Shown here one piece after another: positions 1 to 64,000 of a stretch of 64,000 nt of DNA. The DNA is taken from assembly GCA_013334435.1 (NCBI GenBank), contig JAAXXP010000001.1:24892-88891 (forward strand), in the 5' to 3' direction. The stretch's first letter is position 1; each line of letters opens with the position of its first letter. The notes beneath the pieces are model-generated. The model saw only the letters and a list, made by a program, of their open reading frames with translations. It made no database searches and was not told the DNA's origin. The DNA comes from Chlorobiaceae bacterium. GTDB lineage: Bacteria; Bacteroidota; Chlorobiia; Chlorobiales; Chlorobiaceae. Both the position numbers and the translations under genes were made by a program.

Positions 1-809
1 GTATCGCCCATGAACACCTCTGCAGGGTTGGAGTTGAACCAGAGAAAACCCACGCAGGCCATCACGATAGCCATACTGACCACGGCAATTTCGCCACCGC
101 CGGGAATAAAGGGGATTTTGAGATAGGAGGCATAGACCGCATTGCCGGCAAGGTAGGCGAAGCCGCCGAGAGCGAAAACCACGATAGCGGAACTTCCGGA
201 TGCAAGTCCGTCAAGTCCGTCGGTAAGGTTCACGGCATTGGAGACCGCCGTAATGATGAAGATCACGACAGGAATATAGAAGATTCCGTAATCGATCGTG
301 AGATTTTTGAAGAACGGCACCGTCGTGGTGGAGCGCAGCACCGAAAACGCCGGATCGAACCATGTGTACAGGCCGATGACGAGCCCGAGCGTTATCTGGC
401 CGATGAGTTTGTACTTCGGAGACAGACCGCTCTTTACCTTCAGCACGACTTTCATGTAATCGTCAAGAAAGCCGATGGCGCCCATCCAGAAAACCGCGAG
501 CATGATCAGCCATACATGGGGGTCGTCGAAACGCGCCCACAAAAAAACCGATATCTCGATGGCGATGATGATGAGCAGTCCGCCCATGGTTGGAATATCC
601 TTTTTCTTCCGGTGCTCCGGAGGAGCCTCCTCCTTTACCGGTTCAATAATCCGGCCCTTGAGATGGCGGATGAATCCCGGACCTGCGACCAGACAGATCA
701 GCAGCGCCGTTACCGCCGCCGCGCTCGCCCTGAAGGTCAGAAATTCGATAACCCCGAGACCTGGCGGGTCAAACGTATCGTTGAGATATTTCAGCAGATA
801 ATACAGCAT
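1..809 (-). CDS. mraY: Phospho-N-acetylmuramoyl-pentapeptide transferase; partial, C-terminus lies beyond the window start
   Basis: Manual minus-strand translation from ATG (complement of 807-809): [28 protein letters not shown]..., with the MraY motif [15 protein letters not shown]. Missing from the ORF track because there is no stop in the window. dcw gene order supports it. Confidence 0.9.
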
Positions 810-820
810 TATGGGTAACG

Positions 821-2251
821 CTACAGTTTTGTTGATTGAGATGCCCGGTCGCGACAGAGGGCGTCGGCAACCTCTTCAAGGCGCATGCCGCGCGAACCCT
901 TGAAAAGCACGGCATCCCCGGAAGCCACAACGCCGGCAAGCGCCCTGTAGAGCTCGTCGCGGTTCCTGAAATGACCGCAGAGACGAGAGCGGTTTTCAGC
1001 CCCGAACAATCTCGAGAGATCCCCGAAGGTGAAAAGCATGTCGATCGCGCTCTGCTGAATATACCTGCCTGTCTTTTCATGTTCAAGCTCCGCCGAACTT
1101 CCGAGTTCCAGCATATCGCCGAGAACCGCTATTTTTCTTCCGGTGCACTGCAGTTCTCCGAGCAGATCGAGAGCCAGACGCACCGAATCGGGATTTGCAT
1201 TATAGGTATCATTGACGATCATGACCCCTCCGGCCTCCTGAAACTCCATCCGCTTCCATCCTGAAGCCGGCTGCAGTTTTTCAAGCCCCTCTCTGATGCT
1301 GTCGAGGGAAAGCCCGAAATAGCTGCCTGCGACGGCGGCGGCAAGCGCATTGATGACATTATGCCTTCCGGTCAGCTTCAGGGCGACAAGCACGGAGTCG
1401 GAACCCGAACAAAGCCTGAAGGAGGGGCGACCGAATGCGTCGAGCGTGACGTCGCGGACACAGGGCCCTCTTTCCGGGCACTCCTCCAAACCGTACGGCA
1501 CGGTTCGGGCGAGACCGGCGGCGGCACGCTTCAGCCGGGGGTCCCCGGTATTGATAAAACAGGTGCCTCCGTGCAGATCGAGGTATTCGTAGAGTTTTGT
1601 CTCGGCGGCGGCAACGCCGTCGAGATCGTGGAGAAACTCCAGATGTTCATGGCCTATGTTGGTCAGGAGCCCGTGAGTCGGCATGGCGATGGATGTCAGA
1701 AGCTCCATCTCCCCCGGATGGTTGATGCCCATCTCGACAACGGCCAGCCCGGTATCGCGCGGCATCTGCAGGAGCGTCAGGGGAACGCCGAGGTGATTGT
1801 TCAGATTGCCGCGGCTCATATGCACCCTGAATCCGGTGCCGAGAACCGAAGCGATCAGCTCCTTGGTGGTGGTTTTTCCGTTGCTTCCCCCCACCGCAAA
1901 AACCGGAATGGAAAAGGTACGGCGATAGGCCGAAGCCATCTGCTGCAGACCCGAAGTCGTATCCCCGACAACAAGATAGCGGCGCCCGGCCTCTTCGGAA
2001 CCGGCGGGACGCGAAGCGAACCACTCCTCCGATACAACCGCCCATGACGCCCCCCGGGAAAACACCTCATCGACATACCGGTGACCATCGGTTTGCTCGC
2101 CACGGAGAGCGACAAAAACCTCCCCTCCCTCAACCCGGCGGGAGTCGATGACGACCCTGGGCTCTTCGATCCGGCACTCCCGGTTTTGCGGGTCGCCGGC
2201 AACGACCCTGCCGATCCGCTGCAGATCAGCCATGCCGAGAACTCCTTTCAT
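821..2251 (-). CDS. murF: UDP-N-acetylmuramoyl-tripeptide--D-alanyl-D-alanine ligase
   Basis: 476-aa ORF with the Mur-ligase P-loop [15 protein letters not shown] overlap with the murE stop at 2248-2251. dcw order. Confidence 0.92.
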
Positions 2252-3810
2252 GAGGGCTCCTTTTGGGTTGTCAGGGGGGCAGTGTCCCGAAGGGACTCCC
2301 CGAGAATTTCCTGATCGGAGAAAAAATGCTTCATGCCGGCAATCTCCTGGTAGGTTTCGTGACCTTTGCCGGCGACCAGCAGCACATCCCCCGGCCGGAG
2401 CATGGCTGCAGCCTCCCGGATGGCCTCACCCCTTCCGGCGACTCTCCTGTAGCGCGTCCCCTGCATCCCGCGCTCTATCTCATCGAGAATGATCTCCGGA
2501 TCCTCATCCCTTGGATTATCCGATGTCAGAAAAACGAAATCCGCGTTTTCAGAGGCTATCCTCCCCATCTCCGGCCGCTTCATCCGGTCGCGGTTCCCTC
2601 CGCACCCGAACACCACGACAAGCCTGGCGTCCGAGGCCATGAGTCCCCTGAGAGCGGAAATCGCCTTTTCAAGCGCGTCGGGGGTATGCGCATAATCCAC
2701 AAAGGCCGAGCGCGAGCCGAAAGGGTCCCCGACGCGCTCCATCCTTCCGGAAACCCTGAAAGGCCGCTGGAGCGCAAGGGCAATTGCGTCAGGCGTCAAT
2801 CCCAACCCCCGGCCGACAGCCGCAGCTTCGAGCAGGTTCATGACATTGTAGCTTCCGGGAAGTTCCGTCCGGACGCTCTTCACCGCATCGGGAAAACGGA
2901 TCTCCACCAGGGAGGAATCGACACTGCCGGCCTTCACCAGAGCCGAAAACCTTGCGGAAGAGGAGATGGACGGCTCCTCGTCAGGGTGCAGGGAACAGCA
3001 GAACCGCATGCTCTCAGGAACACCCGACGCCATCAGGGCGGCATGCGGATCGTCACAGTTCAGCACCGCAAAGCCTTCAGGGGCGAGCTGATCGAAAAGA
3101 AGCCTTTTTGCCGAGGCATACTCCTGCATGGTATGATGAAAATCGAGATGTTCGCTGCTCAGATTGGTGAACACCGCAACCCTGAACCTGAGTGCGTGTA
3201 CCCTCTGGAGCACAAGTGCGTGAGAGGAAACCTCCATGACCGCGGCGCGGCACCCCTCCCCGACCATCTGCCGGAAGAGCGCCTGCAGCTCATGGGCTTC
3301 GGGCGTGGTGCGCTCGAGCGGTATATCGCGTCCTCCTATACGGCACAGACCGGTGCCGATATAGCCCGCCGGAATGCCGCATGAGCCGAGCAGATCCGCG
3401 ATCAGCCTTGCCGTTGTGGTCTTTCCGTTGGTGCCGGTCACACCGATGAGCATAAGGCTGTCGGAGGCATGCGCGTAAAACGCGCGGGCGGCTTCGGCAA
3501 GCGCTCTTCTCGAATCGGCCACCCTGATAAAGAGCGCCTCCGAAGCCGGCCGCTCGGGAAATGTTTCGCAGATAACGGCGATTGCCCCGTTCCGGACTGC
3601 CGTATCGATATAACGATGGCCGTCGGAAGCGAAACCCCGGACAGCGACGAAAAGCGATCCCGGAACGACATCCCGCGAATCAGCGGTCAGCGAGACGACA
3701 CCAACCGTTCCGGACTGCTTTCCTGCAAGCTCCAGGAAGTCGATTTCACGGATCATTCCGCTCAGAAGAACCGGTTCCGCCGGTTTCGGAAAGTGCGATT
3801 CCGGCATCAT
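2248..3810 (-). CDS. murE: UDP-N-acetylmuramoyl-L-alanyl-D-glutamate--2,6-diaminopimelate ligase
   Basis: 520-aa ORF with P-loop GVTGTNGKTTT and the DNPR motif (TSDNPRDEDP) typical of meso-DAP-adding MurE. ATGA overlap with the ftsI stop. Confidence 0.92.
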   Translation of the reverse strand: MMPESHFPKPAEPVLLSGMIREIDFLELAGKQSGTVGVVSLTADSRDVVPGSLFVAVRGFASDGHRYIDTAVRNGAIAVICETFPERPASEALFIRVADSRRALAEAARAFYAHASDSLMLIGVTGTNGKTTTARLIADLLGSCGIPAGYIGTGLCRIGGRDIPLERTTPEAHELQALFRQMVGEGCRAAVMEVSSHALVLQRVHALRFRVAVFTNLSSEHLDFHHTMQEYASAKRLLFDQLAPEGFAVLNCDDPHAALMASGVPESMRFCCSLHPDEEPSISSSARFSALVKAGSVDSSLVEIRFPDAVKSVRTELPGSYNVMNLLEAAAVGRGLGLTPDAIALALQRPFRVSGRMERVGDPFGSRSAFVDYAHTPDALEKAISALRGLMASDARLVVVFGCGGNRDRMKRPEMGRIASENADFVFLTSDNPRDEDPEIILDEIERGMQGTRYRRVAGRGEAIREAAAMLRPGDVLLVAGKGHETYQEIAGMKHFFSDQEILGESLRDTAPLTTQKEPS

Positions 3811-5828
3811 AAAAACGAGCGTTTCCGGGCAGTGGAGGTGAGTTTCACCCTGATGATCCTTGATTTTTCAACTTTCGAACCGGGAGCGACATTCTGCGCC
3901 TTAACCACGCCGTCAAACCCGCCGTTCGAGTCCATCTCCAGTCCGAGCCATTTCAGAAGACGCTCGGCATCTCGCGGCTTCATCCCTTTGATATCCGGAA
4001 CCGCCACCGTTTTCGTGGAGTCGATCACCCTCTGCTCCGGAGACCTGAATGCAAGATTTTTCTGCAGTTCTTCGGAACAGGCAAGAATTCTCGACGAGAT
4101 TCTGGAAAAAACAGGCGCCGCCACGGTTGCCGCATAATAGGCCTTGCGCGGCTCTTCGACAAGCACGATAAGCGCATATCGCGGGGATTCGGCCGGAAAA
4201 TACCCCACAAAAGAGGATACGTAGACAGGATTGGCGTAGGAACCGCCCGATGCGCGCCTTGCCGTTCCGGTCTTGCCGGCGACGCTCATGCCGGGAATTG
4301 CGGCGCTCCTTGCCGTTCCGCTGTCGACCACCGCCTTGAAATACTCCATGCCCATATATTTCGCCGTTGCCGGGGAAACCACTTTTCTGACCTCCTCAGG
4401 CTGGTTCTCCCTCACCGCCCGCCCTTCGCCGTCGACAACCCGGCTTATGATACGAGGCTTCATGAGCACGCCTCCATTTGCAACGGCAGCGTATGCCTGC
4501 AGAATCTGCAGGGGAGTCACCATAACCTGGTAACCATAGCCCATCCATGGCAGCGTGGTCCGATCCCAGTTTTTCAGCGATCTGACTCTGCCCGACGACT
4601 CCCCGAGCAGCCCTACGCCGGTCTTCGAACCGAAACCGAAACTCTTCGTATAGGCGTAAAATTTCTCACGGCCGGTTTCCATGGCGGTTTTAGCCGCTAC
4701 GACGTTGCTCGAGTGCATGATTGCCTCACGAAAGGAGATATTTCCGTACGGCTCATGGTCCCTGATTCTGAGGCCGTAGAGCGGCAGCACGCCGTTGTTG
4801 GCGAAAACCCTGTCCTCGGCCTTCCTGTTGAGCACTTCGGTCGCCGTTGCCGCCATAACGATCTTGAAGGTCGAGCCGGGCTCGAAACTGTCCGTAACGG
4901 CGCGGTTGCGTGAGCGCTCCGGCGACCAGGTAACCCTGTGGTTGAGATCGAACGTCGGATTGTTGGCCATGGCAAGAATCTCTCCGGTACGCACATCCAT
5001 GACGATGCCTGTGGCGGCATTCGCAAGGAAAGCTCCTACCGCCGCCGAAAGTTCATCCTCGACGATGCTCTGGATATCGGCGTCCAGTGTCAGCTGTACC
5101 GTATGGCCTTTTATGGGATCCTGCTGCAGGGCGTCAGGAGCGGGATAACGCCTTCCCGTTGCCGAGCGCTGGAACACCCTCGAACCGTCCCGGCCTTTCA
5201 GATCGCGGTCGAACTGCAGTTCAAGACCGCTGATCCCGTTGTTCTTGCTGTCGGTCACCCCGATAACCTGCGCGGCAACGTTGAGATAGTAGCGCTGTTG
5301 CTCGCGATCGAACCAGACCCCCGGAATTTTTTTCTGCATGATCGGCAGCGCCTGCGCTGCCGGAACCTTGCGGCCAAGCACGACAAGCCGTTTTTCCCTC
5401 CTGAGTTTTTTCAGATATTCACGGCGGCTCTTTCCGAGGTGGCGGGAAAAGAGTTTCGCTATTTCCCGGGAATTATCGAAGGTCTTCTGGTTTCCGGTTT
5501 TGCGATCGTTGACCGGCTTGCCCTTTTCATCAAAAAGCGGCGTGTGCCTGACAATTTCCGGATCGGCATAAAAAGAGATCGTTTCAACCGTTTCGGCAAG
5601 CATCCTCCCGTGACGGTCGAGAATAACCCCCCGCTGTGCCTTTTCCGTCACAAGCCGGACATACTGTTTTTCCGCCTTTTCCTTGTATTTCCGGACATTG
5701 ACGATCTGGATGTTCAGCAGCATGGCAACGATGCCTGCAAAAAACACAAGGAAAAACAGCACTACCAGCCCGAGACGCTTTCCGAAATCGGAATCCGAAG
5801 GCTTTTCCGGAATATCACGTCCACTCAT
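3807..5828 (-). CDS. ftsI: Class B penicillin-binding protein / peptidoglycan D,D-transpeptidase (PBP3-type)
   Basis: Motifs STFK (GSTFKIV), SSN (HSSNVV) and KTGT (GKTGTA), with an N-terminal TM segment. Start moved to MSGRDIPEKP (5828) so the gene no longer overlaps ftsL; the ORF-track maximum is 5927. Confidence 0.88.
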   Translation of the reverse strand: MSGRDIPEKPSDSDFGKRLGLVVLFFLVFFAGIVAMLLNIQIVNVRKYKEKAEKQYVRLVTEKAQRGVILDRHGRMLAETVETISFYADPEIVRHTPLFDEKGKPVNDRKTGNQKTFDNSREIAKLFSRHLGKSRREYLKKLRREKRLVVLGRKVPAAQALPIMQKKIPGVWFDREQQRYYLNVAAQVIGVTDSKNNGISGLELQFDRDLKGRDGSRVFQRSATGRRYPAPDALQQDPIKGHTVQLTLDADIQSIVEDELSAAVGAFLANAATGIVMDVRTGEILAMANNPTFDLNHRVTWSPERSRNRAVTDSFEPGSTFKIVMAATATEVLNRKAEDRVFANNGVLPLYGLRIRDHEPYGNISFREAIMHSSNVVAAKTAMETGREKFYAYTKSFGFGSKTGVGLLGESSGRVRSLKNWDRTTLPWMGYGYQVMVTPLQILQAYAAVANGGVLMKPRIISRVVDGEGRAVRENQPEEVRKVVSPATAKYMGMEYFKAVVDSGTARSAAIPGMSVAGKTGTARRASGGSYANPVYVSSFVGYFPAESPRYALIVLVEEPRKAYYAATVAAPVFSRISSRILACSEELQKNLAFRSPEQRVIDSTKTVAVPDIKGMKPRDAERLLKWLGLEMDSNGGFDGVVKAQNVAPGSKVEKSRIIRVKLTSTARKRSFL

Positions 5829-5859
5829 CGCTCTGCATTGGTCATTGAAGATCAGTCGG

Positions 5860-6330
5860 TTACGGAACAATTTCAACCGCAGGCACGCCAGATGCCTGAA
5901 GGCCCAGACGCTCGGCGTGCAGGGCAATATTATGGATCCCCTGCAGTTCGTTCACCTTGAGTTCCTGGGAGGTAATCACGCTCGAGCTCATTGCTATGCG
6001 CTCCCGGAGCGTTTCATTTGCAAGGGCAAGTTTTTTTATCGCTATGGTATTGTACGTCTGAAAAAGAAGAATCCCGGTAACCGGCAAAAGGTACAAAAAA
6101 GTCCTTAAACGCAGGAGATCCGAAAATCTGAATTCAAAGGCCCTTGCAAACAGGTCGCGTATGCCTCCCCCCTCCTGCGCCGAAGATAACGGCGCACTCC
6201 CGGAAAACGGACCGTTCCCGCTCTCCGCTGACAGGTTTTTTTCACCGGCGTCGCCCTCCTCGCCCCGCTCCTTCTCTCCGGCAGAACGGATGTTCATGGC
6301 AGCGGCCCACTCAGGCCCTGGCGTCTGCAT
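5860..6330 (-). CDS. FtsL-like small bitopic cell-division protein
   Basis: ORF between rsmH and ftsI with one TM segment (LYLLPVTGILLFQTYNTIAI) followed by a coiled-coil-like tail. The call rests on position in the dcw cluster. Start is uncertain: the ORF maximum is 6381, and I chose M18, just downstream of the rsmH stop. Confidence 0.6.
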   Translation of the reverse strand: MQTPGPEWAAAMNIRSAGEKERGEEGDAGEKNLSAESGNGPFSGSAPLSSAQEGGGIRDLFARAFEFRFSDLLRLRTFLYLLPVTGILLFQTYNTIAIKKLALANETLRERIAMSSSVITSQELKVNELQGIHNIALHAERLGLQASGVPAVEIVP

Positions 6331-6340
6331 GGGGTTTTCG

Positions 6341-7333
6341 CTATGCAGGCTCACATCGGACTCCTTCATCAAGTTTTTCAAGAACGCGAAGCCTGGCGCT
6401 TCTCGATCTCGGATTCATTGACACTTCCTGCGCTCCGGCAGAAACGGCTTTTCGGGTTACAACCCTGTATCCTGCCTTAACAAGAGGTTCTCTGAGCCCC
6501 ACACTCTTGGGACCCCAGTCGCTGCGGGATTTATCCGCAAAAAAAACCTTCACCATCCGGTCTTCGAGCGAATGATAACTGATTACCGCAAGCCTGCCTT
6601 CCGGGCAGAGCAGGGAAGCTCCCTCATCCAGCGCCTCGCCAAGCACATCGAGCTCACGATTCACCTCGATTCTCAATGCCTGAAACACACGGGAAAGCGT
6701 TTTAATCGCCAGGTCCGGGCGGCGCTGCCCCTGCCTGATGATGCCGGCCAGCTCTTCCGTCCGGGAAAGCGCTCCGTACTTCTCCCGATAATCGACAATA
6801 TCGCGGGCAATGCTCCTGCTTCGCGGCTCCTCTCCGTAACGGAAAAACAGCGAGGCGAGCTCGCGCTGGCTCATGGCATTGACAATATCTGCCGCACTTG
6901 TCGGGGAACCGGAGTCCATACGCATATCGAGAGGGCCGTGGTGCATATAGCTGAACCCCCTTTCGGGAGTATCGATCTGGGCCGATGAAACGCCCAGATC
7001 GAGCAGAATGCCGACCGCCGATGCATCGAAGCCCCTTTCACCGCAGACCCTGCCTGCGATTTCCGCTATCTGGCTGAAATTGCCTTTCACCGCCACCGCG
7101 TTCTCTCCGAAAGGCGCGAGTTTTTCTCTGGCGGCAGAGAGCGCACATGCATCCTGATCGATTCCGATCACCAGCGATCCGGCGTCGAAGCCTTTTCGCT
7201 GCAGCTCCTGAAGCATGGCAAGCGAATGACCGCCGCCCCCCAGGGTGCCGTCAATATAAAGCCCCGGCCTCCGCACCAGCAGCTCGATAATTTCGCCGGC
7301 AAGCACCGGCTCATGATAACCTTTCGTCATCAC
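6341..7333 (-). CDS. rsmH: 16S rRNA (cytosine1402-N4)-methyltransferase
   Basis: 330 aa with the SAM-binding motif DGTLGGGGHS. Second gene of the dcw cluster. Confidence 0.92.
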   Translation of the reverse strand: MMTKGYHEPVLAGEIIELLVRRPGLYIDGTLGGGGHSLAMLQELQRKGFDAGSLVIGIDQDACALSAAREKLAPFGENAVAVKGNFSQIAEIAGRVCGERGFDASAVGILLDLGVSSAQIDTPERGFSYMHHGPLDMRMDSGSPTSAADIVNAMSQRELASLFFRYGEEPRSRSIARDIVDYREKYGALSRTEELAGIIRQGQRRPDLAIKTLSRVFQALRIEVNRELDVLGEALDEGASLLCPEGRLAVISYHSLEDRMVKVFFADKSRSDWGPKSVGLREPLVKAGYRVVTRKAVSAGAQEVSMNPRSRSARLRVLEKLDEGVRCEPA

Positions 7334-7338
7334 GGCGC

Positions 7339-7851
7339 TCAGAAAAATCTGCCGGCGAGCGAGGAAAATCTTCCCGCGTGTTCACGAAGCAGTACCTCGA
7401 GGCGGCCAGGCTCCCAGATAACCATTTTTGAATCGGCTCCTATGATGACAACATCCTTTGTAATTCCGGCATGATCGAGAAACTCCCGCGAAAGGGAGAC
7501 CCTTCCCTGCCGGTCAAGCGAAACAATATCGAGACTTTCATAAATCAGGGTCTTCAGCAGCCGCTCGTCAGGATTGAAATCAGAAAGCCTGTCAAGAGCG
7601 TGCTTCATCTTCTGCCAGACATCCGGCTCGTACAGTTCAAGAGAACCGTCTGGCGCTTTCATGAGATAGAGGTATATTCCGGCTGTTCCGGAGGCCGGAT
7701 TCAGCGGAGCAAACGCCGACTCGCCATCCCTGATGACCGGATTTCCGGAAAAAAGATCTCTGCGGAACCTGACCGGAATCATCAGCCGGCCCTTTTCATC
7801 AAGGGCATGCAGTTCCTTGCCGATAAATCCAGCCATGATAGGGGTATCCAC
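7339..7851 (-). CDS. mraZ: Transcriptional regulator MraZ
   Basis: 170 aa with the duplicated MraZ pattern (LDEKGRLMIPVRFRR and LDRQGRVSLSREF). First gene of the dcw cluster. Confidence 0.9.
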   Translation of the reverse strand: MDTPIMAGFIGKELHALDEKGRLMIPVRFRRDLFSGNPVIRDGESAFAPLNPASGTAGIYLYLMKAPDGSLELYEPDVWQKMKHALDRLSDFNPDERLLKTLIYESLDIVSLDRQGRVSLSREFLDHAGITKDVVIIGADSKMVIWEPGRLEVLLREHAGRFSSLAGRFF

Positions 7852-7947
7852 TGAAACAGGTTATGCAGATTCGGATGTCCGGAACCGGTACCGATCTACC
7901 CGAAAACCTCTGAAATAGTGAAGAACGCACAAAGGGAGAAAAAAGCT

Positions 7948-7972
7948 CCCACTTTTTACCATTTTTCACCAC
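7948..7972 (-). promoter_or_regulatory. Putative MraZ operator: three GTGGN-type direct repeats at exact 10-bp period
   Basis: The minus strand reads GTGGTgaaaaATGGTaaaaaGTGGG (plus-strand CCCAC 7948, ACCAT 7958, ACCAC 7968), about 100 nt upstream of mraZ. This matches the known MraZ-box architecture (TGGGN repeats with 5-nt spacers in E. coli). Confidence 0.6.
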
Positions 7973-8080
7973 ATAAAAATGTATGAAAAAGGTTACACTA
8001 AAAAAATATTTATCTCTTTTACACTGCACGGCAAATCCGGTGGCCATAACGGTTTCTGAGCATCACCGGACCCCGGTTTC

Positions 8081-8572
8081 ATGAATATTCCCGAAATAGT
8101 AATCGACGGCTATAACCTGCTGCACAAACTCTTCCCTTCTCCCGAAGGCTCTCGCCTCGAAAGCCTTCGACAAAGGATGGAAGCGCTGCTGCTGGAGTAT
8201 CAGCGAAAGAGGAAATGCCACATGAACATTGTCTATGACGGCGGAGGATTGCGGGAATCCTCTGCCGGCGGGACTCTGAGTGTGATCTATACGGCATCGT
8301 CAAAAAGCGCCGACACGTGGATCATTGATTACGTAAAATCATTGAACACAAACAGAAAAATGGTTACTATTGTAAGTTCAGACCATGAAGTATGCCTTTA
8401 CGGAAAAGCCTATGGCGCAAAAATCCTCTCCTCCGAGGAGTTCGCCGCCGTGCTTGAAAACAGAAAAAAAACCGGAGCGGGGGGCCGTCCGGTAACGGAC
8501 CGGAAATACGGCACGGGGTTTCTCGACTCCGGCGAGGTGGCCGCATGGAAACGCCTGTTCGAAGGCGACTGA
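8081..8572 (+). CDS. NYN-domain YacP/Rae1-like ribonuclease family protein
   Basis: 163 aa. N-terminal IVIDGYNLLHK, IVYDG, SADTWI and VSSDHEV follow the YacP/Rae1 NYN pattern as I recall it. Confidence 0.65.
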   Translation: MNIPEIVIDGYNLLHKLFPSPEGSRLESLRQRMEALLLEYQRKRKCHMNIVYDGGGLRESSAGGTLSVIYTASSKSADTWIIDYVKSLNTNRKMVTIVSSDHEVCLYGKAYGAKILSSEEFAAVLENRKKTGAGGRPVTDRKYGTGFLDSGEVAAWKRLFEGD

Positions 8573-8660
8573 CCCTGAATCCGGAACCGGCATATTCGAT
8601 CGTATGGGCGATGCCGGGACAAGGCATGCATACTACTATTTCAAACCGTACCCTATCATA

Positions 8661-8984
8661 ATGTCCGAAAGTACTCTCAGCAACACCGGCAATTGGCGGG
8701 AACTCGAAGAATGGAGAAAAAAAATTGACGGCATAGACCGCCAGCTTGCCTCACTCCTGTGCGAAAGACTGCACTGCGCCAGAAACATCAGCATTCTGAA
8801 AGCCAGAATCGGAGAAGAGGTACTGCAGCCCGAACGGGAAAAAGAGGTACTCAGCAATGTAATAAGCCAGGCCGACTCGATCGGAAAAGTCAATGCCCTG
8901 GAAAGAATCTACCGCTGCATCCTTGAGGAATCCCGGCTGTTTCAGCATGAACAGAACAGCTCCACCCAGGAAGCCGGACACTGA
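8661..8984 (+). CDS. Chorismate mutase (AroQ type II)
   Basis: WRKKIDGIDRQLASLLCERLHCARNISILKARIGEEVLQPEREKEVL is typical of CM_2. Start set at MSESTL; the ORF maximum begins at 8604. Confidence 0.75.
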   Translation: MSESTLSNTGNWRELEEWRKKIDGIDRQLASLLCERLHCARNISILKARIGEEVLQPEREKEVLSNVISQADSIGKVNALERIYRCILEESRLFQHEQNSSTQEAGH

Positions 8985-9001
8985 ATCCGGCTGATGAACT
9001 C

Positions 9002-10009
9002 ATGGCATCAACCTATTCCTATCTCCGAAAATCCCTGTCTGCCCTCATGATCCTTGCTGCGGCAGCGCTCGGTTGCATAGTTTTCATTCCAGGGCTCAAT
9101 ACCGCGGAAAAGAGTACCGGACTGACGGTGCACAGGGGAATGGGTTTCATGGAGATCGTCGGCGAAATGGAGCGCGGCGGCGCCGTCAAAAACCGATGGC
9201 AGACCATCCTTGCAGGGAGGATTATCCCCGGATTTCACAATATCAGGCCGGGACGCTACACCATACCGCCGGGCATGTCGAATTTCAGTCTGCTCCTCTA
9301 TCTTCGCACCCATCCCCAGGATGAAGTGCGGATCACCATCCCCGAAGGGCTCGAACAGCGGGAAATCGCCCGTCTCTTCGCCTCGAAACTCGACATGGAC
9401 TCCTCCGCCTTCATGACTGCCGCAAGAGCGCGCGACTTTCTCGACCGGAACGGCATAAAGGGGAGAAGCGCAGAAGGATACCTTTTTCCCGGAACCTATC
9501 ATTTCGCATGGGCGGACACCCCTGAAGAAGCGGCGGAATTTCTCGTCAGGCAGTTCAGATCGTTCTATGACGACAGCCTGAAAGCCGTTGCGGCATCGAA
9601 AGGACTCAGTGAAACCTCCCTGCTGACTCTTGCCTCGATCGTCGAGGCAGAAACGCCTCTTGACAGCGAAAAACCTCTGGTTGCAAGCGTTTATCTGAAC
9701 CGCCTGAAAAAAAACATGCGTCTCCAGGCTGATCCCACCGTCCAGTATGCGCTCGGGGAAGAGGCCCGACTGCTCTACTACAAGGATCTTTCAGTCGATT
9801 CCCCTTACAACACCTACCGCCATGCGGGCCTTCCCCCCGGACCGATCTGCAATCCCGGCTCCGCGTCCATTCTGGCGGTGCTCAACCCTGCCGATACCCC
9901 GTATCTCTACTTCGTGGCGACGGGAAAAGGCGGACATTATTTTGCCGAAACACTTGCAGGACACGCGGCAAATATCGGAAAATACCATGCCTCACGCAGC
10001 AGCAGATAA
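9002..10009 (+). CDS. mltG: Endolytic murein transglycosylase (YceG-like)
   Basis: 335 aa with an N-terminal TM segment, the LASIVEAETP catalytic-Glu region, and a YFVATGKGGHYF tail. Confidence 0.85.
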   Translation: MASTYSYLRKSLSALMILAAAALGCIVFIPGLNTAEKSTGLTVHRGMGFMEIVGEMERGGAVKNRWQTILAGRIIPGFHNIRPGRYTIPPGMSNFSLLLYLRTHPQDEVRITIPEGLEQREIARLFASKLDMDSSAFMTAARARDFLDRNGIKGRSAEGYLFPGTYHFAWADTPEEAAEFLVRQFRSFYDDSLKAVAASKGLSETSLLTLASIVEAETPLDSEKPLVASVYLNRLKKNMRLQADPTVQYALGEEARLLYYKDLSVDSPYNTYRHAGLPPGPICNPGSASILAVLNPADTPYLYFVATGKGGHYFAETLAGHAANIGKYHASRSSR

Positions 10010-10109
10010 GCGTACGGGGAGTGTTCGTGCTATCCTGTTGCACGGAAAGAAATAAATTATATTGTATTCTGAGAGCATAGCGCTTTTCATAACCAACCGT
10101 TCAAAAACA

Positions 10110-11303
10110 ATGCAGAAAAAGACCTTGTCCGACATAGCGATCCAAGGTAAACGGGTGTTGATGCGTGTCGACTTCAACGTCCCCCTCGACGAAGACAAAA
10201 ACATTACCGACGACAAGAGAATTGTTGAAGCACTCCCCTCGATCAGAAAGGTCCTCGACAACGGCGGACGCCTGATCCTCATGTCGCACCTCGGACGTCC
10301 GAAAGGGAAACCGAATCCGGACTTCTCTCTTGCCCCCGCAGCGGCAAGACTTTCCAGCCTGCTCGAATGCCCGGTCGCGATGGCCGGAGACTGCATCGGA
10401 ACAGAAGTGATGCAGGAGGTGCTCGCCCTGCAGGACGGAGAAGTGATCATGCTTGAAAACCTGCGCTTCCACCCTGAAGAGGAAGCGAACGATCCCGATT
10501 TCGCCCGCGAGCTGGCGTCTCTTGGAGAAATTTACGTAAACGACGCGTTCGGAACCGCACACCGCGCTCATGCGTCAACCGAAGGCATCACCCGGTATGT
10601 CCAGACCGCCGTAGCGGGGTTCCTTATCGAGAAAGAGCTGAAATATCTCGGCAAAGCCCTTCAGGAGCCCGAACGGCCTTTTGTGGCGATTCTGGGGGGA
10701 TCGAAAATATCGGGCAAGATCGATGTTCTCGAAAATCTCTTCAACAAAGTCGATACCGTGCTTATCGGCGGCGCCATGATCTTCACTTTTTTCAAGGCGC
10801 AGGGGCTCGATACGGGAAACTCGCTGGTCGAAGACAACAAGCTTGAACTGGCTCTCAGCCTGATCAGCCAGGCAAGGGAGAAAAACATCAAGCTGCTGCT
10901 TCCCATGGATGTCATCGTAGCACCGAAGATCTCCGCAGATGCCGACAGCCGACCGGTATCGGTCGATGCCATACCCGAGGGGATGATCGGCGTGGATATC
11001 GGCCCTGAAACAAGAGAGGCCTTCCGCCGCGAAATTCTCGGAGCCCGCACGGTACTCTGGAACGGCCCGATGGGGGTATTCGAGATCGACCGGTTCGCAG
11101 AGGGGACCTTCGCCATTGCCGAAGCCATGTCGCAGGCCACCGCCGCCGGCGCGACCACGATTATCGGAGGTGGGGATTCCGCCGCCGCCGTTGCAAAAGC
11201 TGGGCTTTCGGACCTGATGACCCATATCTCCACCGGAGGAGGGGCAAGTCTCGAATTTCTTGAAGGAAAAGAACTTCCCGGAATCGCCGCGCTGAACGAT
11301 TAG
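10110..11303 (+). CDS. pgk: Phosphoglycerate kinase
   Basis: [26 protein letters not shown]..., with GGGDSAAAV and [15 protein letters not shown]. Start moved to the conserved M (ORF maximum 10062). Confidence 0.95.
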
Positions 11304-11392
11304 CCGCAGGCGCCCATTACATCACGATGAGATCAGCCAGGAAAAACCTGGCTGAACGGAAGAGAACCGGACCGGAAGAAGAATCGAATGCC

Positions 11393-12241
11393 ATGAGCTA
11401 TCAAAATCAGCCCTACAGCCCCGGGGGCTTCCAGGTTATGCCCCCGGCCATTAAAACCATCATTCTTGCCAATGTCGCGGTTTTTCTGCTGCAGACGCTG
11501 TTGCAGAACTCCCCCTTCGGAGGGCTGATTACCGCTGCGGGAGCACTGTGGCCCGTAGCATCGGCAAATCAGGACGGGCTCTCGTTCCAGATATGGCAGC
11601 CGGTAACCTATATGTTTCTGCACGGAAGCTTCGGGCATCTCTTTTTCAACATGTTCGCACTCTGGATTTTCGGCACCGAACTTGAAAATTACTGGGGCAC
11701 CAGGCAGTTCAACATCTACTACTTCGTCTGCGGCATCGGAGCCGCATTCATCAACCTGCTGACCACCATCGGAGACCCCTATCCTACCGTGGGGGCGTCG
11801 GGAGCGATCTACGGGGTGCTCCTTGCCTTCGGCATGATGTTCCCCGACCGTTACATCTTCCTGTATTTTCTGTTTCCCATCAAGGCAAAATATTTTGTTG
11901 CCGGGTATGCCTTTATCGAGTTTCTCTCCGGACTCGGCAGCAGAGCGATGGGAAGCGGCAGCAACATCGCTCACTTCGCCCATCTCGGAGGCATGCTGGT
12001 GGGGTTTCTGTATATCACCATCAGAAGACAGGGATGGTCGTTGCCGAAATGGCCCGGGCGGCGGTCAAATACTTCCCGTAAACAGGGCGGACAGGCCACC
12101 ATGCACCATATAGGCAAAAGCGGAACGGGCATGACGCAAGAGGAGGAGATCGATGCCATTCTCGACAAGATCTCCAGGCAGGGCTATGAATCGCTGACCG
12201 TGGAAGAAAAAAGGAAGCTGCTGAAAGCGGGAGGAAAATAA
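11393..12241 (+). CDS. Rhomboid-family intramembrane serine protease
   Basis: GASGAIYGV (catalytic Ser) and AHLGGMLVG (His), with multiple TM segments. Start at MSYQNQ is tentative (ORF maximum 11327). Confidence 0.85.
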   Translation: MSYQNQPYSPGGFQVMPPAIKTIILANVAVFLLQTLLQNSPFGGLITAAGALWPVASANQDGLSFQIWQPVTYMFLHGSFGHLFFNMFALWIFGTELENYWGTRQFNIYYFVCGIGAAFINLLTTIGDPYPTVGASGAIYGVLLAFGMMFPDRYIFLYFLFPIKAKYFVAGYAFIEFLSGLGSRAMGSGSNIAHFAHLGGMLVGFLYITIRRQGWSLPKWPGRRSNTSRKQGGQATMHHIGKSGTGMTQEEEIDAILDKISRQGYESLTVEEKRKLLKAGGK

Positions 12242-12243
12242 CC

Positions 12244-12696
12244 ATGAAAGAAGGAAACCGACTGTTCGCTTCGGCTAAACGGAAAGCCGGAACCCTCCTG
12301 AAAGACCCCGACAGAACAAAAAAACTGCTCGATGCGGCCTTCAGCCGCACCTACTCGGCAAAAAACGCTTCGCCGCTCTTCTCGCTGGGCGAGAAAATTC
12401 AGGCGGCCGTCCGCATGATCCGCTGCTACATCCAGAAAGAGTATGTCGATATCCCCTGGCAGACCATCGTTGCCCTGACTGCAGGCCTGATCTACTTCGT
12501 ATCCCCCTTCGACGCCCTGGCCGACTTCATACCGCTCCTGGGCTTTGCCGATGATGCCGCCGTCCTTACGGCCGTTCTGGCCTCGATCAACCAGGACCTC
12601 GAGCGGTTCCTCGCCTGGGAGCGCTCAAAACGCGACGGTGCAGAATCCACCCCCTACGAAATCATCGAGACAGAAGAGAGCGCATCTCAGAACTGA
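12244..12696 (+). CDS. YkvA/DUF1232 family membrane protein
   Basis: LIYFVSPFDALADFIPLLGFADDAAVL is the DUF1232 signature. Confidence 0.7.
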   Translation: MKEGNRLFASAKRKAGTLLKDPDRTKKLLDAAFSRTYSAKNASPLFSLGEKIQAAVRMIRCYIQKEYVDIPWQTIVALTAGLIYFVSPFDALADFIPLLGFADDAAVLTAVLASINQDLERFLAWERSKRDGAESTPYEIIETEESASQN

Positions 12697-14138
12697 GCGG
12701 TTTTCTGAAAGCAGGCTACGCTTTCAATATGCACGGTATGCGGGAACATATCGACCGGCTGAACCGAAACGAGCCTGTAGCCGCTGCGGCATATCTCCCG
12801 GCCGTCTCTTGCAAGATTCGATGGGTTGCAGCTGACGTAGACAATCGTGCGGGCTCCGAGCTTCAGCATGGTTTCAAGCGCTTTCGGGTGCATGCCGGCT
12901 CGCGGCGGGTCGGTGACGATCACTCCGGGAGAGTCGTAGCTTTCGAGTTTCTGCAGCATGGTGTGAAAATCCTTGAGATCAGCCTGGAAAAACACGGCAT
13001 TGCCGATGCCGTTGAGCGAAGCGTTGAGAGCGGCATCCGTGAGCGAGCTTTCGACAACCTCGATGCCTATCGCCTGTCGGCAGTGCCGGGCAAGATAGAG
13101 CGTAATGGTCCCTGTTCCGCAGTAGAGATCGTACACGGTATCCTCCGGCTCGATTCCTGCCACCTTGAGAATCTCGCTGTACAGCACCGCCGCCTGCGAG
13201 GAGTTGGTCTGAAAAAACGAATTCGCCGAAACCCTGAAATCCAGATCCCCGAGCCGTTCAGACAGAGAACCCTCACCCGACACCATGAACTCCTGCTCTC
13301 CTACGGCAACAGTGTTCTTTTTCGAGGTGACATTGTTCACAATGGTCATATCCTGGCCGGGAAGAGCGGCTTCAAGGAAATCCGCATAACGCCGCATCAG
13401 TTCCCGGTCATGCCATGAGGTAACCAGATTGACCATAAGCCTGCCGTTATGCTCGCTCGAGCGCAGTACCAGATTCCTCAGAAAGCCACTGTGCGCCTTG
13501 ACGGCATAAGGAGTCATTCCCTGTTCGAGTGCAAAGGTCCGGGTCAGGCGGAGCACCTGGTTCATCGGCTCGTTGGCCAGGTAGCAGTAGTCGATATCGA
13601 GCACTTTCTCGTAGTTTCCTGGGGCATGAAATCCCAGGGCAAAGTCCCTGGAACGTTCGAGACGTTCCTGCGAAAGTTCTTCAGGCATGAGATAGCGGAT
13701 GCTCGAACAGGAAAATTCGACCTTGTTCCGGTAATGAAACGATGACCGGGCAGGAAGAACCGGCAGGACAGGGAGATCGGCAAACCCTCCGATATGCACA
13801 AGGTCGTCGGTGACTTTCTTCTTCTTGTAACGCAACTGGGCCTCGTAGGATATATGCATGAGTTTGCATCCCCCGCAGACCCCGAAATACGGACATGGAG
13901 GCTCCTCCCTGTCGGGAGAACGAGCGATAACCTCCATGGCCTGCGCATCGATGTACCGCTGTTTCACCTTTCTGACAAGCGCCCTGACCCGGTCTCCGGG
14001 AGCAAGCATGCCGGTGACCATGACACTGAGACCGCTCTGAAGACGCCCGAAACACTGATCCTTGTCGGCAAAATCGGTAACCGTCAGTTCTATGATATCG
14101 CCTTTTTTCATGGAGGAGCTGTCCATACATTTCAACAA
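12687..14138 (-). CDS. 23S rRNA (uracil-5)-methyltransferase, RumA/RlmD type
   Basis: TRAM-like N-terminus, Fe-S Cys cluster CPYFGVCGGCKLMH, SAM-MTase motifs (DLYCGTGT, TDPPRAG) and catalytic SCNP. Confidence 0.85.
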   Translation of the reverse strand: MLKCMDSSSMKKGDIIELTVTDFADKDQCFGRLQSGLSVMVTGMLAPGDRVRALVRKVKQRYIDAQAMEVIARSPDREEPPCPYFGVCGGCKLMHISYEAQLRYKKKKVTDDLVHIGGFADLPVLPVLPARSSFHYRNKVEFSCSSIRYLMPEELSQERLERSRDFALGFHAPGNYEKVLDIDYCYLANEPMNQVLRLTRTFALEQGMTPYAVKAHSGFLRNLVLRSSEHNGRLMVNLVTSWHDRELMRRYADFLEAALPGQDMTIVNNVTSKKNTVAVGEQEFMVSGEGSLSERLGDLDFRVSANSFFQTNSSQAAVLYSEILKVAGIEPEDTVYDLYCGTGTITLYLARHCRQAIGIEVVESSLTDAALNASLNGIGNAVFFQADLKDFHTMLQKLESYDSPGVIVTDPPRAGMHPKALETMLKLGARTIVYVSCNPSNLARDGREICRSGYRLVSVQPVDMFPHTVHIESVACFQKTAQF

Positions 14139-15053
14139 TTAATGCTTCACGGTCAGCAGCGCTGCACCGAATACCCCCGCGCTGTCTCCCAGCTGCGGTT
14201 TTAATAATGGAATCATGAGGCGGGCGCTGAAAAGATACCGCTCGATCAGCGCAACGGTCTCCTGCGAATAGAGCCTGCCGATGGCGCCCACCCCGCCGCC
14301 TATAATGCAGCAGTCCGGATCGAGAATATTGAGCACCGGACCAAGAGCCCTGGAAAACTGGACGGTCAGGCGCCCGAGTGTCGCTTCTGCCGCCTCATCG
14401 CGATCGGCCATTCCGGCAATCTCCCGCAGCGTCCTTGAACTTCCGGTAAGCGAGCAATAGTAGCGTTCGAGCGCCGGACCTGAAATAACCGTCTCGACAC
14501 ACCCTCTCTTTCCGCAGTAGCACGGCTCTCCGTCCGGAAGAAGCTCGTTATGCCCCCATTCGCCTGCAATGCCGTGCGCGCCGTGCAGCATCCTGCCGCC
14601 GCACACGATGCCGCCACCCACACCGGTGCCGAGAATCATGCCGAAAGCCGTCCCGCCCCTCTCCCTGACGATCTCCCTGCCGGCGCCAAGCATCGATTCA
14701 GCCAGAGCGAAGCAGTTTGCGTCATTCTCGATCACCACGTCACGTCCGAGAAGCTTCTCGAGATCGCATTTCAGATCACGACCGTTCAGACTGAGCGTAT
14801 TGGAGTTCCTGATCCGGCCAGAAACCGGTTCATACCTGCCGGGGGTGCCAATGCCGATCACCCGGGGAAGCGGAACCCCTGACTCCTTTGACATCATCGA
14901 AACCAGGCCCGCGATCCTCCCTGCAATGTGTTCGTACCCCCCCTCCGCCTCGGTAGGTATGCGTCTGCGGAGCAGCGGCCTCATCATGCTGTCGGTCAGA
15001 ACAGCCTCCATCTTGGTGCCGCCGAGATCGATGCCCAGATAAGCGTCACTCAT
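14139..15053 (-). CDS. ROK-family sugar kinase (N-acetylglucosamine / glucokinase-like)
   Basis: LGIDLGGTK, the ROK signature, and the Zn motif CYCGKRGC. Start set at MSDAYLGIDLGG, which gives an ATGA overlap with the upstream PAP2 stop; the ORF track extends it spuriously to 15374. Confidence 0.85.
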   Translation of the reverse strand: MSDAYLGIDLGGTKMEAVLTDSMMRPLLRRRIPTEAEGGYEHIAGRIAGLVSMMSKESGVPLPRVIGIGTPGRYEPVSGRIRNSNTLSLNGRDLKCDLEKLLGRDVVIENDANCFALAESMLGAGREIVRERGGTAFGMILGTGVGGGIVCGGRMLHGAHGIAGEWGHNELLPDGEPCYCGKRGCVETVISGPALERYYCSLTGSSRTLREIAGMADRDEAAEATLGRLTVQFSRALGPVLNILDPDCCIIGGGVGAIGRLYSQETVALIERYLFSARLMIPLLKPQLGDSAGVFGAALLTVKH

Positions 15054-15652
15054 GGCTTCAAAGGCCTCCGGCCGGATAAAAAACGTGGCTGAATCACATT
15101 CTTGAACAGCCAGGAAAGAGCCAGATAGACCAGCCCGGCGCTCGCGCAGCCGATCATCATGCCTGCAAGCACATCGCCCGGATAATGCACGCCAACATAA
15201 ATTCTCGAATAGCCGATCAGAAAAGCATAGAGAACCATCACCGCGCTGAACAGCCGCTCGACAGGTTCTCCGCGACGAAAAAAAATCCAGATCATCGAAG
15301 CAACGGCCGCCGAATTTGCGGCATGTGACGATGCGAACGAATAGGAATGAGACTGGTCGATCAGGAGACGGCACCCCTGCAGGGCAAAACAGGGCCGGAT
15401 GCGCTGAAAAAGCGGCTTGAGGATACCGGAGGCGGTGTAGTCGGCAAGGCCGACGGCAAGCAGCGTGAAAAGCAGCACAACGAAGGCGCCACGCTGTTTT
15501 CTGATGATGATAAACAGCGCGGCCAACAGAAAAATGTGCGAGGAGAGCCTGAAGGTGGTAAGAAACACCATCAGATCATCGAGAGCCGGATGCACCATGA
15601 TCTGGTTTATCCAGCGGAAAATCCCGGCATCGATCTCTCCGCCCAGCTCCAT
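15050..15652 (-). CDS. PAP2-family lipid phosphatase
   Basis: 200 aa, multi-TM, with PAP2 motifs KPLFQRIRP, SFASSHA and SRIYVGVHYPGDV. Confidence 0.85.
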   Translation of the reverse strand: MELGGEIDAGIFRWINQIMVHPALDDLMVFLTTFRLSSHIFLLAALFIIIRKQRGAFVVLLFTLLAVGLADYTASGILKPLFQRIRPCFALQGCRLLIDQSHSYSFASSHAANSAAVASMIWIFFRRGEPVERLFSAVMVLYAFLIGYSRIYVGVHYPGDVLAGMMIGCASAGLVYLALSWLFKNVIQPRFLSGRRPLKP

Positions 15653-15658
15653 AATGCC

Positions 15659-17419
15659 TTACTTTTTAGCGCTCCCTTTCCTCTTTTTCGGAGCGACGGC
15701 TGCAGCGGCTGCCGCAAGGGCTGCCTGAGGCACATCATCGGACGATGTAGTGGAATTGATGTAGAACTGCTGGACGACGCTGAAAATATTGAACATCAGG
15801 TAATACAGACCGAGACCTGCCGGAAGGTTATTGAAAAACAGAAGCATCATGACCGGAAAAACATAGAGCATAACCTTCATCTGCTCATTGCTCTGGGTGG
15901 TCGGCGTGATTTTCTGCTGTATGAATACCGTTATACCCATAAGAATCGGAAAAATCGCGATATGGTCTCCGTAGACCGGAATGCTGAACCCGAAGTCAAG
16001 AATGGAATCGGGAACCGAAAGATCCTTCGCCCAGAGAAATCCATGGTGGCGAAGCTGAATCGAGGAGCGGAACACATAGAACATCGCAAACAGAAGCGGC
16101 ATCTGAAGCACCACTGGAAGACATCCTCCGAGCGGGTTGACCCCCGCCTCCTTGTAGATACGGCCAAGCTCGCTCTGCAGCTTCGCGGGATTATCCTTGT
16201 ATTTATCCTGGAGCTCCTTGAGGAGAGGCTGCAGGGCGGCCATTTTTTTCATGGACTTCGTCGATGCCATCGACAGCGGATAGGTAACCAGCTTGATGAG
16301 CAGGGCGAAGATAATGATGATCAGGCCATAGTTGCTCACAAAACCGTTCATCCAGGTAAAAACCGGCAGAATGACATACTCCGCAACCGGCCTGGTAAGC
16401 CAGTCCCACCCAAAATCCATGATTTTTTCAAGACCGGCGCCAAGAGTTTTGACGGTATTGTAATCGAGAGGCCCGATATACAGGGTATAGTGGTCACGGG
16501 CAACACTCCCGGTTGACGGAACACCCATCTTGAGCGATGCGAGATAGTTCTCGAAATGTCCTGAACCCCTTTTTCCTTCGAGGTAAATGCCGTCGGTTTT
16601 GCTTCCGGGAATCAGTGCCGCTGCAAAATACTTGTTGCGCACGGCAACCCAGCCAGCCTCGCCTGACTGCTCCTCTCGATAGGACTGGTTCTCCTTGGAG
16701 GCATCGATCTTCACCAGGCTGCCTCCGAGATAGGCGCTGGCGAGCGCGTTGTGCGATTCATCCTCCCTGTTTTTTTCCGAATAGGTCAGTCCTCCGTCCC
16801 ACTGAAGCTGATACTCATTGCCTGCAAGGGCATTATTGAAGCCGGTAAGCTTTACATCGTAGTCAACCTTGTAGCTGTTTCCGGAAAAGCGGTAGGTGAT
16901 ATCGATTGCCTGTTTCGGGCCGACATCGAGCCGGTATGCTATTACCGCACTCTGGGCGCCGCTCAGCGAAGTGCGTTTTTCGGTGAACAGTGGCCTGAAA
17001 TACAGATCCCTGGTATCGATTTTTATGCCCTCGTTACTGAGGAAGAGAAGAGAGAGCGCCCCTTTGTCCTCGTCACTGACAAGATTGAAGGGCTGCAGCT
17101 TGCCGTCGAGATGTTTCTTGAGTACCACCGACTTGATGGTGGCTCCTTTCGAGGAGAGCGTGACCGTAAAGAGATCGTTGTCAACCTTCACCAGCTCTTC
17201 GCGGCCGCTGGAAACCGAAGCGAAAGCGCCGAACGCATCGGAGGCAGGCTTCAGCACTGCCGGCGCAGCTTTTTCGATACCGGGACCGGCAAGTTCCGTT
17301 TGTGAACTGCGCGGCGGCTTATTCTCCTGAAGAGCCTTTTTTTCCGGCGACATAAACTGCAGCCAGACAATCATGATCAAAGCAATCAGCGCAAGACCTG
17401 TCACTGAATTTCTATCCAT
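15659..17419 (-). CDS. yidC: Membrane protein insertase YidC
   Basis: 586 aa with an N-terminal TM segment, a large periplasmic domain and a C-terminal Oxa1 core. Conserved rnpA-yidD-yidC order. Confidence 0.93.
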
Positions 17420-17711
17420 TGTCGCCTTCTTTTAAGTTGTCCGGTTTTCTGCCTGATTGTAACGGCACCGGATCATAACCACCTTTTGAAAAAGGATTAC
17501 AGCGAAGTATCCTCCATATGGTCAGCCATGATGCATAAAAAAAATTGTGCGCATCGTACGCCTCAAGGGCGTACTGCGAACAGGTAGGGTAATATCTGCA
17601 GGAGGGGCCGAGCAGGGGTGAAAGGTAGGCGCGGTAAAACCTGATCAATGCCATTGGCACCAGATTTACTATCCTCCTCAGTGACATGCTCTCCATGATT
17701 AAATGCTCCAT
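17412..17711 (-). CDS. yidD: Membrane protein insertion efficiency factor YidD
   Basis: [30 protein letters not shown]...[14 protein letters not shown]. The N-terminal start is uncertain. 8-nt overlap with yidC. Confidence 0.9.
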
Positions 17712-17771
17712 GACAAAACAGCTCGACAGCCTTCGAAACCGGAAATCCTGCGTCGGCAGCCTTACTATAAT

Positions 17772-18188
17772 TCAGCTGCTTCTGATAGTACGTAATAATC
17801 TTCTGATTTCCCCTTGCAAAACGGCGAAGTCCGGAAACCTTTCACCGGGTCCCGTGTAGATAACCGCAACACAGAACCTCCCTCTGCAGCGCTCTTCGCC
17901 ATCAGTCCGTATACTTGTCTGCAGGACACCTTTTTCCTGTCGGTATGCCTCTCTCATCAGCCGCTTTATCCTGTTCCGTCTTGCCGCATCGGGCACGATT
18001 TTACGGCTCACGGCAAACAGAACGCCAAGCGGAGCCTCACCGGAAGAGCTTCCGTTTCCGACATACGAGTAAACAACCCTGACATACTCCCCCTTCAGTT
18101 TTTTCCGGCTCCTGAAAAGTTCGGCTATCTGCTGCTTTTTTCTCAGTATCTCATGCTTTCGCAGTGAATTGACATGCACTATGCTCAA
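17772..18188 (-). CDS. rnpA: Ribonuclease P protein component
   Basis: 138 aa, basic, with the RNR-like motif ARRNRIKRLMREAYR. Located downstream of rpmH. Confidence 0.88.
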   Translation of the reverse strand: MSIVHVNSLRKHEILRKKQQIAELFRSRKKLKGEYVRVVYSYVGNGSSSGEAPLGVLFAVSRKIVPDAARRNRIKRLMREAYRQEKGVLQTSIRTDGEERCRGRFCVAVIYTGPGERFPDFAVLQGEIRRLLRTIRSS

Positions 18189-18247
18189 GGCGTAAAAAAG
18201 CGGAGTTGAGTAAACCGGGACCCCTCTACAGGCTTCTTATGAGAAAA

Positions 18248-18409
18248 TTATTTTACCGCCGTGCCCATTTCGCAGCTTACGGAAAGACGATGACGGCCTT
18301 TCGCCCTTCTTGAAGCAAGAACCCTGCGGCCGTTTTTCGTGGCCATCCTCTGTCTGAATCCGTGCTTGTTCCTTCTTTTTCTATTGCTAGGCTGAAATGT
18401 TCTTTTCAT
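18248..18409 (-). CDS. rpmH: 50S ribosomal protein L34
   Basis: Manual translation: [53 protein letters not shown] (53 aa, below the ORF-track cutoff). Canonical L34 N-terminus. Confidence 0.93.
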
Positions 18410-18851
18410 CGCTCGTTACTCCGGACGTTTTGAGATAAAGTAAAAAATCTGGGCTCCCAATGTAGCATATTATACGCTTATTCGCAAATGGCCGAACAAC
18501 CACCCCAAGGCGGCCGCCATGCTGAAAAAAAATCGCAGAATCAATTTCCGCCACAAGCTACCAGCAGTGTTGATAACTTGTGGATAAAAAAATCTCATAC
18601 CCCCGAAACCCAGATAACGCACAGAACCGCAATCATCAACAGGTGTGGATAAAAAATATGCCCGTATCTTATAAGTAAAAAAATAAAAACAAGATAGCCT
18701 GTTGATAACTCCCGCTTCACATCCGGAAATCTCTCGGTGATTTTTCCACATGCAAATTGTTTTTTATCCACCGAAAACACTAACTTGTACACATTCAATG
18801 TTGATAGATTTGTTCTTTTCCCTGTTTCCCCCCCTACAAATTTAGCTCTGT
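18410..18851. other. Candidate oriC part 1: DnaA-box cluster plus AT-rich stretch between rpmH and dnaA
   Basis: TGTGGATAA (perfect reverse complement of TTATCCACA) at 18579 and 18644. TGTTGATAA at 18568 and 18700. TTTTCCACA at 18742 and TTATCCACC at 18764. AT-rich run at 18653-18699. Confidence 0.75.
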
Positions 18852-20327
18852 ATGCCCGAAACAATCACAAAAGTACAAACCGGAGTCCCCATCAATAAGC
18901 ACCTGAAAAGCGCTTCTTTAGAGCATCAGGTGTGGTCGTCATGCCTCGACACAATAAAGGACAAAATCAATCCCCTCGCGTTCAAAACCTGGTTTCTTCC
19001 CATAAAGCCCGTCGGTTTTTCCGGCAATGAGCTGACCATCGAGGTTCCCAGCCAGTTCTTTTACGAATGGATCGAGGAAAACTACTCCTCCTATCTGAAA
19101 CAGACGCTGAAGGAGGTCATCGGTCCCGAAGCGAAGCTCATGTACTCGATTGTCATGGATAAATCCCAGGGACAGCCGGTTACCATAGAGCTGCCTCACC
19201 AGAACAGCCTGTCCGACGAATGTCTTCCTGAAAAACAGGAAAAACCATGCAATGCGGCAAACCAGCAGGATTTCCAGCGCAATCTCATGCGTTTCGAAAC
19301 GCATCTGAACACGAAATACACCTTTGAAACGCTCATCAGGGGAGACTGCAATTCCCTGGCTTTTGCCGCCTCGAAATCCATCGCACAGAATCCCGGACAG
19401 AACGCCTTCAATCCCCTGGTGATATACGGCGGTGTCGGACTCGGCAAAACCCACATGATCCAGGCCATAGGAAACAGTGTTCGGGCCAACTGCCTCTCCG
19501 AAAAGGTACTGTATGTTTCAAGCGAAAAATTTGCCATCGATTTCGTCAACGCCATCCAGAACGGCAAAATCCAGGAATTCTCCTCGTTTTACCGCACCAT
19601 CGACGTTCTGATCATCGACGACATCCAGTTCTTTGCCGGCAAGGAGAAAACCCAGGAAGAAATTTTTCACATCTTCAACACCCTGCATCAGTCCAACAAG
19701 CAGATCATCCTCTCTGCGGACCGCCCCATAAAAGAGATCAAGGGCATTGAAGATCGTCTGATATCACGGTTCAACTGGGGACTTTCCGCCGATATTCAGC
19801 CGCCGGACTACGAAACGAGAAAAGCCATCATTCTCAGCAAGCTGCATCAGAGCGGCGTCAATCTTGACGATACCGTCATTGAATTCATAGCCACCAATGT
19901 TACCGAAAACGTCCGGGAGCTCGAGGGGTGCATCGTCAAACTGCTCGCCGCCCAGTCGCTGGACAATCAGGAAATCGATCTGCAGTTCACCAAATCCACC
20001 CTGAAGGACATCATCAGGCATACAACCAAGCAGCTGACGCTCGACACCATTGAAAAAGCGGTCTGCTCGTTCTACAGCATCACCCCGAACGATCTCAAGG
20101 GAAAATCAAAGAAGAAAGAGATCGCCGCCGGCCGGCAGATGGCCATGTATCTCGGAAAACTTCTTACGGATTCTTCACTTAAAACCATCGGCCTGCATTT
20201 TGGCGGACGCGATCATTCGACGGTCATTCATGCTCTCAATACCATAGAGAAGCGGGTCGAAGGTGTCGGAGACGAAAGAAAAAAAATCGAGGAACTGAAA
20301 AAGAGGATCGAGATACTCTCGATGTAA
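18852..20327 (+). CDS. dnaA: Chromosomal replication initiator DnaA
   Basis: 491 aa with Walker [11 protein letters not shown], an AAA+ core, and a C-terminal DNA-binding region ([11 protein letters not shown]). Confidence 0.97.
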
Positions 20328-20615
20328 GACAGGAATCCGCCCTGTGCACTACCTGTTGATTCGGTGTGGGTGCACTGTTGATAACAGGCGGGTTGCCAAC
20401 AGTGCGGTACGGCGAAAAAAATGAACCAACAATCGGCCAACAGCGCACCCCTCCGGCAACAAACAGGTTATCAACAGTCCGGAAGTGTGTGGAAAATTTT
20501 TTAACCTCCTGTATAAGAACGGGTTATTGTGAATTCCGTATGGGTTGTCAAGATTTCCACACTTACAACAATAACAACAATTTTTTTAAACATTATTAAA
20601 TAGTTAAAGAGTACG
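20328..20615. other. Second DnaA-box cluster plus AT-rich stretch in the dnaA-dnaN spacer
   Basis: TGTTGATTC at 20354, TGTTGATAA at 20376, TTATCAACA at 20468, TGTGGAAAA at 20488, ATTTCCACA at 20553. AT-rich at 20561-20612. Confidence 0.6.
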
Positions 20616-21743
20616 ATGATGCAATTTTCCTCAACCATAAGGCAGATGCAGGATGCGGTCAGTAAGGTGTCGCAGGCCATTCCGGCAAAAACCATCGATC
20701 CGCGCTATGACAACGTTCACCTGACCCTTGAAAACGGTCTGCTTACCCTGTTTGCCACAGACGGTGAACTTGCCATTACCGCAAAGTGCCCCGTAGAGAC
20801 TTCCGACACCGGAAACATCGGTATCAAGGCTAAAACCCTTCAGGATTTTCTCCGGAGCATGTACGATACCCCGGTCAGTTTTACCATCAACCGTCAGGAA
20901 ATAAGCGATCACGGTACGGTTTCCATTTCCACTGACAAGGGGCATTATAAAATCCCCTGTCTTTTCGAAAGCAAACCGGAAAAAACCGAAAAAACGTATG
21001 CAATAACGCTCGAACTGAAAACCGAGGAGCTCCAGGATCTTATTCAGAAAACCATTTTCGCCTGCAGTGTGGATGGAATGAGGCCGGCCATGATGGGTGT
21101 GCTTTTCGAGATCGAAGAGAACAGTATCACCGGAGTTTCAACTGACGGTCACCGGCTTGTCCGGTGCAGAAAGCCCATTACCGCGGAGATAGCGGAAAAG
21201 CAGAAAATCGTCGTTCCGGCCCGGGTACTCTCGATTATCCAGAAGCTTGCCCAGAACGACAGCGTTACCATGTCCATCGACGAAGACCGCCGTTCGGTAT
21301 GCTACAGCTGCGACAACGTCGTGCTTGAAGCCGCTCTTATCGTAGAGCCTTACCCTAACTACGAAGCGGTCATTCCTGTTGAGCACGACAAAAAGCTTGT
21401 TGCCCAGAGAACGGACATTTATGATTCGGTCCGGAGAGTCGGGCGTTTTTCAAGTATCGGAGATATCAAGATCGACGTCAACGGTGCGACGCTGAAAATA
21501 ATGGCTGAAAACACCAACGAAGGAGAATCCGCACAGGAGGAACTGACCTGCAATTATACAGGAGAACCTATTACAATCGGTTTCAACGCGAAATTCATTG
21601 AAGCCGCCCTTGCTCATATCGACCAGAGCGAAATCATCATAGAACTGAAAAGTCCAACGACGGCGGTCATTTTCAAGCCCGGTGCAGCAAAGGAGCAGGA
21701 AGAGCTGATTATACTGGTGATGCCGGTTCGCATCAATAATTGA
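20616..21743 (+). CDS. dnaN: DNA polymerase III beta sliding clamp
   Basis: 375 aa with the three-domain clamp pattern. Located downstream of dnaA. Confidence 0.95.
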
Positions 21744-21759
21744 GCGAAGAGGCAGGTTA

Positions 21760-22851
21760 TTGAAACTCGAACAGATACAGTTCGTCCATTTCAGGAATCA
21801 CGGTTCCCTGACCTTTGCTCCTTCCGGAGGTATCAACCTCATTTATGGTCCGAACGGTTCAGGGAAAACCTCGATTCTCGAAGGAATACATTACTGTGCG
21901 CTGACGAAGGGTTTCGTCAGCGCTTACGACATCGAGTGTCTGAAAGAGGGCCATCTTTTTTTTGTGCTCAAGGGCAGGTTTGCAAGTGAAAGCGGCACAG
22001 AAACAGAGGTAAAAGTCTCCTACAGCCGTCAGGCCGGCAAACAGCTGACGGTCAACACCCTGAATCTCGCGTCTTTTTCATCGCACATAGGTGCGATTCC
22101 CTGTATTACCTTTTCACCCTCCGAACTCTCGATTATAACCGGATCCCCTGCGGAGCGAAGGCGTTTTCTCGATAACGCGATCTGTCAGACCAACCGGAGG
22201 TATCTTGATGCCCTTCTCAGCTACCGGAGAATCCTGCAACAGCGTAATGCACTTCTGTTCCGGATAAGAGAGCATCGGTCGGGTATGGAGATGCTCGACA
22301 TTCTCACCGAACAGCTGGCAGAGCACGCAGTCTGCATCGTACGATCGAGAATGCAGTTCATAAGGGAGATTATGCCGGTAGCTGAAGCACATCTCGTAGC
22401 GGTTTCAGCCGGAGAAACGCCACGAATTGCCTATCGCTGTTCATTTCTTCCGCATGACTGCACCGAATCGTCCGATCAGCTTTCCAGGCTCTTTGAGGAG
22501 AGGATACGGGAAAAACGGCAGGAAGAGATCGCAAGGGCGCAGACGGCAATCGGACCGCACAGGGATGACCTGTTGTTTTTTCTTAATGAAAAAGAGGTTA
22601 AGAGATACGCATCGCAGGGTCAGAAAAGAAGTTTTCTCATTACCCTTAAACTTGCTCTCTATCGATATTTTCTTGAAAAACTCGATGAACAGCCTATCTG
22701 TCTTTTCGACGATCTGTTCAGTGAACTCGATCGCGAAAGGGTGGACAGCCTTCTCCTGCTGCTTTCCGGTTTCGGCCAAACCATCATTACGACGACGGAA
22801 AAAAGGAATACGCCGGGTGTTTCGGCACTCAATATTTGTGAAATAGCATGA
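21760..22851 (+). CDS. recF: DNA replication/repair protein RecF
   Basis: 363 aa, TTG start, Walker A GPNGSGKTSILE, signature SQGQKRS, and DDLFSELD. Confidence 0.93.
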   Translation: MKLEQIQFVHFRNHGSLTFAPSGGINLIYGPNGSGKTSILEGIHYCALTKGFVSAYDIECLKEGHLFFVLKGRFASESGTETEVKVSYSRQAGKQLTVNTLNLASFSSHIGAIPCITFSPSELSIITGSPAERRRFLDNAICQTNRRYLDALLSYRRILQQRNALLFRIREHRSGMEMLDILTEQLAEHAVCIVRSRMQFIREIMPVAEAHLVAVSAGETPRIAYRCSFLPHDCTESSDQLSRLFEERIREKRQEEIARAQTAIGPHRDDLLFFLNEKEVKRYASQGQKRSFLITLKLALYRYFLEKLDEQPICLFDDLFSELDRERVDSLLLLLSGFGQTIITTTEKRNTPGVSALNICEIA

Positions 22852-23156
22852 CAGGCGGTTTCAAAAAGACAAGAAAGGCTCCCAGACGGATTTCACTGAT
22901 TGTCGAGGAGGTTTTCAGCGGGCTCGGCATGGATGATGCGCGCGAGCAATACCGGGCGCTCCATCTCTGGAGGGAGATCGTCGGTGAAACCATAGCGGCC
23001 GAGACGGTAGTAGAAAGGCTCTCGGATGGACAGCTTTTCATACGGGTGAAAAATTCGGTGTGGAGAATGGAGCTGAACTTCCGCAAGAAGGAACTTGCCG
23101 GAAAAATCAACAGTTTCCTTGGCAAGGAAGCGGTAAGGGAGATTGTTTTCAGATAA
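22848..23156 (+). CDS. DUF721 (DciA-family) protein
   Basis: 102 aa. LHLWREIVGETIAAETVVERLSDGQLFIRVKNSVWRMEL fits the DUF721 pattern. 4-nt overlap with recF, which is the usual position for this family. Confidence 0.75.
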   Translation: MTGGFKKTRKAPRRISLIVEEVFSGLGMDDAREQYRALHLWREIVGETIAAETVVERLSDGQLFIRVKNSVWRMELNFRKKELAGKINSFLGKEAVREIVFR

Positions 23157-23159
23157 CAA

Positions 23160-23188
23160 GGAGCCGCACCCCTATAGTGTGCGGCTCC
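23160..23188. terminator. Shared hairpin between convergent DUF721 and flavodiiron genes
   Basis: GGAGCCGCAC-ccctatagt-GTGCGGCTCC, a 10-bp perfect stem. There is no clean T-tract on either side, so intrinsic-terminator status is tentative. Confidence 0.5.
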
Positions 23189-23198
23189 TGAAAGAATG

Positions 23199-24422
23199 CT
23201 ACAGATTGCAGCTCAGCTGGTACATGTCGATCATTTTTTCAGCGAATGACCGGCCGAAAGCGATACACTCCTCGAATTCGGGTTCATGGGGCTGGAACTT
23301 GATTCTGACATTTTTTTCGAAAACATTGAGCTTGAGCAGCGAAAAGTTCGTTTCAATCATTTTAACGCCCTCACCGCTCCAGCCGTAGGACCCGAATGCG
23401 GCAGCGAGCTTCCCCTTGTCGCGAATGGGATTGACGGCGGCAAACAGCTGATAGATCTGCGTGAGGATATTCTGGTTGATGGTTGGAGATCCGACAATGA
23501 TACCCGAGCAGTGGGCGATTTTATCCTCCAGCTTTGAAAAATGAATGTTTTCCACGTCGCAGATGTCAATGGTGAAGTCACACGACTGCTGCAGCCCTTC
23601 GGCTATTTTTCGGGCCAGGATAGTAGTGTTTTCATAAGCCGATACATAGGCGATGAGAATGTTCTTCTCGTTGGGAAGTGCGATGGCATTCGTGGCGTAG
23701 CGGTGTGAAAGATCGACATATTTTTTCCAGTTCGAACGAAGGATCGGTCCATGTCCAGGGCAGATAACCTTTATGTCGAGAGGCTTGATCTTTTCGATGG
23801 CCTGAAGCATGTACTTGCTGAACGGCCTGAGAATGGCATCGAAATAGTAGGTGAAGGCGTCGTCGAAATCGCCGACAAGATCATCATACATCGCTTCGTG
23901 AGAAAAATGGGATCCGAAGGAGTCGCAGGTGAAGAGCACCCGGTCCTCTTCCAGCCAGGTGTAGATGGTGTCTGGCCAGTGAAGGTTCGGTGCGCCTATG
24001 AAATGCAGTGTCTTGTTGCCCAGGTCCAGCGTATCGCCGTTTTTGATGACGAGATGCCGGAAATCGTGACCCGTCTGGTCCCGAAGAAATTTTATGGCAT
24101 TGCCGCTGCCTACGACGGTTGCATTGGGAGCGACGCTCAACAGATTGGATACATTGCCCGAATGGTCGGGCTCGGTGTGGTCGACAATGATGTACTCAAT
24201 TTCGGAAGGGTCTGTAACTTGTTTTATTTTATCAAGATAAGTCGGCCAGAACTTTACTTTTGAAGTTTCTACAACGGTTTTCCTGTCGGCGTTGATGAAG
24301 TATGAATTGTAGGTGGTTCCATACTTTGTCTCCATGACGATATCGAAGGTTATGAGGCCTGGATCAAGTACGCCTATCCAGGTAACGTCATCGGTAACGG
24401 GCAGTATTTTTTGGTCAGTCAT
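23199..24422 (-). CDS. A-type flavodiiron protein (rubredoxin:oxygen oxidoreductase / FprA family)
   Basis: 407 aa with a metallo-beta-lactamase-like N-domain carrying the diiron motif [10 protein letters not shown] and a C-terminal flavodoxin-like domain. Confidence 0.88.
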
Positions 24423-24518
24423 AGTGGAAGATGAAAAGATGTTAAAAGGTAACGTTAAAAGCTATAATGAAATACAGAAAACGGATACTCATAGTTCCTG
24501 AAGCCCGTAAATGGGGAT

Positions 24519-26939
24519 TTAAAAAGCGGTATCGCTGCTGAACGGGTCGGGTGACGTATTTCTCGTTTCACGTATCAGTTCGATTCCTTCGGGAGAAAAG
24601 GCGAAAAGGGTATCCGCCGAGAAAATCGTGCTGAAATCCTGCGGTTTGAAAAAGGGAAGGAATTTCTGGCAGTGCTCGTCGAGCCTTTTCAGGTAAAAAG
24701 CGGTGTTTTCATCGGGTTTACGAGGGTCCCAGTCAGAAGCAAGTCGGCCTTTATCGAAAAATGAGGATGCATTTCCCGAGCCTGATATATAATAGGTTAT
24801 ACGGTCTCCTTTCGAAAATTCCCCACCGGATTTAATGACCAGTTCGTAGGTAACCGATCTGGAGCGTCTGCCTGAACGTACATCCTCAAGATACTGTTCC
24901 GGAGAGGATTTCAGGGTTTCTATCCTTGAAAAATCCCCAATGTCGAGCTGATGGTCAAGAATCTTCTGGCGGTACTCCATGAAGAGATCGTGGAGTCCGG
25001 CAATATCCTCTGACAGCAGCGTTTCAAACCCTTTCCTGACGAAATCACGGCCGAATTTCTCTCCGCTCCTGCTTGACAGTGAAGAGCCTTTGAGGGTCAT
25101 GACATTGTCGTAACCCATGAGGGCATAGTTTTTTTTCAGGTAGGAGATCATTTTCCTGAACCTGCCGTCAAAGCCGATATTGATGCCTTCCGGCATCCTG
25201 GAGGATACTTCGCTCACCAGACGCCGCTCCTCTTCTTCATTCGTTATGTCCGGAGGTGGGATAAAAAGAATTCCGTCGGTATCGACTTCAATGACACGGC
25301 ATCCCCGAGCTTCGAATTCGGCAATCATCTTTCTGGCAATACTCTGTCCTGTCGATGTTACCCTGTCCGCTTCTGCGAAATCATTGAAAATTCCTCCCTG
25401 GAAACCGAGATAGCCGTACATGGCGTTGATGAGGATCTTGAACGATCCCTGCATGGCGTCGAAGTTTCCGGCCAGAGCATTGTTTTTTTTCTCCCTGTTC
25501 TCCCTGCTGAGGTCTTTTGCCCTGAAACGGAGATCTCTCAGATCGCGCAGTACGCCGGGAAAAACCTTCAGGGTATCGCTTCCCGGACAGATATCGTAAG
25601 AGAGCATGATGGATGGATAGAGAGACTCCACATCCGCATAGACAATGGGTCCGAGTACGCCTTTCAGAAAAACCTCCGTATAGCCTCCCGTAAACTGCTG
25701 TCCGGAAGATGGTTTGGGAAGTGAATGCTTCCGGTTGAGGTACTCGCGTACGAACAGTGCTTCTATTTTGGCTGCAGGTCCAAGACGCGAGGTCATGGCA
25801 TAGGTGTAGGGAAGCATCTGCGCGGTGTAGAAGTTGCTGCCGGAGAGCATCTCCGACAATGCTCCGGTTTCGATGACATCGTCAAGCGCATAGGCCAGCA
25901 GCTTTTCATGGTCGTTATCCCATGTCGATGCGATATCCTTGTAGTCAATATAGGTACGTTCAGGAGCCGCAAAACCGAAATGTCTGGCGACAGCCTTCAG
26001 CCCGTAGCTCTGGAGCGAGCGCTTTGACGTGTCGTAGCTCTGGATAAGGAACAGTGTATCGACGACATGGCGTCCGGGGATGTCGAAGAACGGAAAATCA
26101 ATGGTTCGTTCCGCGAAGCGGATGCTCGAAGGATATGTTTTAGGCTGCAGCCCGTCCCGGCCTATCGAAAATGCGAGGCCGTGCCGTTCGCAGCGGCGCT
26201 GCAGATAGGGCAGATCGAAGCTGAATATGTTATGGCCTTCAATAACATCAGGATCTTTAAGGGTTATCGTTCTGATCGTTCGATCGAGCAGTTCCTTTTC
26301 CGAACTGTTTTTTGAGTGCAGCACCTCTTTCCATCCTCGATTGTCGGAAAGCGAAACAATGATTATTTCATCCGAAAATCGGTCGTTCTCCTCACCGCCG
26401 CGTTTTTCAGGCCTGTAATACGTTTCAATATCGAGCTGAAGACGATGAAGGTTTTCAAACAGCATTCCCTTGAAAAGGGTTTTTCCGGTTTGCAGAAAAT
26501 ACTGGGTAACGGCGTCGCCTTTACTGTAGGTAAGGGAGCTTCCTTCCTCCGCAGGGCTTTCGGCGCTTCCGGAAAGAAGCGAGAGCTTTTTTGAATTGAT
26601 GAAATCAAGAGCCGCCCTGAAGGTTTTCCAGCTTCCGAAAATTGCGAGATACTGATAGAAATTGTCGCCCTGCAGATTGACCAGCCAGAATTTCCTCTTG
26701 TCCTCCGGAATGAATCCGTCAAGCACGGCGCTTTCGGAAAGAAAAAAGAATGGATAAAAAGGGTCGTCGCGATAAAGAACGGTATTCCCATTACGGAAAA
26801 ATATTCTGATATGCGTATCGGAAAGCTGATAGGCTCCGACTATGCACTCCTCCTTGTCTTTACCGAAAAGAAGATTGTTGTCGAGAATGTCATGAATGAA
26901 ATTGTCCATGAACATGCCGGGTGAAAATGAATGAAGCAT
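24519..26939 (-). CDS. polB: Family B DNA polymerase (Pol II-like) with intact 3-5 exonuclease
   Basis: 806 aa. Exo I LQLDIETY, Exo [14 protein letters not shown], Exo [11 protein letters not shown]. Pol [11 protein letters not shown], Pol [13 protein letters not shown], Pol [10 protein letters not shown]. Confidence 0.9.
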
Positions 26940-26966
26940 CCCGATGTTTCACGTGAAACATCGGGA
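26939..26966. repeat. Perfect 28-bp palindrome between the mnmG stop and the polB start
   Basis: TCCCGATGTTTCAC|GTGAAACATCGGGA. Its last base is the A of the polB ATG on the minus strand. Confidence 0.9.
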
Positions 26967-26971
26967 GATGA

Positions 26972-28837
26972 TTACCGTCCAATTTTAATCATAAGAACGG
27001 AGATATCCGAAGGGGAAACACCGAGAATTCTCGATGCCTGCCCTATGGATTCGGGTCGGTGTTTCATGAGTTTTTCCCTTCCCTCATTTGAAAGTCCCAT
27101 CACGTCCGCATACGGGAACGTCTGCGGGATTTGCAGCGATTCAAGACGGGCGATTTTTTCTGCCATGAGCAGATCGCGTTTCAGGTACCCTTCGTACTTG
27201 ATATCGATTTCAACCTGTTCCAGCACAAGCGGATCCGAAGTCAGTGCGTGCACCTGTTCCCTGAAGGCGGGCGAGCTTTCAAAAAGCATCTGAAAACAGA
27301 CGCCATGTCTTTTCAGGATGTTCGCGGCGGAAAGCGATGCCGGAATGTCCTGAAGCCCCTGTTCAGCGAGAAGAGGATTGATCATTTCCGGCCTGAATCT
27401 GAAGTTTTCAGCAAGGGTCCTGACCTGCCGGATCGCTTCGGTTTTCAAGACGCAGGCCGCCATTGAAGCTGCTGAAACAAGCCCTGAGGAGAATCCGTAG
27501 CCGCAGAGGCGGATATCGGCATTGTCGTGACGAAGAAGAAGCCGGTGCTCTGCGGAAGAGGTGAACATTCGGTAGGGTTCATCGGTGTCCTTGGTGATGA
27601 GGTCATCGATGAGCACTCCGATATAGGCATCGGAACGTTTCAGAATGAGGGGTTCCCGTTCCCTGATTTTGAGCGATGCATTGATTCCTGCAATGATTCC
27701 CTGCGCGGCAGCCTCTTCATAGCCGGAAGTTCCGTTGATCTGACCTGCGAAATAGAGGTTTTCGATGATTTTCGTTTCCAGCGTATTTCCGATCTGATAG
27801 GGGAAGAAGTAGTCATATTCAATCGCATATCCAGGACGGATCATTTTCACCTGTTCAAGGCCTGGAATCGATTTCAGCCCTTTCATCTGTATGTCTTCGG
27901 GAAGCGAAGTCGAAAATCCGTTCACGTACATCTCGTTGGTGTCGAACCCCTCCGGTTCAAGAAAAATGTGGTGACTCTCCTTATGGGAAAAGCGGTTGAT
28001 CTTGTCTTCGATCGAGGGGCAGTAGCGGGGGCCGGTTCCCTGAACCTTTCCGGTAAAGAGTGGCGAGCGGTCAAAGCCCGTTCTCAGAATGTCATGCGTT
28101 TCCGATGTCGTTCTGGTCAGAAAACAGCTCAGCTGGGCTATCGAGCCAAGAGAGCGCGTAGAAAAAGAAAACGGAACAGGATCGTCATCGCCCTTTTGCT
28201 CCTCAACCAGGGAATAATCGACACTTCTTTTGTCGATACGCGGCGGGGTGCCTGTTTTCAGTCGTCCGTATCTGAAGCCGTGTGCTGCAAGATTTTCTGT
28301 CAAACCGGTAACCGGAGGCTCCGCAATCGTTCTGCCTCCCGGAAAATGGTTGAGGCCGATATGGATCAGCCCGTTCAGGAATGTTCCGCAGGTCAGAATG
28401 ACTGCTTTTGCCGGTATCAGGGTTCCGGTTGACAGGCGAACGCCTGCAGCTTTTTTCGATTGGACATGGATTTCTGTAACCGTATCCTGCAGCAGATCGA
28501 TATGCTCCTCTTTTTCGATGACCCGTCTCATGTACATCGAGTAGCGTGTCCGGTCAGCCTGTGCTCTTGGTGAATGCATCGCCGGGCCCTTGCTCAGGTT
28601 GAGCATCCGGAACTGAACGCCCGTGGCATCGATAGCCTTCGCCATCTCTCCCCCCAGCGCATCGATCTCGCGTGTTATCTGCCCTTTTGCAACGCCTCCG
28701 ATAGCCGGATTGCAGGACATTCTGGCAAGCGCCGTAAGGTCTGAGCTGATCAGCAGGCAGGACATGCCGGATCTTGCTGCAGCCAGGGCGGCCTCGCATC
28801 CGGCATGTCCTCCGCCGGCAACGATAATATCATACAT
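26972..28837 (-). CDS. mnmG: tRNA uridine 5-carboxymethylaminomethyl modification enzyme MnmG (GidA)
   Basis: [17 protein letters not shown]..., full-length MnmG pattern. Start placed at the ATG; the ORF track begins two codons upstream at a TTG (28843). Confidence 0.95.
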
Positions 28838-28850
28838 GAACAATACAATT

Positions 28851-28868
28851 ATGTTTCACGTGGAACAT
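28851..28868. repeat. Second copy of the ATGTTTCACGTGRAACAT palindrome, in the mnmG 5-prime leader
   Basis: ATGTTTCACGTGGAACAT, with one mismatch to the core of the 26939 palindrome. It sits 14 nt upstream of the mnmG ATG. Confidence 0.8.
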
Positions 28869-29173
28869 TACGATTCGTTTAATGGTGTAGAGAGTAATTA
28901 GAACGTATTATCGACAGGAGTACTGATTTTTCTCTCTCTCCGTCTCCCTCAGGCATCCGCCAGCGGCAGGAGGGTTGCATTGCTTGCCTATAAGAGCAAA
29001 TGTATTAAAAAAAAGCTCAACAGGTATTTCCCGGAGCGGGTGTTCAGGGCATTCGGTGAAGGTATCAGACCGGATTCAGGCAGAATAGCGATTGTCAGCC
29101 GTTTGTCTCTGCCGGCCTTCTCTTTCATGTGAAAAGAAAGTGCATGGGCGGTAACTGTGAGATGAAAAAATAT

Positions 29174-29217
29174 TTGCATCGGGCTCTGTTTTTTTATATA
29201 ATTATATAGTTATATAA
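29174..29217 (+). promoter_or_regulatory. Sigma70-like promoter of soyYZ-fccAB with overlapping 24-bp palindromic operator
   Basis: TTGCAT (29174-29179), a 17-nt spacer, then TATAAT (29197-29202). Operator TTATATAAT-tatata-GTTATATAA at 29194-29217. Confidence 0.65.
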
Positions 29218-29278
29218 AAAAACGTTTTCCGCAGCTGAGCAGGCTGATGCGACCCGCTCGTTCATTCCGGCACCAATT

Positions 29279-29716
29279 ATGAAGAGACGAACCTTTCTGG
29301 AGCGCAGTTCCGTTGCTGCCGCGCTTGTTCTGTTGCGGCCTTCCTCGCTTATGGCGGCATGGAACGAAAAACATTTTCAGCAGGTTTCCATCGATAAAGC
29401 GTTCCTTGACGTTCTCGGTACGAAAGACCTTGTCAAATCCGGCAGCATCACCATTGCGGCCCCTCCGGTTGCGTCCGACAGCTCTGCGGTTCCGGTTGAA
29501 ATCATCTCCGGAATCAGGGGCGATCAGCTCTATCTCTTCGTGGAAAGGAACGTTACGCCACTTGTCCTCAGCTGTGCCCTTCATGGCGGCGCTATCCCAT
29601 TTCTTGCTCTTACGGTCAAGATGAGGGAGAGTTCGCTGCTTTACGCCGTTATCAGGGAAGGCGGGAAATACCATATGGCCTCGGTGCATGTCGATGTAGC
29701 GGTTCAGGCCTGCTGA
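29279..29716 (+). CDS. soyY: SoxY-like sulfur carrier protein (SoyY of green sulfur bacteria)
   Basis: 145 aa with Tat signal MKRRTFLERSSVAAALVLL and a SoxY-like fold pattern. The C-terminus ends ...VAVQAC. Located immediately upstream of a SoxZ-like gene and fccAB. Confidence 0.75.
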   Translation: MKRRTFLERSSVAAALVLLRPSSLMAAWNEKHFQQVSIDKAFLDVLGTKDLVKSGSITIAAPPVASDSSAVPVEIISGIRGDQLYLFVERNVTPLVLSCALHGGAIPFLALTVKMRESSLLYAVIREGGKYHMASVHVDVAVQAC

Positions 29717-29741
29717 AATCACGTCCACAACATATGTCAAC

Positions 29742-30044
29742 GTGTTTATGAGAATACTCGCGAAAGAGGACGGGGGGATTGTCTCGCTCAAAGTCATCAT
29801 TCCGCATCCGAACGAATCGGGTACGAGAAAGGACGAGTCGGGAAACGTTGTTCCTGCCTATTACATCAGGGAAGGCTCTGTTTTGCTGAACGGTCTGCCG
29901 CTTATCGAGCTGCAGCTTGGCCCTTCGGTTTCCAGGGACCCTTTTCTGCAGTTCAGGTTTGCCGGTAAAAAAGGAGACCGGCTCAATTTGCGGTTCATCG
30001 ACAGCAGGAAGCAGGAATATGCCGCCGAAGCTGCGGTTGTCTGA
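29742..30044 (+). CDS. soyZ: SoxZ-like protein (SoyZ)
   Basis: 100 aa with the SoxZ-type pattern (KVIIPHPNESG...PAYYI). Paired with soyY. Confidence 0.75.
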   Translation: MFMRILAKEDGGIVSLKVIIPHPNESGTRKDESGNVVPAYYIREGSVLLNGLPLIELQLGPSVSRDPFLQFRFAGKKGDRLNLRFIDSRKQEYAAEAAVV

Positions 30045-30125
30045 TTCTCCGGCTGGATGACGTCAGGGTTACAAAGGTGTTATGTGCGCTTCTCTTTCTT
30101 AACAATCAACCAGGAGAAACATATT

Positions 30126-30482
30126 ATGCAGGTTACTATCAGATCGTTGCTGACGACCTGTTTCGTCTTTTCAGCTCTGCTTGGTGCTGGGGCTGAAGCT
30201 ACAGCGGCAACAACGCCGGCTCAGAAAGAGGTCGAATCGAACCCCCGGGGGCAGATTCTTTCTCTTTCCTGCTCTTCCTGTCACGGTACTGACGGAAAAA
30301 GCGCGGGAGTCATCCCCTCGTTTTACGGGAAGTCGCCCGAGTACCTTGAGACCGCATTGAAGGATTTCAAGACAGGCAAGCGGTATTCAACCGTTATGGG
30401 CAGGCATGCCAAAGGGTATACCGACGAAGAGATCCATTTGATTGCGCAGTATTTCGGAACGGTCTGGCAGAACAACAAATAA
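30126..30482 (+). CDS. fccA: Flavocytochrome c sulfide dehydrogenase, monoheme cytochrome c subunit
   Basis: Signal peptide, a single CSSCHG heme site, and RBS AGGAGA 9 nt upstream. Start moved from 30057. Confidence 0.85.
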
Positions 30483-30497
30483 GGGGGAGATGCAAAT

Positions 30498-31790
30498 ATG
30501 AGCCATAAAATTTCACGCAGGGATTTCAACAAGCTCCTGGTAACGGGAGTCGCCGGTTCCGCCCTCGGTATTTTCGGTACCATAAAGCCGGCATTTGCCG
30601 CACAGAAAAGGGTTGTCATTATCGGTGGCGGTTTTGGCGGTGCTTCGGCTGCCAAATACCTCAGGAAACTGGACCCTTCGATTGCCGTTACGCTTGTCGA
30701 GCCGAAAGCGACCTTCTATACCTGCCCGTTCAGCAACTGGGTGCTGGGAGGTCTGAGAACCATGGCCGATATCGGACAGACCTACACTGCCCTGAAAAGC
30801 AGGCACGGCGTCAATGTTCTGGTCGATTCCGCTACAGGTATCGATGCGGCCAAAGCTACGGTAACCCTGAAAAGTGGCAAGGTGCTTCATTACGACCGCC
30901 TCATCGTTTCACCCGGCATCGACTTCAAATGGAGTGCCATCGAAGGTTATAGCGAGGCTCTTTCGCGCACGAAAATGCCGCATGCCTATGAGGCCGGTTC
31001 CCAGACCATTCTCCTGCACAAACAGCTGCTTGCAATGAAAAACGGCGGCAGGGTCATTATCTGTCCTCCGGGCAACCCGTTCAGATGTCCTCCGGGACCC
31101 TACGAGAGGGCAAGCCTCATTGCTCATTACCTGAAAGCGAAGAAGCCGAAATCGAAAATTCTCATTCTCGATGCCAAAGAAAAGTTCTCCAAGCAGGGGC
31201 TTTTCAAGAAAGGATGGGATACGCTGTATCCCGGCATGATCGAATGGCGTTCAGGCCCGACCGGCGGAAAGGTTACGAAAGTTGACGCTGCTTCCATGAG
31301 CGTAACAACCGATTTCGGAGTGGAAAAGGGTGATGTCATCAATGTCATTCCTCCCCAGCAGGCAGGAAAGATCGCCTTCAAAGCCGGTCTGACCGATGCC
31401 TCCGGATGGTGTCCGGTCAATCCAAGCACCTTTGAATCGACGATTCATCCCGGTATTCATGTTATTGGCGACGCCTGTATCGCCGGCGCCATGCCGAAAT
31501 CGGGTTTTGCCGCCAGCAGTCAGGGCAAGGTTGCTGCCGCTTCGATCATCAGGCTGTTCCAGGGCAAGGAGCCTGCACCGCCCTCTCTGGTCAATACCTG
31601 CTACAGTCTGATCGGAACCGATTACGGTATTTCCGTTGCCGGAGTTTACAGTCTCAGCCCTACCGGCATTATCGAGGTTCCCGGATCCGGAGGACTTACA
31701 CCGATGGATGCCGATGCCGATCATCTCCGCGAGGAGGCGATGTTCGCTGAAGGCTGGTACAGGAACATTGCTCAGGACATCTGGGGATAA
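30498..31790 (+). CDS. fccB: Flavocytochrome c sulfide dehydrogenase, FAD-binding subunit
   Basis: 430 aa with Tat signal [10 protein letters not shown] and FAD fold [17 protein letters not shown]. Confidence 0.9.
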
Positions 31791-31810
31791 ACGCCCGCAC
31801 TCGATTTGCA

Positions 31811-31837
31811 AAGCCCGGTTTCAGCCGGGCTTTTTTT
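31811..31837 (+). terminator. Rho-independent terminator after fccB
   Basis: AGCCCGG-tttcag-CCGGGCT followed by T7. Confidence 0.85.
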
Positions 31838-31956
31838 ATGGGAATGCGCCGGAGGATGCATGCGCAATCAGCCGGGACCGGGGTTGATTGTTAATCACTA
31901 CCCCGTTTTATATATTGGCTGAATTATTTCCATCGCGTGAAAAGCTTTATTACATA

Positions 31957-33801
31957 ATGAAAAATAAACCATTCAACCTTTTTCTGATTGTTCTGGTAAC
32001 AGCGGTATCTCTCTGGTCACTCTGGCCGACCTGGCGTGATTACTCGTTATCGCAACAGATGGACCGTTTCGCTTCGGCTGAAGACAGCCTGAAATTCAGC
32101 ATCAGCCATCGTGACGAGATTGAAAATGCCCGCAGAAAAAGCCTTAAGCTCGGCCTCGATCTGAAAGGCGGGATGCATCTTGTCATGGAAGTCGACCAGG
32201 TAGATCTGTTCGAGCAGAAAGCATGGAACAAGGATGCCCGTTTCCACGCGATTATGGCGAAAGTAAGGCAGAAAGCCGCGACAAGCGACGCCGGAGTAAT
32301 CGACCTGCTTGCCGCGGAGTTCAGGAAAGAGAATATCCGCCTGAGCCGTTATTTTTACGATATCCGCAACTCGGACAGGGAGATAACCGGCAAGCTCCAG
32401 AAGGAGTCGGAGGATGCGCTCACCAGGGCCAGGGAGATTATCCGTAACCGCATCGATCAGTACGGCGTTGCCGAGCCGGTGATAACCACCCAGGGAACCC
32501 GCCGCATCATCATCGAGCTTGCCGGGGTATCCGATGAAAACCGGGTGAGAAATCTCCTCAAGGGAACTGCAAAGCTGGAATTCAAGCTGCTGCGGGAGCC
32601 TGAAGTGCTGCTCAGGGTGCTTGACAAGCTGAACACGTCACTTGCATCGCAGGGCTCCGTTGCTTCGCCGGCTACCGTTCCCGATACGTCGGGCAGGGCC
32701 GTTCCGGCAGCCGGAACGCTTCTGACGGCACCGCCCAGAACTGCTGCAGCCGCCCGGCCGCTCAATGATGTGCTCACCGTACTGCAGAACGGAAATGTTT
32801 ATGTCTCCGAGGAGTCGAGGGAGTTCGTATCACGGCTGTTCCAGCGCGACGACATCAAGGCGCTGGTTCCGCAGGACAGCGAACTGCTTCTTGCCGCGAA
32901 ACCCGATCAGCTGCCGGATGGACGGAACTACTATTCAGTTTTTCTTGTCAGGAAAACCGCTGAGCTGACAGGAGGCGTCATCACCGAAGCCAAGGCTTCG
33001 TTCAGCGCTGAAGGAGCCCAGCCCGAAGTGCTCATGGAGATGAATTCAGAGGGTACGGCCAAGTGGGCCCGTATAACCGGGGCCAATATCGGCAAGCGGG
33101 TCGCCATTGTGCTGGACGGAGCGGTCTACAGTGCGCCGGTGGTTCAGTCCAAAATTCCGAACGGGAACTCCGTCATCAACGGGATCGGGAGCGTCGATGA
33201 GGCAAAAGATCTTGAGATCGTCCTGAAGGCCGGAGCACTGCCTGCACCGGTGAGGATCATGGAAGAGCGAACCGTGGGGCCGTCGCTGGGAGCCGATTAC
33301 ATCAGGGCAGGCATGCTTTCGATGATGTGGGGCTTCATAGCGGTATCGGTGTTCATGCTGCTCTACTACCGTACCGCAGGTATCGCGGCAGATATGGCTC
33401 TTGTCCTGAACATTCTTGTCGTACTTTCCGTGCTTGCCGGATTCAGCGCCTCGCTCTCGCTGCCGGGTATCGCCGGTATCGTGCTGACCATGGGCATGGC
33501 CGTTGACGCAAATGTGCTGATCAACGAGCGTATACGGGAGGAACTCGCCGAAGGGAAGTCGATCGTTTCGGCTGTGGCTGCAGGTTACGACAAGGCGTTC
33601 TCCTCCATTCTCGATTCGCACGTCACCACCCTCGCTTCGGCATATCTGCTCTACACCTTCGGTATCGGCCCTATCCAGGGGTTTGCCGTTACCCTTATGA
33701 TCGGTACGGCGGCAAGCCTCTTTACCGCGGTGGTGGTAACAAAGGAGATTTTCACGTTCATGATTTCGAAAAACATACTTACAGACAAGAGCTTCGGTTA
33801 A
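31957..33801 (+). CDS. secD: Protein translocase subunit SecD
   Basis: Start at [14 protein letters not shown] (ORF maximum 31888). Large periplasmic domain and C-terminal 6-TM bundle. Followed by secF. Confidence 0.92.
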
Positions 33802-33822
33802 TCATTCAATGAGACACAAGCC

Positions 33823-34758
33823 ATGAGGATTTTTCATAAGACCAGTTTTGATTTTATCAAATACCGCAAGATCGCATACGCTATTTCCATTATTCTTCTG
33901 CTTTCAGGCATGGTTTCCCTCGCATTCAGGGGGCTGAACTACGGCATCGATTTCAGGGGGGGTTCAGAGGTGGTGATTCGCTTCGAGAAGAACGTGGATG
34001 TCGGAAGCGTGCGCGCCGCACTCAAGGATGCCGGGGTTTCCGGAACGCTGAAACAGTACGGTATCGACCGCTCGTTTCTGCTCAGTACGGTGTTCAGCGG
34101 CCAGACCAATGAACTGAAATCACTGGTTTCCAATGCTTTCAAAAACCGGTTTCCGGAAAACAGCAACGAAATCGTGCGTATCGATTCTGTAGGTCCGAGC
34201 ATCGCCTCCGACCTGAAATGGTCCGCGCTCAAGGCATTGCTCGGAGCTCTGGCCGCCATTCTGCTCTATGTCGGCGTCCGTTATGAGCTGAAATTCGCAG
34301 CTGCCGGAGTTGTCGCTATTTTTCACGACGTGCTTACGGTGCTTGGTATGTTCAGCATTCTCGGAGGGCTTTTCGCATTCATGCCCCTGGAAATAGACCA
34401 GAGCGTCATTGCGGCATTTCTTACCGTTGCCGGGTATTCCATTACCGATACCGTGGTGGTGTACGACCGCATCAGGGAGCGGATACGGGGGAAGAAGCCG
34501 TCGGAATACGAAGCCATTTTCAATGAAAGCATGAACCAGACGCTCAGCCGGACCATCATTACCGGAGGAACGACACTGCTCAGTGTGCTGATTCTCTTCA
34601 TTTTCGCCGGTCCGGCAATCAGGGGTTTCGCTTTTGCCGTTTTCTCAGGCATCCTTATCGGAACCTACTCATCCATTTTTGTTGCCGCACCGCTGGTCTA
34701 TGACTGGCTGCGGATGACAAAGTCGTCGGTAAAGCTCAGGGGCGGCAGTGCGGCATAG
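33823..34758 (+). CDS. secF: Protein translocase subunit SecF
   Basis: 311 aa with the SecF pattern (GIDFRGG, YDRIRE). Confidence 0.92.
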   Translation: MRIFHKTSFDFIKYRKIAYAISIILLLSGMVSLAFRGLNYGIDFRGGSEVVIRFEKNVDVGSVRAALKDAGVSGTLKQYGIDRSFLLSTVFSGQTNELKSLVSNAFKNRFPENSNEIVRIDSVGPSIASDLKWSALKALLGALAAILLYVGVRYELKFAAAGVVAIFHDVLTVLGMFSILGGLFAFMPLEIDQSVIAAFLTVAGYSITDTVVVYDRIRERIRGKKPSEYEAIFNESMNQTLSRTIITGGTTLLSVLILFIFAGPAIRGFAFAVFSGILIGTYSSIFVAAPLVYDWLRMTKSSVKLRGGSAA

Positions 34759-34799
34759 GATGCGGGAGAGTGTAACAAAACAATATCAAGCAAGGAGTT

Positions 34800-38102
<3,303 letters not shown>

Positions 38103-38138
38103 TTAGCGGATTAGCGCTATCGGTGCATGCTCAGGGAC

Positions 38139-38528
38139 TTACCGGATTTCATCCCAGAATGCGTCCGTGAAGTGCTCGATGGTGAACGACGCGATTCGGT
38201 CGCCGGACATGCTGTCGGCAAGAATTGCAATCACGTCGAACCTGCAGTCGGGTTCACGGTTTTCAAGGGTGAGCAGGTAGGCTCTGGCCGCCTTGATGAT
38301 CTCCTTCTGTTTCTGCGGGGTGACCGATTCCACCGGGTGCCCCTTTTCGAGGGAGCCTCTGGTTTTCACCTCGATAAAACAGAGCGTGCGGCCGTCGAGG
38401 GCTATAAGGTCGATCTCGTTGCGGCGATACCGGAAATTCCGGACGACAACCCGGTATCCTTTTGATGCGAGATACTCCGCTGCAAGCTGTTCCCCCTGCC
38501 TGCCAAGCGAATGCGGGTCGTGATCCAT
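38139..38528 (-). CDS. YraN-family (UPF0102) endonuclease-like protein
   Basis: 129 aa. EQLAAEYL...[10 protein letters not shown]...FIEVKTR. Confidence 0.8.
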
Positions 38529-38540
38529 GCGCTCTCTCCT

Positions 38541-39158
38541 CTACTTTTCTCCGAGCTGTTTGAGCCGGAAGCTGTTCCGGTGAATGGGGCATCTGCCGTA
38601 TCGGGCAATCGCCCGGATGTGCTCCCCGGTCGGGTAACCGAAATGACGCTCGAAACCGTACCGGGGATACGTTCCGGCATAAGCCTTCATGACGGAGTCC
38701 CTTGATGTTTTGGCAAGCACCGAGGCGGCTGCAATCGAGAATACCTTCGAGTCGCCCTTCACGATGGTTTCATAGGGTACGGGCAGGAGCGGTCTGAACC
38801 GGTTGCCGTCGACAAGCAGCAGTTCGGGAGGCTCGGGCAGCGCCGCCACGGCGTTGTTCATGGCCAGCATTGTTGCCTGGAAGATGTTCAGGCGGTCGAT
38901 CGTGTCAGGCTCAACTGCGGCGACCGCCCAGAAGAGTGCGGCTTCCTTTACGGCAGGAGCAAGTTTTTCGCGGAGTTCCGGAGAGAGCTTTTTCGAGTCG
39001 TTGATCGCCGCAAGCGGCCCGTTATCAGGACTGAACCAGCGGGGAAAGACCACGGCTGCAGCCACAACCGGTCCGGCAAGCGGCCCTCTTCCTGCCTCGT
39101 CGATGCCGCAGACGAGCGACGTGTCTTGCCAGATCGGATATTCGTAATCGGTGTTCAT
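38541..39158 (-). CDS. rnhB: Ribonuclease HII
   Basis: [15 protein letters not shown] and DSKKLS. Start set at [10 protein letters not shown] (ORF maximum 39263). Confidence 0.9.
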
Positions 39159-39598
39159 GTTCTTCTTTTTTCCAGGGGGGGCCTGCGTCATTATCCCGTA
39201 ATATAGCCGAATCTCCGGTAATAAAGCGGGAGGCGGCTTCCTTTCCGTCCGGCCGCAGGGCATGTTGCTGTTTCCTGTTATAATTTCTTATCTTGACCGT
39301 TGGCCTGCAAGCCGGTTATCCTGCCTGTGCGGCTTTCGGTTCGCATGCCTGAAGCCGCAGCCGACAGTGACCGGCCCTTCCGTTTCCGTACTCCGGATTG
39401 CATCAATCGCCTTTTGTTTCGATAGAGAACGGAACGCGCCATCCGGAACCTTTGTCCTTACCGGGCGAGTTGTGACAGGGGGGGATTCCGTCAGGCAACG
39501 AACATCGATGCAGCCTTCGGTTTCCGGGGCTGCAATGGAATGGGAACAATTATAAAAGGGGGTTTCCCCGGTTACTACCATTATAAAAGAGTTTTCAG

Positions 39599-41299
39599 AT
39601 GAAGAAGAGTATGAACAAACAGCTCCTCATGAACAAGATCGGCGATGAGATACAGGTTGCGCTTGTCGAAGAGGGCCGCCTTGCAGAGTTGACGATCGAG
39701 CGTCCCGAAAGTCGCCGGAGTATCGGCGATATCTATCTCGGACGGGTGCACAAGGTTGTTGAAGGCCTGAAGGCCGCATTTGTCGATATCGGCCAGAAAT
39801 CCGACGGGTTTCTGCATTTTTCCGATGTAGGCACCACCAGCGAGGATTACCGCGCGCTCATTGAAGATGACGACGACGATGAAGCCGGTGTGGGAGAGGA
39901 CGGTGAAGGCGAAGGTGGCGAAATGCCCGAAATCGCCGACGCTCCGGAACCCTCCGTGGTATCGGCGCCGGTAAGGCCACAGCAGCGTAATGGCGGGCGG
40001 AAGGTGCAGGCAACCGAAGAGGAAAAGGCTGAAAAACGGCAGTCCTATACCCAGATGATAGCAGGCAAGCTCAAGCCAAACGACTCGATTCTTGTTCAGG
40101 TTATCAAGGAGCCGATCAGCAGCAAGGGCTCCCGTCTTACCTCCGATATCACCATAGCCGGACGCTTTATGGTGCTTCTGCCGTTCGGCGGAGGCCAGGT
40201 TGCCGTTTCTCGCCGGGTTGTGGTCCGCAAGGAGCGGGCCCGCCTGAAAAAGCTTGTGCGCTCGATGCTTCCCGAAGGTTTCGGCGCCATCATCCGCACC
40301 GTGGCCGAGCATCAGGAGGAGTCGCTTCTCAAGCAGGATCTGGAGAAGCTGCTCGCCAAATGGGTGCAGATCGAGGAGAAACTCAAGGATGCCGCTCCGC
40401 CGCAGCTGATTTTCAAGGAAGATACCATTATCTCCAGCGTACTGCGCGACTCGCTCACCTCCGACGTGACCGAAATCGTTGCCAACTCCCCTGTCATCTA
40501 CAAGGAGACCCTCAACTATATCCAGTGGGCGGCTCCGGAAATGGAAAAGAATGTCTCCCTCTATCAGGGCAAACTGCCTCTTTTCGAGGGCTACAACATT
40601 GCCAAGGATGTCGAATCCATCTTTTCACGCAAAGTCTGGCTGAAATCCGGAGGATACATCATCATCGAGCATACCGAAGCCATGGTTGTGGTCGACGTCA
40701 ACAGCGGGCGATATGCCGCCAAGCGCGAGCAGGAGGAGAACTCCCTGAAAACCAACCTCGAAGCTGCGCGCGAGATTGTCCGCCAGCTCAGGCTGCGTGA
40801 CATAGGCGGAATCATCGTGGTCGATTTCATCGACATGCTCGACCCGAAAAACTCCAAAAAAGTTTACGATGCCATGAAGACGGAGCTTCGCAACGACCGG
40901 GCGAAATCGAACATCCTTCCGATGTCCGATTTCGGCATCATGCAGATCACCCGGGAGCGCATCCGTCCGAGCCTCATGCAGCGCATGGGCGACCAGTGTC
41001 CGGCATGCGGCGGCACAGGGGTCGTGCAGGCGCGCTTCACCACCATCAACCAGGTCGAACGGTGGCTGCGCAAATACGCCCTGCAGCAGTCCATGAAATT
41101 CCAGCAGCTCGATCTTTACGTAAGCCCCACTGTTGCCGAACCGCTGAAGAATACCGAGATGAAAACCGAACTGAAATGGTTTCTCCAGCACATGGTTTTT
41201 GTCCGGGTCAAACAGGACGAAAGCCTGCGCAGTGACGATTTCCGGTTCTACAGCCGAAAGAACAATAAAGATATTACCGCCGAATACGGCGATCTCTAA
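39599..41299 (+). CDS. rng: Rne/Rng-family ribonuclease (RNase G/E catalytic domain only)
   Basis: 566 aa with an S1 domain ([21 protein letters not shown]), DNase-I-like core (VVDVNSG) and Zn-link CPACGGTG. Confidence 0.88.
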
Positions 41300-41317
41300 C
41301 TTACCGTACCCGTTGCC

Positions 41318-42184
41318 ATGTCATCATCACACGAATCGTTGAAGAAGGATATTCTCTCACTCTCATCCGCAGGTTCTGCAGAGCTTGCAGCGAACTCCGA
41401 CGCCCGGCGGATTTTCATGGAATTCAAGCAACTGCTCAATGACGGCGCCGTCAGGGCAGCCGAAAAAACAGACGGAGTATGGGTTGTGAACTCGTGGGTC
41501 AAACAGGGGATTCTGATCGGTATGCGTCTCGGCAGGCTGATCGAAGCCACGGTGGCTCCAGACGGCAACCTCGGCGATTTTTCCTTTATCGACAAGGATA
41601 CCTGGCCTCTGAAAACGATTACCCTCGAGCATAACGTGCGTATTGTCCCCGGCGGTTCGTCCGTTCGTGACGGCGCCTATCTGGCACCCTCGGTCGTGAT
41701 GATGCCCCCCGCTTACGTCAATGTCGGCGCCTATGTCGATGCCGGCACCATGATCGACTCCCACGCTCTTGTCGGCAGCTGCGCACAGGTCGGCAGAAAC
41801 GTGCATCTCTCGGCCGGCGTTCAGGTCGGGGGTGTGCTTGAGCCGGTAGGCGCCATGCCGGTCATCATCGAGGATGATGTCATGGTTGGAGGCAACTGCG
41901 GCATCTACGAAGGCACCATTGTGCAGGATCGGGCCGTTATCGGTACCGGAGTGATCCTGAACGGATCGACTCCGGTTTACGATCTTGTCAACGGAACCAT
42001 CCACCGCAAAAGCGCGGAAGGTCCGCTGGTGATCCCCGCGGGAGCGGTCGTTGTGGCGGGATCGAGAAAGATCAGGGGCGAATTCGCAGCGGAACACGGC
42101 CTTTCGCTCTACACGCCGGTTATCGTAAAATACCGCGACGAAAGGACCGACAGCGCCACTGCGCTCGAACAGGCGCTGCGTTAG
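41318..42184 (+). CDS. dapD: 2,3,4,5-tetrahydropyridine-2,6-dicarboxylate N-succinyltransferase
   Basis: 288 aa with left-handed beta-helix hexapeptide repeats and a DapD-type N-domain. Confidence 0.85.
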
Positions 42185-42315
42185 CAGGTATCGGAGGAAG
42201 AACAGTTCCGGCATATCCCGTGCCGGGCTGCTCCCGGGAGTCCTTCAGGCGGAAGCGGGGCAGGCAGGCTGTGAGGACTGAAGGAGAAAAGGTCGATCAA
42301 TAAAGATACCGGTTC

Positions 42316-44013
42316 ATGAAAACTCCATCACTCTGTAAACGGGCCTTCGCCGGACTGGCGACGGTACTCCTTTTCAGCTTTGTTCCGGCAGCTCCCCTTT
42401 CGGGGGGTTCCCGGATAGAGCCGGACAGCGAGTTCCGGGAAATAGCCAGAGGAATCGATCTTTTCGGCGACATCTACCGTGAGCTTTCTGCGAACTATGT
42501 CGAGCCTCTCGACGTCAGCGCCCTGATGTATGCCGCTATCGACGGCATGCTGGCGGCTCTCGACCCCTACACGGTTTTTCTCGATGAGAGTCAGTCGGAG
42601 GAGCTTGGCGAACTTACCAGCGGCCAGTATACCGGCATCGGAATCAGCATGGCCCGGTTCAGCGGTAAAATCTATGTGACCTCGGTGCTCGACGGCTACC
42701 CCGCCGGAAAAGCCGGTATCAGGACCGGCGACAGGATAGTGCAGATCAACAGCCGTCCGGTGCGGGGAAAAACCCTCGATGAGATCAGGGAGATGATCAA
42801 GGGAACCTCGGGAACCAGCCTTACCATGAAGATCGAACGGGAGGGAGGGCGTTCGCCGGGCGTCCTGTCGCTTTCCAGAGAGGAGGTCCGTGTCAGCACG
42901 GTCTCCTATGCGGGCATTATCGGCAGAACCGGTTATATCGAGCTTGGAAGTTTTACCAGCCACTCCACCGAAGACATTCGTCAGGCCGTGGAAAAACTGC
43001 TGCGTCAGGCCTCCGGCGACCGGCAGCCGATGAACGGGCTTGTTTTCGATCTGCGGGGCAATCCAGGCGGCCTGCTCACCGCAGCCGTCGAAATCTCTTC
43101 GCTGTTCGTGGAGAAAGGAAGTACCGTCGTCACCATTCGGGGCCGGACGCCCGAATCGGAAAAAATCTATAAAACGGAACAGCTTCCGCTTGCCGCCGGG
43201 CTTCCGCTCGCCGTGCTTATCAACCGGGAGAGCGCTTCCGCCGCCGAAATCGTGTCGGGAGCCATACAGGACCTCGACAGGGGCGTTGTGCTCGGGGAGC
43301 GCTCCTACGGCAAGGGACTGGTGCAGTCGGTGGTCAGGCTGCCGTACGACAACACCCTCAAGCTGACTACCGCAAAATACTATACGCCCTCGGGTCGTCT
43401 GATCCAGAAGTCACGCAGCGACAGCGCTTCGGTACGCGACGTTCTCAGGAAAAACCACGACCCTAAAGCGTTGCCGGTCTATTACACCACAGGAAAACGC
43501 AAGGTCTACGGCGGGGGGGGGATAGCGCCCGATGTCACGGTGCAGGGCGTCGAGCGCTCCGAATATGAACAGGAACTCCGCAGCAAAGGCCTGATCTTTC
43601 TGTTTGCCGCACACTACCGGGCACAGCACCCCGCAGCGCCCGACAAGCCGATCGGGCAGGCGGCGCTCATGGAGGCTTTTGCCGGGTTTCTCCGGCAGGA
43701 GAAGTTTTCCTTCACTTCCGCTCCCGAACGCAGGCTCGGTGAGCTGGAAGAGAGTATCCGCACCGAACAGGCTGGAAGCGGCATCGGCGCTCCGAAAAGC
43801 ATCGAAGGGCTGAAACTCGAACTTGCGGATCTGAAGCGGAAAAAAATCGAAGGGGAATCAGGGCGGGTGGCCCGGCTGCTCGAACTTGAAATCATGCGCC
43901 ACTACAACGAAACCGAATCCCGCAAGGCCGAACTTTCGGATGATCCTGTTTTTCAGAGAGCGCTCACCCTGCTTGCCGATCCGAAAGCGTATTCACGAAT
44001 GCTCAGGCCCTGA
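42316..44013 (+). CDS. S41 carboxyl-terminal processing peptidase
   Basis: 565 aa with a signal peptide, PDZ domain (GDRIVQINS), catalytic Ser region RESASAAEI and Lys region YGKGLVQ. Confidence 0.88.
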   Translation: MKTPSLCKRAFAGLATVLLFSFVPAAPLSGGSRIEPDSEFREIARGIDLFGDIYRELSANYVEPLDVSALMYAAIDGMLAALDPYTVFLDESQSEELGELTSGQYTGIGISMARFSGKIYVTSVLDGYPAGKAGIRTGDRIVQINSRPVRGKTLDEIREMIKGTSGTSLTMKIEREGGRSPGVLSLSREEVRVSTVSYAGIIGRTGYIELGSFTSHSTEDIRQAVEKLLRQASGDRQPMNGLVFDLRGNPGGLLTAAVEISSLFVEKGSTVVTIRGRTPESEKIYKTEQLPLAAGLPLAVLINRESASAAEIVSGAIQDLDRGVVLGERSYGKGLVQSVVRLPYDNTLKLTTAKYYTPSGRLIQKSRSDSASVRDVLRKNHDPKALPVYYTTGKRKVYGGGGIAPDVTVQGVERSEYEQELRSKGLIFLFAAHYRAQHPAAPDKPIGQAALMEAFAGFLRQEKFSFTSAPERRLGELEESIRTEQAGSGIGAPKSIEGLKLELADLKRKKIEGESGRVARLLELEIMRHYNETESRKAELSDDPVFQRALTLLADPKAYSRMLRP

Positions 44014-44706
44014 AAGGGTTCTCATCCGCGCCTCGTACCATCTGGTCTGCCGGTGGATGCCGAGCACGATCATGAGGTTGCTGACGGTGAGCAGGCTCTC
44101 AGCCGAGCCGTGCAGCAGGTCGTCATGCGAAAGCGAATGGAATCCCCGCACCTCGGTGGCAAGGAACATGAAGAAGACGGTTACGGCAATAAACACGAGA
44201 ACGAACCAGAACCCGGCTATCGTCAGTCCTGAAAATACCGAAGGGTCCTTCCTGCGAACCATGATCATCGCGACGAGAAAGGAGATGTAGACCACACTTG
44301 AAATCTGCAGAATCGCGTCGAAAATATCGTCGCCCATATAGGACTGGGGTTTGCCTGCAATCATGACGGCGCCAATGCAGCCAACGACGCCAGATGCCGG
44401 TGATGGCACGCTCCGTTTGAGAATCCGCAGCGTCGCCCAGAGCATCGAGATGCTGCCCAGCAGGTTGATGGTTTCCGAAAGATCCAGCAGCAGCGGGATG
44501 CTGTCCGTGGTGATGTGGTAGGCGAGCACGAAAAAGCTTCCGAACCAGTGAGGCAGCATCGACAGTCCGAAAAACCGGATATCCGCACGGCCGGTGATCC
44601 GTCCGTACCGGTACATCATGAGTGCCGCCATGCCCCATTCCAGTGAGGATGAAAGATGGATGAACCAGTTCGGCAGCGAGAGCAGCCCCAGCCAGGCATG
44701 GCCCAT
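43993..44706 (-). CDS. Multi-pass membrane protein, Ycf49-like (DUF2499, possibly with a DUF3593-like second half)
   Basis: 237 aa. N-terminal LSLPNWFIHLSSSLEWGMAALMMYRYG resembles the cyanobacterial/plastid Ycf49 (DUF2499) signature as I recall it. Family assignment is from memory only. Confidence 0.5.
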   Translation of the reverse strand: MGHAWLGLLSLPNWFIHLSSSLEWGMAALMMYRYGRITGRADIRFFGLSMLPHWFGSFFVLAYHITTDSIPLLLDLSETINLLGSISMLWATLRILKRSVPSPASGVVGCIGAVMIAGKPQSYMGDDIFDAILQISSVVYISFLVAMIMVRRKDPSVFSGLTIAGFWFVLVFIAVTVFFMFLATEVRGFHSLSHDDLLHGSAESLLTVSNLMIVLGIHRQTRWYEARMRTLSGPEHS

Positions 44707-44758
44707 AGGCGTGATCGGTTAAGGTCTATAATGATGATGCAGGCGGCTTTCCCGAAGG

Positions 44759-45901
44759 TCAGCTTCCCTTTATCAGGTGATAGATGTTTTTGGAAAAGAT
44801 TTTCATCTGTGTCGACCAGGGAGCAGGGACCATTTTTTTATAGAGATAGGAATCGAAGGTGATCTGCTGTACGTCGTCGTCGGCGCATATGGCAACAAAG
44901 CTCTCCCTCAGGCGGTCATTTCGGTAATAGACGGCCTGCAGCACCTCCAGACCGAAAAAAATCGGGGCATAGAGCCTGCGGAACCCTGTCTCGTAGTTCG
45001 AGAGCGGAGCGCCCTGTTTGATGTGCCCGATCATGGCCTCTGCCCCAAGCTTCCCGGAACGCATGGCAAAAAAAATCCCCTCGCCGTTTGCCGGCGTGAC
45101 GAGCCCTGCAGCATCCCCGACAAGAATGGCTTTCTCTCCCGAAAACGATTTGCGGGGCTTCATGGGTATTTTCGCCGCCTCATCAAGATAGGGCTGGTCG
45201 GCGATCCCGATCTTTTCGACGAACCGTTTCTGCAGCGCCTTGATGTTGTGCCGGTTATCCTCCGTTCCGGTTCCGATGGCCAGGTGGTCGGCCTTGGGAA
45301 AAATCCATCCGTAAAAATCGGGAGAAACCTCCCCGTCGAACCAGATTTCCACGATATCGCTGAACTGCTCGATGGCAGGCGTGTATCTGAAGCGCTGCTG
45401 CATGGCGATCACCTTGAGCTCGTTTGGCGGAAAGCCCAGCTCATCTGCGGTTTTCGAGTTCGCTCCGTCAGCCCCGATGATATAGCGGGCCTCCACAGGA
45501 GCAGCCTTGTCGTTGAGGGTGGAGATGAGAAATCCGTCTCCCGAGGGCCTGATCGATTTCATCAGGGCTTCGACGACGGTGGCTCCGGCACGGGCGGCTT
45601 CGGCCCGCAGATGGCGATCGAATCTCTCCCGGCGCACCATGCCGACATAGCCGTTCGGCATATTCATTTCGATGATCCGTCCTTTCGGAGATCGGGCCCG
45701 CATATGGGAGAGCTTTTTTTCAACCAGTTCGGGGGGAATGGCGAACTCTTCGATAAGTCCCAGCGGAATGGCGCCGCCGCAGGGTTTCACATTCTCCAGA
45801 TTCCGTTCGAAGAGAACCGTCGAAATTCCGGCTCTGGCAAGCTCGGCGGCAGCAACGGCGCCTGAGGGTCCTCCTCCTATGACAGCAACATCGTAACGCA
45901 T
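44759..45901 (-). CDS. bchP: Geranylgeranyl reductase (bacteriochlorophyll/chlorophyll tail reduction)
   Basis: 380 aa with FAD motif [15 protein letters not shown] and the ChlP/BchP-type pattern [11 protein letters not shown]. Confidence 0.88.
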
Positions 45902-45933
45902 GATTTCGGAACGGGATTGGTTGACAGGGTTTT

Positions 45934-47403
45934 TTACATGAGTTTTTCGGCCAGAAACAGCTTCGCGCCGGCCATGGCGATCCGCTCCTGGGTTGCGGTG
46001 TCGCGATAGCGCACGGTCACGGTCTGGTCTTCCAGCGTCTGATGATCGACGGTGAAGCAGAACGGGGTGCCGATCTCATCCTGGCGGCGATAGCGCTTGC
46101 CGATGGATGCCGCATCGTCATACTGCACCAGGAACGATGCCGAGAGCTCGCTGCGGAGCTGTTCAGCTTTTTCTCCCATCTCTCCTTTTTTCACGAGCGG
46201 CAGTACTGCAGCCTTTACCGGCGCCACCTTCGGCGACAGCCTGAGCATGACGCGCTGTTCCCCGTCGACGACATCTTCGTTGTAGGCATCCGAGAGCAGC
46301 GCGAGGAAGAGCCTGTCGCATCCGGCGGAAGTTTCAACCACGTAGGGTAAATAGCGCTCTCCGGTTACCTGGTCGATATATTCCATGTTCTTGCCCGAAT
46401 ACTGCTGGTGCTGGCTCAGGTCGAAATCGGTCCGCGAATGGATTCCCTCGATCTCCTCGATGCCGAAGGGGAACTCGAACTTGATGTCGTAGGCAAGGTC
46501 TGCGTAATGCGCCAGTTTGTCGTGTTTGTACCAGTGCAGTTTTTCGGGACTGATGCCGAGATCGCTGACGTACCAGGCAAACCGCCGCTCTCTCCATGCC
46601 TCGAAAGCTTCGAGCTGCGTGCCGGGTTTGACGAAATACTGCATCTCCATCTGCTCGAACTCCACCATGCGAAAGATGAAATTGCCCTTCACGATCTCGT
46701 TTCGAAAGGCCTTGCCGATCTGCGCGATGCCGAACGGCACCTTCATGCGCGACGATTCGCGCACGTTGTGGAAGTTCACGAAAATGCCCTGTGCGGTCTC
46801 GGGGCGCAGGTAGACGACGCCCGACGTGTCGGCTACGGCGCCCATGCTGCACTGGAACATCAGGTTGAACTGGCGCACCTCGGTCCAGTCGCCCGATCCG
46901 GTATCCGGCGCCTTGATCGCCTCGCCGATAATCAGCTCGTAAAGCGCCCTGTTCGCATCCGGAGCAGCGGAAACAGCTTCGTAGGCGGCCTGTACCCTGT
47001 CGGCCTGTTCCGTTTTGCCGTCTCGGCGCAGTTTTTCGATATGGTTCTCGATCAGATGATCCGCCCTGTAGCGCCGCTTGGTGGTGCGGTCGTCGATCAT
47101 TGGATCGTTGAAGCTCGCAACATGGCCGGACGCTTCCCACACGGTGGGGTTCATCATGATCGAGGCGTCTATGCCGACGATGTTTGCCTGGCGGCGGGTC
47201 ATCGCGTTCCACCACAGATCCTTGATGTTCTTCTTCATCTCGCTGCCGAGCGGGCCGTAATCGAAGCAGGAGGAGAGCCCCCCGTAGATCTCCGACGACG
47301 GAAAAATGAACCCGCGGCGCTTGGCCAGCGAAACCAGTTTATGCATGACTTTATCGGGAGCCAGACTCGTGTTCTGCACCCGTTTCTCTTCGGAATTGCT
47401 CAT
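45934..47403 (-). CDS. glyQS: Glycine--tRNA ligase (alpha2 class II type)
   Basis: 489 aa with class II motifs (FRNEI, GIDRL-like AGCDRLFLA) and an anticodon-binding C-domain. Confidence 0.92.
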
Positions 47404-47601
47404 CGTTCGTTCGAAAAGTTTTAATAAAAACGCCGGTATGCCTGTTCAACAGGATAAAACATTGAATATAAGAAACCAAGCAGGATAAAACCGAGGTTAT
47501 CGGAGCGCCGCGACGCAGGAAGATGCGGCGATGGCTCTCCGCCGCCGACCGCAGCGGCGGGGCTGCAGTGACCGTTCGCTTTCCCGGCGGTCGCGTGGCC
47601 C

Positions 47602-47907
47602 TCAGCCGGTCTGGATTTCGGTTTTGAGGGAGATCTCTTCGAGTACGGCGCTGACGTAGATGCAGCGTTCGAGAGGGCCGGCGTAGACCACGGTGCGGCC
47701 CTTGAGGTGCACTTCCCAGGTGAGTTTTTCGGCTTTCGAGCGGCTGCAGTTCACAGCCTTGATGATCTGAAAGATCACCTCGTCGAAAGAGTGATCGTCA
47801 TCATTGAAGAGTACGACGCGGTAAGCGTCCAGTCCGGCGGTACCGGCTGTTTTTTCGCTTTGAAGCGTTTCCGGGTTTTCAGCTGACGCTGTCCACTGTT
47901 TCGACAT
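47602..47907 (-). CDS. clpS: ATP-dependent Clp protease adaptor ClpS
   Basis: 101 aa. [17 protein letters not shown]...[12 protein letters not shown]. Confidence 0.9.
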
Positions 47908-47923
47908 GATATTACAGCTACAT

Positions 47924-48871
47924 CTATTGAAGAACTACCGGTTCGAGAGCCCTGAGGCTGAATGCCGAGGCTGAAACCTCCATGCGGTAGCGGGCTCCTA
48001 CCGGAATGGTCATGAGGTTGCAGATATGGCCGTACGAAAGCCCGCGCATGACGGGACCTTCCGGGTGGGCATGCTGGCAGTAGTAATCGAAAATTTTCTC
48101 AAGCCGTATATTCTCGCCGTTTCTTTCCGGTTCGCCCGTGAACTGGCCGAGCAGGATGCCGCGGCTTTCTGCCAGAAGGCCGGCATTGCCGAGATGCGAC
48201 AGCATTCTGTCGATACGGTATGCCGGTTCGTTGATGTCCTCGATGAAGAGCAGGGTATCCCTGAACGGAGGAAGATAGGGCGTGCCGATCATCGACGACA
48301 GCACGGAAAGGTTTCCTCCGATCAGCCGTCCTTCAGCGCATCCTTCCCTGACGCAGGTTACCGGATGACTCTCATGGTTCAGGAGCGAAAGCGCATAGGC
48401 CGGAGAGGTGAGCATGCCCCAGAAATGCTCTTCGGTATAGGCGGTCGGCCCGTGCAGTTCCGTTGCAAGCATCGGTCCGGAAAAACTGATCATCCCTGTT
48501 TTTGAAAAGATCGCCAGCGACAGGGCGGTGATGTCTGAATAGCCTACAAGGATTTTGGGATTTGCGGCAATGAGGCCGTAATCTATTTTTTTCAGCAGCC
48601 GGTAGGAGCCGGCTCCCCCTCTCAGGCAGATGATCGCTGCGACCGAAGGGTCGCCGAACATGCCGTGCAGATCCTGCAGCTTCTCTTCGTCGGCGATGGC
48701 CGGATCGGTATCGATACGGTTGAGATGGATCGAGGGTTTTACCCGGTAGCCGTTTTTTTCGAGATAGGTTACCGCCTGCTGGATTCTGTCGGGGAAGGAG
48801 CAGTGTGATGAGGGAGATATGAGCCCGATGGTGTCTCCCCTGCGCAGGGCTTTCGGTACAAGCGTTTTCAT
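47924..48871 (-). CDS. ldcA: LD-carboxypeptidase (S66, muramoyltetrapeptide carboxypeptidase)
   Basis: [19 protein letters not shown] (nucleophile Ser) and GHICN. Start set at MKTLVPK; the ORF maximum of 48886 would place the ATG inside the atpDC terminator hairpin. Confidence 0.85.
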
Positions 48872-48877
48872 ACAAGC

Positions 48878-48916
48878 AAAAAACATCAGCAGGTTTTACG
48901 CTGCTGATGTTTTTTT
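48878..48916. terminator. Bidirectional-looking hairpin terminator downstream of atpC
   Basis: A6-CATCAGCAG-gttttacg-CTGCTGATG-T7. On the minus strand it follows the atpC stop. Confidence 0.8.
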
Positions 48917-48931
48917 ACGATTGAGATGAAA

Positions 48932-49198
48932 TCAGGCAATATTTTCGGTAAGCAGAATAGCCTTGTTGCCGCTCACCTCAAAAAAACCGTCTGCCACGGT
49001 AAAGCTTTTTTCGCTCTTGTCGGCCAGCACGATTTTCACCTTGCCGCTTTTCAGGGCGGAAAGCAGTGGCGCATGGTTTTTCATGACCTGAAAGAGGCCG
49101 TCCTGTCCTGGCGCCGTAACGCTCGTGACCTCTCCGGAAAAGAAAAGTTTCTGCGGCGTTACAATGTCGATTTCAAACCCTTTGTCGGTAGTCGCCAT
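48932..49198 (-). CDS. atpC: F-type ATP synthase epsilon subunit, N-terminal beta-sandwich only
   Basis: 88 aa ([24 protein letters not shown]...). Located downstream of atpD. Lacks the C-terminal helical hairpin. Confidence 0.88.
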
Positions 49199-49214
49199 GA
49201 TTAATCAGAGGTTA

Positions 49215-50624
<1,410 letters not shown>

Positions 50625-50724
50625 TTATGGTGAAATCAAACGTTAGGATTATCCGGTAACGGCTCTTGAGAAATGCGGTGTATCACGTTTTTTTAAGGCG
50701 ATTACGCGATATTTTCCGGATGCG

Positions 50725-50797
50725 AGCCACCTGCGGGACTCGAACCCACGACCTACTATTTACGAAACAGTTGCTCTACCAGCTGAGCTAAGGTGGC
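50725..50797 (-). tRNA. tRNA-Thr (anticodon CGU)
   Basis: Manual cloverleaf: GCCACCT-TA-GCTC-AGCTGGTA-GAGC-A-ACTGT-TTCGTAA-ATAGT-AGGTC-GTGGG-TTCGAGT-CCCGC-AGGTGGC-T. CCA is not encoded. Confidence 0.88.
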
Positions 50798-50958
50798 GTT
50801 GGCCATTTCAAAAATAAAGCCGAAATATAGTTTATTTATCATTGAATAGCAAAGATTAATCAGGCGAAGCAAGCGCCTTTTAAAAAACGCAGGAATTGTA
50901 TATTAAAAGGAGTCAGAAATGTATATTTGCACTTTTAACGATTGAAAACGATACGATA

Positions 50959-51510
50959 ATGATCGCAGGTACAATGCTGATGGTGAAAAGAGTGCTCTCA
51001 GGCCCGGCTGTTTTTGCGGCGGCCCTGATGGTGCTGTTCATGACTTGCTCAGCCGGTGCGGCTCAGGCGCCCCTTGCTCCGGCATTTTCAGCCGTCGGCA
51101 TGGACGGAAAAACGGTTTCTTCCCGCCAGCTTGCAGGAAAGGCTTATATCGTGAACTTCTTTGCTTCGTGGTGTCCGCCGTGCAGGTCTGAAATTCCTGA
51201 TATGGTCCAGCTTCAGAATACCTATAAAGCCAAAGGGTTCACCTTTGTCGGCGTGGCGGTAAACGAAAGTGACGAGACCATAAAGAGCTTCATGAAGAGC
51301 AACGGCATCAGTTACCCCGTGGTCATGGCAGATCAGAAGCTGGTCGGGGCCTATGGGCGGTATGTCGAAGGCGGCATACGTTCCATTCCAACCAGTTTTG
51401 TCGTCAACCGGTCGGGGCGCATTGTCCAGATTGTTTCAGGAGCACGAAGCAAGGCTGTTTTCGAGAAAATGATTCTCGATGCACTCCGGCCAGTCAAAGC
51501 CGTCAAGTAA
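50959..51510 (+). CDS. TlpA/ResA-like periplasmic thiol:disulfide oxidoreductase
   Basis: Signal/anchor segment and thioredoxin fold with WCPPC. Start among M22/M27/M29 of the ORF is uncertain. Confidence 0.85.
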   Translation: MIAGTMLMVKRVLSGPAVFAAALMVLFMTCSAGAAQAPLAPAFSAVGMDGKTVSSRQLAGKAYIVNFFASWCPPCRSEIPDMVQLQNTYKAKGFTFVGVAVNESDETIKSFMKSNGISYPVVMADQKLVGAYGRYVEGGIRSIPTSFVVNRSGRIVQIVSGARSKAVFEKMILDALRPVKAVK

Positions 51511-51593
51511 CCGTACCGGTATGATTCCCAGTATTCCGAATCCGGTGTTGCAGGCCGAACGTGTACATCCGGTTCATACAGTTTTATTTGCAT

Positions 51594-51627
51594 GTCCGCA
51601 GTCAGGGTGACTGCGGACTTTTTTTTT
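51594..51627 (+). terminator. Strong hairpin plus T9, 27 nt upstream of the pckG start
   Basis: GTCCGCAGTC-agggt-GACTGCGGAC followed by T9. Confidence 0.8.
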
Positions 51628-51653
51628 AAACCCGCCATAAAACAAGGACGATA

Positions 51654-53519
51654 ATGAGTGCTATGCCGATCAATCCCCCGGGTTCTGTGAAAAACCCGAA
51701 ACTGCTCCAGTGGGTGCAGGAGACCGCCGATCTCTGTCGGCCGGATACCGTCTGCTGGTGCGACGGAAGTCAGGAGGAGTACGATACCCTCTGCCAGCAG
51801 ATGGTGGAGAGCGGCACCTTCATCAGGCTTTCGGACGAAAAGCGCCCGAACAGTTTTCTCTGCCGTTCCGATCCGAGCGACGTCGCCAGGGTGGAGGACC
51901 GCACCTATATCTGCAGCATCCGTCGTCAGGACGCCGGTCCCACCAACAACTGGGTGGCTCCCAAAGAGATGAAGGCGACGCTTCGCGGACTTTTCGACGG
52001 CTGCATGCAGGGCCGTACCATGTATGTCATTCCCTTCAGCATGGGCCCTCTCGGTTCTCCGATCGCCCATATCGGCGTGGAAATCACCGATTCGCCCTAT
52101 GTTGTCACCAACATGCGCATCATGACCAGAATGGGCAGCAGGGTGCTCGATGTGCTCGGCGACGACGGTGAGTTCGTTCCCTGCCTGCACTCGGTCGGAG
52201 CCCCGCTTCAGCCGGGACAGCAGGATGTGCCGTGGCCGTGCAACGAACAGAAATACATTGTCCATTTTCCTGAAGAGCGTTCCATCATCTCGTTCGGCAG
52301 CGGTTACGGCGGCAACGCCCTGCTCGGCAAAAAGTGTTTTGCCCTGCGCATCGCCTCCTCGATGGCCCGCGATGAAGGGTGGCTCGCCGAGCACATGCTC
52401 ATTCTCGGCGTCGAATCTCCCGATGGCCAGAAGACCTATGTCGCGGCGGCATTCCCGAGCGCCTGCGGTAAAACCAACTTCGCCATGCTGATTCCTCCGG
52501 AATCGTATGAAGGATGGAAGGTGACCACCATCGGTGACGATATCGCCTGGATCAAGCCCGCCTCCGACGGACGGCTCTACGCAATCAACCCCGAATACGG
52601 CTTTTTCGGCGTCGCTCCCGGCACCTCGAACAAATCGAACCCGAATGCCATGGCGACGCTCGAGAAGAACTGTATTTTCACCAATGTCGCCCTCACCCCC
52701 GACGGCGATGTATGGTGGGAAGAGATGACCGACACGGCTCCTCCGGAGCTGATCGACTGGCAGGGAAAACCCTGGACGCCCGGCTGCGGACGTCCGGCGG
52801 CACATCCCAATGCCCGTTTCACCTCTCCGGCCAGCCAGTGTCCCGTTCTTGATGCCGACTGGGAGAATCCTGCCGGCGTTCCGGTCAGCGCCTTTATCTT
52901 CGGAGGTCGCCGCAGGGATACCGTGCCGCTTGTCTACCAGTCCGCAAACTGGAATTCCGGTGTTTACCTCGCAGCCACCATGGGTTCCGAAAAAACCGCT
53001 GCGGCCGCCGGAAAAGTCGGCGAAGTCCGCCGCGATCCCTTCGCCATGCTGCCGTTCTGCGGCTATCACATGGGCGATTATTTCAACCACTGGCTCCATG
53101 TAGGCAGGACGCTTTCCGAACTGCCGAGAATATTCGGCGTCAACTGGTTCCGCAAGGACGAGAACGGAAAATTCCTCTGGCCCGGATTCGGAGAGAACAT
53201 GCGGGTACTGAAGTGGATTGTCGACCGCGTGCACGGACGGGCCGGTGCGGTGGAGAGCCCGCTTGGCTGGATGCCGAAGTACGAAGCGCTCGACTGGGAA
53301 GGCCTCGAGGAAATGACCCCGGAAAAGTTTTCAAAGCTCATGTCGGTCGACCGCGAAGCCTGGAAAAAAGAGCTGCTTTCCCATGAGGAGCTTTTCGAAA
53401 TCATTTATGACCGGCTTCCCAAAGAGTTCTCCCACATCAGGGAACTGATGCTCTCGACGCTCTGGATGTCGCCCGAGCACTGGTATCTGGCTTCAGAGAG
53501 CTACTCCGTCGATAATTGA
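51654..53519 (+). CDS. pckG: Phosphoenolpyruvate carboxykinase (GTP)
   Basis: 621 aa with the GTP-PEPCK kinase-1a loop FPSACGKTN and the full-length pattern. Confidence 0.95.
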
Positions 53520-53541
53520 CCATCGTTTCTTCCTTCTTGCC

Positions 53542-53574
53542 GGTGCGCAGGTCTCTCCTGCGCACCTTTTTTTT
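53542..53574 (+). terminator. Rho-independent terminator after pckG
   Basis: GGTGCGCAGG-tctct-CCTGCGCACC followed by T8. Confidence 0.88.
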
Positions 53575-53698
53575 GTCATTCCGTCTCCTTCTTCGGTCGT
53601 TCAGCCTCGGGACGCGCCCTCAGGGTTCATCCTCGGATTTCCGTTCCGCTGGCGCCCCTTCTTTTTTTCCTTCCGTAGTTCGGATATTTTTATTATTT

Positions 53699-53722
53699 AT
53701 GTATAACTATATATTTATATAG
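53699..53722 (+). promoter_or_regulatory. Degenerate copy of the 24-bp palindromic operator, upstream of the FadL-type OMP gene
   Basis: ATGTATAAC-tatata-TTTATATAG, with 3 mismatches to TTATATAAY-N6-RTTATATAA. Located 160 nt upstream of the ATG at 53882. Confidence 0.45.
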
Positions 53723-53881
53723 CTTATTCTTCCTGTTCGCTCCTTTTCCCGTATACCCCGATGTACCGCATTTCGTCCCTCCTCTCCGGAGTGCCGTGCA
53801 TCCGCAATCCTCAGTCAGTTGCGCGGTAGCTGCGGGTTTTTGGCGCCTTTATCTGCATTAACCATGTAACCGCAACAGCGT

Positions 53882-55309
53882 ATGCATCAAAAAACAATTA
53901 GCGGGATGACGCTTCTGGCGCTCCTGTCAGCCACATCCACAGCTTTTGCCACGAACGGCATGAACCTCGAAGGGTACGGCGCGAAATCCCATGCGCTCGG
54001 CGGGACAAGCACGGCCTACGATACCGGGAATTCAGGGGTCACGAACAACCCGGCAACCCTTGGCCTGAGACAGGAGGGTTCTTCGGAACTCGGAGTCGGG
54101 ATCCGCGGCCTTCATCCGGACGTAAACCTTCAGACGCCGGGCATGATGGCCGGATCGGACGGGGACGCATATTACATGCCATCGCTCTCCTATATGCGCA
54201 AAGACGGAAAAATAACCTGGGGGTTTGCCGTTCTCGCTCAGGGTGGAATGGGTACGGAGTACGGCGAAAATTCCCCGATTTTCAGCAGAGGGAATTCCAT
54301 GGGGGGCAATCCAGGGGTTCCCCTGAGCGGTCAGGATATCCGCTCCGAGGTGGGAGTGGGACGCCTGATGTTTCCTGTGGCATATAACCTTACGGAAAAT
54401 ACCGTCATCGGAGCATCTCTGGATTTTCTCTGGGCGAGCATGGATCTGCGGATGGATATGGACGGAGCGCATTTCGGAGCCATGGCCATGCAGGGCCGAG
54501 GCGGTTCTGTGGGAGGATCGATGTTCAGTACGCTTGGCGGAATGATCGGTTCGGGTATGGTGAGCGATATCGACTATGTCCGCTACGACTTCTCCAACGA
54601 CAGTCCCTTTCTTGGTGACGCGACAGGTTACGGCACCGGGTTCAAGGTGGGTTTTACCCACCGGTTCAGCAAACTGCTTACGGTGGGAGGCAGCTATCAC
54701 TCGCAGACACGGATCTCCGATCTCGAAACCTCGAACGCCGTGCTCTCTTTTTCCGGAACAGGTGATGCGTTCAGCATGGCCAATCCCGTTTCGGTGAAAG
54801 GCACCATCAAGGTCCGCAATTTCGAGTGGCCGGCCACGTTCGCCGCGGGCGTAGCCCTCTACCCTGCAGAACGGTGGATGATTTCCGCCGACGTCAAGCA
54901 CATCGACTGGTCGTCGGTAATGGAGAAATTTTCAACGACCTTTATAGCCGACAACTCCGTTTCCAACGGGCCATTTGCCGGGCAGAAGCTCGATGTGGAG
55001 ATGCTGCAGAACTGGAAGGATCAGACGGTTTTTTCAGTTGGCGTTCAGTACAGGGCAACAGACAGGCTTGCTCTCAGGGGCGGTGCGAGTTTCGCTTCGA
55101 ACCCCGTACCCGATGCATGGCTCAATCCACTGTTTCCGGCCATCACCGAAAACCATTATACCGCCGGATTCGGCTACAGGGTTTCCGATCGCGCTTCGGT
55201 TTCGGCGGCCCTGGCCTGGGCTCCGGAGGTTACCCGAACAAATGCCGACGGTCTTGAAATCAGTCACGGCCAGCTCAACTGGTCACTGAATTATGCGCAT
55301 GAGCTGTAG
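53882..55309 (+). CDS. Outer-membrane transport protein, OMPP1/FadL/TodX family
   Basis: 475 aa with a signal peptide ending AFA, N-terminal NLEGYGAKSHALGGTSTAY typical of the FadL hatch region, and beta-strand periodicity throughout. Confidence 0.8.
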   Translation: MHQKTISGMTLLALLSATSTAFATNGMNLEGYGAKSHALGGTSTAYDTGNSGVTNNPATLGLRQEGSSELGVGIRGLHPDVNLQTPGMMAGSDGDAYYMPSLSYMRKDGKITWGFAVLAQGGMGTEYGENSPIFSRGNSMGGNPGVPLSGQDIRSEVGVGRLMFPVAYNLTENTVIGASLDFLWASMDLRMDMDGAHFGAMAMQGRGGSVGGSMFSTLGGMIGSGMVSDIDYVRYDFSNDSPFLGDATGYGTGFKVGFTHRFSKLLTVGGSYHSQTRISDLETSNAVLSFSGTGDAFSMANPVSVKGTIKVRNFEWPATFAAGVALYPAERWMISADVKHIDWSSVMEKFSTTFIADNSVSNGPFAGQKLDVEMLQNWKDQTVFSVGVQYRATDRLALRGGASFASNPVPDAWLNPLFPAITENHYTAGFGYRVSDRASVSAALAWAPEVTRTNADGLEISHGQLNWSLNYAHEL

Positions 55310-55375
55310 CGGGTCAGGGTGTTTTTCTGTTACCTTTCTTTACAGATACCTTCATCAACACCAGCAGCAGTAACA

Positions 55376-55582
55376 ATGGACTGCCGACACCCGGAGAACC
55401 TCGCCCGATGCAACTGCACCTGCGAACCGTGTCCCCGCAAGGGGATCTGCTGCGAGTGCATTGCCTATCACCGCTCGAAAGAGCAGCTTCCGGCATGCTG
55501 TTTCAGCCCGGAGGCGGAAAAAACATGGGATCGGAGCATCGTGAAGTTCATTGAAGACAGCCAGCGGAAAGTGCGCCCATGA
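55376..55582 (+). CDS. Small Cys-rich protein (9 Cys in 68 aa), function unknown
   Basis: [43 protein letters not shown]... I believe this matches a conserved uncharacterised family (DUF6485-like), but that is from memory only. No clear RBS. Confidence 0.5.
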
Positions 55583-55621
55583 GGCGTACTTTCCACTGGT
55601 GTGGCTTTTCCGGGGAAGCGC

Positions 55622-55834
55622 TCAGTTTTCGTCGAGCGTAAAACCGATTTTTACGGTAACCTGCCAGTAGGCGACTTTCTGGTTCTCGACGTGACAGCGG
55701 GTTTCGACAATTTCGACCCAGCGGATATTTCTTACCGATTCAGCGGCTTTTGCGACGGCATTTTTCACTGCATCCTCGATGCTGGTTTCCGAAGATCCGA
55801 CGATTTCAATTTTTTTATAGATATGAGCGCTCAT
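55622..55834 (-). CDS. Dodecin-family flavin-binding protein
   Basis: MSAHIYKKIEIVGSSETSIEDAVKNAV...WQVTVKIGFTL, the canonical dodecin pattern. The ORF maximum start at 55852 is also possible. Confidence 0.85.
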   Translation of the reverse strand: MSAHIYKKIEIVGSSETSIEDAVKNAVAKAAESVRNIRWVEIVETRCHVENQKVAYWQVTVKIGFTLDEN

Positions 55835-56070
55835 GGCTTGCGTGTTTTTCATGGTTGGTGATCCAGTCGTGCGGCTGCACTGCGTTATGCATTGACCCGC
55901 GTCAAGAAAGGAAAATAGGCTTCATCGGCGAAAAAAATCCCTTCCTGGGCTTTTTTTTTGAAAAACGGCACCCGAAGCTTCTCCGGAAGCAAGGGTTAAG
56001 TCATTGTTTGAAATGGGGGTAGTTGGTATAAGGGTCGTAATAAAAAAAGTTCCTGAAACACAGATTTAAT

Positions 56071-56127
56071 TTGGGAGTATGGGTACTGTGTATTATTATA
56101 TAACCATTCAGTTATATAATAATACAC
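56071..56127 (+). promoter_or_regulatory. Sigma70-like promoter with a perfect 40-bp palindromic operator, upstream of the Mo-oxidoreductase operon
   Basis: TTGGGA (56071-56076), a 17-nt spacer, then TATTAT (56094-56099). Palindrome GTGTATTATTATATAAC-cattca-GTTATATAATAATACAC at 56088-56127. Confidence 0.65.
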
Positions 56128-56376
56128 TTATTGGGCGCTCGCTCAGGGCGCACATACGGTGCGGTATGCCGGGCCCCCGTTCTCATCGGGATAGAGGAGG
56201 TCATGACACCGGTGATCCCTCAGGTGAAGGCGGTGAGTTATCCTGTAATGCCGGAAAAAAGTTGACGCATACCGCACTGGCGAATGCCGGCGGTGTGTCA
56301 TTAGGTCGGGGTGGAATCCTGCCGGAGATGCTTGCGGCATGTGGCCTCCTGCATGACCCTTAAGAGGAGAAGGTTC

Positions 56377-56502
56377 ATGTACGGGAGCGTATGCATGCCT
56401 TGCTGCATTACCACCCCGACCCTGATTTTTCAGAAGGCAGGGCTGCCTGCGGATGGGCCTGCCGGGTGGGTTCTCTCTCAATCAGACCAGATCAGTTCAT
56501 GA
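56377..56502 (+). CDS. Candidate 41-aa Cys/Met-rich small ORF, translationally coupled to psrBC
   Basis: RBS AAGAGGAGAAGG at 56362-56373. ATG 56377. Translation MYGSVCMPCCITTPTLIFQKAGLPADGPAGWVLSQSDQISS. Its TGA overlaps the ATG of the next gene (ATGA at 56499-56502). Confidence 0.45.
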   Translation: MYGSVCMPCCITTPTLIFQKAGLPADGPAGWVLSQSDQISS

Positions 56503-58052
56503 ACTACGGCTTTGTTATCGATGCCCGGAAATGTATCGGATGCCATGCATGCACGGTTGCCTGCAAGTCCGAAAACGAGGTTCCTCTCGGAGTGAACCGT
56601 ACCTGGGTGAAATATGTGGAAAAGGGCGCCTTCCCCGATACCCGGCGCTACTTTACCGTTTTGCGCTGCAACCACTGCGCCGAGCCGCCATGTGTGGCTA
56701 TCTGTCCTGTCGAGGCGCTGCAGAAACGTCCGGACGGCATCGTGGATTTCGACAGCCGCCGCTGCATAGGATGCAAGGCATGCGCCCAGGCCTGCCCTTA
56801 CAATGCGCTCTATATCGATCCCGATACCCATACCTCGGCAAAGTGCAACTACTGCGCCCATCGCAGGGAGGTTGGCCTCCAGCCGGCCTGCGTGGCGGTC
56901 TGTCCGCAGCAGGCAATCGTTTCGGGCGATCTCGATGATCCCTCAAGCAAAATCGCCACGCTGGTTGCCTGCGAACGTACCGTCGTGCGCAAGCCCGAGA
57001 AGGGGACTTCGCCCAAGCTGTTCTATATCAATGGCGACGGTGCGTCGCTCGATCCCATGGAGGCTCCCCTGCAGGAGGAATACCACTGGAGCGCCCAGTC
57101 GAGAGGCGTGGGTCATTTTGCCGGAAAGGGAAAAAGCGCACCGGGAATCGAAAAACCCGCCCATGCATCCGCCACGGCCGGCCCGAAAGCCCGCCGCGTT
57201 TATGATATTCCGTCGAAAGGCGCAGTCTGGGGCTGGGAGGTTCCGGCATATGTGACGGCCAAGGCGGTCTCGTCCGGAGTGTTTCTTGTTTTTGCCGCCC
57301 TGCTCGCCGTTTTCCGCATGGAGCTTGCCCCAACCCTGCAGTGGTCGGCCTGGGCGGTTTCGCTGCTTTTTCTGGCCCTTACCGGAGGCTTTCTCATCAA
57401 GGATCTCGATCGTCCCGACCGCTTTTCGTCGGTGATGCTGCGTCCGCAGTTCGGCTCATGGCTTGTCAGGGGCGGGCTTACCATTACCGGTTACGGTGCG
57501 TTTCTCGCCCTGTGGGGAGTATCGCATCTCCTGCAGATTCCCGCACTTGAAACCGCCGCGCTCTGGGGCGGCGCGCTTTTCGCCCTGGTGACGGCCATCT
57601 ATACGGCGTTTCTGTTCGGCGCCGCAAAAGGGCGCGATTTCTGGCAGAGCCCCATGCTGCTGCTGCATATGCTTCTGAACTCCCTGCTTGCCGGCGGCTC
57701 GGCCATGCTCCTGCTCGGGCTCGGCGCCGGAAGCCCGTCGGAACTTCTCGGGCTGCTCCGTCAGCTGCTGACGGCAGGCTTCGGGCTGCATATCGTCATC
57801 ATGCTGCTCGAACTGTACGGACAGCACCCTTCCGCAGGGGCTGAGCGCGCGGCGGAAATCATCCGTGAGGGGAGCCTGAAGAACCAGTTCTGGGCAGGCA
57901 GTTTTCTTGGCGGCAACCTGCTGCCCCTTCTCGTTACGCTTTTTTCATCCGATCCGCTGATGCTTGCCGCAGCGGCCCTTCTGGGACTGTGCGGTGTGTT
58001 CTACACGGAAAAAGTCTGGGTTCAGGCCCCGCAGAGAATTCCCTTAAGTTAA
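56499..58052 (+). CDS. Fused 4x[4Fe-4S] ferredoxin (PsrB/NrfC-like) plus NrfD/PsrC-like membrane anchor
   Basis: N-terminal Cys clusters CIGCHACTVAC, CNHCAEPPC, CIGCKACAQAC and CNYCAHR...CVAVCP. The C-terminal roughly 330 aa has about 8 hydrophobic helices. Start set at MNYGFVIDARKC (ORF maximum 56391). Confidence 0.85.
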   Translation: MNYGFVIDARKCIGCHACTVACKSENEVPLGVNRTWVKYVEKGAFPDTRRYFTVLRCNHCAEPPCVAICPVEALQKRPDGIVDFDSRRCIGCKACAQACPYNALYIDPDTHTSAKCNYCAHRREVGLQPACVAVCPQQAIVSGDLDDPSSKIATLVACERTVVRKPEKGTSPKLFYINGDGASLDPMEAPLQEEYHWSAQSRGVGHFAGKGKSAPGIEKPAHASATAGPKARRVYDIPSKGAVWGWEVPAYVTAKAVSSGVFLVFAALLAVFRMELAPTLQWSAWAVSLLFLALTGGFLIKDLDRPDRFSSVMLRPQFGSWLVRGGLTITGYGAFLALWGVSHLLQIPALETAALWGGALFALVTAIYTAFLFGAAKGRDFWQSPMLLLHMLLNSLLAGGSAMLLLGLGAGSPSELLGLLRQLLTAGFGLHIVIMLLELYGQHPSAGAERAAEIIREGSLKNQFWAGSFLGGNLLPLLVTLFSSDPLMLAAAALLGLCGVFYTEKVWVQAPQRIPLS

Positions 58053-58071
58053 CCATGTGCCGGAGTTTACC

Positions 58072-60933
58072 ATGAGCTATACCCATAAACCGACAGTCAT
58101 AGAGTCCATTGCTGAAAAGCTCCACCTTGTTCCCGATCTGCACCGGGAGGACGATGGCCCCAGGGCGCTTCGGGCCGCAGAAGAGGGCGCCGAGATAAGC
58201 TGCCCGCCTCCCGCACAGTGGGACAACTGGGTCGAATACGACTCGAAAAGCTGGCCCGAACGCAAGACGAAAGAGTACATGCTGGTGCCGACCGCCTGTT
58301 TCAACTGCGAAGCGGGGTGCGGACTTCTCGCCTATGTCGACAAGGAGACCATGGAGATCCGCAAACTGACCGGCAACCCCTATCATCCGGCCAGCCGCGG
58401 CAGGAACTGCGCCAAGGGCCCGGCAACGCTCAACCAGATTCAGGATACCGACAGGGTGCTCTATCCCATGAAACGCGCAGGAAAGCGAGGCGACGGCAAA
58501 TGGGAACGGGTCAGCTGGGACAGCGTCCTCGACGATATCGCCGGACGGATGCGCAAGGCAATCATGGAGGGCCGCAACAACGAAATCTCCTACCATGTAG
58601 GACGTCCGGGACACGACGGGTTCATGGAGTGGGTGCTGCGGGCGTGGAACGTAGACGGCCACAACAGCCATACCAACGTCTGCTCTTCGGGAGCGCGTTT
58701 CGGTTACGCCATATGGGAAGGGTTCGACCGTCCCTCTCCCGATCATGCCAACGCGAAATTCATTCTTCTGGTCAGCGCCCATCTTGAATCGGGCCACTAT
58801 TTCAACCCGCATTCCCAGCGCATCATCGAGGCCCGCATGAAAGGTGCGAAGCTGGCCGTGCTCGACCCCAGGCTTTCCAATACCGCAAGCATGTCCGATT
58901 ACTGGATGCCGAGCTATCCAGGCAGCGAGCCGGCCATCCTGCTCGCCATGGCGAAGGTGATCATCGACGAAGGGCTCTACAACCGGACCTATCTGGAAAA
59001 CTGGGTGAACTGGCAGGAGTATCTCCAGGCGGAATATCCCGGAACCCCGGTGACCTTCGAAAATTTCATCGAGGCGCTGAAAAAGGAGTACGCCCACTAC
59101 ACCCCCGAATACGCTTCGAAAGAGAGCGGCGTGGACGCATCCATGATCGTCGAGGTCGCCCGCAGGATCGGCGAGGCGGGCTCGCAGTTCTCCACCCATG
59201 TCTGGCGCAGCGCCAGCAGCGGCAATCTCGGCGGCTGGGCCGTGTCGCGCACGCTGCACTTTCTGAACGTGCTGACCGGCAGCGTCGGAACGCCTGGAGG
59301 CACCTCTCCGAGCGCATGGAACAAGTTCAAGCCTCATGTGCATGCCGAACCCAAACCGCAGACCTTCTGGAATCCGCTCCATCTGCCCGACGAATATCCG
59401 CTCGCGCACTTCGAGATGAGTTTCCTGCTCCCCCATTTCCTCAAGGAGGGACGGGGCAAGCTCGATGTTTATTTCACCAGGGTGTTCAACCCGGTATGGA
59501 CCTATCCCGACGGCTTCTCGTGGATCGAGGCGCTGGAGGACGAATCGAAAATCGGCCTGCACGCCGCGCTCACGCCAACGTGGAGCGAGACCGCCTATTT
59601 TGCCGACTATGTGCTGCCGATGGGCCACTCGGCCGAACGGCACGACCTGCTCAGCTACGAAACCCACGCAGGCAAATGGCTCGCTTTCCGCCAGCCGGTG
59701 CTGCGCACTGCCCTGAGAAGAATGGGCAAACCGGTGACCCACACCTGGGAGGCCAACCCCGGCGAAGTCTGGGAAGAGGATGAATTCTGGATCGAACTGA
59801 CCTGGCGCATCGACCCCGACGGCAGCCTCGGCATCCGCCAGTACTGCATGTCTCCCTACAGGCCGGGAGAGAAAATAACCATCGATGAGTATTACCGCTA
59901 TATCTTCGAGCATACGGCAGGCCTTCCGGAGAAGGCGGCAGCCGAAGGGCTCACTCCGTTCGACTACATGCAGAAATACGGTGCGTTCGAGGTCGAAAGC
60001 AACGTCTACAACGTGAACGAAAAAGCCGTGCCTCAGGCCGATCTCGACGGCGCTTCGGTGGAGCCGCAGAGCGGGCTGATCGTCAAGAACGGCAAGGCCG
60101 TGGGCGTGGAGGTTGCCGGTCGTTCCTGTACCGGGTTTCCCACCCCTTCGAAAAAGCAGGAGTTCTACTCCGGCACCATGGTCGACTGGAAGTGGCCGGA
60201 ATACCGCCTGCCGGGCTACATCAGGAGCCACATCCATGAGGAGACCATGGACCACAAAAACGGAGAGTTCGTGCTGGTGCCGACCTTCCGCCTGCCGGTA
60301 CTGATCCACTCCCGCTCGGGCAACGCCAAATGGCTTGCCGAAATCGCCCACCGCAATCCCGTCTGGATCAACGCTACCGACGGAGCGGCGCTCGGCATCG
60401 CCAACGGCGACCTGATCAGGGTGAACACCGACATCGGCTTTTTCGTGAACCGCGCCTGGGTGACCGAAGGGATACGTCCGGGAGTGGTCGCCTGTTCCCA
60501 CCACATCGGACGGTGGCGCCGCGAACAGGACCCCGAAGGCAACCGCTGGGCCGCCAACAAGGTCAACATCTCCAGAGAGGGGGACGGCAAATGGAAGATG
60601 CGCGTCGAAGAGAACATCCAGCCATACGAGAGCAGCGATGCAGACTCGTCGAGAATTTTCTGGTCTGACGGCGGCGTTCATCAGAACATCACCTTCCCGG
60701 TGCACCCCGACCCGATCAGCGGCATGCACTGCTGGCATCAGAAGGTGCGCATCGAGAAGGCGCACGATGACGACCGGTATGGCGACGTGTTTGTCGATAC
60801 CGACCGTTCATTCCAGATTTACAGGGAGTGGCTCGCCATGACGAGGCCGGCTCCCGGTCCCGGCGGCCTGCGCCGTCCGCTCTGGCTCAACCGCCCGTTC
60901 AGGCCCGACGAGAAAACCTACTATATCGCCTAG
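58072..60933 (+). CDS. Molybdopterin (bis-MGD) oxidoreductase catalytic subunit, PsrA-like, without Tat signal
   Basis: About 953 aa with N-terminal Fe-S motif CFNCEAGCG...C and the Mo-oxidoreductase pattern throughout. No RRxF signal peptide. GGAG 6 nt upstream of ATG 58072; the ORF track starts at GTG 58057. Confidence 0.88.
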   Translation: MSYTHKPTVIESIAEKLHLVPDLHREDDGPRALRAAEEGAEISCPPPAQWDNWVEYDSKSWPERKTKEYMLVPTACFNCEAGCGLLAYVDKETMEIRKLTGNPYHPASRGRNCAKGPATLNQIQDTDRVLYPMKRAGKRGDGKWERVSWDSVLDDIAGRMRKAIMEGRNNEISYHVGRPGHDGFMEWVLRAWNVDGHNSHTNVCSSGARFGYAIWEGFDRPSPDHANAKFILLVSAHLESGHYFNPHSQRIIEARMKGAKLAVLDPRLSNTASMSDYWMPSYPGSEPAILLAMAKVIIDEGLYNRTYLENWVNWQEYLQAEYPGTPVTFENFIEALKKEYAHYTPEYASKESGVDASMIVEVARRIGEAGSQFSTHVWRSASSGNLGGWAVSRTLHFLNVLTGSVGTPGGTSPSAWNKFKPHVHAEPKPQTFWNPLHLPDEYPLAHFEMSFLLPHFLKEGRGKLDVYFTRVFNPVWTYPDGFSWIEALEDESKIGLHAALTPTWSETAYFADYVLPMGHSAERHDLLSYETHAGKWLAFRQPVLRTALRRMGKPVTHTWEANPGEVWEEDEFWIELTWRIDPDGSLGIRQYCMSPYRPGEKITIDEYYRYIFEHTAGLPEKAAAEGLTPFDYMQKYGAFEVESNVYNVNEKAVPQADLDGASVEPQSGLIVKNGKAVGVEVAGRSCTGFPTPSKKQEFYSGTMVDWKWPEYRLPGYIRSHIHEETMDHKNGEFVLVPTFRLPVLIHSRSGNAKWLAEIAHRNPVWINATDGAALGIANGDLIRVNTDIGFFVNRAWVTEGIRPGVVACSHHIGRWRREQDPEGNRWAANKVNISREGDGKWKMRVEENIQPYESSDADSSRIFWSDGGVHQNITFPVHPDPISGMHCWHQKVRIEKAHDDDRYGDVFVDTDRSFQIYREWLAMTRPAPGPGGLRRPLWLNRPFRPDEKTYYIA

Positions 60934-61032
60934 TTTCTGAAAAGAACAGACCCCCTTGACGCCTGTCTGCCGGTAATACCCTGCCGGCAGATACGGTCGA
61001 TATCAATCCATCAATCCTTTGACGCATGGCAC

Positions 61033-61989
61033 ATGACAAGAGTGGACGGTAAAAAAATCTGGTGGTTCCTTGCAGCCGTTCTGCTGACAGCCATGCCGCT
61101 TGTCCTTGCTCCGGAAGCCGCAGCCGCATCGTTACCGGCAGGCGGCGAAACCTCATGGTGGATCTGGGTACTGCTGCTTTTCATCTTTTCATTTTTTCTC
61201 GGCATAGTTTCCGTTCTTGCCGGCGTGGGCGGCGGGGTGCTTTTTGTGCCTATTGTCAGCAGCTTCTTTCCTTTCCATCTCGATTTCGTTCGCGGTGCCG
61301 GGCTCCTGGTCGCGCTTTCCGGCGCTCTTTCGGCAGGCCCCTCACTGCTGAGAAAAGGGCTTGCCGATCTGAAGCTCAGCCTTCCGCTCTCCCTTATTGG
61401 ATCCATCAGCTCCGTTGCAGGAGCGATTGTCGGACTCAGGATGTCCGCCGACAGTGTGCAGCTTTTGCTTGGCATAGCGATCATCGCCATTGCGGTGATC
61501 ATGATGAAAGCCGGAAAATCCGGTTATCCTGAAGTCGGAGAGTCCGATGTGATCGCCAGGGCACTGGGCATTTCCGGCAGCTATTATGAACCGACTATCG
61601 ACAAAACCATCAACTGGAAGGTGCATCGGACGCCTCTGGGGCTGGTGCTCTTTTTCTTTATCGGTTTTATCGGGGGCATGTTCGGCATGGGCGCCGGCTG
61701 GGCCAACGTGCCGGTGCTCAATCTCCTCATGGGAGCGCCCCTCAAGATTGCCGTTGCGACAAGTGGGCTGGTTCTCTCGATGAACGGCGCGGCAGCTGCA
61801 TGGATCTATATCTATAAAGGAGCCGTTCTTCCCCTGATCGCAGTTCCCGCAGTCGGCGGCGTGATGCTCGGTTCGAAGATCGGTGCCAGAATTCTCTCGA
61901 AAGTCAACACCGGTTCGGTTCGCATCATTGTGATCATCATGATGGTCATTGCCGGTCTTCGTTCAATAACAAAAGGATTGGGATTATGA
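61033..61989 (+). CDS. TauE/SafE (DUF81) family anion exporter, sulfite-exporter-like
   Basis: 318 aa with about 8 TM segments in two homologous halves carrying Gly-rich motifs (GVGGGVLFVP and GMGAGWANVP). Confidence 0.8.
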   Translation: MTRVDGKKIWWFLAAVLLTAMPLVLAPEAAAASLPAGGETSWWIWVLLLFIFSFFLGIVSVLAGVGGGVLFVPIVSSFFPFHLDFVRGAGLLVALSGALSAGPSLLRKGLADLKLSLPLSLIGSISSVAGAIVGLRMSADSVQLLLGIAIIAIAVIMMKAGKSGYPEVGESDVIARALGISGSYYEPTIDKTINWKVHRTPLGLVLFFFIGFIGGMFGMGAGWANVPVLNLLMGAPLKIAVATSGLVLSMNGAAAAWIYIYKGAVLPLIAVPAVGGVMLGSKIGARILSKVNTGSVRIIVIIMMVIAGLRSITKGLGL

Positions 61990-62405
61990 GCAACACAGAC
62001 GGTCAGCATAAACCTGAGATCGACAGGGCGCAGCTTGTCTATGCCGCCGTTCTCGACGTCGTTTCGCATACCGGTATGGTGCTGATCGCCGCAGGTTTTC
62101 TCTCCTATGTTTTAAGGCTGCTGCCGCTTACGGTTTCCGTCGAAGCGGTCGCCTCCCACTGGCATCTCAGGGCAAGTGAAATGAATCACGTCCTTTCGGT
62201 GCCCTCAGGCTGGTCATGGGTGCAGGATCCCCTGCACGGAGATGTACTCAGCTTCATATCAATTATCTTTCTTTCGATGGCGGCCATGATCTGTCTTGTT
62301 GCCGTCATTCCTGTTTTTTTCGCCGGGAAGAACAGGAGTTATGCCCTCATTGCCCTGCTTCAGGTTCTTGTGCTTGTCGCTGCCGTTGTCGGCATAGCTT
62401 CCTGA
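61986..62405 (+). CDS. Small 3-4 TM membrane protein, DUF1634-like partner of TauE
   Basis: 139 aa with an ATGA overlap with the TauE stop. The DUF81-DUF1634 pairing is a common arrangement. Family is assigned mainly by context. Confidence 0.5.
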   Translation: MSNTDGQHKPEIDRAQLVYAAVLDVVSHTGMVLIAAGFLSYVLRLLPLTVSVEAVASHWHLRASEMNHVLSVPSGWSWVQDPLHGDVLSFISIIFLSMAAMICLVAVIPVFFAGKNRSYALIALLQVLVLVAAVVGIAS

Positions 62406-62447
62406 GAACATTGAGCGTCGATAGCCGGAAAAAATCGCAGGGAATCC

Positions 62448-62499
62448 TTGTTTCTTTCCTCGCTATTATTTATAATTATATAATTGTCTGGTTATATAG
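62448..62499 (+). promoter_or_regulatory. Sigma70-like promoter of the tusA operon with adjoining 24-bp palindromic operator
   Basis: TTGTTT (62448-62453), a 17-nt spacer, then TATAAT (62471-62476). Operator TTATATAAT-tgtctg-GTTATATAG at 62476-62499. Confidence 0.65.
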
Positions 62500-62568
62500 T
62501 TTTATTTGTTGCGGCAATATCGCAACCGCTTACCCCGAAACAACATACTTAACTTCAAGGAGGCATCA

Positions 62569-62805
62569 ATGTCTGAAATAACTGCCAACCGTACGCTCGA
62601 TTGCTCCGGGATGAACTGCCCGCTGCCGATCCTGAAGACCAAGAAAGAGGTCGATCAGATGCAGAGCGGTGAAATTCTGAAAATGATCTCGACGGATTCC
62701 GGTTCGGCAAACGACATGACTTCGTGGGCGAACAGAACGGGACACAAAATCGTCGGCAGCAGCACCGAAGGCGGAACCTATACTTTCTACATCCAGAAAT
62801 CCTGA
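62569..62805 (+). CDS. tusA: TusA/SirA-family sulfur carrier protein
   Basis: 78 aa. LDCSGMNCPLPILKTKK (CPxP active site). RBS AAGGAGG 6 nt upstream. The ORF track starts earlier, at 62506. Confidence 0.88.
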   Translation: MSEITANRTLDCSGMNCPLPILKTKKEVDQMQSGEILKMISTDSGSANDMTSWANRTGHKIVGSSTEGGTYTFYIQKS

Positions 62806-62821
62806 CCGGGAGAAAACCACT

Positions 62822-63331
62822 ATGGCCGACACAAAAAAACTTGCCATCATCGCCTCCAAAGGCACGCTCGACTGGGCCTATCCTCCATTCATCCTCGCTT
62901 CGGCGGCGGCGGCCATGGATATGGAAGCGGTGCTCTTTTTTACCTTTTACGGTCTTCCGCTGCTGAAAAAAGAGATCGATCTCAAGGTCACTCCTGTCGG
63001 CAATCCGGCAATGCCGATGAAAATGCCGTTCGGCAGCAAGGAGTTCCAGGGCTTCGACTGGCCCATTCCCAATATCATTTCCGGCAACGTTCCCGGATTC
63101 GACACCATGGCCACCATGCTCATGAAGGAAACCTTCAAGAAGAAAGGTGTGGCCACCATCGAGCAGCTTCGCGAGATGTGCCAGGAGAGCGGCGTCCGCT
63201 TCATCGCCTGCCAGATGACCATGGATGTTTTCGGTTTCGAACGCAAGGATTTCATTGACGGCGTCGAGTACGGCGGTGCGGCAATGTTTCTTGAGTACGC
63301 CGCCGATGCGAACATGTCCCTGTTTATCTGA
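62822..63331 (+). CDS. DsrE/DsrF-like family protein (DsrE2/DsrE3-type, DrsE_2-like)
   Basis: 169 aa. KLAIIASKGTLDWAYPPFILASAAAAMDMEAVLFFTFYG and the conserved-Cys region RFIACQMTMDVFG. Located directly downstream of tusA. Confidence 0.75.
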   Translation: MADTKKLAIIASKGTLDWAYPPFILASAAAAMDMEAVLFFTFYGLPLLKKEIDLKVTPVGNPAMPMKMPFGSKEFQGFDWPIPNIISGNVPGFDTMATMLMKETFKKKGVATIEQLREMCQESGVRFIACQMTMDVFGFERKDFIDGVEYGGAAMFLEYAADANMSLFI

Positions 63332-63428
63332 GCTTTTCTGATTCCGGTTTTCACTTCTGCCGGCAGGCTTTTGGCCGATTCCGGCATTTTTATCCGTCAT
63401 GTAACGTTTTCTGCAGGGAGTTTATCCT

Positions 63429-64000
63429 ATGAAAATAGCGATCAGCGGAAAAGGAGGCGTCGGAAAAACCACCATCAGCTCCATGATAGCTCTTGGTCTT
63501 GCCGTGCGGGGAAAAACGGTGCTTGCCATCGATGCAGATCCCAACGGCAGCCTTGCGGAGGCGCTCGGCTGCGACCAGGAAAAAAACGGGAGGATAACGC
63601 CGCTTATCGAGCAGAAACAGCTTATCGAAGAGCGCACCGGCTCCAGGCCGGGGGATATGGGCGGATATTTCGTACTCAACCCCAGAGTCGACGATCTCGT
63701 CGAAAAATTTTCCATAGAGGTTAACGGCATACGGGTGATCGTGATGGGGGGGCTGAAAGAGGCTCTCAGCGGATGCTACTGTTCCGAAAACGCGCTCCTG
63801 CGATCGTTTCTCAGGCATCTGATGGTCGAGAGGGATGAATGGGTGATTCTCGATATGGAAGCAGGATTCGAGCATCTGACCAGAGGAACGGCTCAGTCGG
63901 TTGACCTGCTGCTCATTGTGGTGGAACCCGGCAGCCGTTCGATCAGCACGGCAAAAAAACTGACCGCTCTTGCCCGTCAGGCCGGTATACCTGACATCGG
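63429..64000 (+). CDS. CooC-type MinD/ParA-class P-loop ATPase; partial, continues beyond the window end
   Basis: Manual translation: MKIAISGKGGVGKTTISSMIALGLAVRGKTVLAIDADPNGSLAEALG...LSGCYCSENALLRSFL...LDMEAGFEHLTRG. Deviant Walker A plus a CxC motif, as in CooC Ni-insertases. Missing from the ORF track because there is no stop in the window. Confidence 0.75.
   Translation, partial: MKIAISGKGGVGKTTISSMIALGLAVRGKTVLAIDADPNGSLAEALGCDQEKNGRITPLIEQKQLIEERTGSRPGDMGGYFVLNPRVDDLVEKFSIEVNGIRVIVMGGLKEALSGCYCSENALLRSFLRHLMVERDEWVILDMEAGFEHLTRGTAQSVDLLLIVVEPGSRSISTAKKLTALARQAGIPDI

Follow-up and report, generated by a model that had tools for sequence, protein, structure and literature searches.

Do the contiguous genes at positions 53699-64000 of a 64-kb stretch of DNA from a Chlorobiaceae bacterium (the window) belong to one sulfur pathway under one operator, and in which order would their products act? 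The block probably belongs to the oxidative sulfur regulon of a green sulfur bacterium of the Chlorobium type and probably works by the mechanism proposed below. Its parts and its switch have been described earlier, each separately, and the block is a variant of a known regulon.

Composition and conservation of the gene block

The ten gene products listed in the earlier note (FadL, Cys-rich protein, dodecin, PsrBC, PsrA, TauE, its small partner, TusA, DsrE2, and CooC) were all confirmed with Pfam and NCBIfam (Table 1). This is a genuine ensemble that recurs: contigs of the Chlorobium limicola type and Prosthecochloris aestuarii DSM 271 keep the order pckG-fadL-dodecin-psrBC-psrA-tauE-small-(tusA)-dsrE2. 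Both Chlorobium and Prosthecochloris show the expected synteny, which is broken in Chlorobaculum, where the genes are scattered. In C. tepidum they lie at separate loci (tags CT0494-6, CT0742-3, and CT2230), and three units stand under three different motifs: PSOS-2, a CRP-like motif at psrABC, and PSOS-1 at tauE. Co-expression on S0, which had also been anticipated, is partly contradicted by published C. tepidum data, in which psrABC rises on sulfide and falls on S0, with no differential expression of tauE.

Table 1. Features of the block and of the fourth operator site in the window.
Feature	Position	Strand	Evidence or remark
Fourth operator copy, soxY-soxZ-fccA-fccB upstream region	29193..29218	none	pattern scan and weight matrix
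soxY-soxZ-fccA-fccB	29279-31790	+	
Operator copy, fadL upstream region	53698..53723	none	TATGTATAACTATATATTTATATAGC
FadL/TodX/TbuX-type outer-membrane channel	53882-55309	+	PF03349, E 1.6e-29
Cys-rich DUF6485 protein	55319-55582	+	Pfam, 26.1 bits (cut-off 24)
Dodecin	55622-55852	-	NF043052, 112 bits (cut-off 75); divergent from psrBC
Operator copy, dodecin-psrBC intergenic	56095..56120	none	perfect 15-bp inverted repeat, GTATTATTATATAAC/GTTATATAATAATAC
PsrBC of PSRLC3, fused FeS (PsrB-like) and NrfD/PsrC-like quinone-anchor subunit	56499-58052	+	Pfam, NCBIfam
PsrA-like molybdopterin catalytic subunit of PSRLC3	58057-60933	+	Pfam, NCBIfam
TauE/SafE-family anion exporter	61033-61989	+	E 2e-39
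Small membrane protein, TauE partner (DUF1634-like)	61986-62405	+	139 aa, four membrane-spanning segments
Operator copy, tusA-dsrE2 upstream region	62475..62500	none	pattern scan and conservation
TusA sulfur carrier	62569-62805	+	CPLP active-site motif
DsrE2 sulfur carrier	62822-63331	+	equivalog NF047629, 221 bits (cut-off 210)
CooC-type P-loop ATPase, cut by window end	63429-64000	+	Pfam and ortholog match

Two of the parts, the Cys-rich protein and CooC, are accessory and limited to some relatives. The DUF6485 open reading frame encodes 11 cysteines, or 10 when counted from Met20, which is the probable start (55376). Only L102, L108, and L115 (L-numbers are our locus handles) have a homolog at this place; L001-L006, L081, and L085 lack one. 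The window CooC-type ATPase contains a CXC motif and is probably a maturation factor; its full-length ortholog in L001 is 86% identical and matches CooC1 (3kje, E 2.7e-46). The DsrE2-CooC pair recurs in L001, L108, L115, and L117. Dodecin remains beside fadL even at a locus without PSRLC3 (L084).

The 100-nt gap between psrA and tauE has no strong terminator, and tauE probably belongs to the psrBC-psrA operon. PsrA adjoins TauE in nine of the ten Chlorobiota-type loci and in Halomicrococcus as well. tauE and the gene of the small membrane protein that follows share 4 nt, and the Prosthecochloris aestuarii ortholog of this protein gives a weak DUF1634 match. Together, TauE and the small partner correspond to the published CT0742-CT0743 pair.

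The PSRLC3 molybdoenzyme and the sulfur carriers

The PsrA-like enzyme is the known PSRLC3. It is the ortholog of C. tepidum CT0494-0496, with the same Tat-less catalytic subunit and fused PsrB-PsrC, and differs from it only in the promoter and the neighboring genes; it shares 78% identity with its counterpart in Prosthecochloris aestuarii DSM 271. The cytoplasmic orientation and fused PsrBC anchor that had been claimed were upheld: the enzyme faces the cytoplasm because neither subunit harbors an RR (Tat) motif or a hydrophobic N-terminus. PSRLC3 is inferred in the literature to be a cytoplasmic sulfite oxidase, and a literature search found no characterized member of the catalytic subunit's family.

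The genomic neighbors are informative about the position of the enzyme in the pathway. PSRLC3 abuts dsrN-dsrCABL in L002, L005, and L089 and an sHdr-LbpA cluster in L087. Outside Chlorobi, 74 loci were surveyed, of which 36 have a SulP sulfate permease nearby and 30 a persulfide-dioxygenase-like protein (MBL+rhodanese); rhodanese, an SQR-like protein, and YeeE/YedE are further conserved neighbors. In Halomicrococcus, Rhodococcus, and Thermomicrobium, the enzyme is accompanied by TauE, an anion permease, TusA/DsrE2, and persulfide-sensor-type regulators. The association with Dsr, sHdr, persulfide-dioxygenase-like proteins, SulP, and TauE therefore suggests that PSRLC3 takes the last step, after the relay, and not the first.

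By analogy, the window PSRLC3 would be a sulfite:quinone oxidoreductase. Like SoeABC of Allochromatium vinosum (Dahl et al. 2013), it is a molybdopterin enzyme that faces the cytoplasm and has both an FeS subunit and a quinone anchor free of haem. Where SoeABC occurs, dsr or shdr is always present, a co-occurrence that PSRLC3 shares, and SoeABC-like genes are linked to tusA-dsrE2-fadL in Sulfuritalea-like loci. The two enzymes differ in that the B and C subunits are fused in the window enzyme and that its anchor is of the NrfD type rather than the DmsC type. With the probable SoeA of Sulfuritalea (L179), the catalytic subunit shares only 22% identity, so the sulfite-oxidase role is assigned by analogy and not by orthology; PSRLC3 may at best be a functional analogue of SoeABC, not a member of the same family. 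Qmo/Apr mutants of C. tepidum accumulate sulfite, and PSRLC3 would therefore be insufficient there.

TusA and DsrE2 (PDB matches of the latter: 2qs7 and 3pnx) are the known relay towards Dsr, of which the sequence Rhd to TusA to DsrEFH to DsrC is established. The same TusA and DsrE2 families form the rhd-tusA-dsrE2 relay of Allochromatium vinosum (Stockdreher et al. 2014, as presented in PMC11094781). Compared with the relay as outlined there, the window lacks the rhodanese and has a CooC-type ATPase after dsrE2. The complete dsrE2-rhd-tusA set is found in L002, L005, L109, L120, and L154, several of which continue with dsrN-dsrC.

The carriers could also be dedicated to the molybdoenzyme, whose substrate would then be a sulfur species delivered by TusA/DsrE2 (a protein-bound persulfide or thiosulfonate) and not free sulfite. 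TusA and/or DsrE2 adjoin the PSRLC3-type enzyme at all ten Chlorobiota-type loci (DsrE2 at nine, TusA at seven) and on Rhodococcus jostii pRHL3, and they adjoin the non-orthologous soeABC-like enzyme in L103, L132, L167, and L179. For Metallosphaera, the literature describes DsrE3A/TusA as thiosulfonate carriers, and it calls the role of DsrE2A unclear. However, the 74 Bacteroidota-type and other non-Chlorobi loci have the enzyme without TusA/DsrE2 within 10 kb, and TusA/DsrE2 are also found with fadL alone where the enzyme is absent, which makes a carrier-bound substrate unlikely.

The earlier note had placed the molybdoenzyme before the persulfide relay, in a linear, self-contained route: import of S8/polysulfide by the outer-membrane protein, conversion by the PsrA-like enzyme at the cytoplasmic membrane face, relay by TusA/DsrE, and oxyanion export by TauE. 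The contiguity of the genes, their common operator, the distant relationship of the enzyme to polysulfide/thiosulfate reductases, and the recurrence of molybdoenzyme, tusA, dsrE2, and fadL in Sulfuritalea-like loci speak for such a route. It omits, however, the central Dsr, which abuts the block in several Chlorobium and which globule oxidation requires according to Holkenbrink et al. (2011), as cited elsewhere. Elsewhere, the enzyme adjoins sulfite producers and sulfate/anion permeases, and psrABC expression in C. tepidum falls on S0. The proposed order is probably wrong, and the linear route as a whole is improbable.

The outer-membrane channel

The channel protein has a Sec signal peptide and a hatch motif, NPA, of which N56 and P57 are invariant in the alignment. 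The closest solved structure in a PDB sequence search is TbuX (E 1e-54), and the AlphaFold2 model (pLDDT 85) matches TodX in Foldseek with a TM-score of 0.79/0.91. The TodX/TbuX/CymD channels share the 14-stranded barrel, the N-terminal hatch, and the NPA motif (28% identity to TodX), but the window channel lies in a gene context of sulfur oxidation and not of hydrocarbon degradation. By position, adjoining pckG, it is the ortholog of CT2230 in C. tepidum. At the block position, fadL is missing in L001, L002, L003, and L004.

Relatives of the channel outside the green sulfur bacteria are 40-50% identical. At 12 of the 27 such loci with enough flanking sequence, tusA and/or dsrE2 directly precede fadL, in each case as co-directional genes with gaps of 13-190 nt. 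Further neighbors are soxAXB (L096), soxYZB (L142), fccAB and dsrC (L141), and soeABC-like genes (L103, L132, and L167). Judged from gene arrangement, tusA-dsrE2-fadL would form operons in proteobacteria-like sulfur oxidizers, some of them after soeABC-like genes; such operons were not found in the searchable literature. They lend independent support to the sulfur role that had been ascribed to the outer-membrane protein.

It is improbable that the protein is an ordinary channel for hydrophobic organics (lipids, aromatics, quinones, or pigments) whose gene stands beside the sulfur genes only because the site at pckG is an insertion hot spot. Such a function would fit the toluene or cymene carried by the closest solved relatives, the public annotation as an aromatic hydrocarbon degradation protein, the pckG adjacency that fadL keeps where PSRLC3 lies elsewhere, the wide variation in site content among genomes, and an Ectothiorhodospira homolog without sulfur-gene neighbors. 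Against it stand the operator that the fadL promoter has in common with dsrC, sox, and psrBC in many genomes, the operon-like arrangements in unrelated bacteria, and the repression of CT2231-CT2230 by sulfide in published data.

The operator palindrome and its regulon

A palindrome with the consensus ATTATATAAY-N6-GTTATATAGT occurs exactly four times within the window and precedes soxYZ-fccAB, fadL, dodecin/psrBC, and tusA. The claim that three of the four copies lie in the block was confirmed by a scan for TATAAY-N6-RTTATA with at most one mismatch, which matched at 29197, 53702, 56099, and 62479 (four observed, 0.08 expected). A weight matrix trained solely on sites from other genomes scores the four sites at 28.7-39.3 bits. 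At the threshold of 20 bits, the only remaining matches are 29185 (21.8 bits) and 62483 (20.8 bits), each overlapping a known site at an offset of 8 nt (from 29193 and 62475, respectively), and 20 local shuffles gave no match. The inverted repeat is common to 28 distinct sites, drawn from 12 genomes or contigs, in which positions 3-9 pair with 18-24 in 79-100% of cases. No regulator gene was found near any operator site. That the motif is merely an AT-rich core promoter, as its largely TATA-type sequence and the overlap of the dodecin/psrBC copy with a -10-like box could suggest, is very improbable given the dyad symmetry, fixed spacing, and conserved G/C flanks (AAC...GTT) of the 28 sites, the lack of matches of at least 20 bits at housekeeping promoters in the window (dnaA, atpD, pckG, and others), and the two tandem copies at dsrC of L005.

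The position of the palindrome is kept across Chlorobiaceae, where relatives also carry it before dsrC; conservation extends from Chlorobium to Prosthecochloris for the sites before fadL, psrBC, tusA/dsrE2, dsrC, and fccAB. All three block positions are kept in C. limicola-type contigs, Prosthecochloris aestuarii DSM 271, and several metagenome contigs. Individually, the fadL site is kept in L081 (9785), L085 (6000), L102, L108, L113, L117, and L154 and is more weakly conserved in Cba. limnaeum L084 (9554). The dodecin/psrBC site is kept in L001, L004, L005, L081, L085, L089, L109, L113, L117, and L154, and the tusA-dsrE2 site in L001, L005, L081, L085, L109, L113, L117, and L154. At 25 bits or more, there are no matches in 584 kb of fadL loci and five in 1.3 Mb of psrA loci from outside the green sulfur bacteria.

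By location, and not by motif sequence, the palindrome is identified with the published sulfide-repressed PSOS-2 operator. According to Hilzinger et al. (2017, bioRxiv 10.1101/172254), PSOS-2 precedes sox, dsrC, and CT2230 homologs in all Chlorobiaceae, where it lies at the core promoter or close to it, its regulon is repressed on sulfide, and transport of hydrophobic sulfur chains by the FadL-family protein CT2230 is already proposed. The window palindrome precedes the same gene classes (sox, CT2230-type fadL, and in relatives dsrC). The difference is that here, in Chlorobium, and in Prosthecochloris it also precedes PSRLC3-tauE and tusA-dsrE2. PSOS-2, the CT2230 proposal, PSRLC3, and TusA/DsrE2 were known, while operator control of PSRLC3-tauE and tusA-dsrE2, as judged from the sites, was not found in the searchable literature.

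Proposed pathway

Three promoter regions with the same palindrome would drive fadL(-DUF6485), dodecin divergent from psrBC-psrA-tauE-small, and tusA-dsrE2-cooC. In line with the literature, a putative dimeric repressor would sit on the promoter-overlapping palindrome in the presence of sulfide and be released once sulfide is exhausted. The TodX/FadL-type channel may then allow hydrophobic sulfur in small, uncharged form (from external globules, as S8 or organic polysulfanes) to diffuse across the outer membrane. Sulfane sulfur would reach the cytoplasm as persulfide and pass through Rhd/TusA/DsrE2, DsrEFH, and DsrC to reverse DsrAB, yielding sulfite, a step that is established in Allochromatium vinosum and to which gene context points here. 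The gene context further suggests that cytoplasm-facing PSRLC3 oxidizes sulfite to sulfate and that its fused FeS/NrfD subunit hands the electrons on to menaquinone. Export of the oxyanion would fall to TauE and its small partner, and CooC might mature a metal center. With the same grouping in unrelated sulfur bacteria, the block offers a testable candidate route for the uptake of solid sulfur.

Gene content of the sulfur gene block

The open reading frames of the window were read and then scanned against Pfam and NCBIfam. All genes that the earlier note had listed are present, in the order in which it gave them.

Genes of the sulfur block, with window coordinates, strand and the evidence for each assignment
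Feature	Position	Strand	Evidence
FadL/TodX outer-membrane protein	53882-55309	+	PF03349, E 1.6e-29
Cys-rich DUF6485 protein	55319-55582	+	slightly over curated cut-off
Dodecin	55622-55852	-	equivalog model met
Fused 4Fe-4S and NrfD subunit (PsrBC)	56499-58052	+	Pfam Fer4_11 and NrfD in a single ORF
Molybdopterin subunit (PsrA-like), 958 aa	58057-60933	+	Pfam Molybdopterin domains
TauE/SafE	61033-61989	+	E 2e-39
139-aa membrane protein	61986-62405	+	hydropathy scan; start shares 4 nt with the end of tauE
TusA	62569-62805	+	Pfam
DsrE2	62822-63331	+	NF047629, 221.3 bits against a cut-off of 210
P-loop ATPase, CooC-type	63429 to window end (truncated)	+	L001 ortholog against CooC1

TusA scores 90.7 bits with PF01206 (cut-off 28.6) and carries the cysteine of the CPxP motif within NCPLP at residues 16–20, and TauE/SafE reaches 135.9 bits with PF01925 (cut-off 32.6). 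The label “CooC-type” for the P-loop ATPase, likewise proposed in the note, is valid because CooC1 is by far the best match and the window protein has a CXC metal motif (GCYC). The match was obtained with the full-length ortholog from the Chlorobiota MAG L001, which is 86% identical to the window protein and finds 3kje (CooC1) with an E value of 2.7e-46, well ahead of MinD or ArsA (runner-up 1e-12). As psrA and tauE are separated by 100 nt that lack a strong terminator, psrBC, psrA, tauE and the gene of the small membrane protein probably form one operon. The Cys-rich protein and CooC were rejected as core parts of the module, each being found in a minority of relatives only.

The rest of the window includes rnpA-yidD-yidC, dnaA-dnaN-recF, gyrB, atpD, and pckG. 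The window thus covers the replication origin of a green sulfur bacterium (GSB). The genes from rnpA to recF lie at 15659-22851, and between 18 and 28 kb the GC content falls to about 0.48. About 35 kb separate the sulfur island from dnaA, and the counterpart block of Prosthecochloris aestuarii DSM 271 is found at 51-74 kb of its genome. Among the matches listed, those nearest to the block come from Chlorobium limicola-type contigs (PsrA 95%, FadL 83–84% identity) and from L001 (91%).

A shared palindromic operator

The four operator copies described in the note are real. The pattern TATAAY-N6-RTTATA, allowing at most one mismatch, matches the window four times (29197, 53702, 56099, and 62479) where 0.08 matches are expected. 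The complete palindrome reads ATTATATAAY-N6-GTTATATAGT. Twelve genomes or contigs contribute 28 distinct sites, whose consensus is ATTATATAAY-TAT(A/T)TA-GTTATATAG; in it, positions 3–9 pair with positions 18–24 in 79–100% of the sites. A weight matrix was built exclusively from the sites of other genomes and applied at a threshold of 20 bits, with local shuffles as control. It scores the four window sites at 28.7–39.3 bits, its other matches of at least 20 bits only overlap two of these sites, and local shuffles of the window give no match. The copy at 56095 is placed within a perfect 15-bp inverted repeat and, on reading the sequence, adjoins a -35/-10-like pair. The fourth copy precedes soxY-soxZ-fccA-fccB by 61 nt.

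Judged by sequence, the palindrome is specific to Chlorobiaceae: the non-GSB loci have no match of at least 25 bits in 584 kb around fadL and five in 1.3 Mb around psrA. No regulator gene is found near the operators, either in the window or in related loci; apart from a ROK-family protein some distance away, the window otherwise encodes housekeeping and replication-origin functions.

Several features accompany the operator copies. The soxY-soxZ-fccA-fccB genes form one cluster behind the fourth copy (29193-31790), other sox genes being absent nearby, and Chlorobaculum limnaeum has an operator-like site before fccAB alone (L084, 17376). Between the operator and the start codon of psrBC extends an unusually long (379 nt), GC-rich leader (56121-56498). 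It is weakly conserved (68% to the related locus L081), and the short ORFs called there are probably spurious. A riboswitch for the molybdenum cofactor (Moco) or another ligand in this leader was rejected, as no Rfam family matched; the sole Rfam match in the block is a sub-threshold suhB hit on the pckG terminator. In L001, cooC is followed by an operator-like site (25–27 bits), an NMT1-type ABC transporter with a Tat-signal binding protein and two ATPases, and a dihaem cytochrome c (16147-21090). The regulon may extend to this transporter region, whose counterpart lies past the window end.

Relation to the published PSOS-2 operator

PSOS-2 is a published operator that overlaps the core promoters of the sox operon, dsrC, and CT2231-CT2230 in all Chlorobiaceae and whose target genes are repressed on sulfide when compared with S0 and thiosulfate (Hilzinger et al., bioRxiv 10.1101/172254). 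The palindrome precedes the same genes, namely soxYZ (window 29193), dsrC, and fadL, and is likely PSOS-2, an identification made by genomic location. Upstream of dsrC it is found in Chlorobium sp. N1 (L005, two tandem copies), L002, and L089. Upstream of fadL it is present in the window, Chl. limicola-type contigs, P. aestuarii DSM 271, and seven metagenome contigs (by locus: the window, L081, L084, L085, L102, L108, L113, L117, and L154), the site being weaker in Cba. limnaeum. By position, fadL of the window is orthologous to CT2230, the FadL-family gene of C. tepidum; pckG adjoins it, as it also does in Cba. limnaeum, where a 41-aa ORF occupies the slot of CT2231.

In C. tepidum, according to the published description, three parts of the block are found at separate loci with three different motifs. 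CT2230 is preceded by PSOS-2. The psrABC genes (CT0496-0494) carry a CRP-like motif, and their expression is raised on sulfide and lowered on S0. For the tauE pair CT0742-0743 the motif is PSOS-1, and there is no differential expression. In the window, Chlorobium, and Prosthecochloris, by contrast, the palindrome also stands 5′ of psrBC-psrA-tauE-small and of tusA/dsrE2. All three operator positions of the block are kept in Chl. limicola-type contigs, P. aestuarii DSM 271, L113, L117, and L154. No mention of this extension to the molybdoenzyme-tauE and tusA-dsrE2 genes was found in the literature searched, relative to which it is new. Of the co-regulated module suggested in the note, the shared operator stands. 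The expression data from C. tepidum argue against one universally co-expressed module.

Conservation of gene order

The synteny that the note proposed to test is conserved in Chlorobium and Prosthecochloris but broken in Chlorobaculum. The order trx-pckG-fadL-dodecin(-)-psrBC-psrA-tauE-small-(tusA)-dsrE2-recQ(-) is complete in Chl. limicola-type contigs and P. aestuarii, and in several Chlorobium the block continues directly into dsrN-dsrCABL. In Cba. limnaeum, fadL-dodecin is still found beside pckG with the molybdoenzyme genes elsewhere. Among the ten Chlorobiota-type psrA loci listed, tauE-small follows psrA in nine, dsrE2 is found in nine, tusA in seven, and fadL adjoins in four (five with the window). 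The site is modular, as contigs carry fadL-CysRich-dodecin-dsrE2-cooC, fadL-tauE-small-dsrE2-rhd-tusA-dsrC, or fadL-dodecin-tauE-small. In the Chlorobiaceae MAG L006 (5036-6503), an SQR-type flavoprotein gene with an operator-like site is located between the upstream genes and fadL, giving sqr-fadL-psrBC-psrA.

The PSRLC3-type molybdoenzyme

By sequence comparison, the molybdoenzyme is identified as polysulfide-reductase-like complex 3 (PSRLC3) of GSB, its PsrA sharing 78% identity with P. aestuarii DSM 271 and 95% with a Chl. limicola-type contig. In the literature, PSRLC3 has been inferred to be a cytoplasmic sulfite-oxidising system, and no characterised PSRLC3-type member was found in the literature searched. 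Both subunits lack a twin-arginine (RR) motif and a hydrophobic N-terminus, which agrees with the cytoplasm-facing orientation that the note had assigned to the enzyme.

Two established enzyme types were considered for the catalytic subunit. SoeABC is a characterised cytoplasmic sulfite:quinone oxidoreductase that is always accompanied by dsr or shdr, and PSRLC3 resembles it in its cytoplasmic orientation and its co-occurrence with the sulfite-producing Dsr or sHdr systems. Filing the subunit as SoeA was rejected because of its 22% identity to the SoeA-like subunit of the Sulfuritalea MAG L179, a protein that is itself named from subunit sizes, its DmsC anchor and taxon, and that was used for the comparison instead of A. 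vinosum SoeA. Sulfite oxidation by PSRLC3 is thus proposed as a functional analogy and not as membership of the SoeA family. A respiratory reductase of the PsrABC/PhsABC type does not fit either: the Tat-exported periplasmic subunit of such enzymes is absent, and the PhsA model gives 180 bits against a cut-off of 694. ArrA and PsrA/PhsA are the nearest solved structures, with matches restricted to the N-terminal half. In NCBIfam, the Dms, Phs, Arr, and Ttr models all stay below their thresholds, and no equivalog is reached. PSRLC3-type plasmid records are annotated as “molybdopterin-dependent oxidoreductase.”

PSRLC3-type enzymes are very widespread and highly conserved, and their neighbors everywhere are sulfite-producing pathways and anion exporters. 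Among the matches listed, identities are 65–72% in Bacteroidota, KSB1, Calditrichota, Acidobacteriota, and Planctomycetota and 53–62% in Thermomicrobium, Rhodococcus, and haloarchaea (53–58% in the last). The fused FeS/NrfD gene is nearly always located 5′ of the catalytic gene where flanking sequence suffices. In the 74 non-Chlorobi psrA loci listed, the conserved neighbors are SulP sulfate permeases (36), persulfide-dioxygenase-type MBL and rhodanese proteins (30), rhodaneses (17), SQR-like flavoproteins (13), YeeE/YedE-type proteins, and Moco genes. Halomicrococcus has the order rhodanese-TauE-BC-A-MobA-anion permease, Rhodococcus jostii pRHL3 the order MBL-ArsR-...-DsrE2-like-TusA-BC-A-Mrp/NBP35, and in Thermomicrobium a CsoR-type regulator is placed 5′ of the PSRLC3-type genes. 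In L002, L005, and L089, psrA adjoins dsr. In L087 (GCA_028277445.1, 1-20337), an sHdr-ETF-DsrE3-LbpA cluster directly flanks psrBC-psrA-tauE-small-tusA-dsrE2, as do lipoate-assembly genes (radical SAM, LplA-like). The gene set therefore serves sHdr-type as well as Dsr-type sulfur oxidisers.

Cytoplasmic sulfite is the product of Dsr, sHdr, and persulfide dioxygenase alike. Because the neighbors are of these kinds, and by analogy with SoeABC, PSRLC3 would most likely oxidise sulfite to sulfate and pass the electrons to menaquinone, after which the product would be exported via TauE (SulP in other organisms). C. tepidum Qmo/Apr mutants reportedly accumulate sulfite. The note had placed the molybdoenzyme ahead of the persulfide relay and left Dsr out of its scheme; given sulfite producers as neighbors, this order is probably wrong, and the enzyme most plausibly acts after TusA/DsrE2 and Dsr.

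An Mrp/NBP35-type P-loop ATPase gene is found directly 3′ of the PSRLC3-type enzyme in R. jostii RHA1 pRHL3 (L092, 4600-10956) and in the haloarchaeon Natrinema (L093, 5176-11195). This arrangement parallels the dsrE2-cooC order of the window and points to a dedicated maturation factor.

The FadL-type channel and its operons outside GSB

The outer-membrane protein is predicted to belong to the TodX/TbuX/CymD subfamily, whose cargo consists of small, uncharged, hydrophobic molecules. It scores 103.1 bits with PF03349 (cut-off 29.7) and matches TbuX with an E value of 1e-54 in a search of PDB sequences. Its AlphaFold2 model (pLDDT 85) superimposes on TodX with TM-scores of 0.79/0.91 and an rmsd of 3.2 Å, and on E. 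coli FadL with a TM-score of about 0.64. In the N-terminal hatch that plugs the beta-barrel, N56 and P57 of the NPA motif are invariant and A58 nearly so among 35 sequences.

Outside GSB, homologs with 44–50% identity are found in Magnetococcus and in two MAGs, one of Ectothiorhodospira and one of Gammaproteobacteria. Look-ups and a metagenome scan, whose loci carry no taxonomy, yielded 71 non-GSB-type fadL loci, 27 of them with sufficient sequence on both sides. In 12 of the 27, tusA and/or dsrE2 lies within 2.5 kb of fadL, and in eight both do. The usual layout is a co-directional tusA-dsrE2-fadL with gaps of 13–190 nt, often followed by a gene for a secreted protein of about 300 aa. Other neighbors are soxAXB (L096), RuBisCO (L097), putative fccAB with dsrC (L141), and soxYZ with a putative soxB recognised from N-terminal sequence only (L142). 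Three loci (L103, L132, and L167) read soeABC-like-tusA-dsrE2-fadL-P300, P300 being the secreted protein, and L179 repeats this operon, though its FadL is of a different subfamily. By sequence, then, the grouping of a molybdenum enzyme, tusA-dsrE2, and fadL appears to have come together on at least two occasions, around non-orthologous enzymes. No report of it was found in the literature searched, and the cross-phylum fadL-tusA-dsrE2(-Mo enzyme) linkage is new in relation to that literature.

In Sulfuritalea/Rhodocyclales-like loci (L165, 9596-10501; L179, 9001-9912; L103, 4871-5794; L136, 9450-10328), the secreted protein is encoded directly 3′ of fadL genes that belong to two subfamilies. 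It has more than 4800 homologs; a Pfam scan of it gave no match, but DUF302 is flagged in precomputed annotation of some homologs.

The recurrent operons lend independent comparative support to the ensemble and to a sulfur-related role of the channel. Since sulfide represses CT2231-CT2230, uptake during S0 use is favored over export during globule formation. The FadL route for hydrophobic sulfur within a co-regulated sulfur regulon, put forward in the note, had already been published as a hypothesis, with the FadL-type candidate named in 2017; the present analysis adds comparative evidence.

Implications for sulfur uptake

S0 is insoluble, and according to a 2021 review no enzymes for its uptake are known in Chlorobiaceae. 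The block represents a known regulon in variant form, built from known families; gene context and published work underlie all functional assignments that go further than family membership. In Chlorobium and Prosthecochloris, one operator links fadL to PSRLC3-tauE, tusA-dsrE2, dsr, and soxYZ-fccAB. In unrelated sulfur oxidisers, relatives of the channel share operons with tusA-dsrE2 and in some cases with soeABC-like genes.

These observations can be combined into a joint reading that, taken as a whole, is tentative and somewhat more doubtful than probable. The TodX/FadL subfamily would be the entry point for S0 (as S8 or hydrophobic polysulfanes), coupled to the TusA/DsrE2 relay and to a quinone-linked, cytoplasm-facing molybdoenzyme. 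GSB would have assembled the module with a sulfide-responsive operator and the PSRLC3-type enzyme, and Betaproteobacteria-like sulfur oxidisers, independently of them, as the operon soeABC-like-tusA-dsrE2-fadL-DUF302-like. If this is true, PSRLC3-type enzymes would be a second family of cytoplasmic dehydrogenases for sulfite or carrier-bound sulfur.

Follow-up and report, generated by a model that had tools for sequence, protein, structure and literature searches.

The element closest to the one analysed here is PSOS-2, the putative sulfide operator sequence 2 of Chlorobiaceae (Hilzinger et al. 2017, 10.1101/172254; AEM 2018). It emerged from footprinting of the sox, dsrC, dsbE and CT2231-CT2230 (FadL-type porin) promoters of Chlorobiaceae, in which it lies across the -6/-10 box and +1. 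The C. tepidum genes that carry it are expressed at a lower level on sulfide than on S0 or thiosulfate, and the element has neither a match in motif databases nor a known binding protein (10.1101/172254). Repression at the -10 in a sulfur context is the mode of the persulfide sensors BigR, SqrR and YgaV, all of the ArsR superfamily; in the case of SqrR, sulfide induces the target genes (PMC5595413). In Hyphomicrobium denitrificans the ArsR-type repressors SoxR and sHdrR act on sox, shdr and tusA-type genes; when thiosulfate is present, sulfane sulfur releases these repressors (PMC12423496), and under such a logic the targets would be strongly expressed on thiosulfate or S0.

The DNA analysed, referred to below as the window, is the whole stretch of 64,000 nucleotides from a Chlorobiaceae bacterium; since its DsrE2 shares 96% identity with a protein bearing the name of Chlorobium limicola, the organism is close to that species. 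It carries a palindrome at the promoter of an operon for a complex of the PSRLC3 type. Two-gene complexes of this type are described in green sulfur bacteria as an alternative sulfite-oxidising system (PMC5473276, PMC6338057), and as the operon is of this two-gene type it is not an orthologue of C. tepidum psrABC. Judged from its sequence and position, the palindrome is indeed an operator of the repressor type, set on the promoter of a sulfite-oxidation operon in a green sulfur bacterium, and probably the strongest one of a Chlorobiaceae-wide sulfur regulon.

The palindrome at the PSRLC3 promoter

The positions of the palindrome, of its promoter and of the related sites and genes are collected in Table 1. 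On rereading the sequence, the perfect palindrome reported in the preliminary description was recovered in full: GTGTATTATTATATAAC (56088-56104) is followed by cattca (56105-56110) and GTTATATAATAATACAC (56111-56127), and the arms pair with 0 mismatches. The sigma-70-like promoter that had been read around it was returned, with the same hexamers and spacer, by an independent consensus scan, and transcription of the operon is predicted to start near 56106. As a correction, the first gene does not start at 56391; the conserved ATG is that at 56498 (MNYG...), and the predicted leader is therefore about 390 nt long.

Table 1. Features of the window discussed in the text (positions are those of the window)
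Feature	Position	Strand	Details	Basis
Perfect palindrome, predicted operator at the PSRLC3 promoter	56088-56127		40 bp, 17-6-17 (17-bp arms, 6-bp spacer)	sequence, fold
Conserved core	56096-56119		24 bp, TTATATAA-CCATTCAG-TTATATAA (box, 8 nt, box)	pattern search, footprint, box phasing
-35 hexamer	56071-56076	+	TTGGGA; TTGsGAG kept in 7 genomes	consensus scan, footprint
-10 hexamer	56094-56099	+	TATTAT, 17-nt spacer, 4-nt overlap with left box	consensus scan, footprint
Leader stem-loop	56304-56421	+	very stable; closed by GGUCGGGGUGG/CCACCCCGACC, then CUGAUUUUU	
Fused PsrB (4Fe-4S)/PsrC (NrfD) subunit of PSRLC3	56498-58052	+	true start 56498	Pfam, start-codon conservation
Molybdopterin (PsrA-like) subunit of PSRLC3	58057-60933	+		Pfam
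TauE-family permease; membrane protein	61033-62405	+	permease 61033-61989; 139-aa membrane protein 61986-62405	Pfam
soyY site	29194-29217		three tandem boxes, TTATATAA-TTATATAG-TTATATAA; -10 TATAAT (29197-29202) within box 1	
soyY, soyZ, fccA, fccB	29279-31790	+		
Predicted tusA operator	62476-62499		TTATATAATTGTCTGGTTATATAG; abuts TATAAT 62471-62476; TTGTTT 62448-62453, 17-nt spacer	promoter read by eye
tusA, dsrE2	62566-63331	+	tusA 62566-62805, dsrE2 62822-63331	
Degenerate three-box site	53699-53722		ATGTATAA-CTATATAT-TTATATAG	
FadL/TodX-type outer-membrane protein	53882-55309	+	same family as CT2230	
Cys-rich DUF6485 ORF	55376-55582	+	68 aa, 10 cysteines; directly 3' of the porin gene	

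Phylogenetic footprinting had been proposed earlier as a check, and the orthologous PSRLC3 promoters of seven Chlorobiaceae do keep the elements in question: the -35 (as TTGsGAG), the -10 and the core are the sole invariant blocks, while the flanks diverge. The G and the C at fixed flanks are also invariant. The outer arms of the palindrome are conserved only in the window and the L001 lineage.

Distribution of the motif in Chlorobiaceae

The window was searched for the core pattern TTATATAAC-N6-GTTATATAA with up to 3 mismatches. It matched at 29194 (1 mismatch), 56096 (0) and 62476 (2), against an expectation of 0.01; the degenerate core at 53699 has 4 mismatches. With a weight matrix at a score of at least 22 there were 4 matches in the window, compared with 0.015 in shuffles that keep the local composition, so that all the recurrences listed in the preliminary description were found again. 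Their setting in front of sulfur-related genes held as well: each of the four sites lies on a predicted promoter, and Pfam identifies SoxY/SoxZ with FccAB, TusA with DsrE2, PSRLC3 with TauE, and a FadL/TodX porin as the products of the genes that follow. Within the 64 kb the motif is found only at sulfur genes, a weak match at 50880 before a redoxin gene being unconvincing as a site. The DUF6485 ORF comes directly after the FadL-type porin gene and is therefore probably under the same operator.

Elsewhere in the Chlorobi the motif was found 5' of dsrC (L015, L090-92 of the C. limicola lineage, L093 of Chlorobaculum, L006 and L008), of rhd (L093), of tusA/dsrE2 (L001, L003, L013, L015 and L212), of soyY (L094-96) and, in addition to the site at 53699 of the window, of a CT2230-type FadL porin gene in L006 (8140-8179). 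There was no clear site at dsrC in L004, none at the CT2230-type porin promoters of L004 and L015, and none in the tauE-dsrE2-sat loci of Chlorobaculum (L084-87); in low-GC Chlorobium species the sites are rearranged or weak. The weight matrix gave 21 matches in 344 kb of Chlorobi loci, a figure that is partly circular in that 11 of them are its training set. Occurrence at comparable density in arbitrary AT-rich intergenic DNA of the genome had been named as an observation that would count against an operator. In PSRLC3-like loci from outside the Chlorobi (Bacteroidota-type), which amount to 1.07 Mb and are in many cases AT-rich, the matrix gave 0 matches. The suggestion of a repressor-type operator over the -10 agrees with these data, the element being kept in other Chlorobiaceae and common to four sulfur promoters of the window. 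In the C. limicola lineage (L090-L092) the dsrC promoter is duplicated together with its operator, the two copies (9671-9694 and 9862-9885) lying about 190 bp apart.

The motif shares with PSOS-2 its presence in dsrC promoters and in CT2230-type porin promoters and its overlap with the predicted -10 and +1. Because both target genes and position match, the motif of the window is very probably PSOS-2. The PSOS-2 preprint does not name PSRLC3, tusA-dsrE2 or soyYZ-fccAB as members, and describes neither the 8-bp box phasing nor the ArsR link that are added here. The motif class is thus one already reported and still an orphan, whereas these three members, the phasing and the ArsR lead are new. 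A second type of element was seen nearby in some loci: a perfect palindrome, TAACAATTGTTA, stands 5' of an NMT1-type ABC transporter beside a box site (L081-L083, about 11410-11425), and TTAACGATTGTTAA is present in the porin promoter of L015 (about 7950). Both are similar to the CRP-like motif described by Hilzinger et al. (10.1101/172254), which is absent from the 64-kb window.

Arrangement of the boxes

If divided in register, the sites resolve into arrays of self-complementary 8-bp boxes, YTATATAR; alternatively the operator can be read as TATAAC-N6-GTTATA. Pairs of good boxes are separated by 8 bp (19 pairs), 16 bp (15 pairs) or 24 bp (2 pairs) and almost never by other distances, the 16-bp class, though not the 8-bp class, being in part a matter of construction. 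The porin site of L006 extends over five registers. The SqrR box, ATTC-N8-GAAT, is unlike these boxes. In form the sites recall the metbox arrays of MetJ, whose operators consist of 2 to 5 self-complementary boxes of 8 bp in tandem and follow the logic of a co-repressor; their sequence (AGACGTCT) is unrelated and no ribbon-helix-helix gene was seen here, so that the likeness is one of analogy only.

Counted from the first base of the -10, the start of the operator shifts between promoters over a range of -6 to +5, and the predicted transcription start is always covered. Such a variable offset speaks against a fixed promoter element and fits a repressor. With the operator beginning a few bases at most from the -10 and extending over the predicted start, a protein bound to it would block RNA polymerase.

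ArsR-family genes beside the same pattern

The preliminary description had noted no gene for a BigR/SqrR-type regulator in the window. Neither Pfam scans nor an ArsR profile search of the window gave an ArsR protein or a plausible sulfur regulator; the only candidates for DNA-binding regulators were MraZ, a ROK protein and DnaA. Extending the ArsR profile from the window to the other Chlorobi loci examined gave no ArsR-like ORF (all E > 2), and the small ORFs near dsr (L090), considered as possible regulators, do not look DNA-binding.

Metagenome contigs were then scanned for TTATATAAYNNNNNNGTTATATAR, which occurs in at least 120 loci; among the matches listed, one contig (L212) is from Chlorobi and 30 are of high G+C content (about 0.55 or more). 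The latter were used since an AT-only pattern is not expected there by chance. In 27 of these 30 high-GC contigs among the matches listed, the pattern stands directly 5' of an ArsR-family gene. The site is within 37 bp of each of the 27 genes, whose products of about 112 aa score E 1e-20 to 1e-60 against a profile built from eight such neighbours; the neighbours tested with Pfam are all HTH_5, the ArsR family (8 of 8). The layout is TTGACA, about 11 nt, GTTATATAAC-N6-GTTATATAAC, about 10 nt and the ATG, and the genes after the regulator are for proteins of the AHSA1/SRPBCC and glyoxalase types. The ArsR-AHSA1/SRPBCC gene pair is also present on annotated plasmids of Burkholderia and Roseibium, where related variants of the box stand 5' of the regulator gene, and a Sinorhizobium plasmid has, in an unannotated stretch, a homologue with another box variant. 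The 27 cases indicate, therefore, that the pattern is the auto-operator of one ArsR clade. No description of the operator GTTATATAAC-N6-GTTATATAAC was found in the searchable literature. Rv2034, an ArsR protein whose gene stands next to an AHSA1 gene, was considered as a match and set aside, its operator being different.

The auto-operators of the ArsR-AHSA1 operons share with the sites described here the identical 24-bp TTATATAAY-N6-GTTATATAR and its place just 3' of the -35 and over the -10. The operons themselves differ: theirs have an adjacent regulator gene, AHSA1 or glyoxalase cargo and boxes 16 bp apart, whereas the Chlorobi sites have no adjacent regulator, sulfur genes as cargo and arrays at 8 bp also. 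In the Pfam map of the window no operator is directly followed by a regulator gene and then AHSA1. Relatives of the clade use other box variants (L220, L221). The protein that binds the Chlorobi sites may belong to the ArsR-AHSA1 clade or share its recognition helix.

Nature of the binding protein

Taken together, we put at about 0.65 the probability that the palindrome belongs to a conserved operator of sulfur oxidation, very probably PSOS-2, which is bound by a dimer of the ArsR/SmtB family encoded elsewhere in the genome. The preliminary description had proposed more specifically a persulfide-sensing ArsR repressor of the BigR/SqrR type, and here the family and the subtype fare differently. 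For the ArsR family as such there is now indirect support, as the pattern adjoins ArsR genes in 27 of the 30 high-GC contigs. A BigR/SqrR protein, from which a persulfide bridging two cysteines would release the DNA so that sulfide induces, is decidedly improbable. The AT-rich palindrome on the -10 and the TauE permease in the operon, of a kind typical of BigR operons, would suit it, and so would the family assignment from the metagenome contigs and the control of sox, shdr and tusA genes by ArsR-type SoxR/sHdrR in Hyphomicrobium (PMC12423496). The ArsR proteins beside the exact pattern are far from this group, however: the nearest solved structure to their profile is 3F6O (E 1.5e-27, compared with 2.7e-8 for BigR, 3PQJ, and 4e-7 for SqrR, 6O8L), they have no invariant cysteine and no conserved Cys pair, and they head AHSA1/SRPBCC and not sulfur operons. 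Further, PSOS-2 genes go down and not up on sulfide (10.1101/172254), the opposite of the SqrR response (PMC5595413), and no gene of the BigR/SqrR type lies in or beside any locus examined.

MetJ and TrpR bind in tandem, MetJ on tandem metboxes, and the strict 8/16-bp phasing, with sites of two or three adjacent boxes, recalls such binding. The boxes might thus be occupied by a non-ArsR protein that assembles on phased 8-bp repeats (ribbon-helix-helix and MetJ-like, or a TrpR-like co-repressor system), with sulfide or a derivative as co-repressor, a model with which repression in the presence of sulfide also agrees. This is nevertheless unlikely, given that no such gene was found, that the exact pattern serves as ArsR operator elsewhere and that the inner flanks, conserved as AAC/GTT, are what a single inverted repeat would show. 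The TATAAT or TATTAT hexamers within or beside the boxes could also suggest that the repeats are simply promoter sequence, in the form of overlapping -10-like hexamers or an UP-like element, or else that a nucleoid protein binds them and no dedicated regulator exists; the invariant G and C at the fixed flanks, the shift of 11 bp in register against the -35/-10 between promoters, the restriction to sulfur genes in the 64 kb and the lack of matches in the AT-rich control loci make this very improbable. Finally, the palindrome could act through its structure, as a cruciform, an RNA hairpin or a terminator. It does fold stably as single-stranded DNA (17 pairs, -12.8 kcal/mol, z = -6.4), and yet covariation between the arms is absent (85.7% of cells paired, 85.0% in shuffles, one compensatory pair), which indicates that selection acts on sequence and not on structure. 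A T-run is lacking, the predicted transcription start falls inside the palindrome, and the outer arms are kept only in the window and the L001 lineage. The structural reading, which is hardly credible on this evidence, was rejected. A search of the window and the leader against Rfam returned only a tRNA and a miRNA match on the palindrome, the latter spurious.

Possible mechanism and significance

If an ArsR/SmtB-family protein is indeed the binder, it would most likely be a winged-helix dimer with a recognition helix like (S/T)QPA(I/V)S(R/K)HL(K/R)VL, encoded elsewhere in the genome. The dimer, possibly in higher-order arrays, would sit on the boxes over the -10 and +1 and exclude RNA polymerase from a putative regulon for the oxidation of stored sulfur, sulfite and thiosulfate (dsr, PSRLC3-tauE, tusA/dsrE2/rhd, soyYZ-fccAB and the FadL-type porin). 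The expression data for C. tepidum would imply that the boxes are largely occupied with sulfide and largely free on S0 or thiosulfate. Sulfide or a derivative could be a co-repressor; alternatively, cytoplasmic sulfane sulfur could release the repressor, as with Hyphomicrobium SoxR (PMC12423496), while sulfide would keep the sensor reduced.

A bolder proposal, which we regard as tentative and rather doubtful, is that green sulfur bacteria have recruited an ArsR repressor with the DNA specificity of the 3F6O/AHSA1 type, encoded away from its targets, as master switch between the oxidation of sulfide and that of stored sulfur and sulfite; it would act on phased 8-bp arrays and be DNA-bound with sulfide, the reverse of SqrR/BigR. 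Green sulfur bacteria oxidise sulfide first and sulfur globules later, and their genomes encode few regulators; we know of no regulator behind the switch from sulfide to globules. The palindrome offers a perfect bait, of apparently high affinity, for this missing regulator, and its match to operators of the ArsR type reduces the search to a single small family of proteins. The putative regulon now also takes in the presumed sulfite oxidase PSRLC3, the TusA/DsrE2 sulfur relay and soyYZ-fccAB. Outside the Chlorobi, the widespread ArsR-AHSA1 clade of soil bacteria (L099-L218, high-GC contigs) gains a candidate consensus operator.

Leader and neighbouring features

The PSRLC3 leader contains a stem-loop of -66.6 kcal/mol (z = -5.6) with an 11-bp GC closing stem, which may be an attenuator and has no Rfam match. 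Its 3' arm, CCGACCCTGAT, is kept in L001, L010 and L012, and L002 and L015 have short leaders; the aligned leaders are only 54% identical. A dodecin gene (55622-55852, minus strand) is divergent from the PSRLC3 promoter, as it also is in L001, L002, L010-12 and L015.

A further pair of adjacent boxes, accompanied by a TATAAT, occurs in the same genome about 9.5 kb beyond the end of the window (L083, 19569-19592), in an intergenic gap between convergent genes. GC-rich hairpins come next, with no sizeable ORF and no Rfam match, and this may be a small RNA under control of the operator. At 15659-23156 and 24519-26939 the window also holds an origin-type cluster (rnpA, yidD, yidC / dnaA, dnaN, recF, DciA) and a gene for a family-B DNA polymerase.
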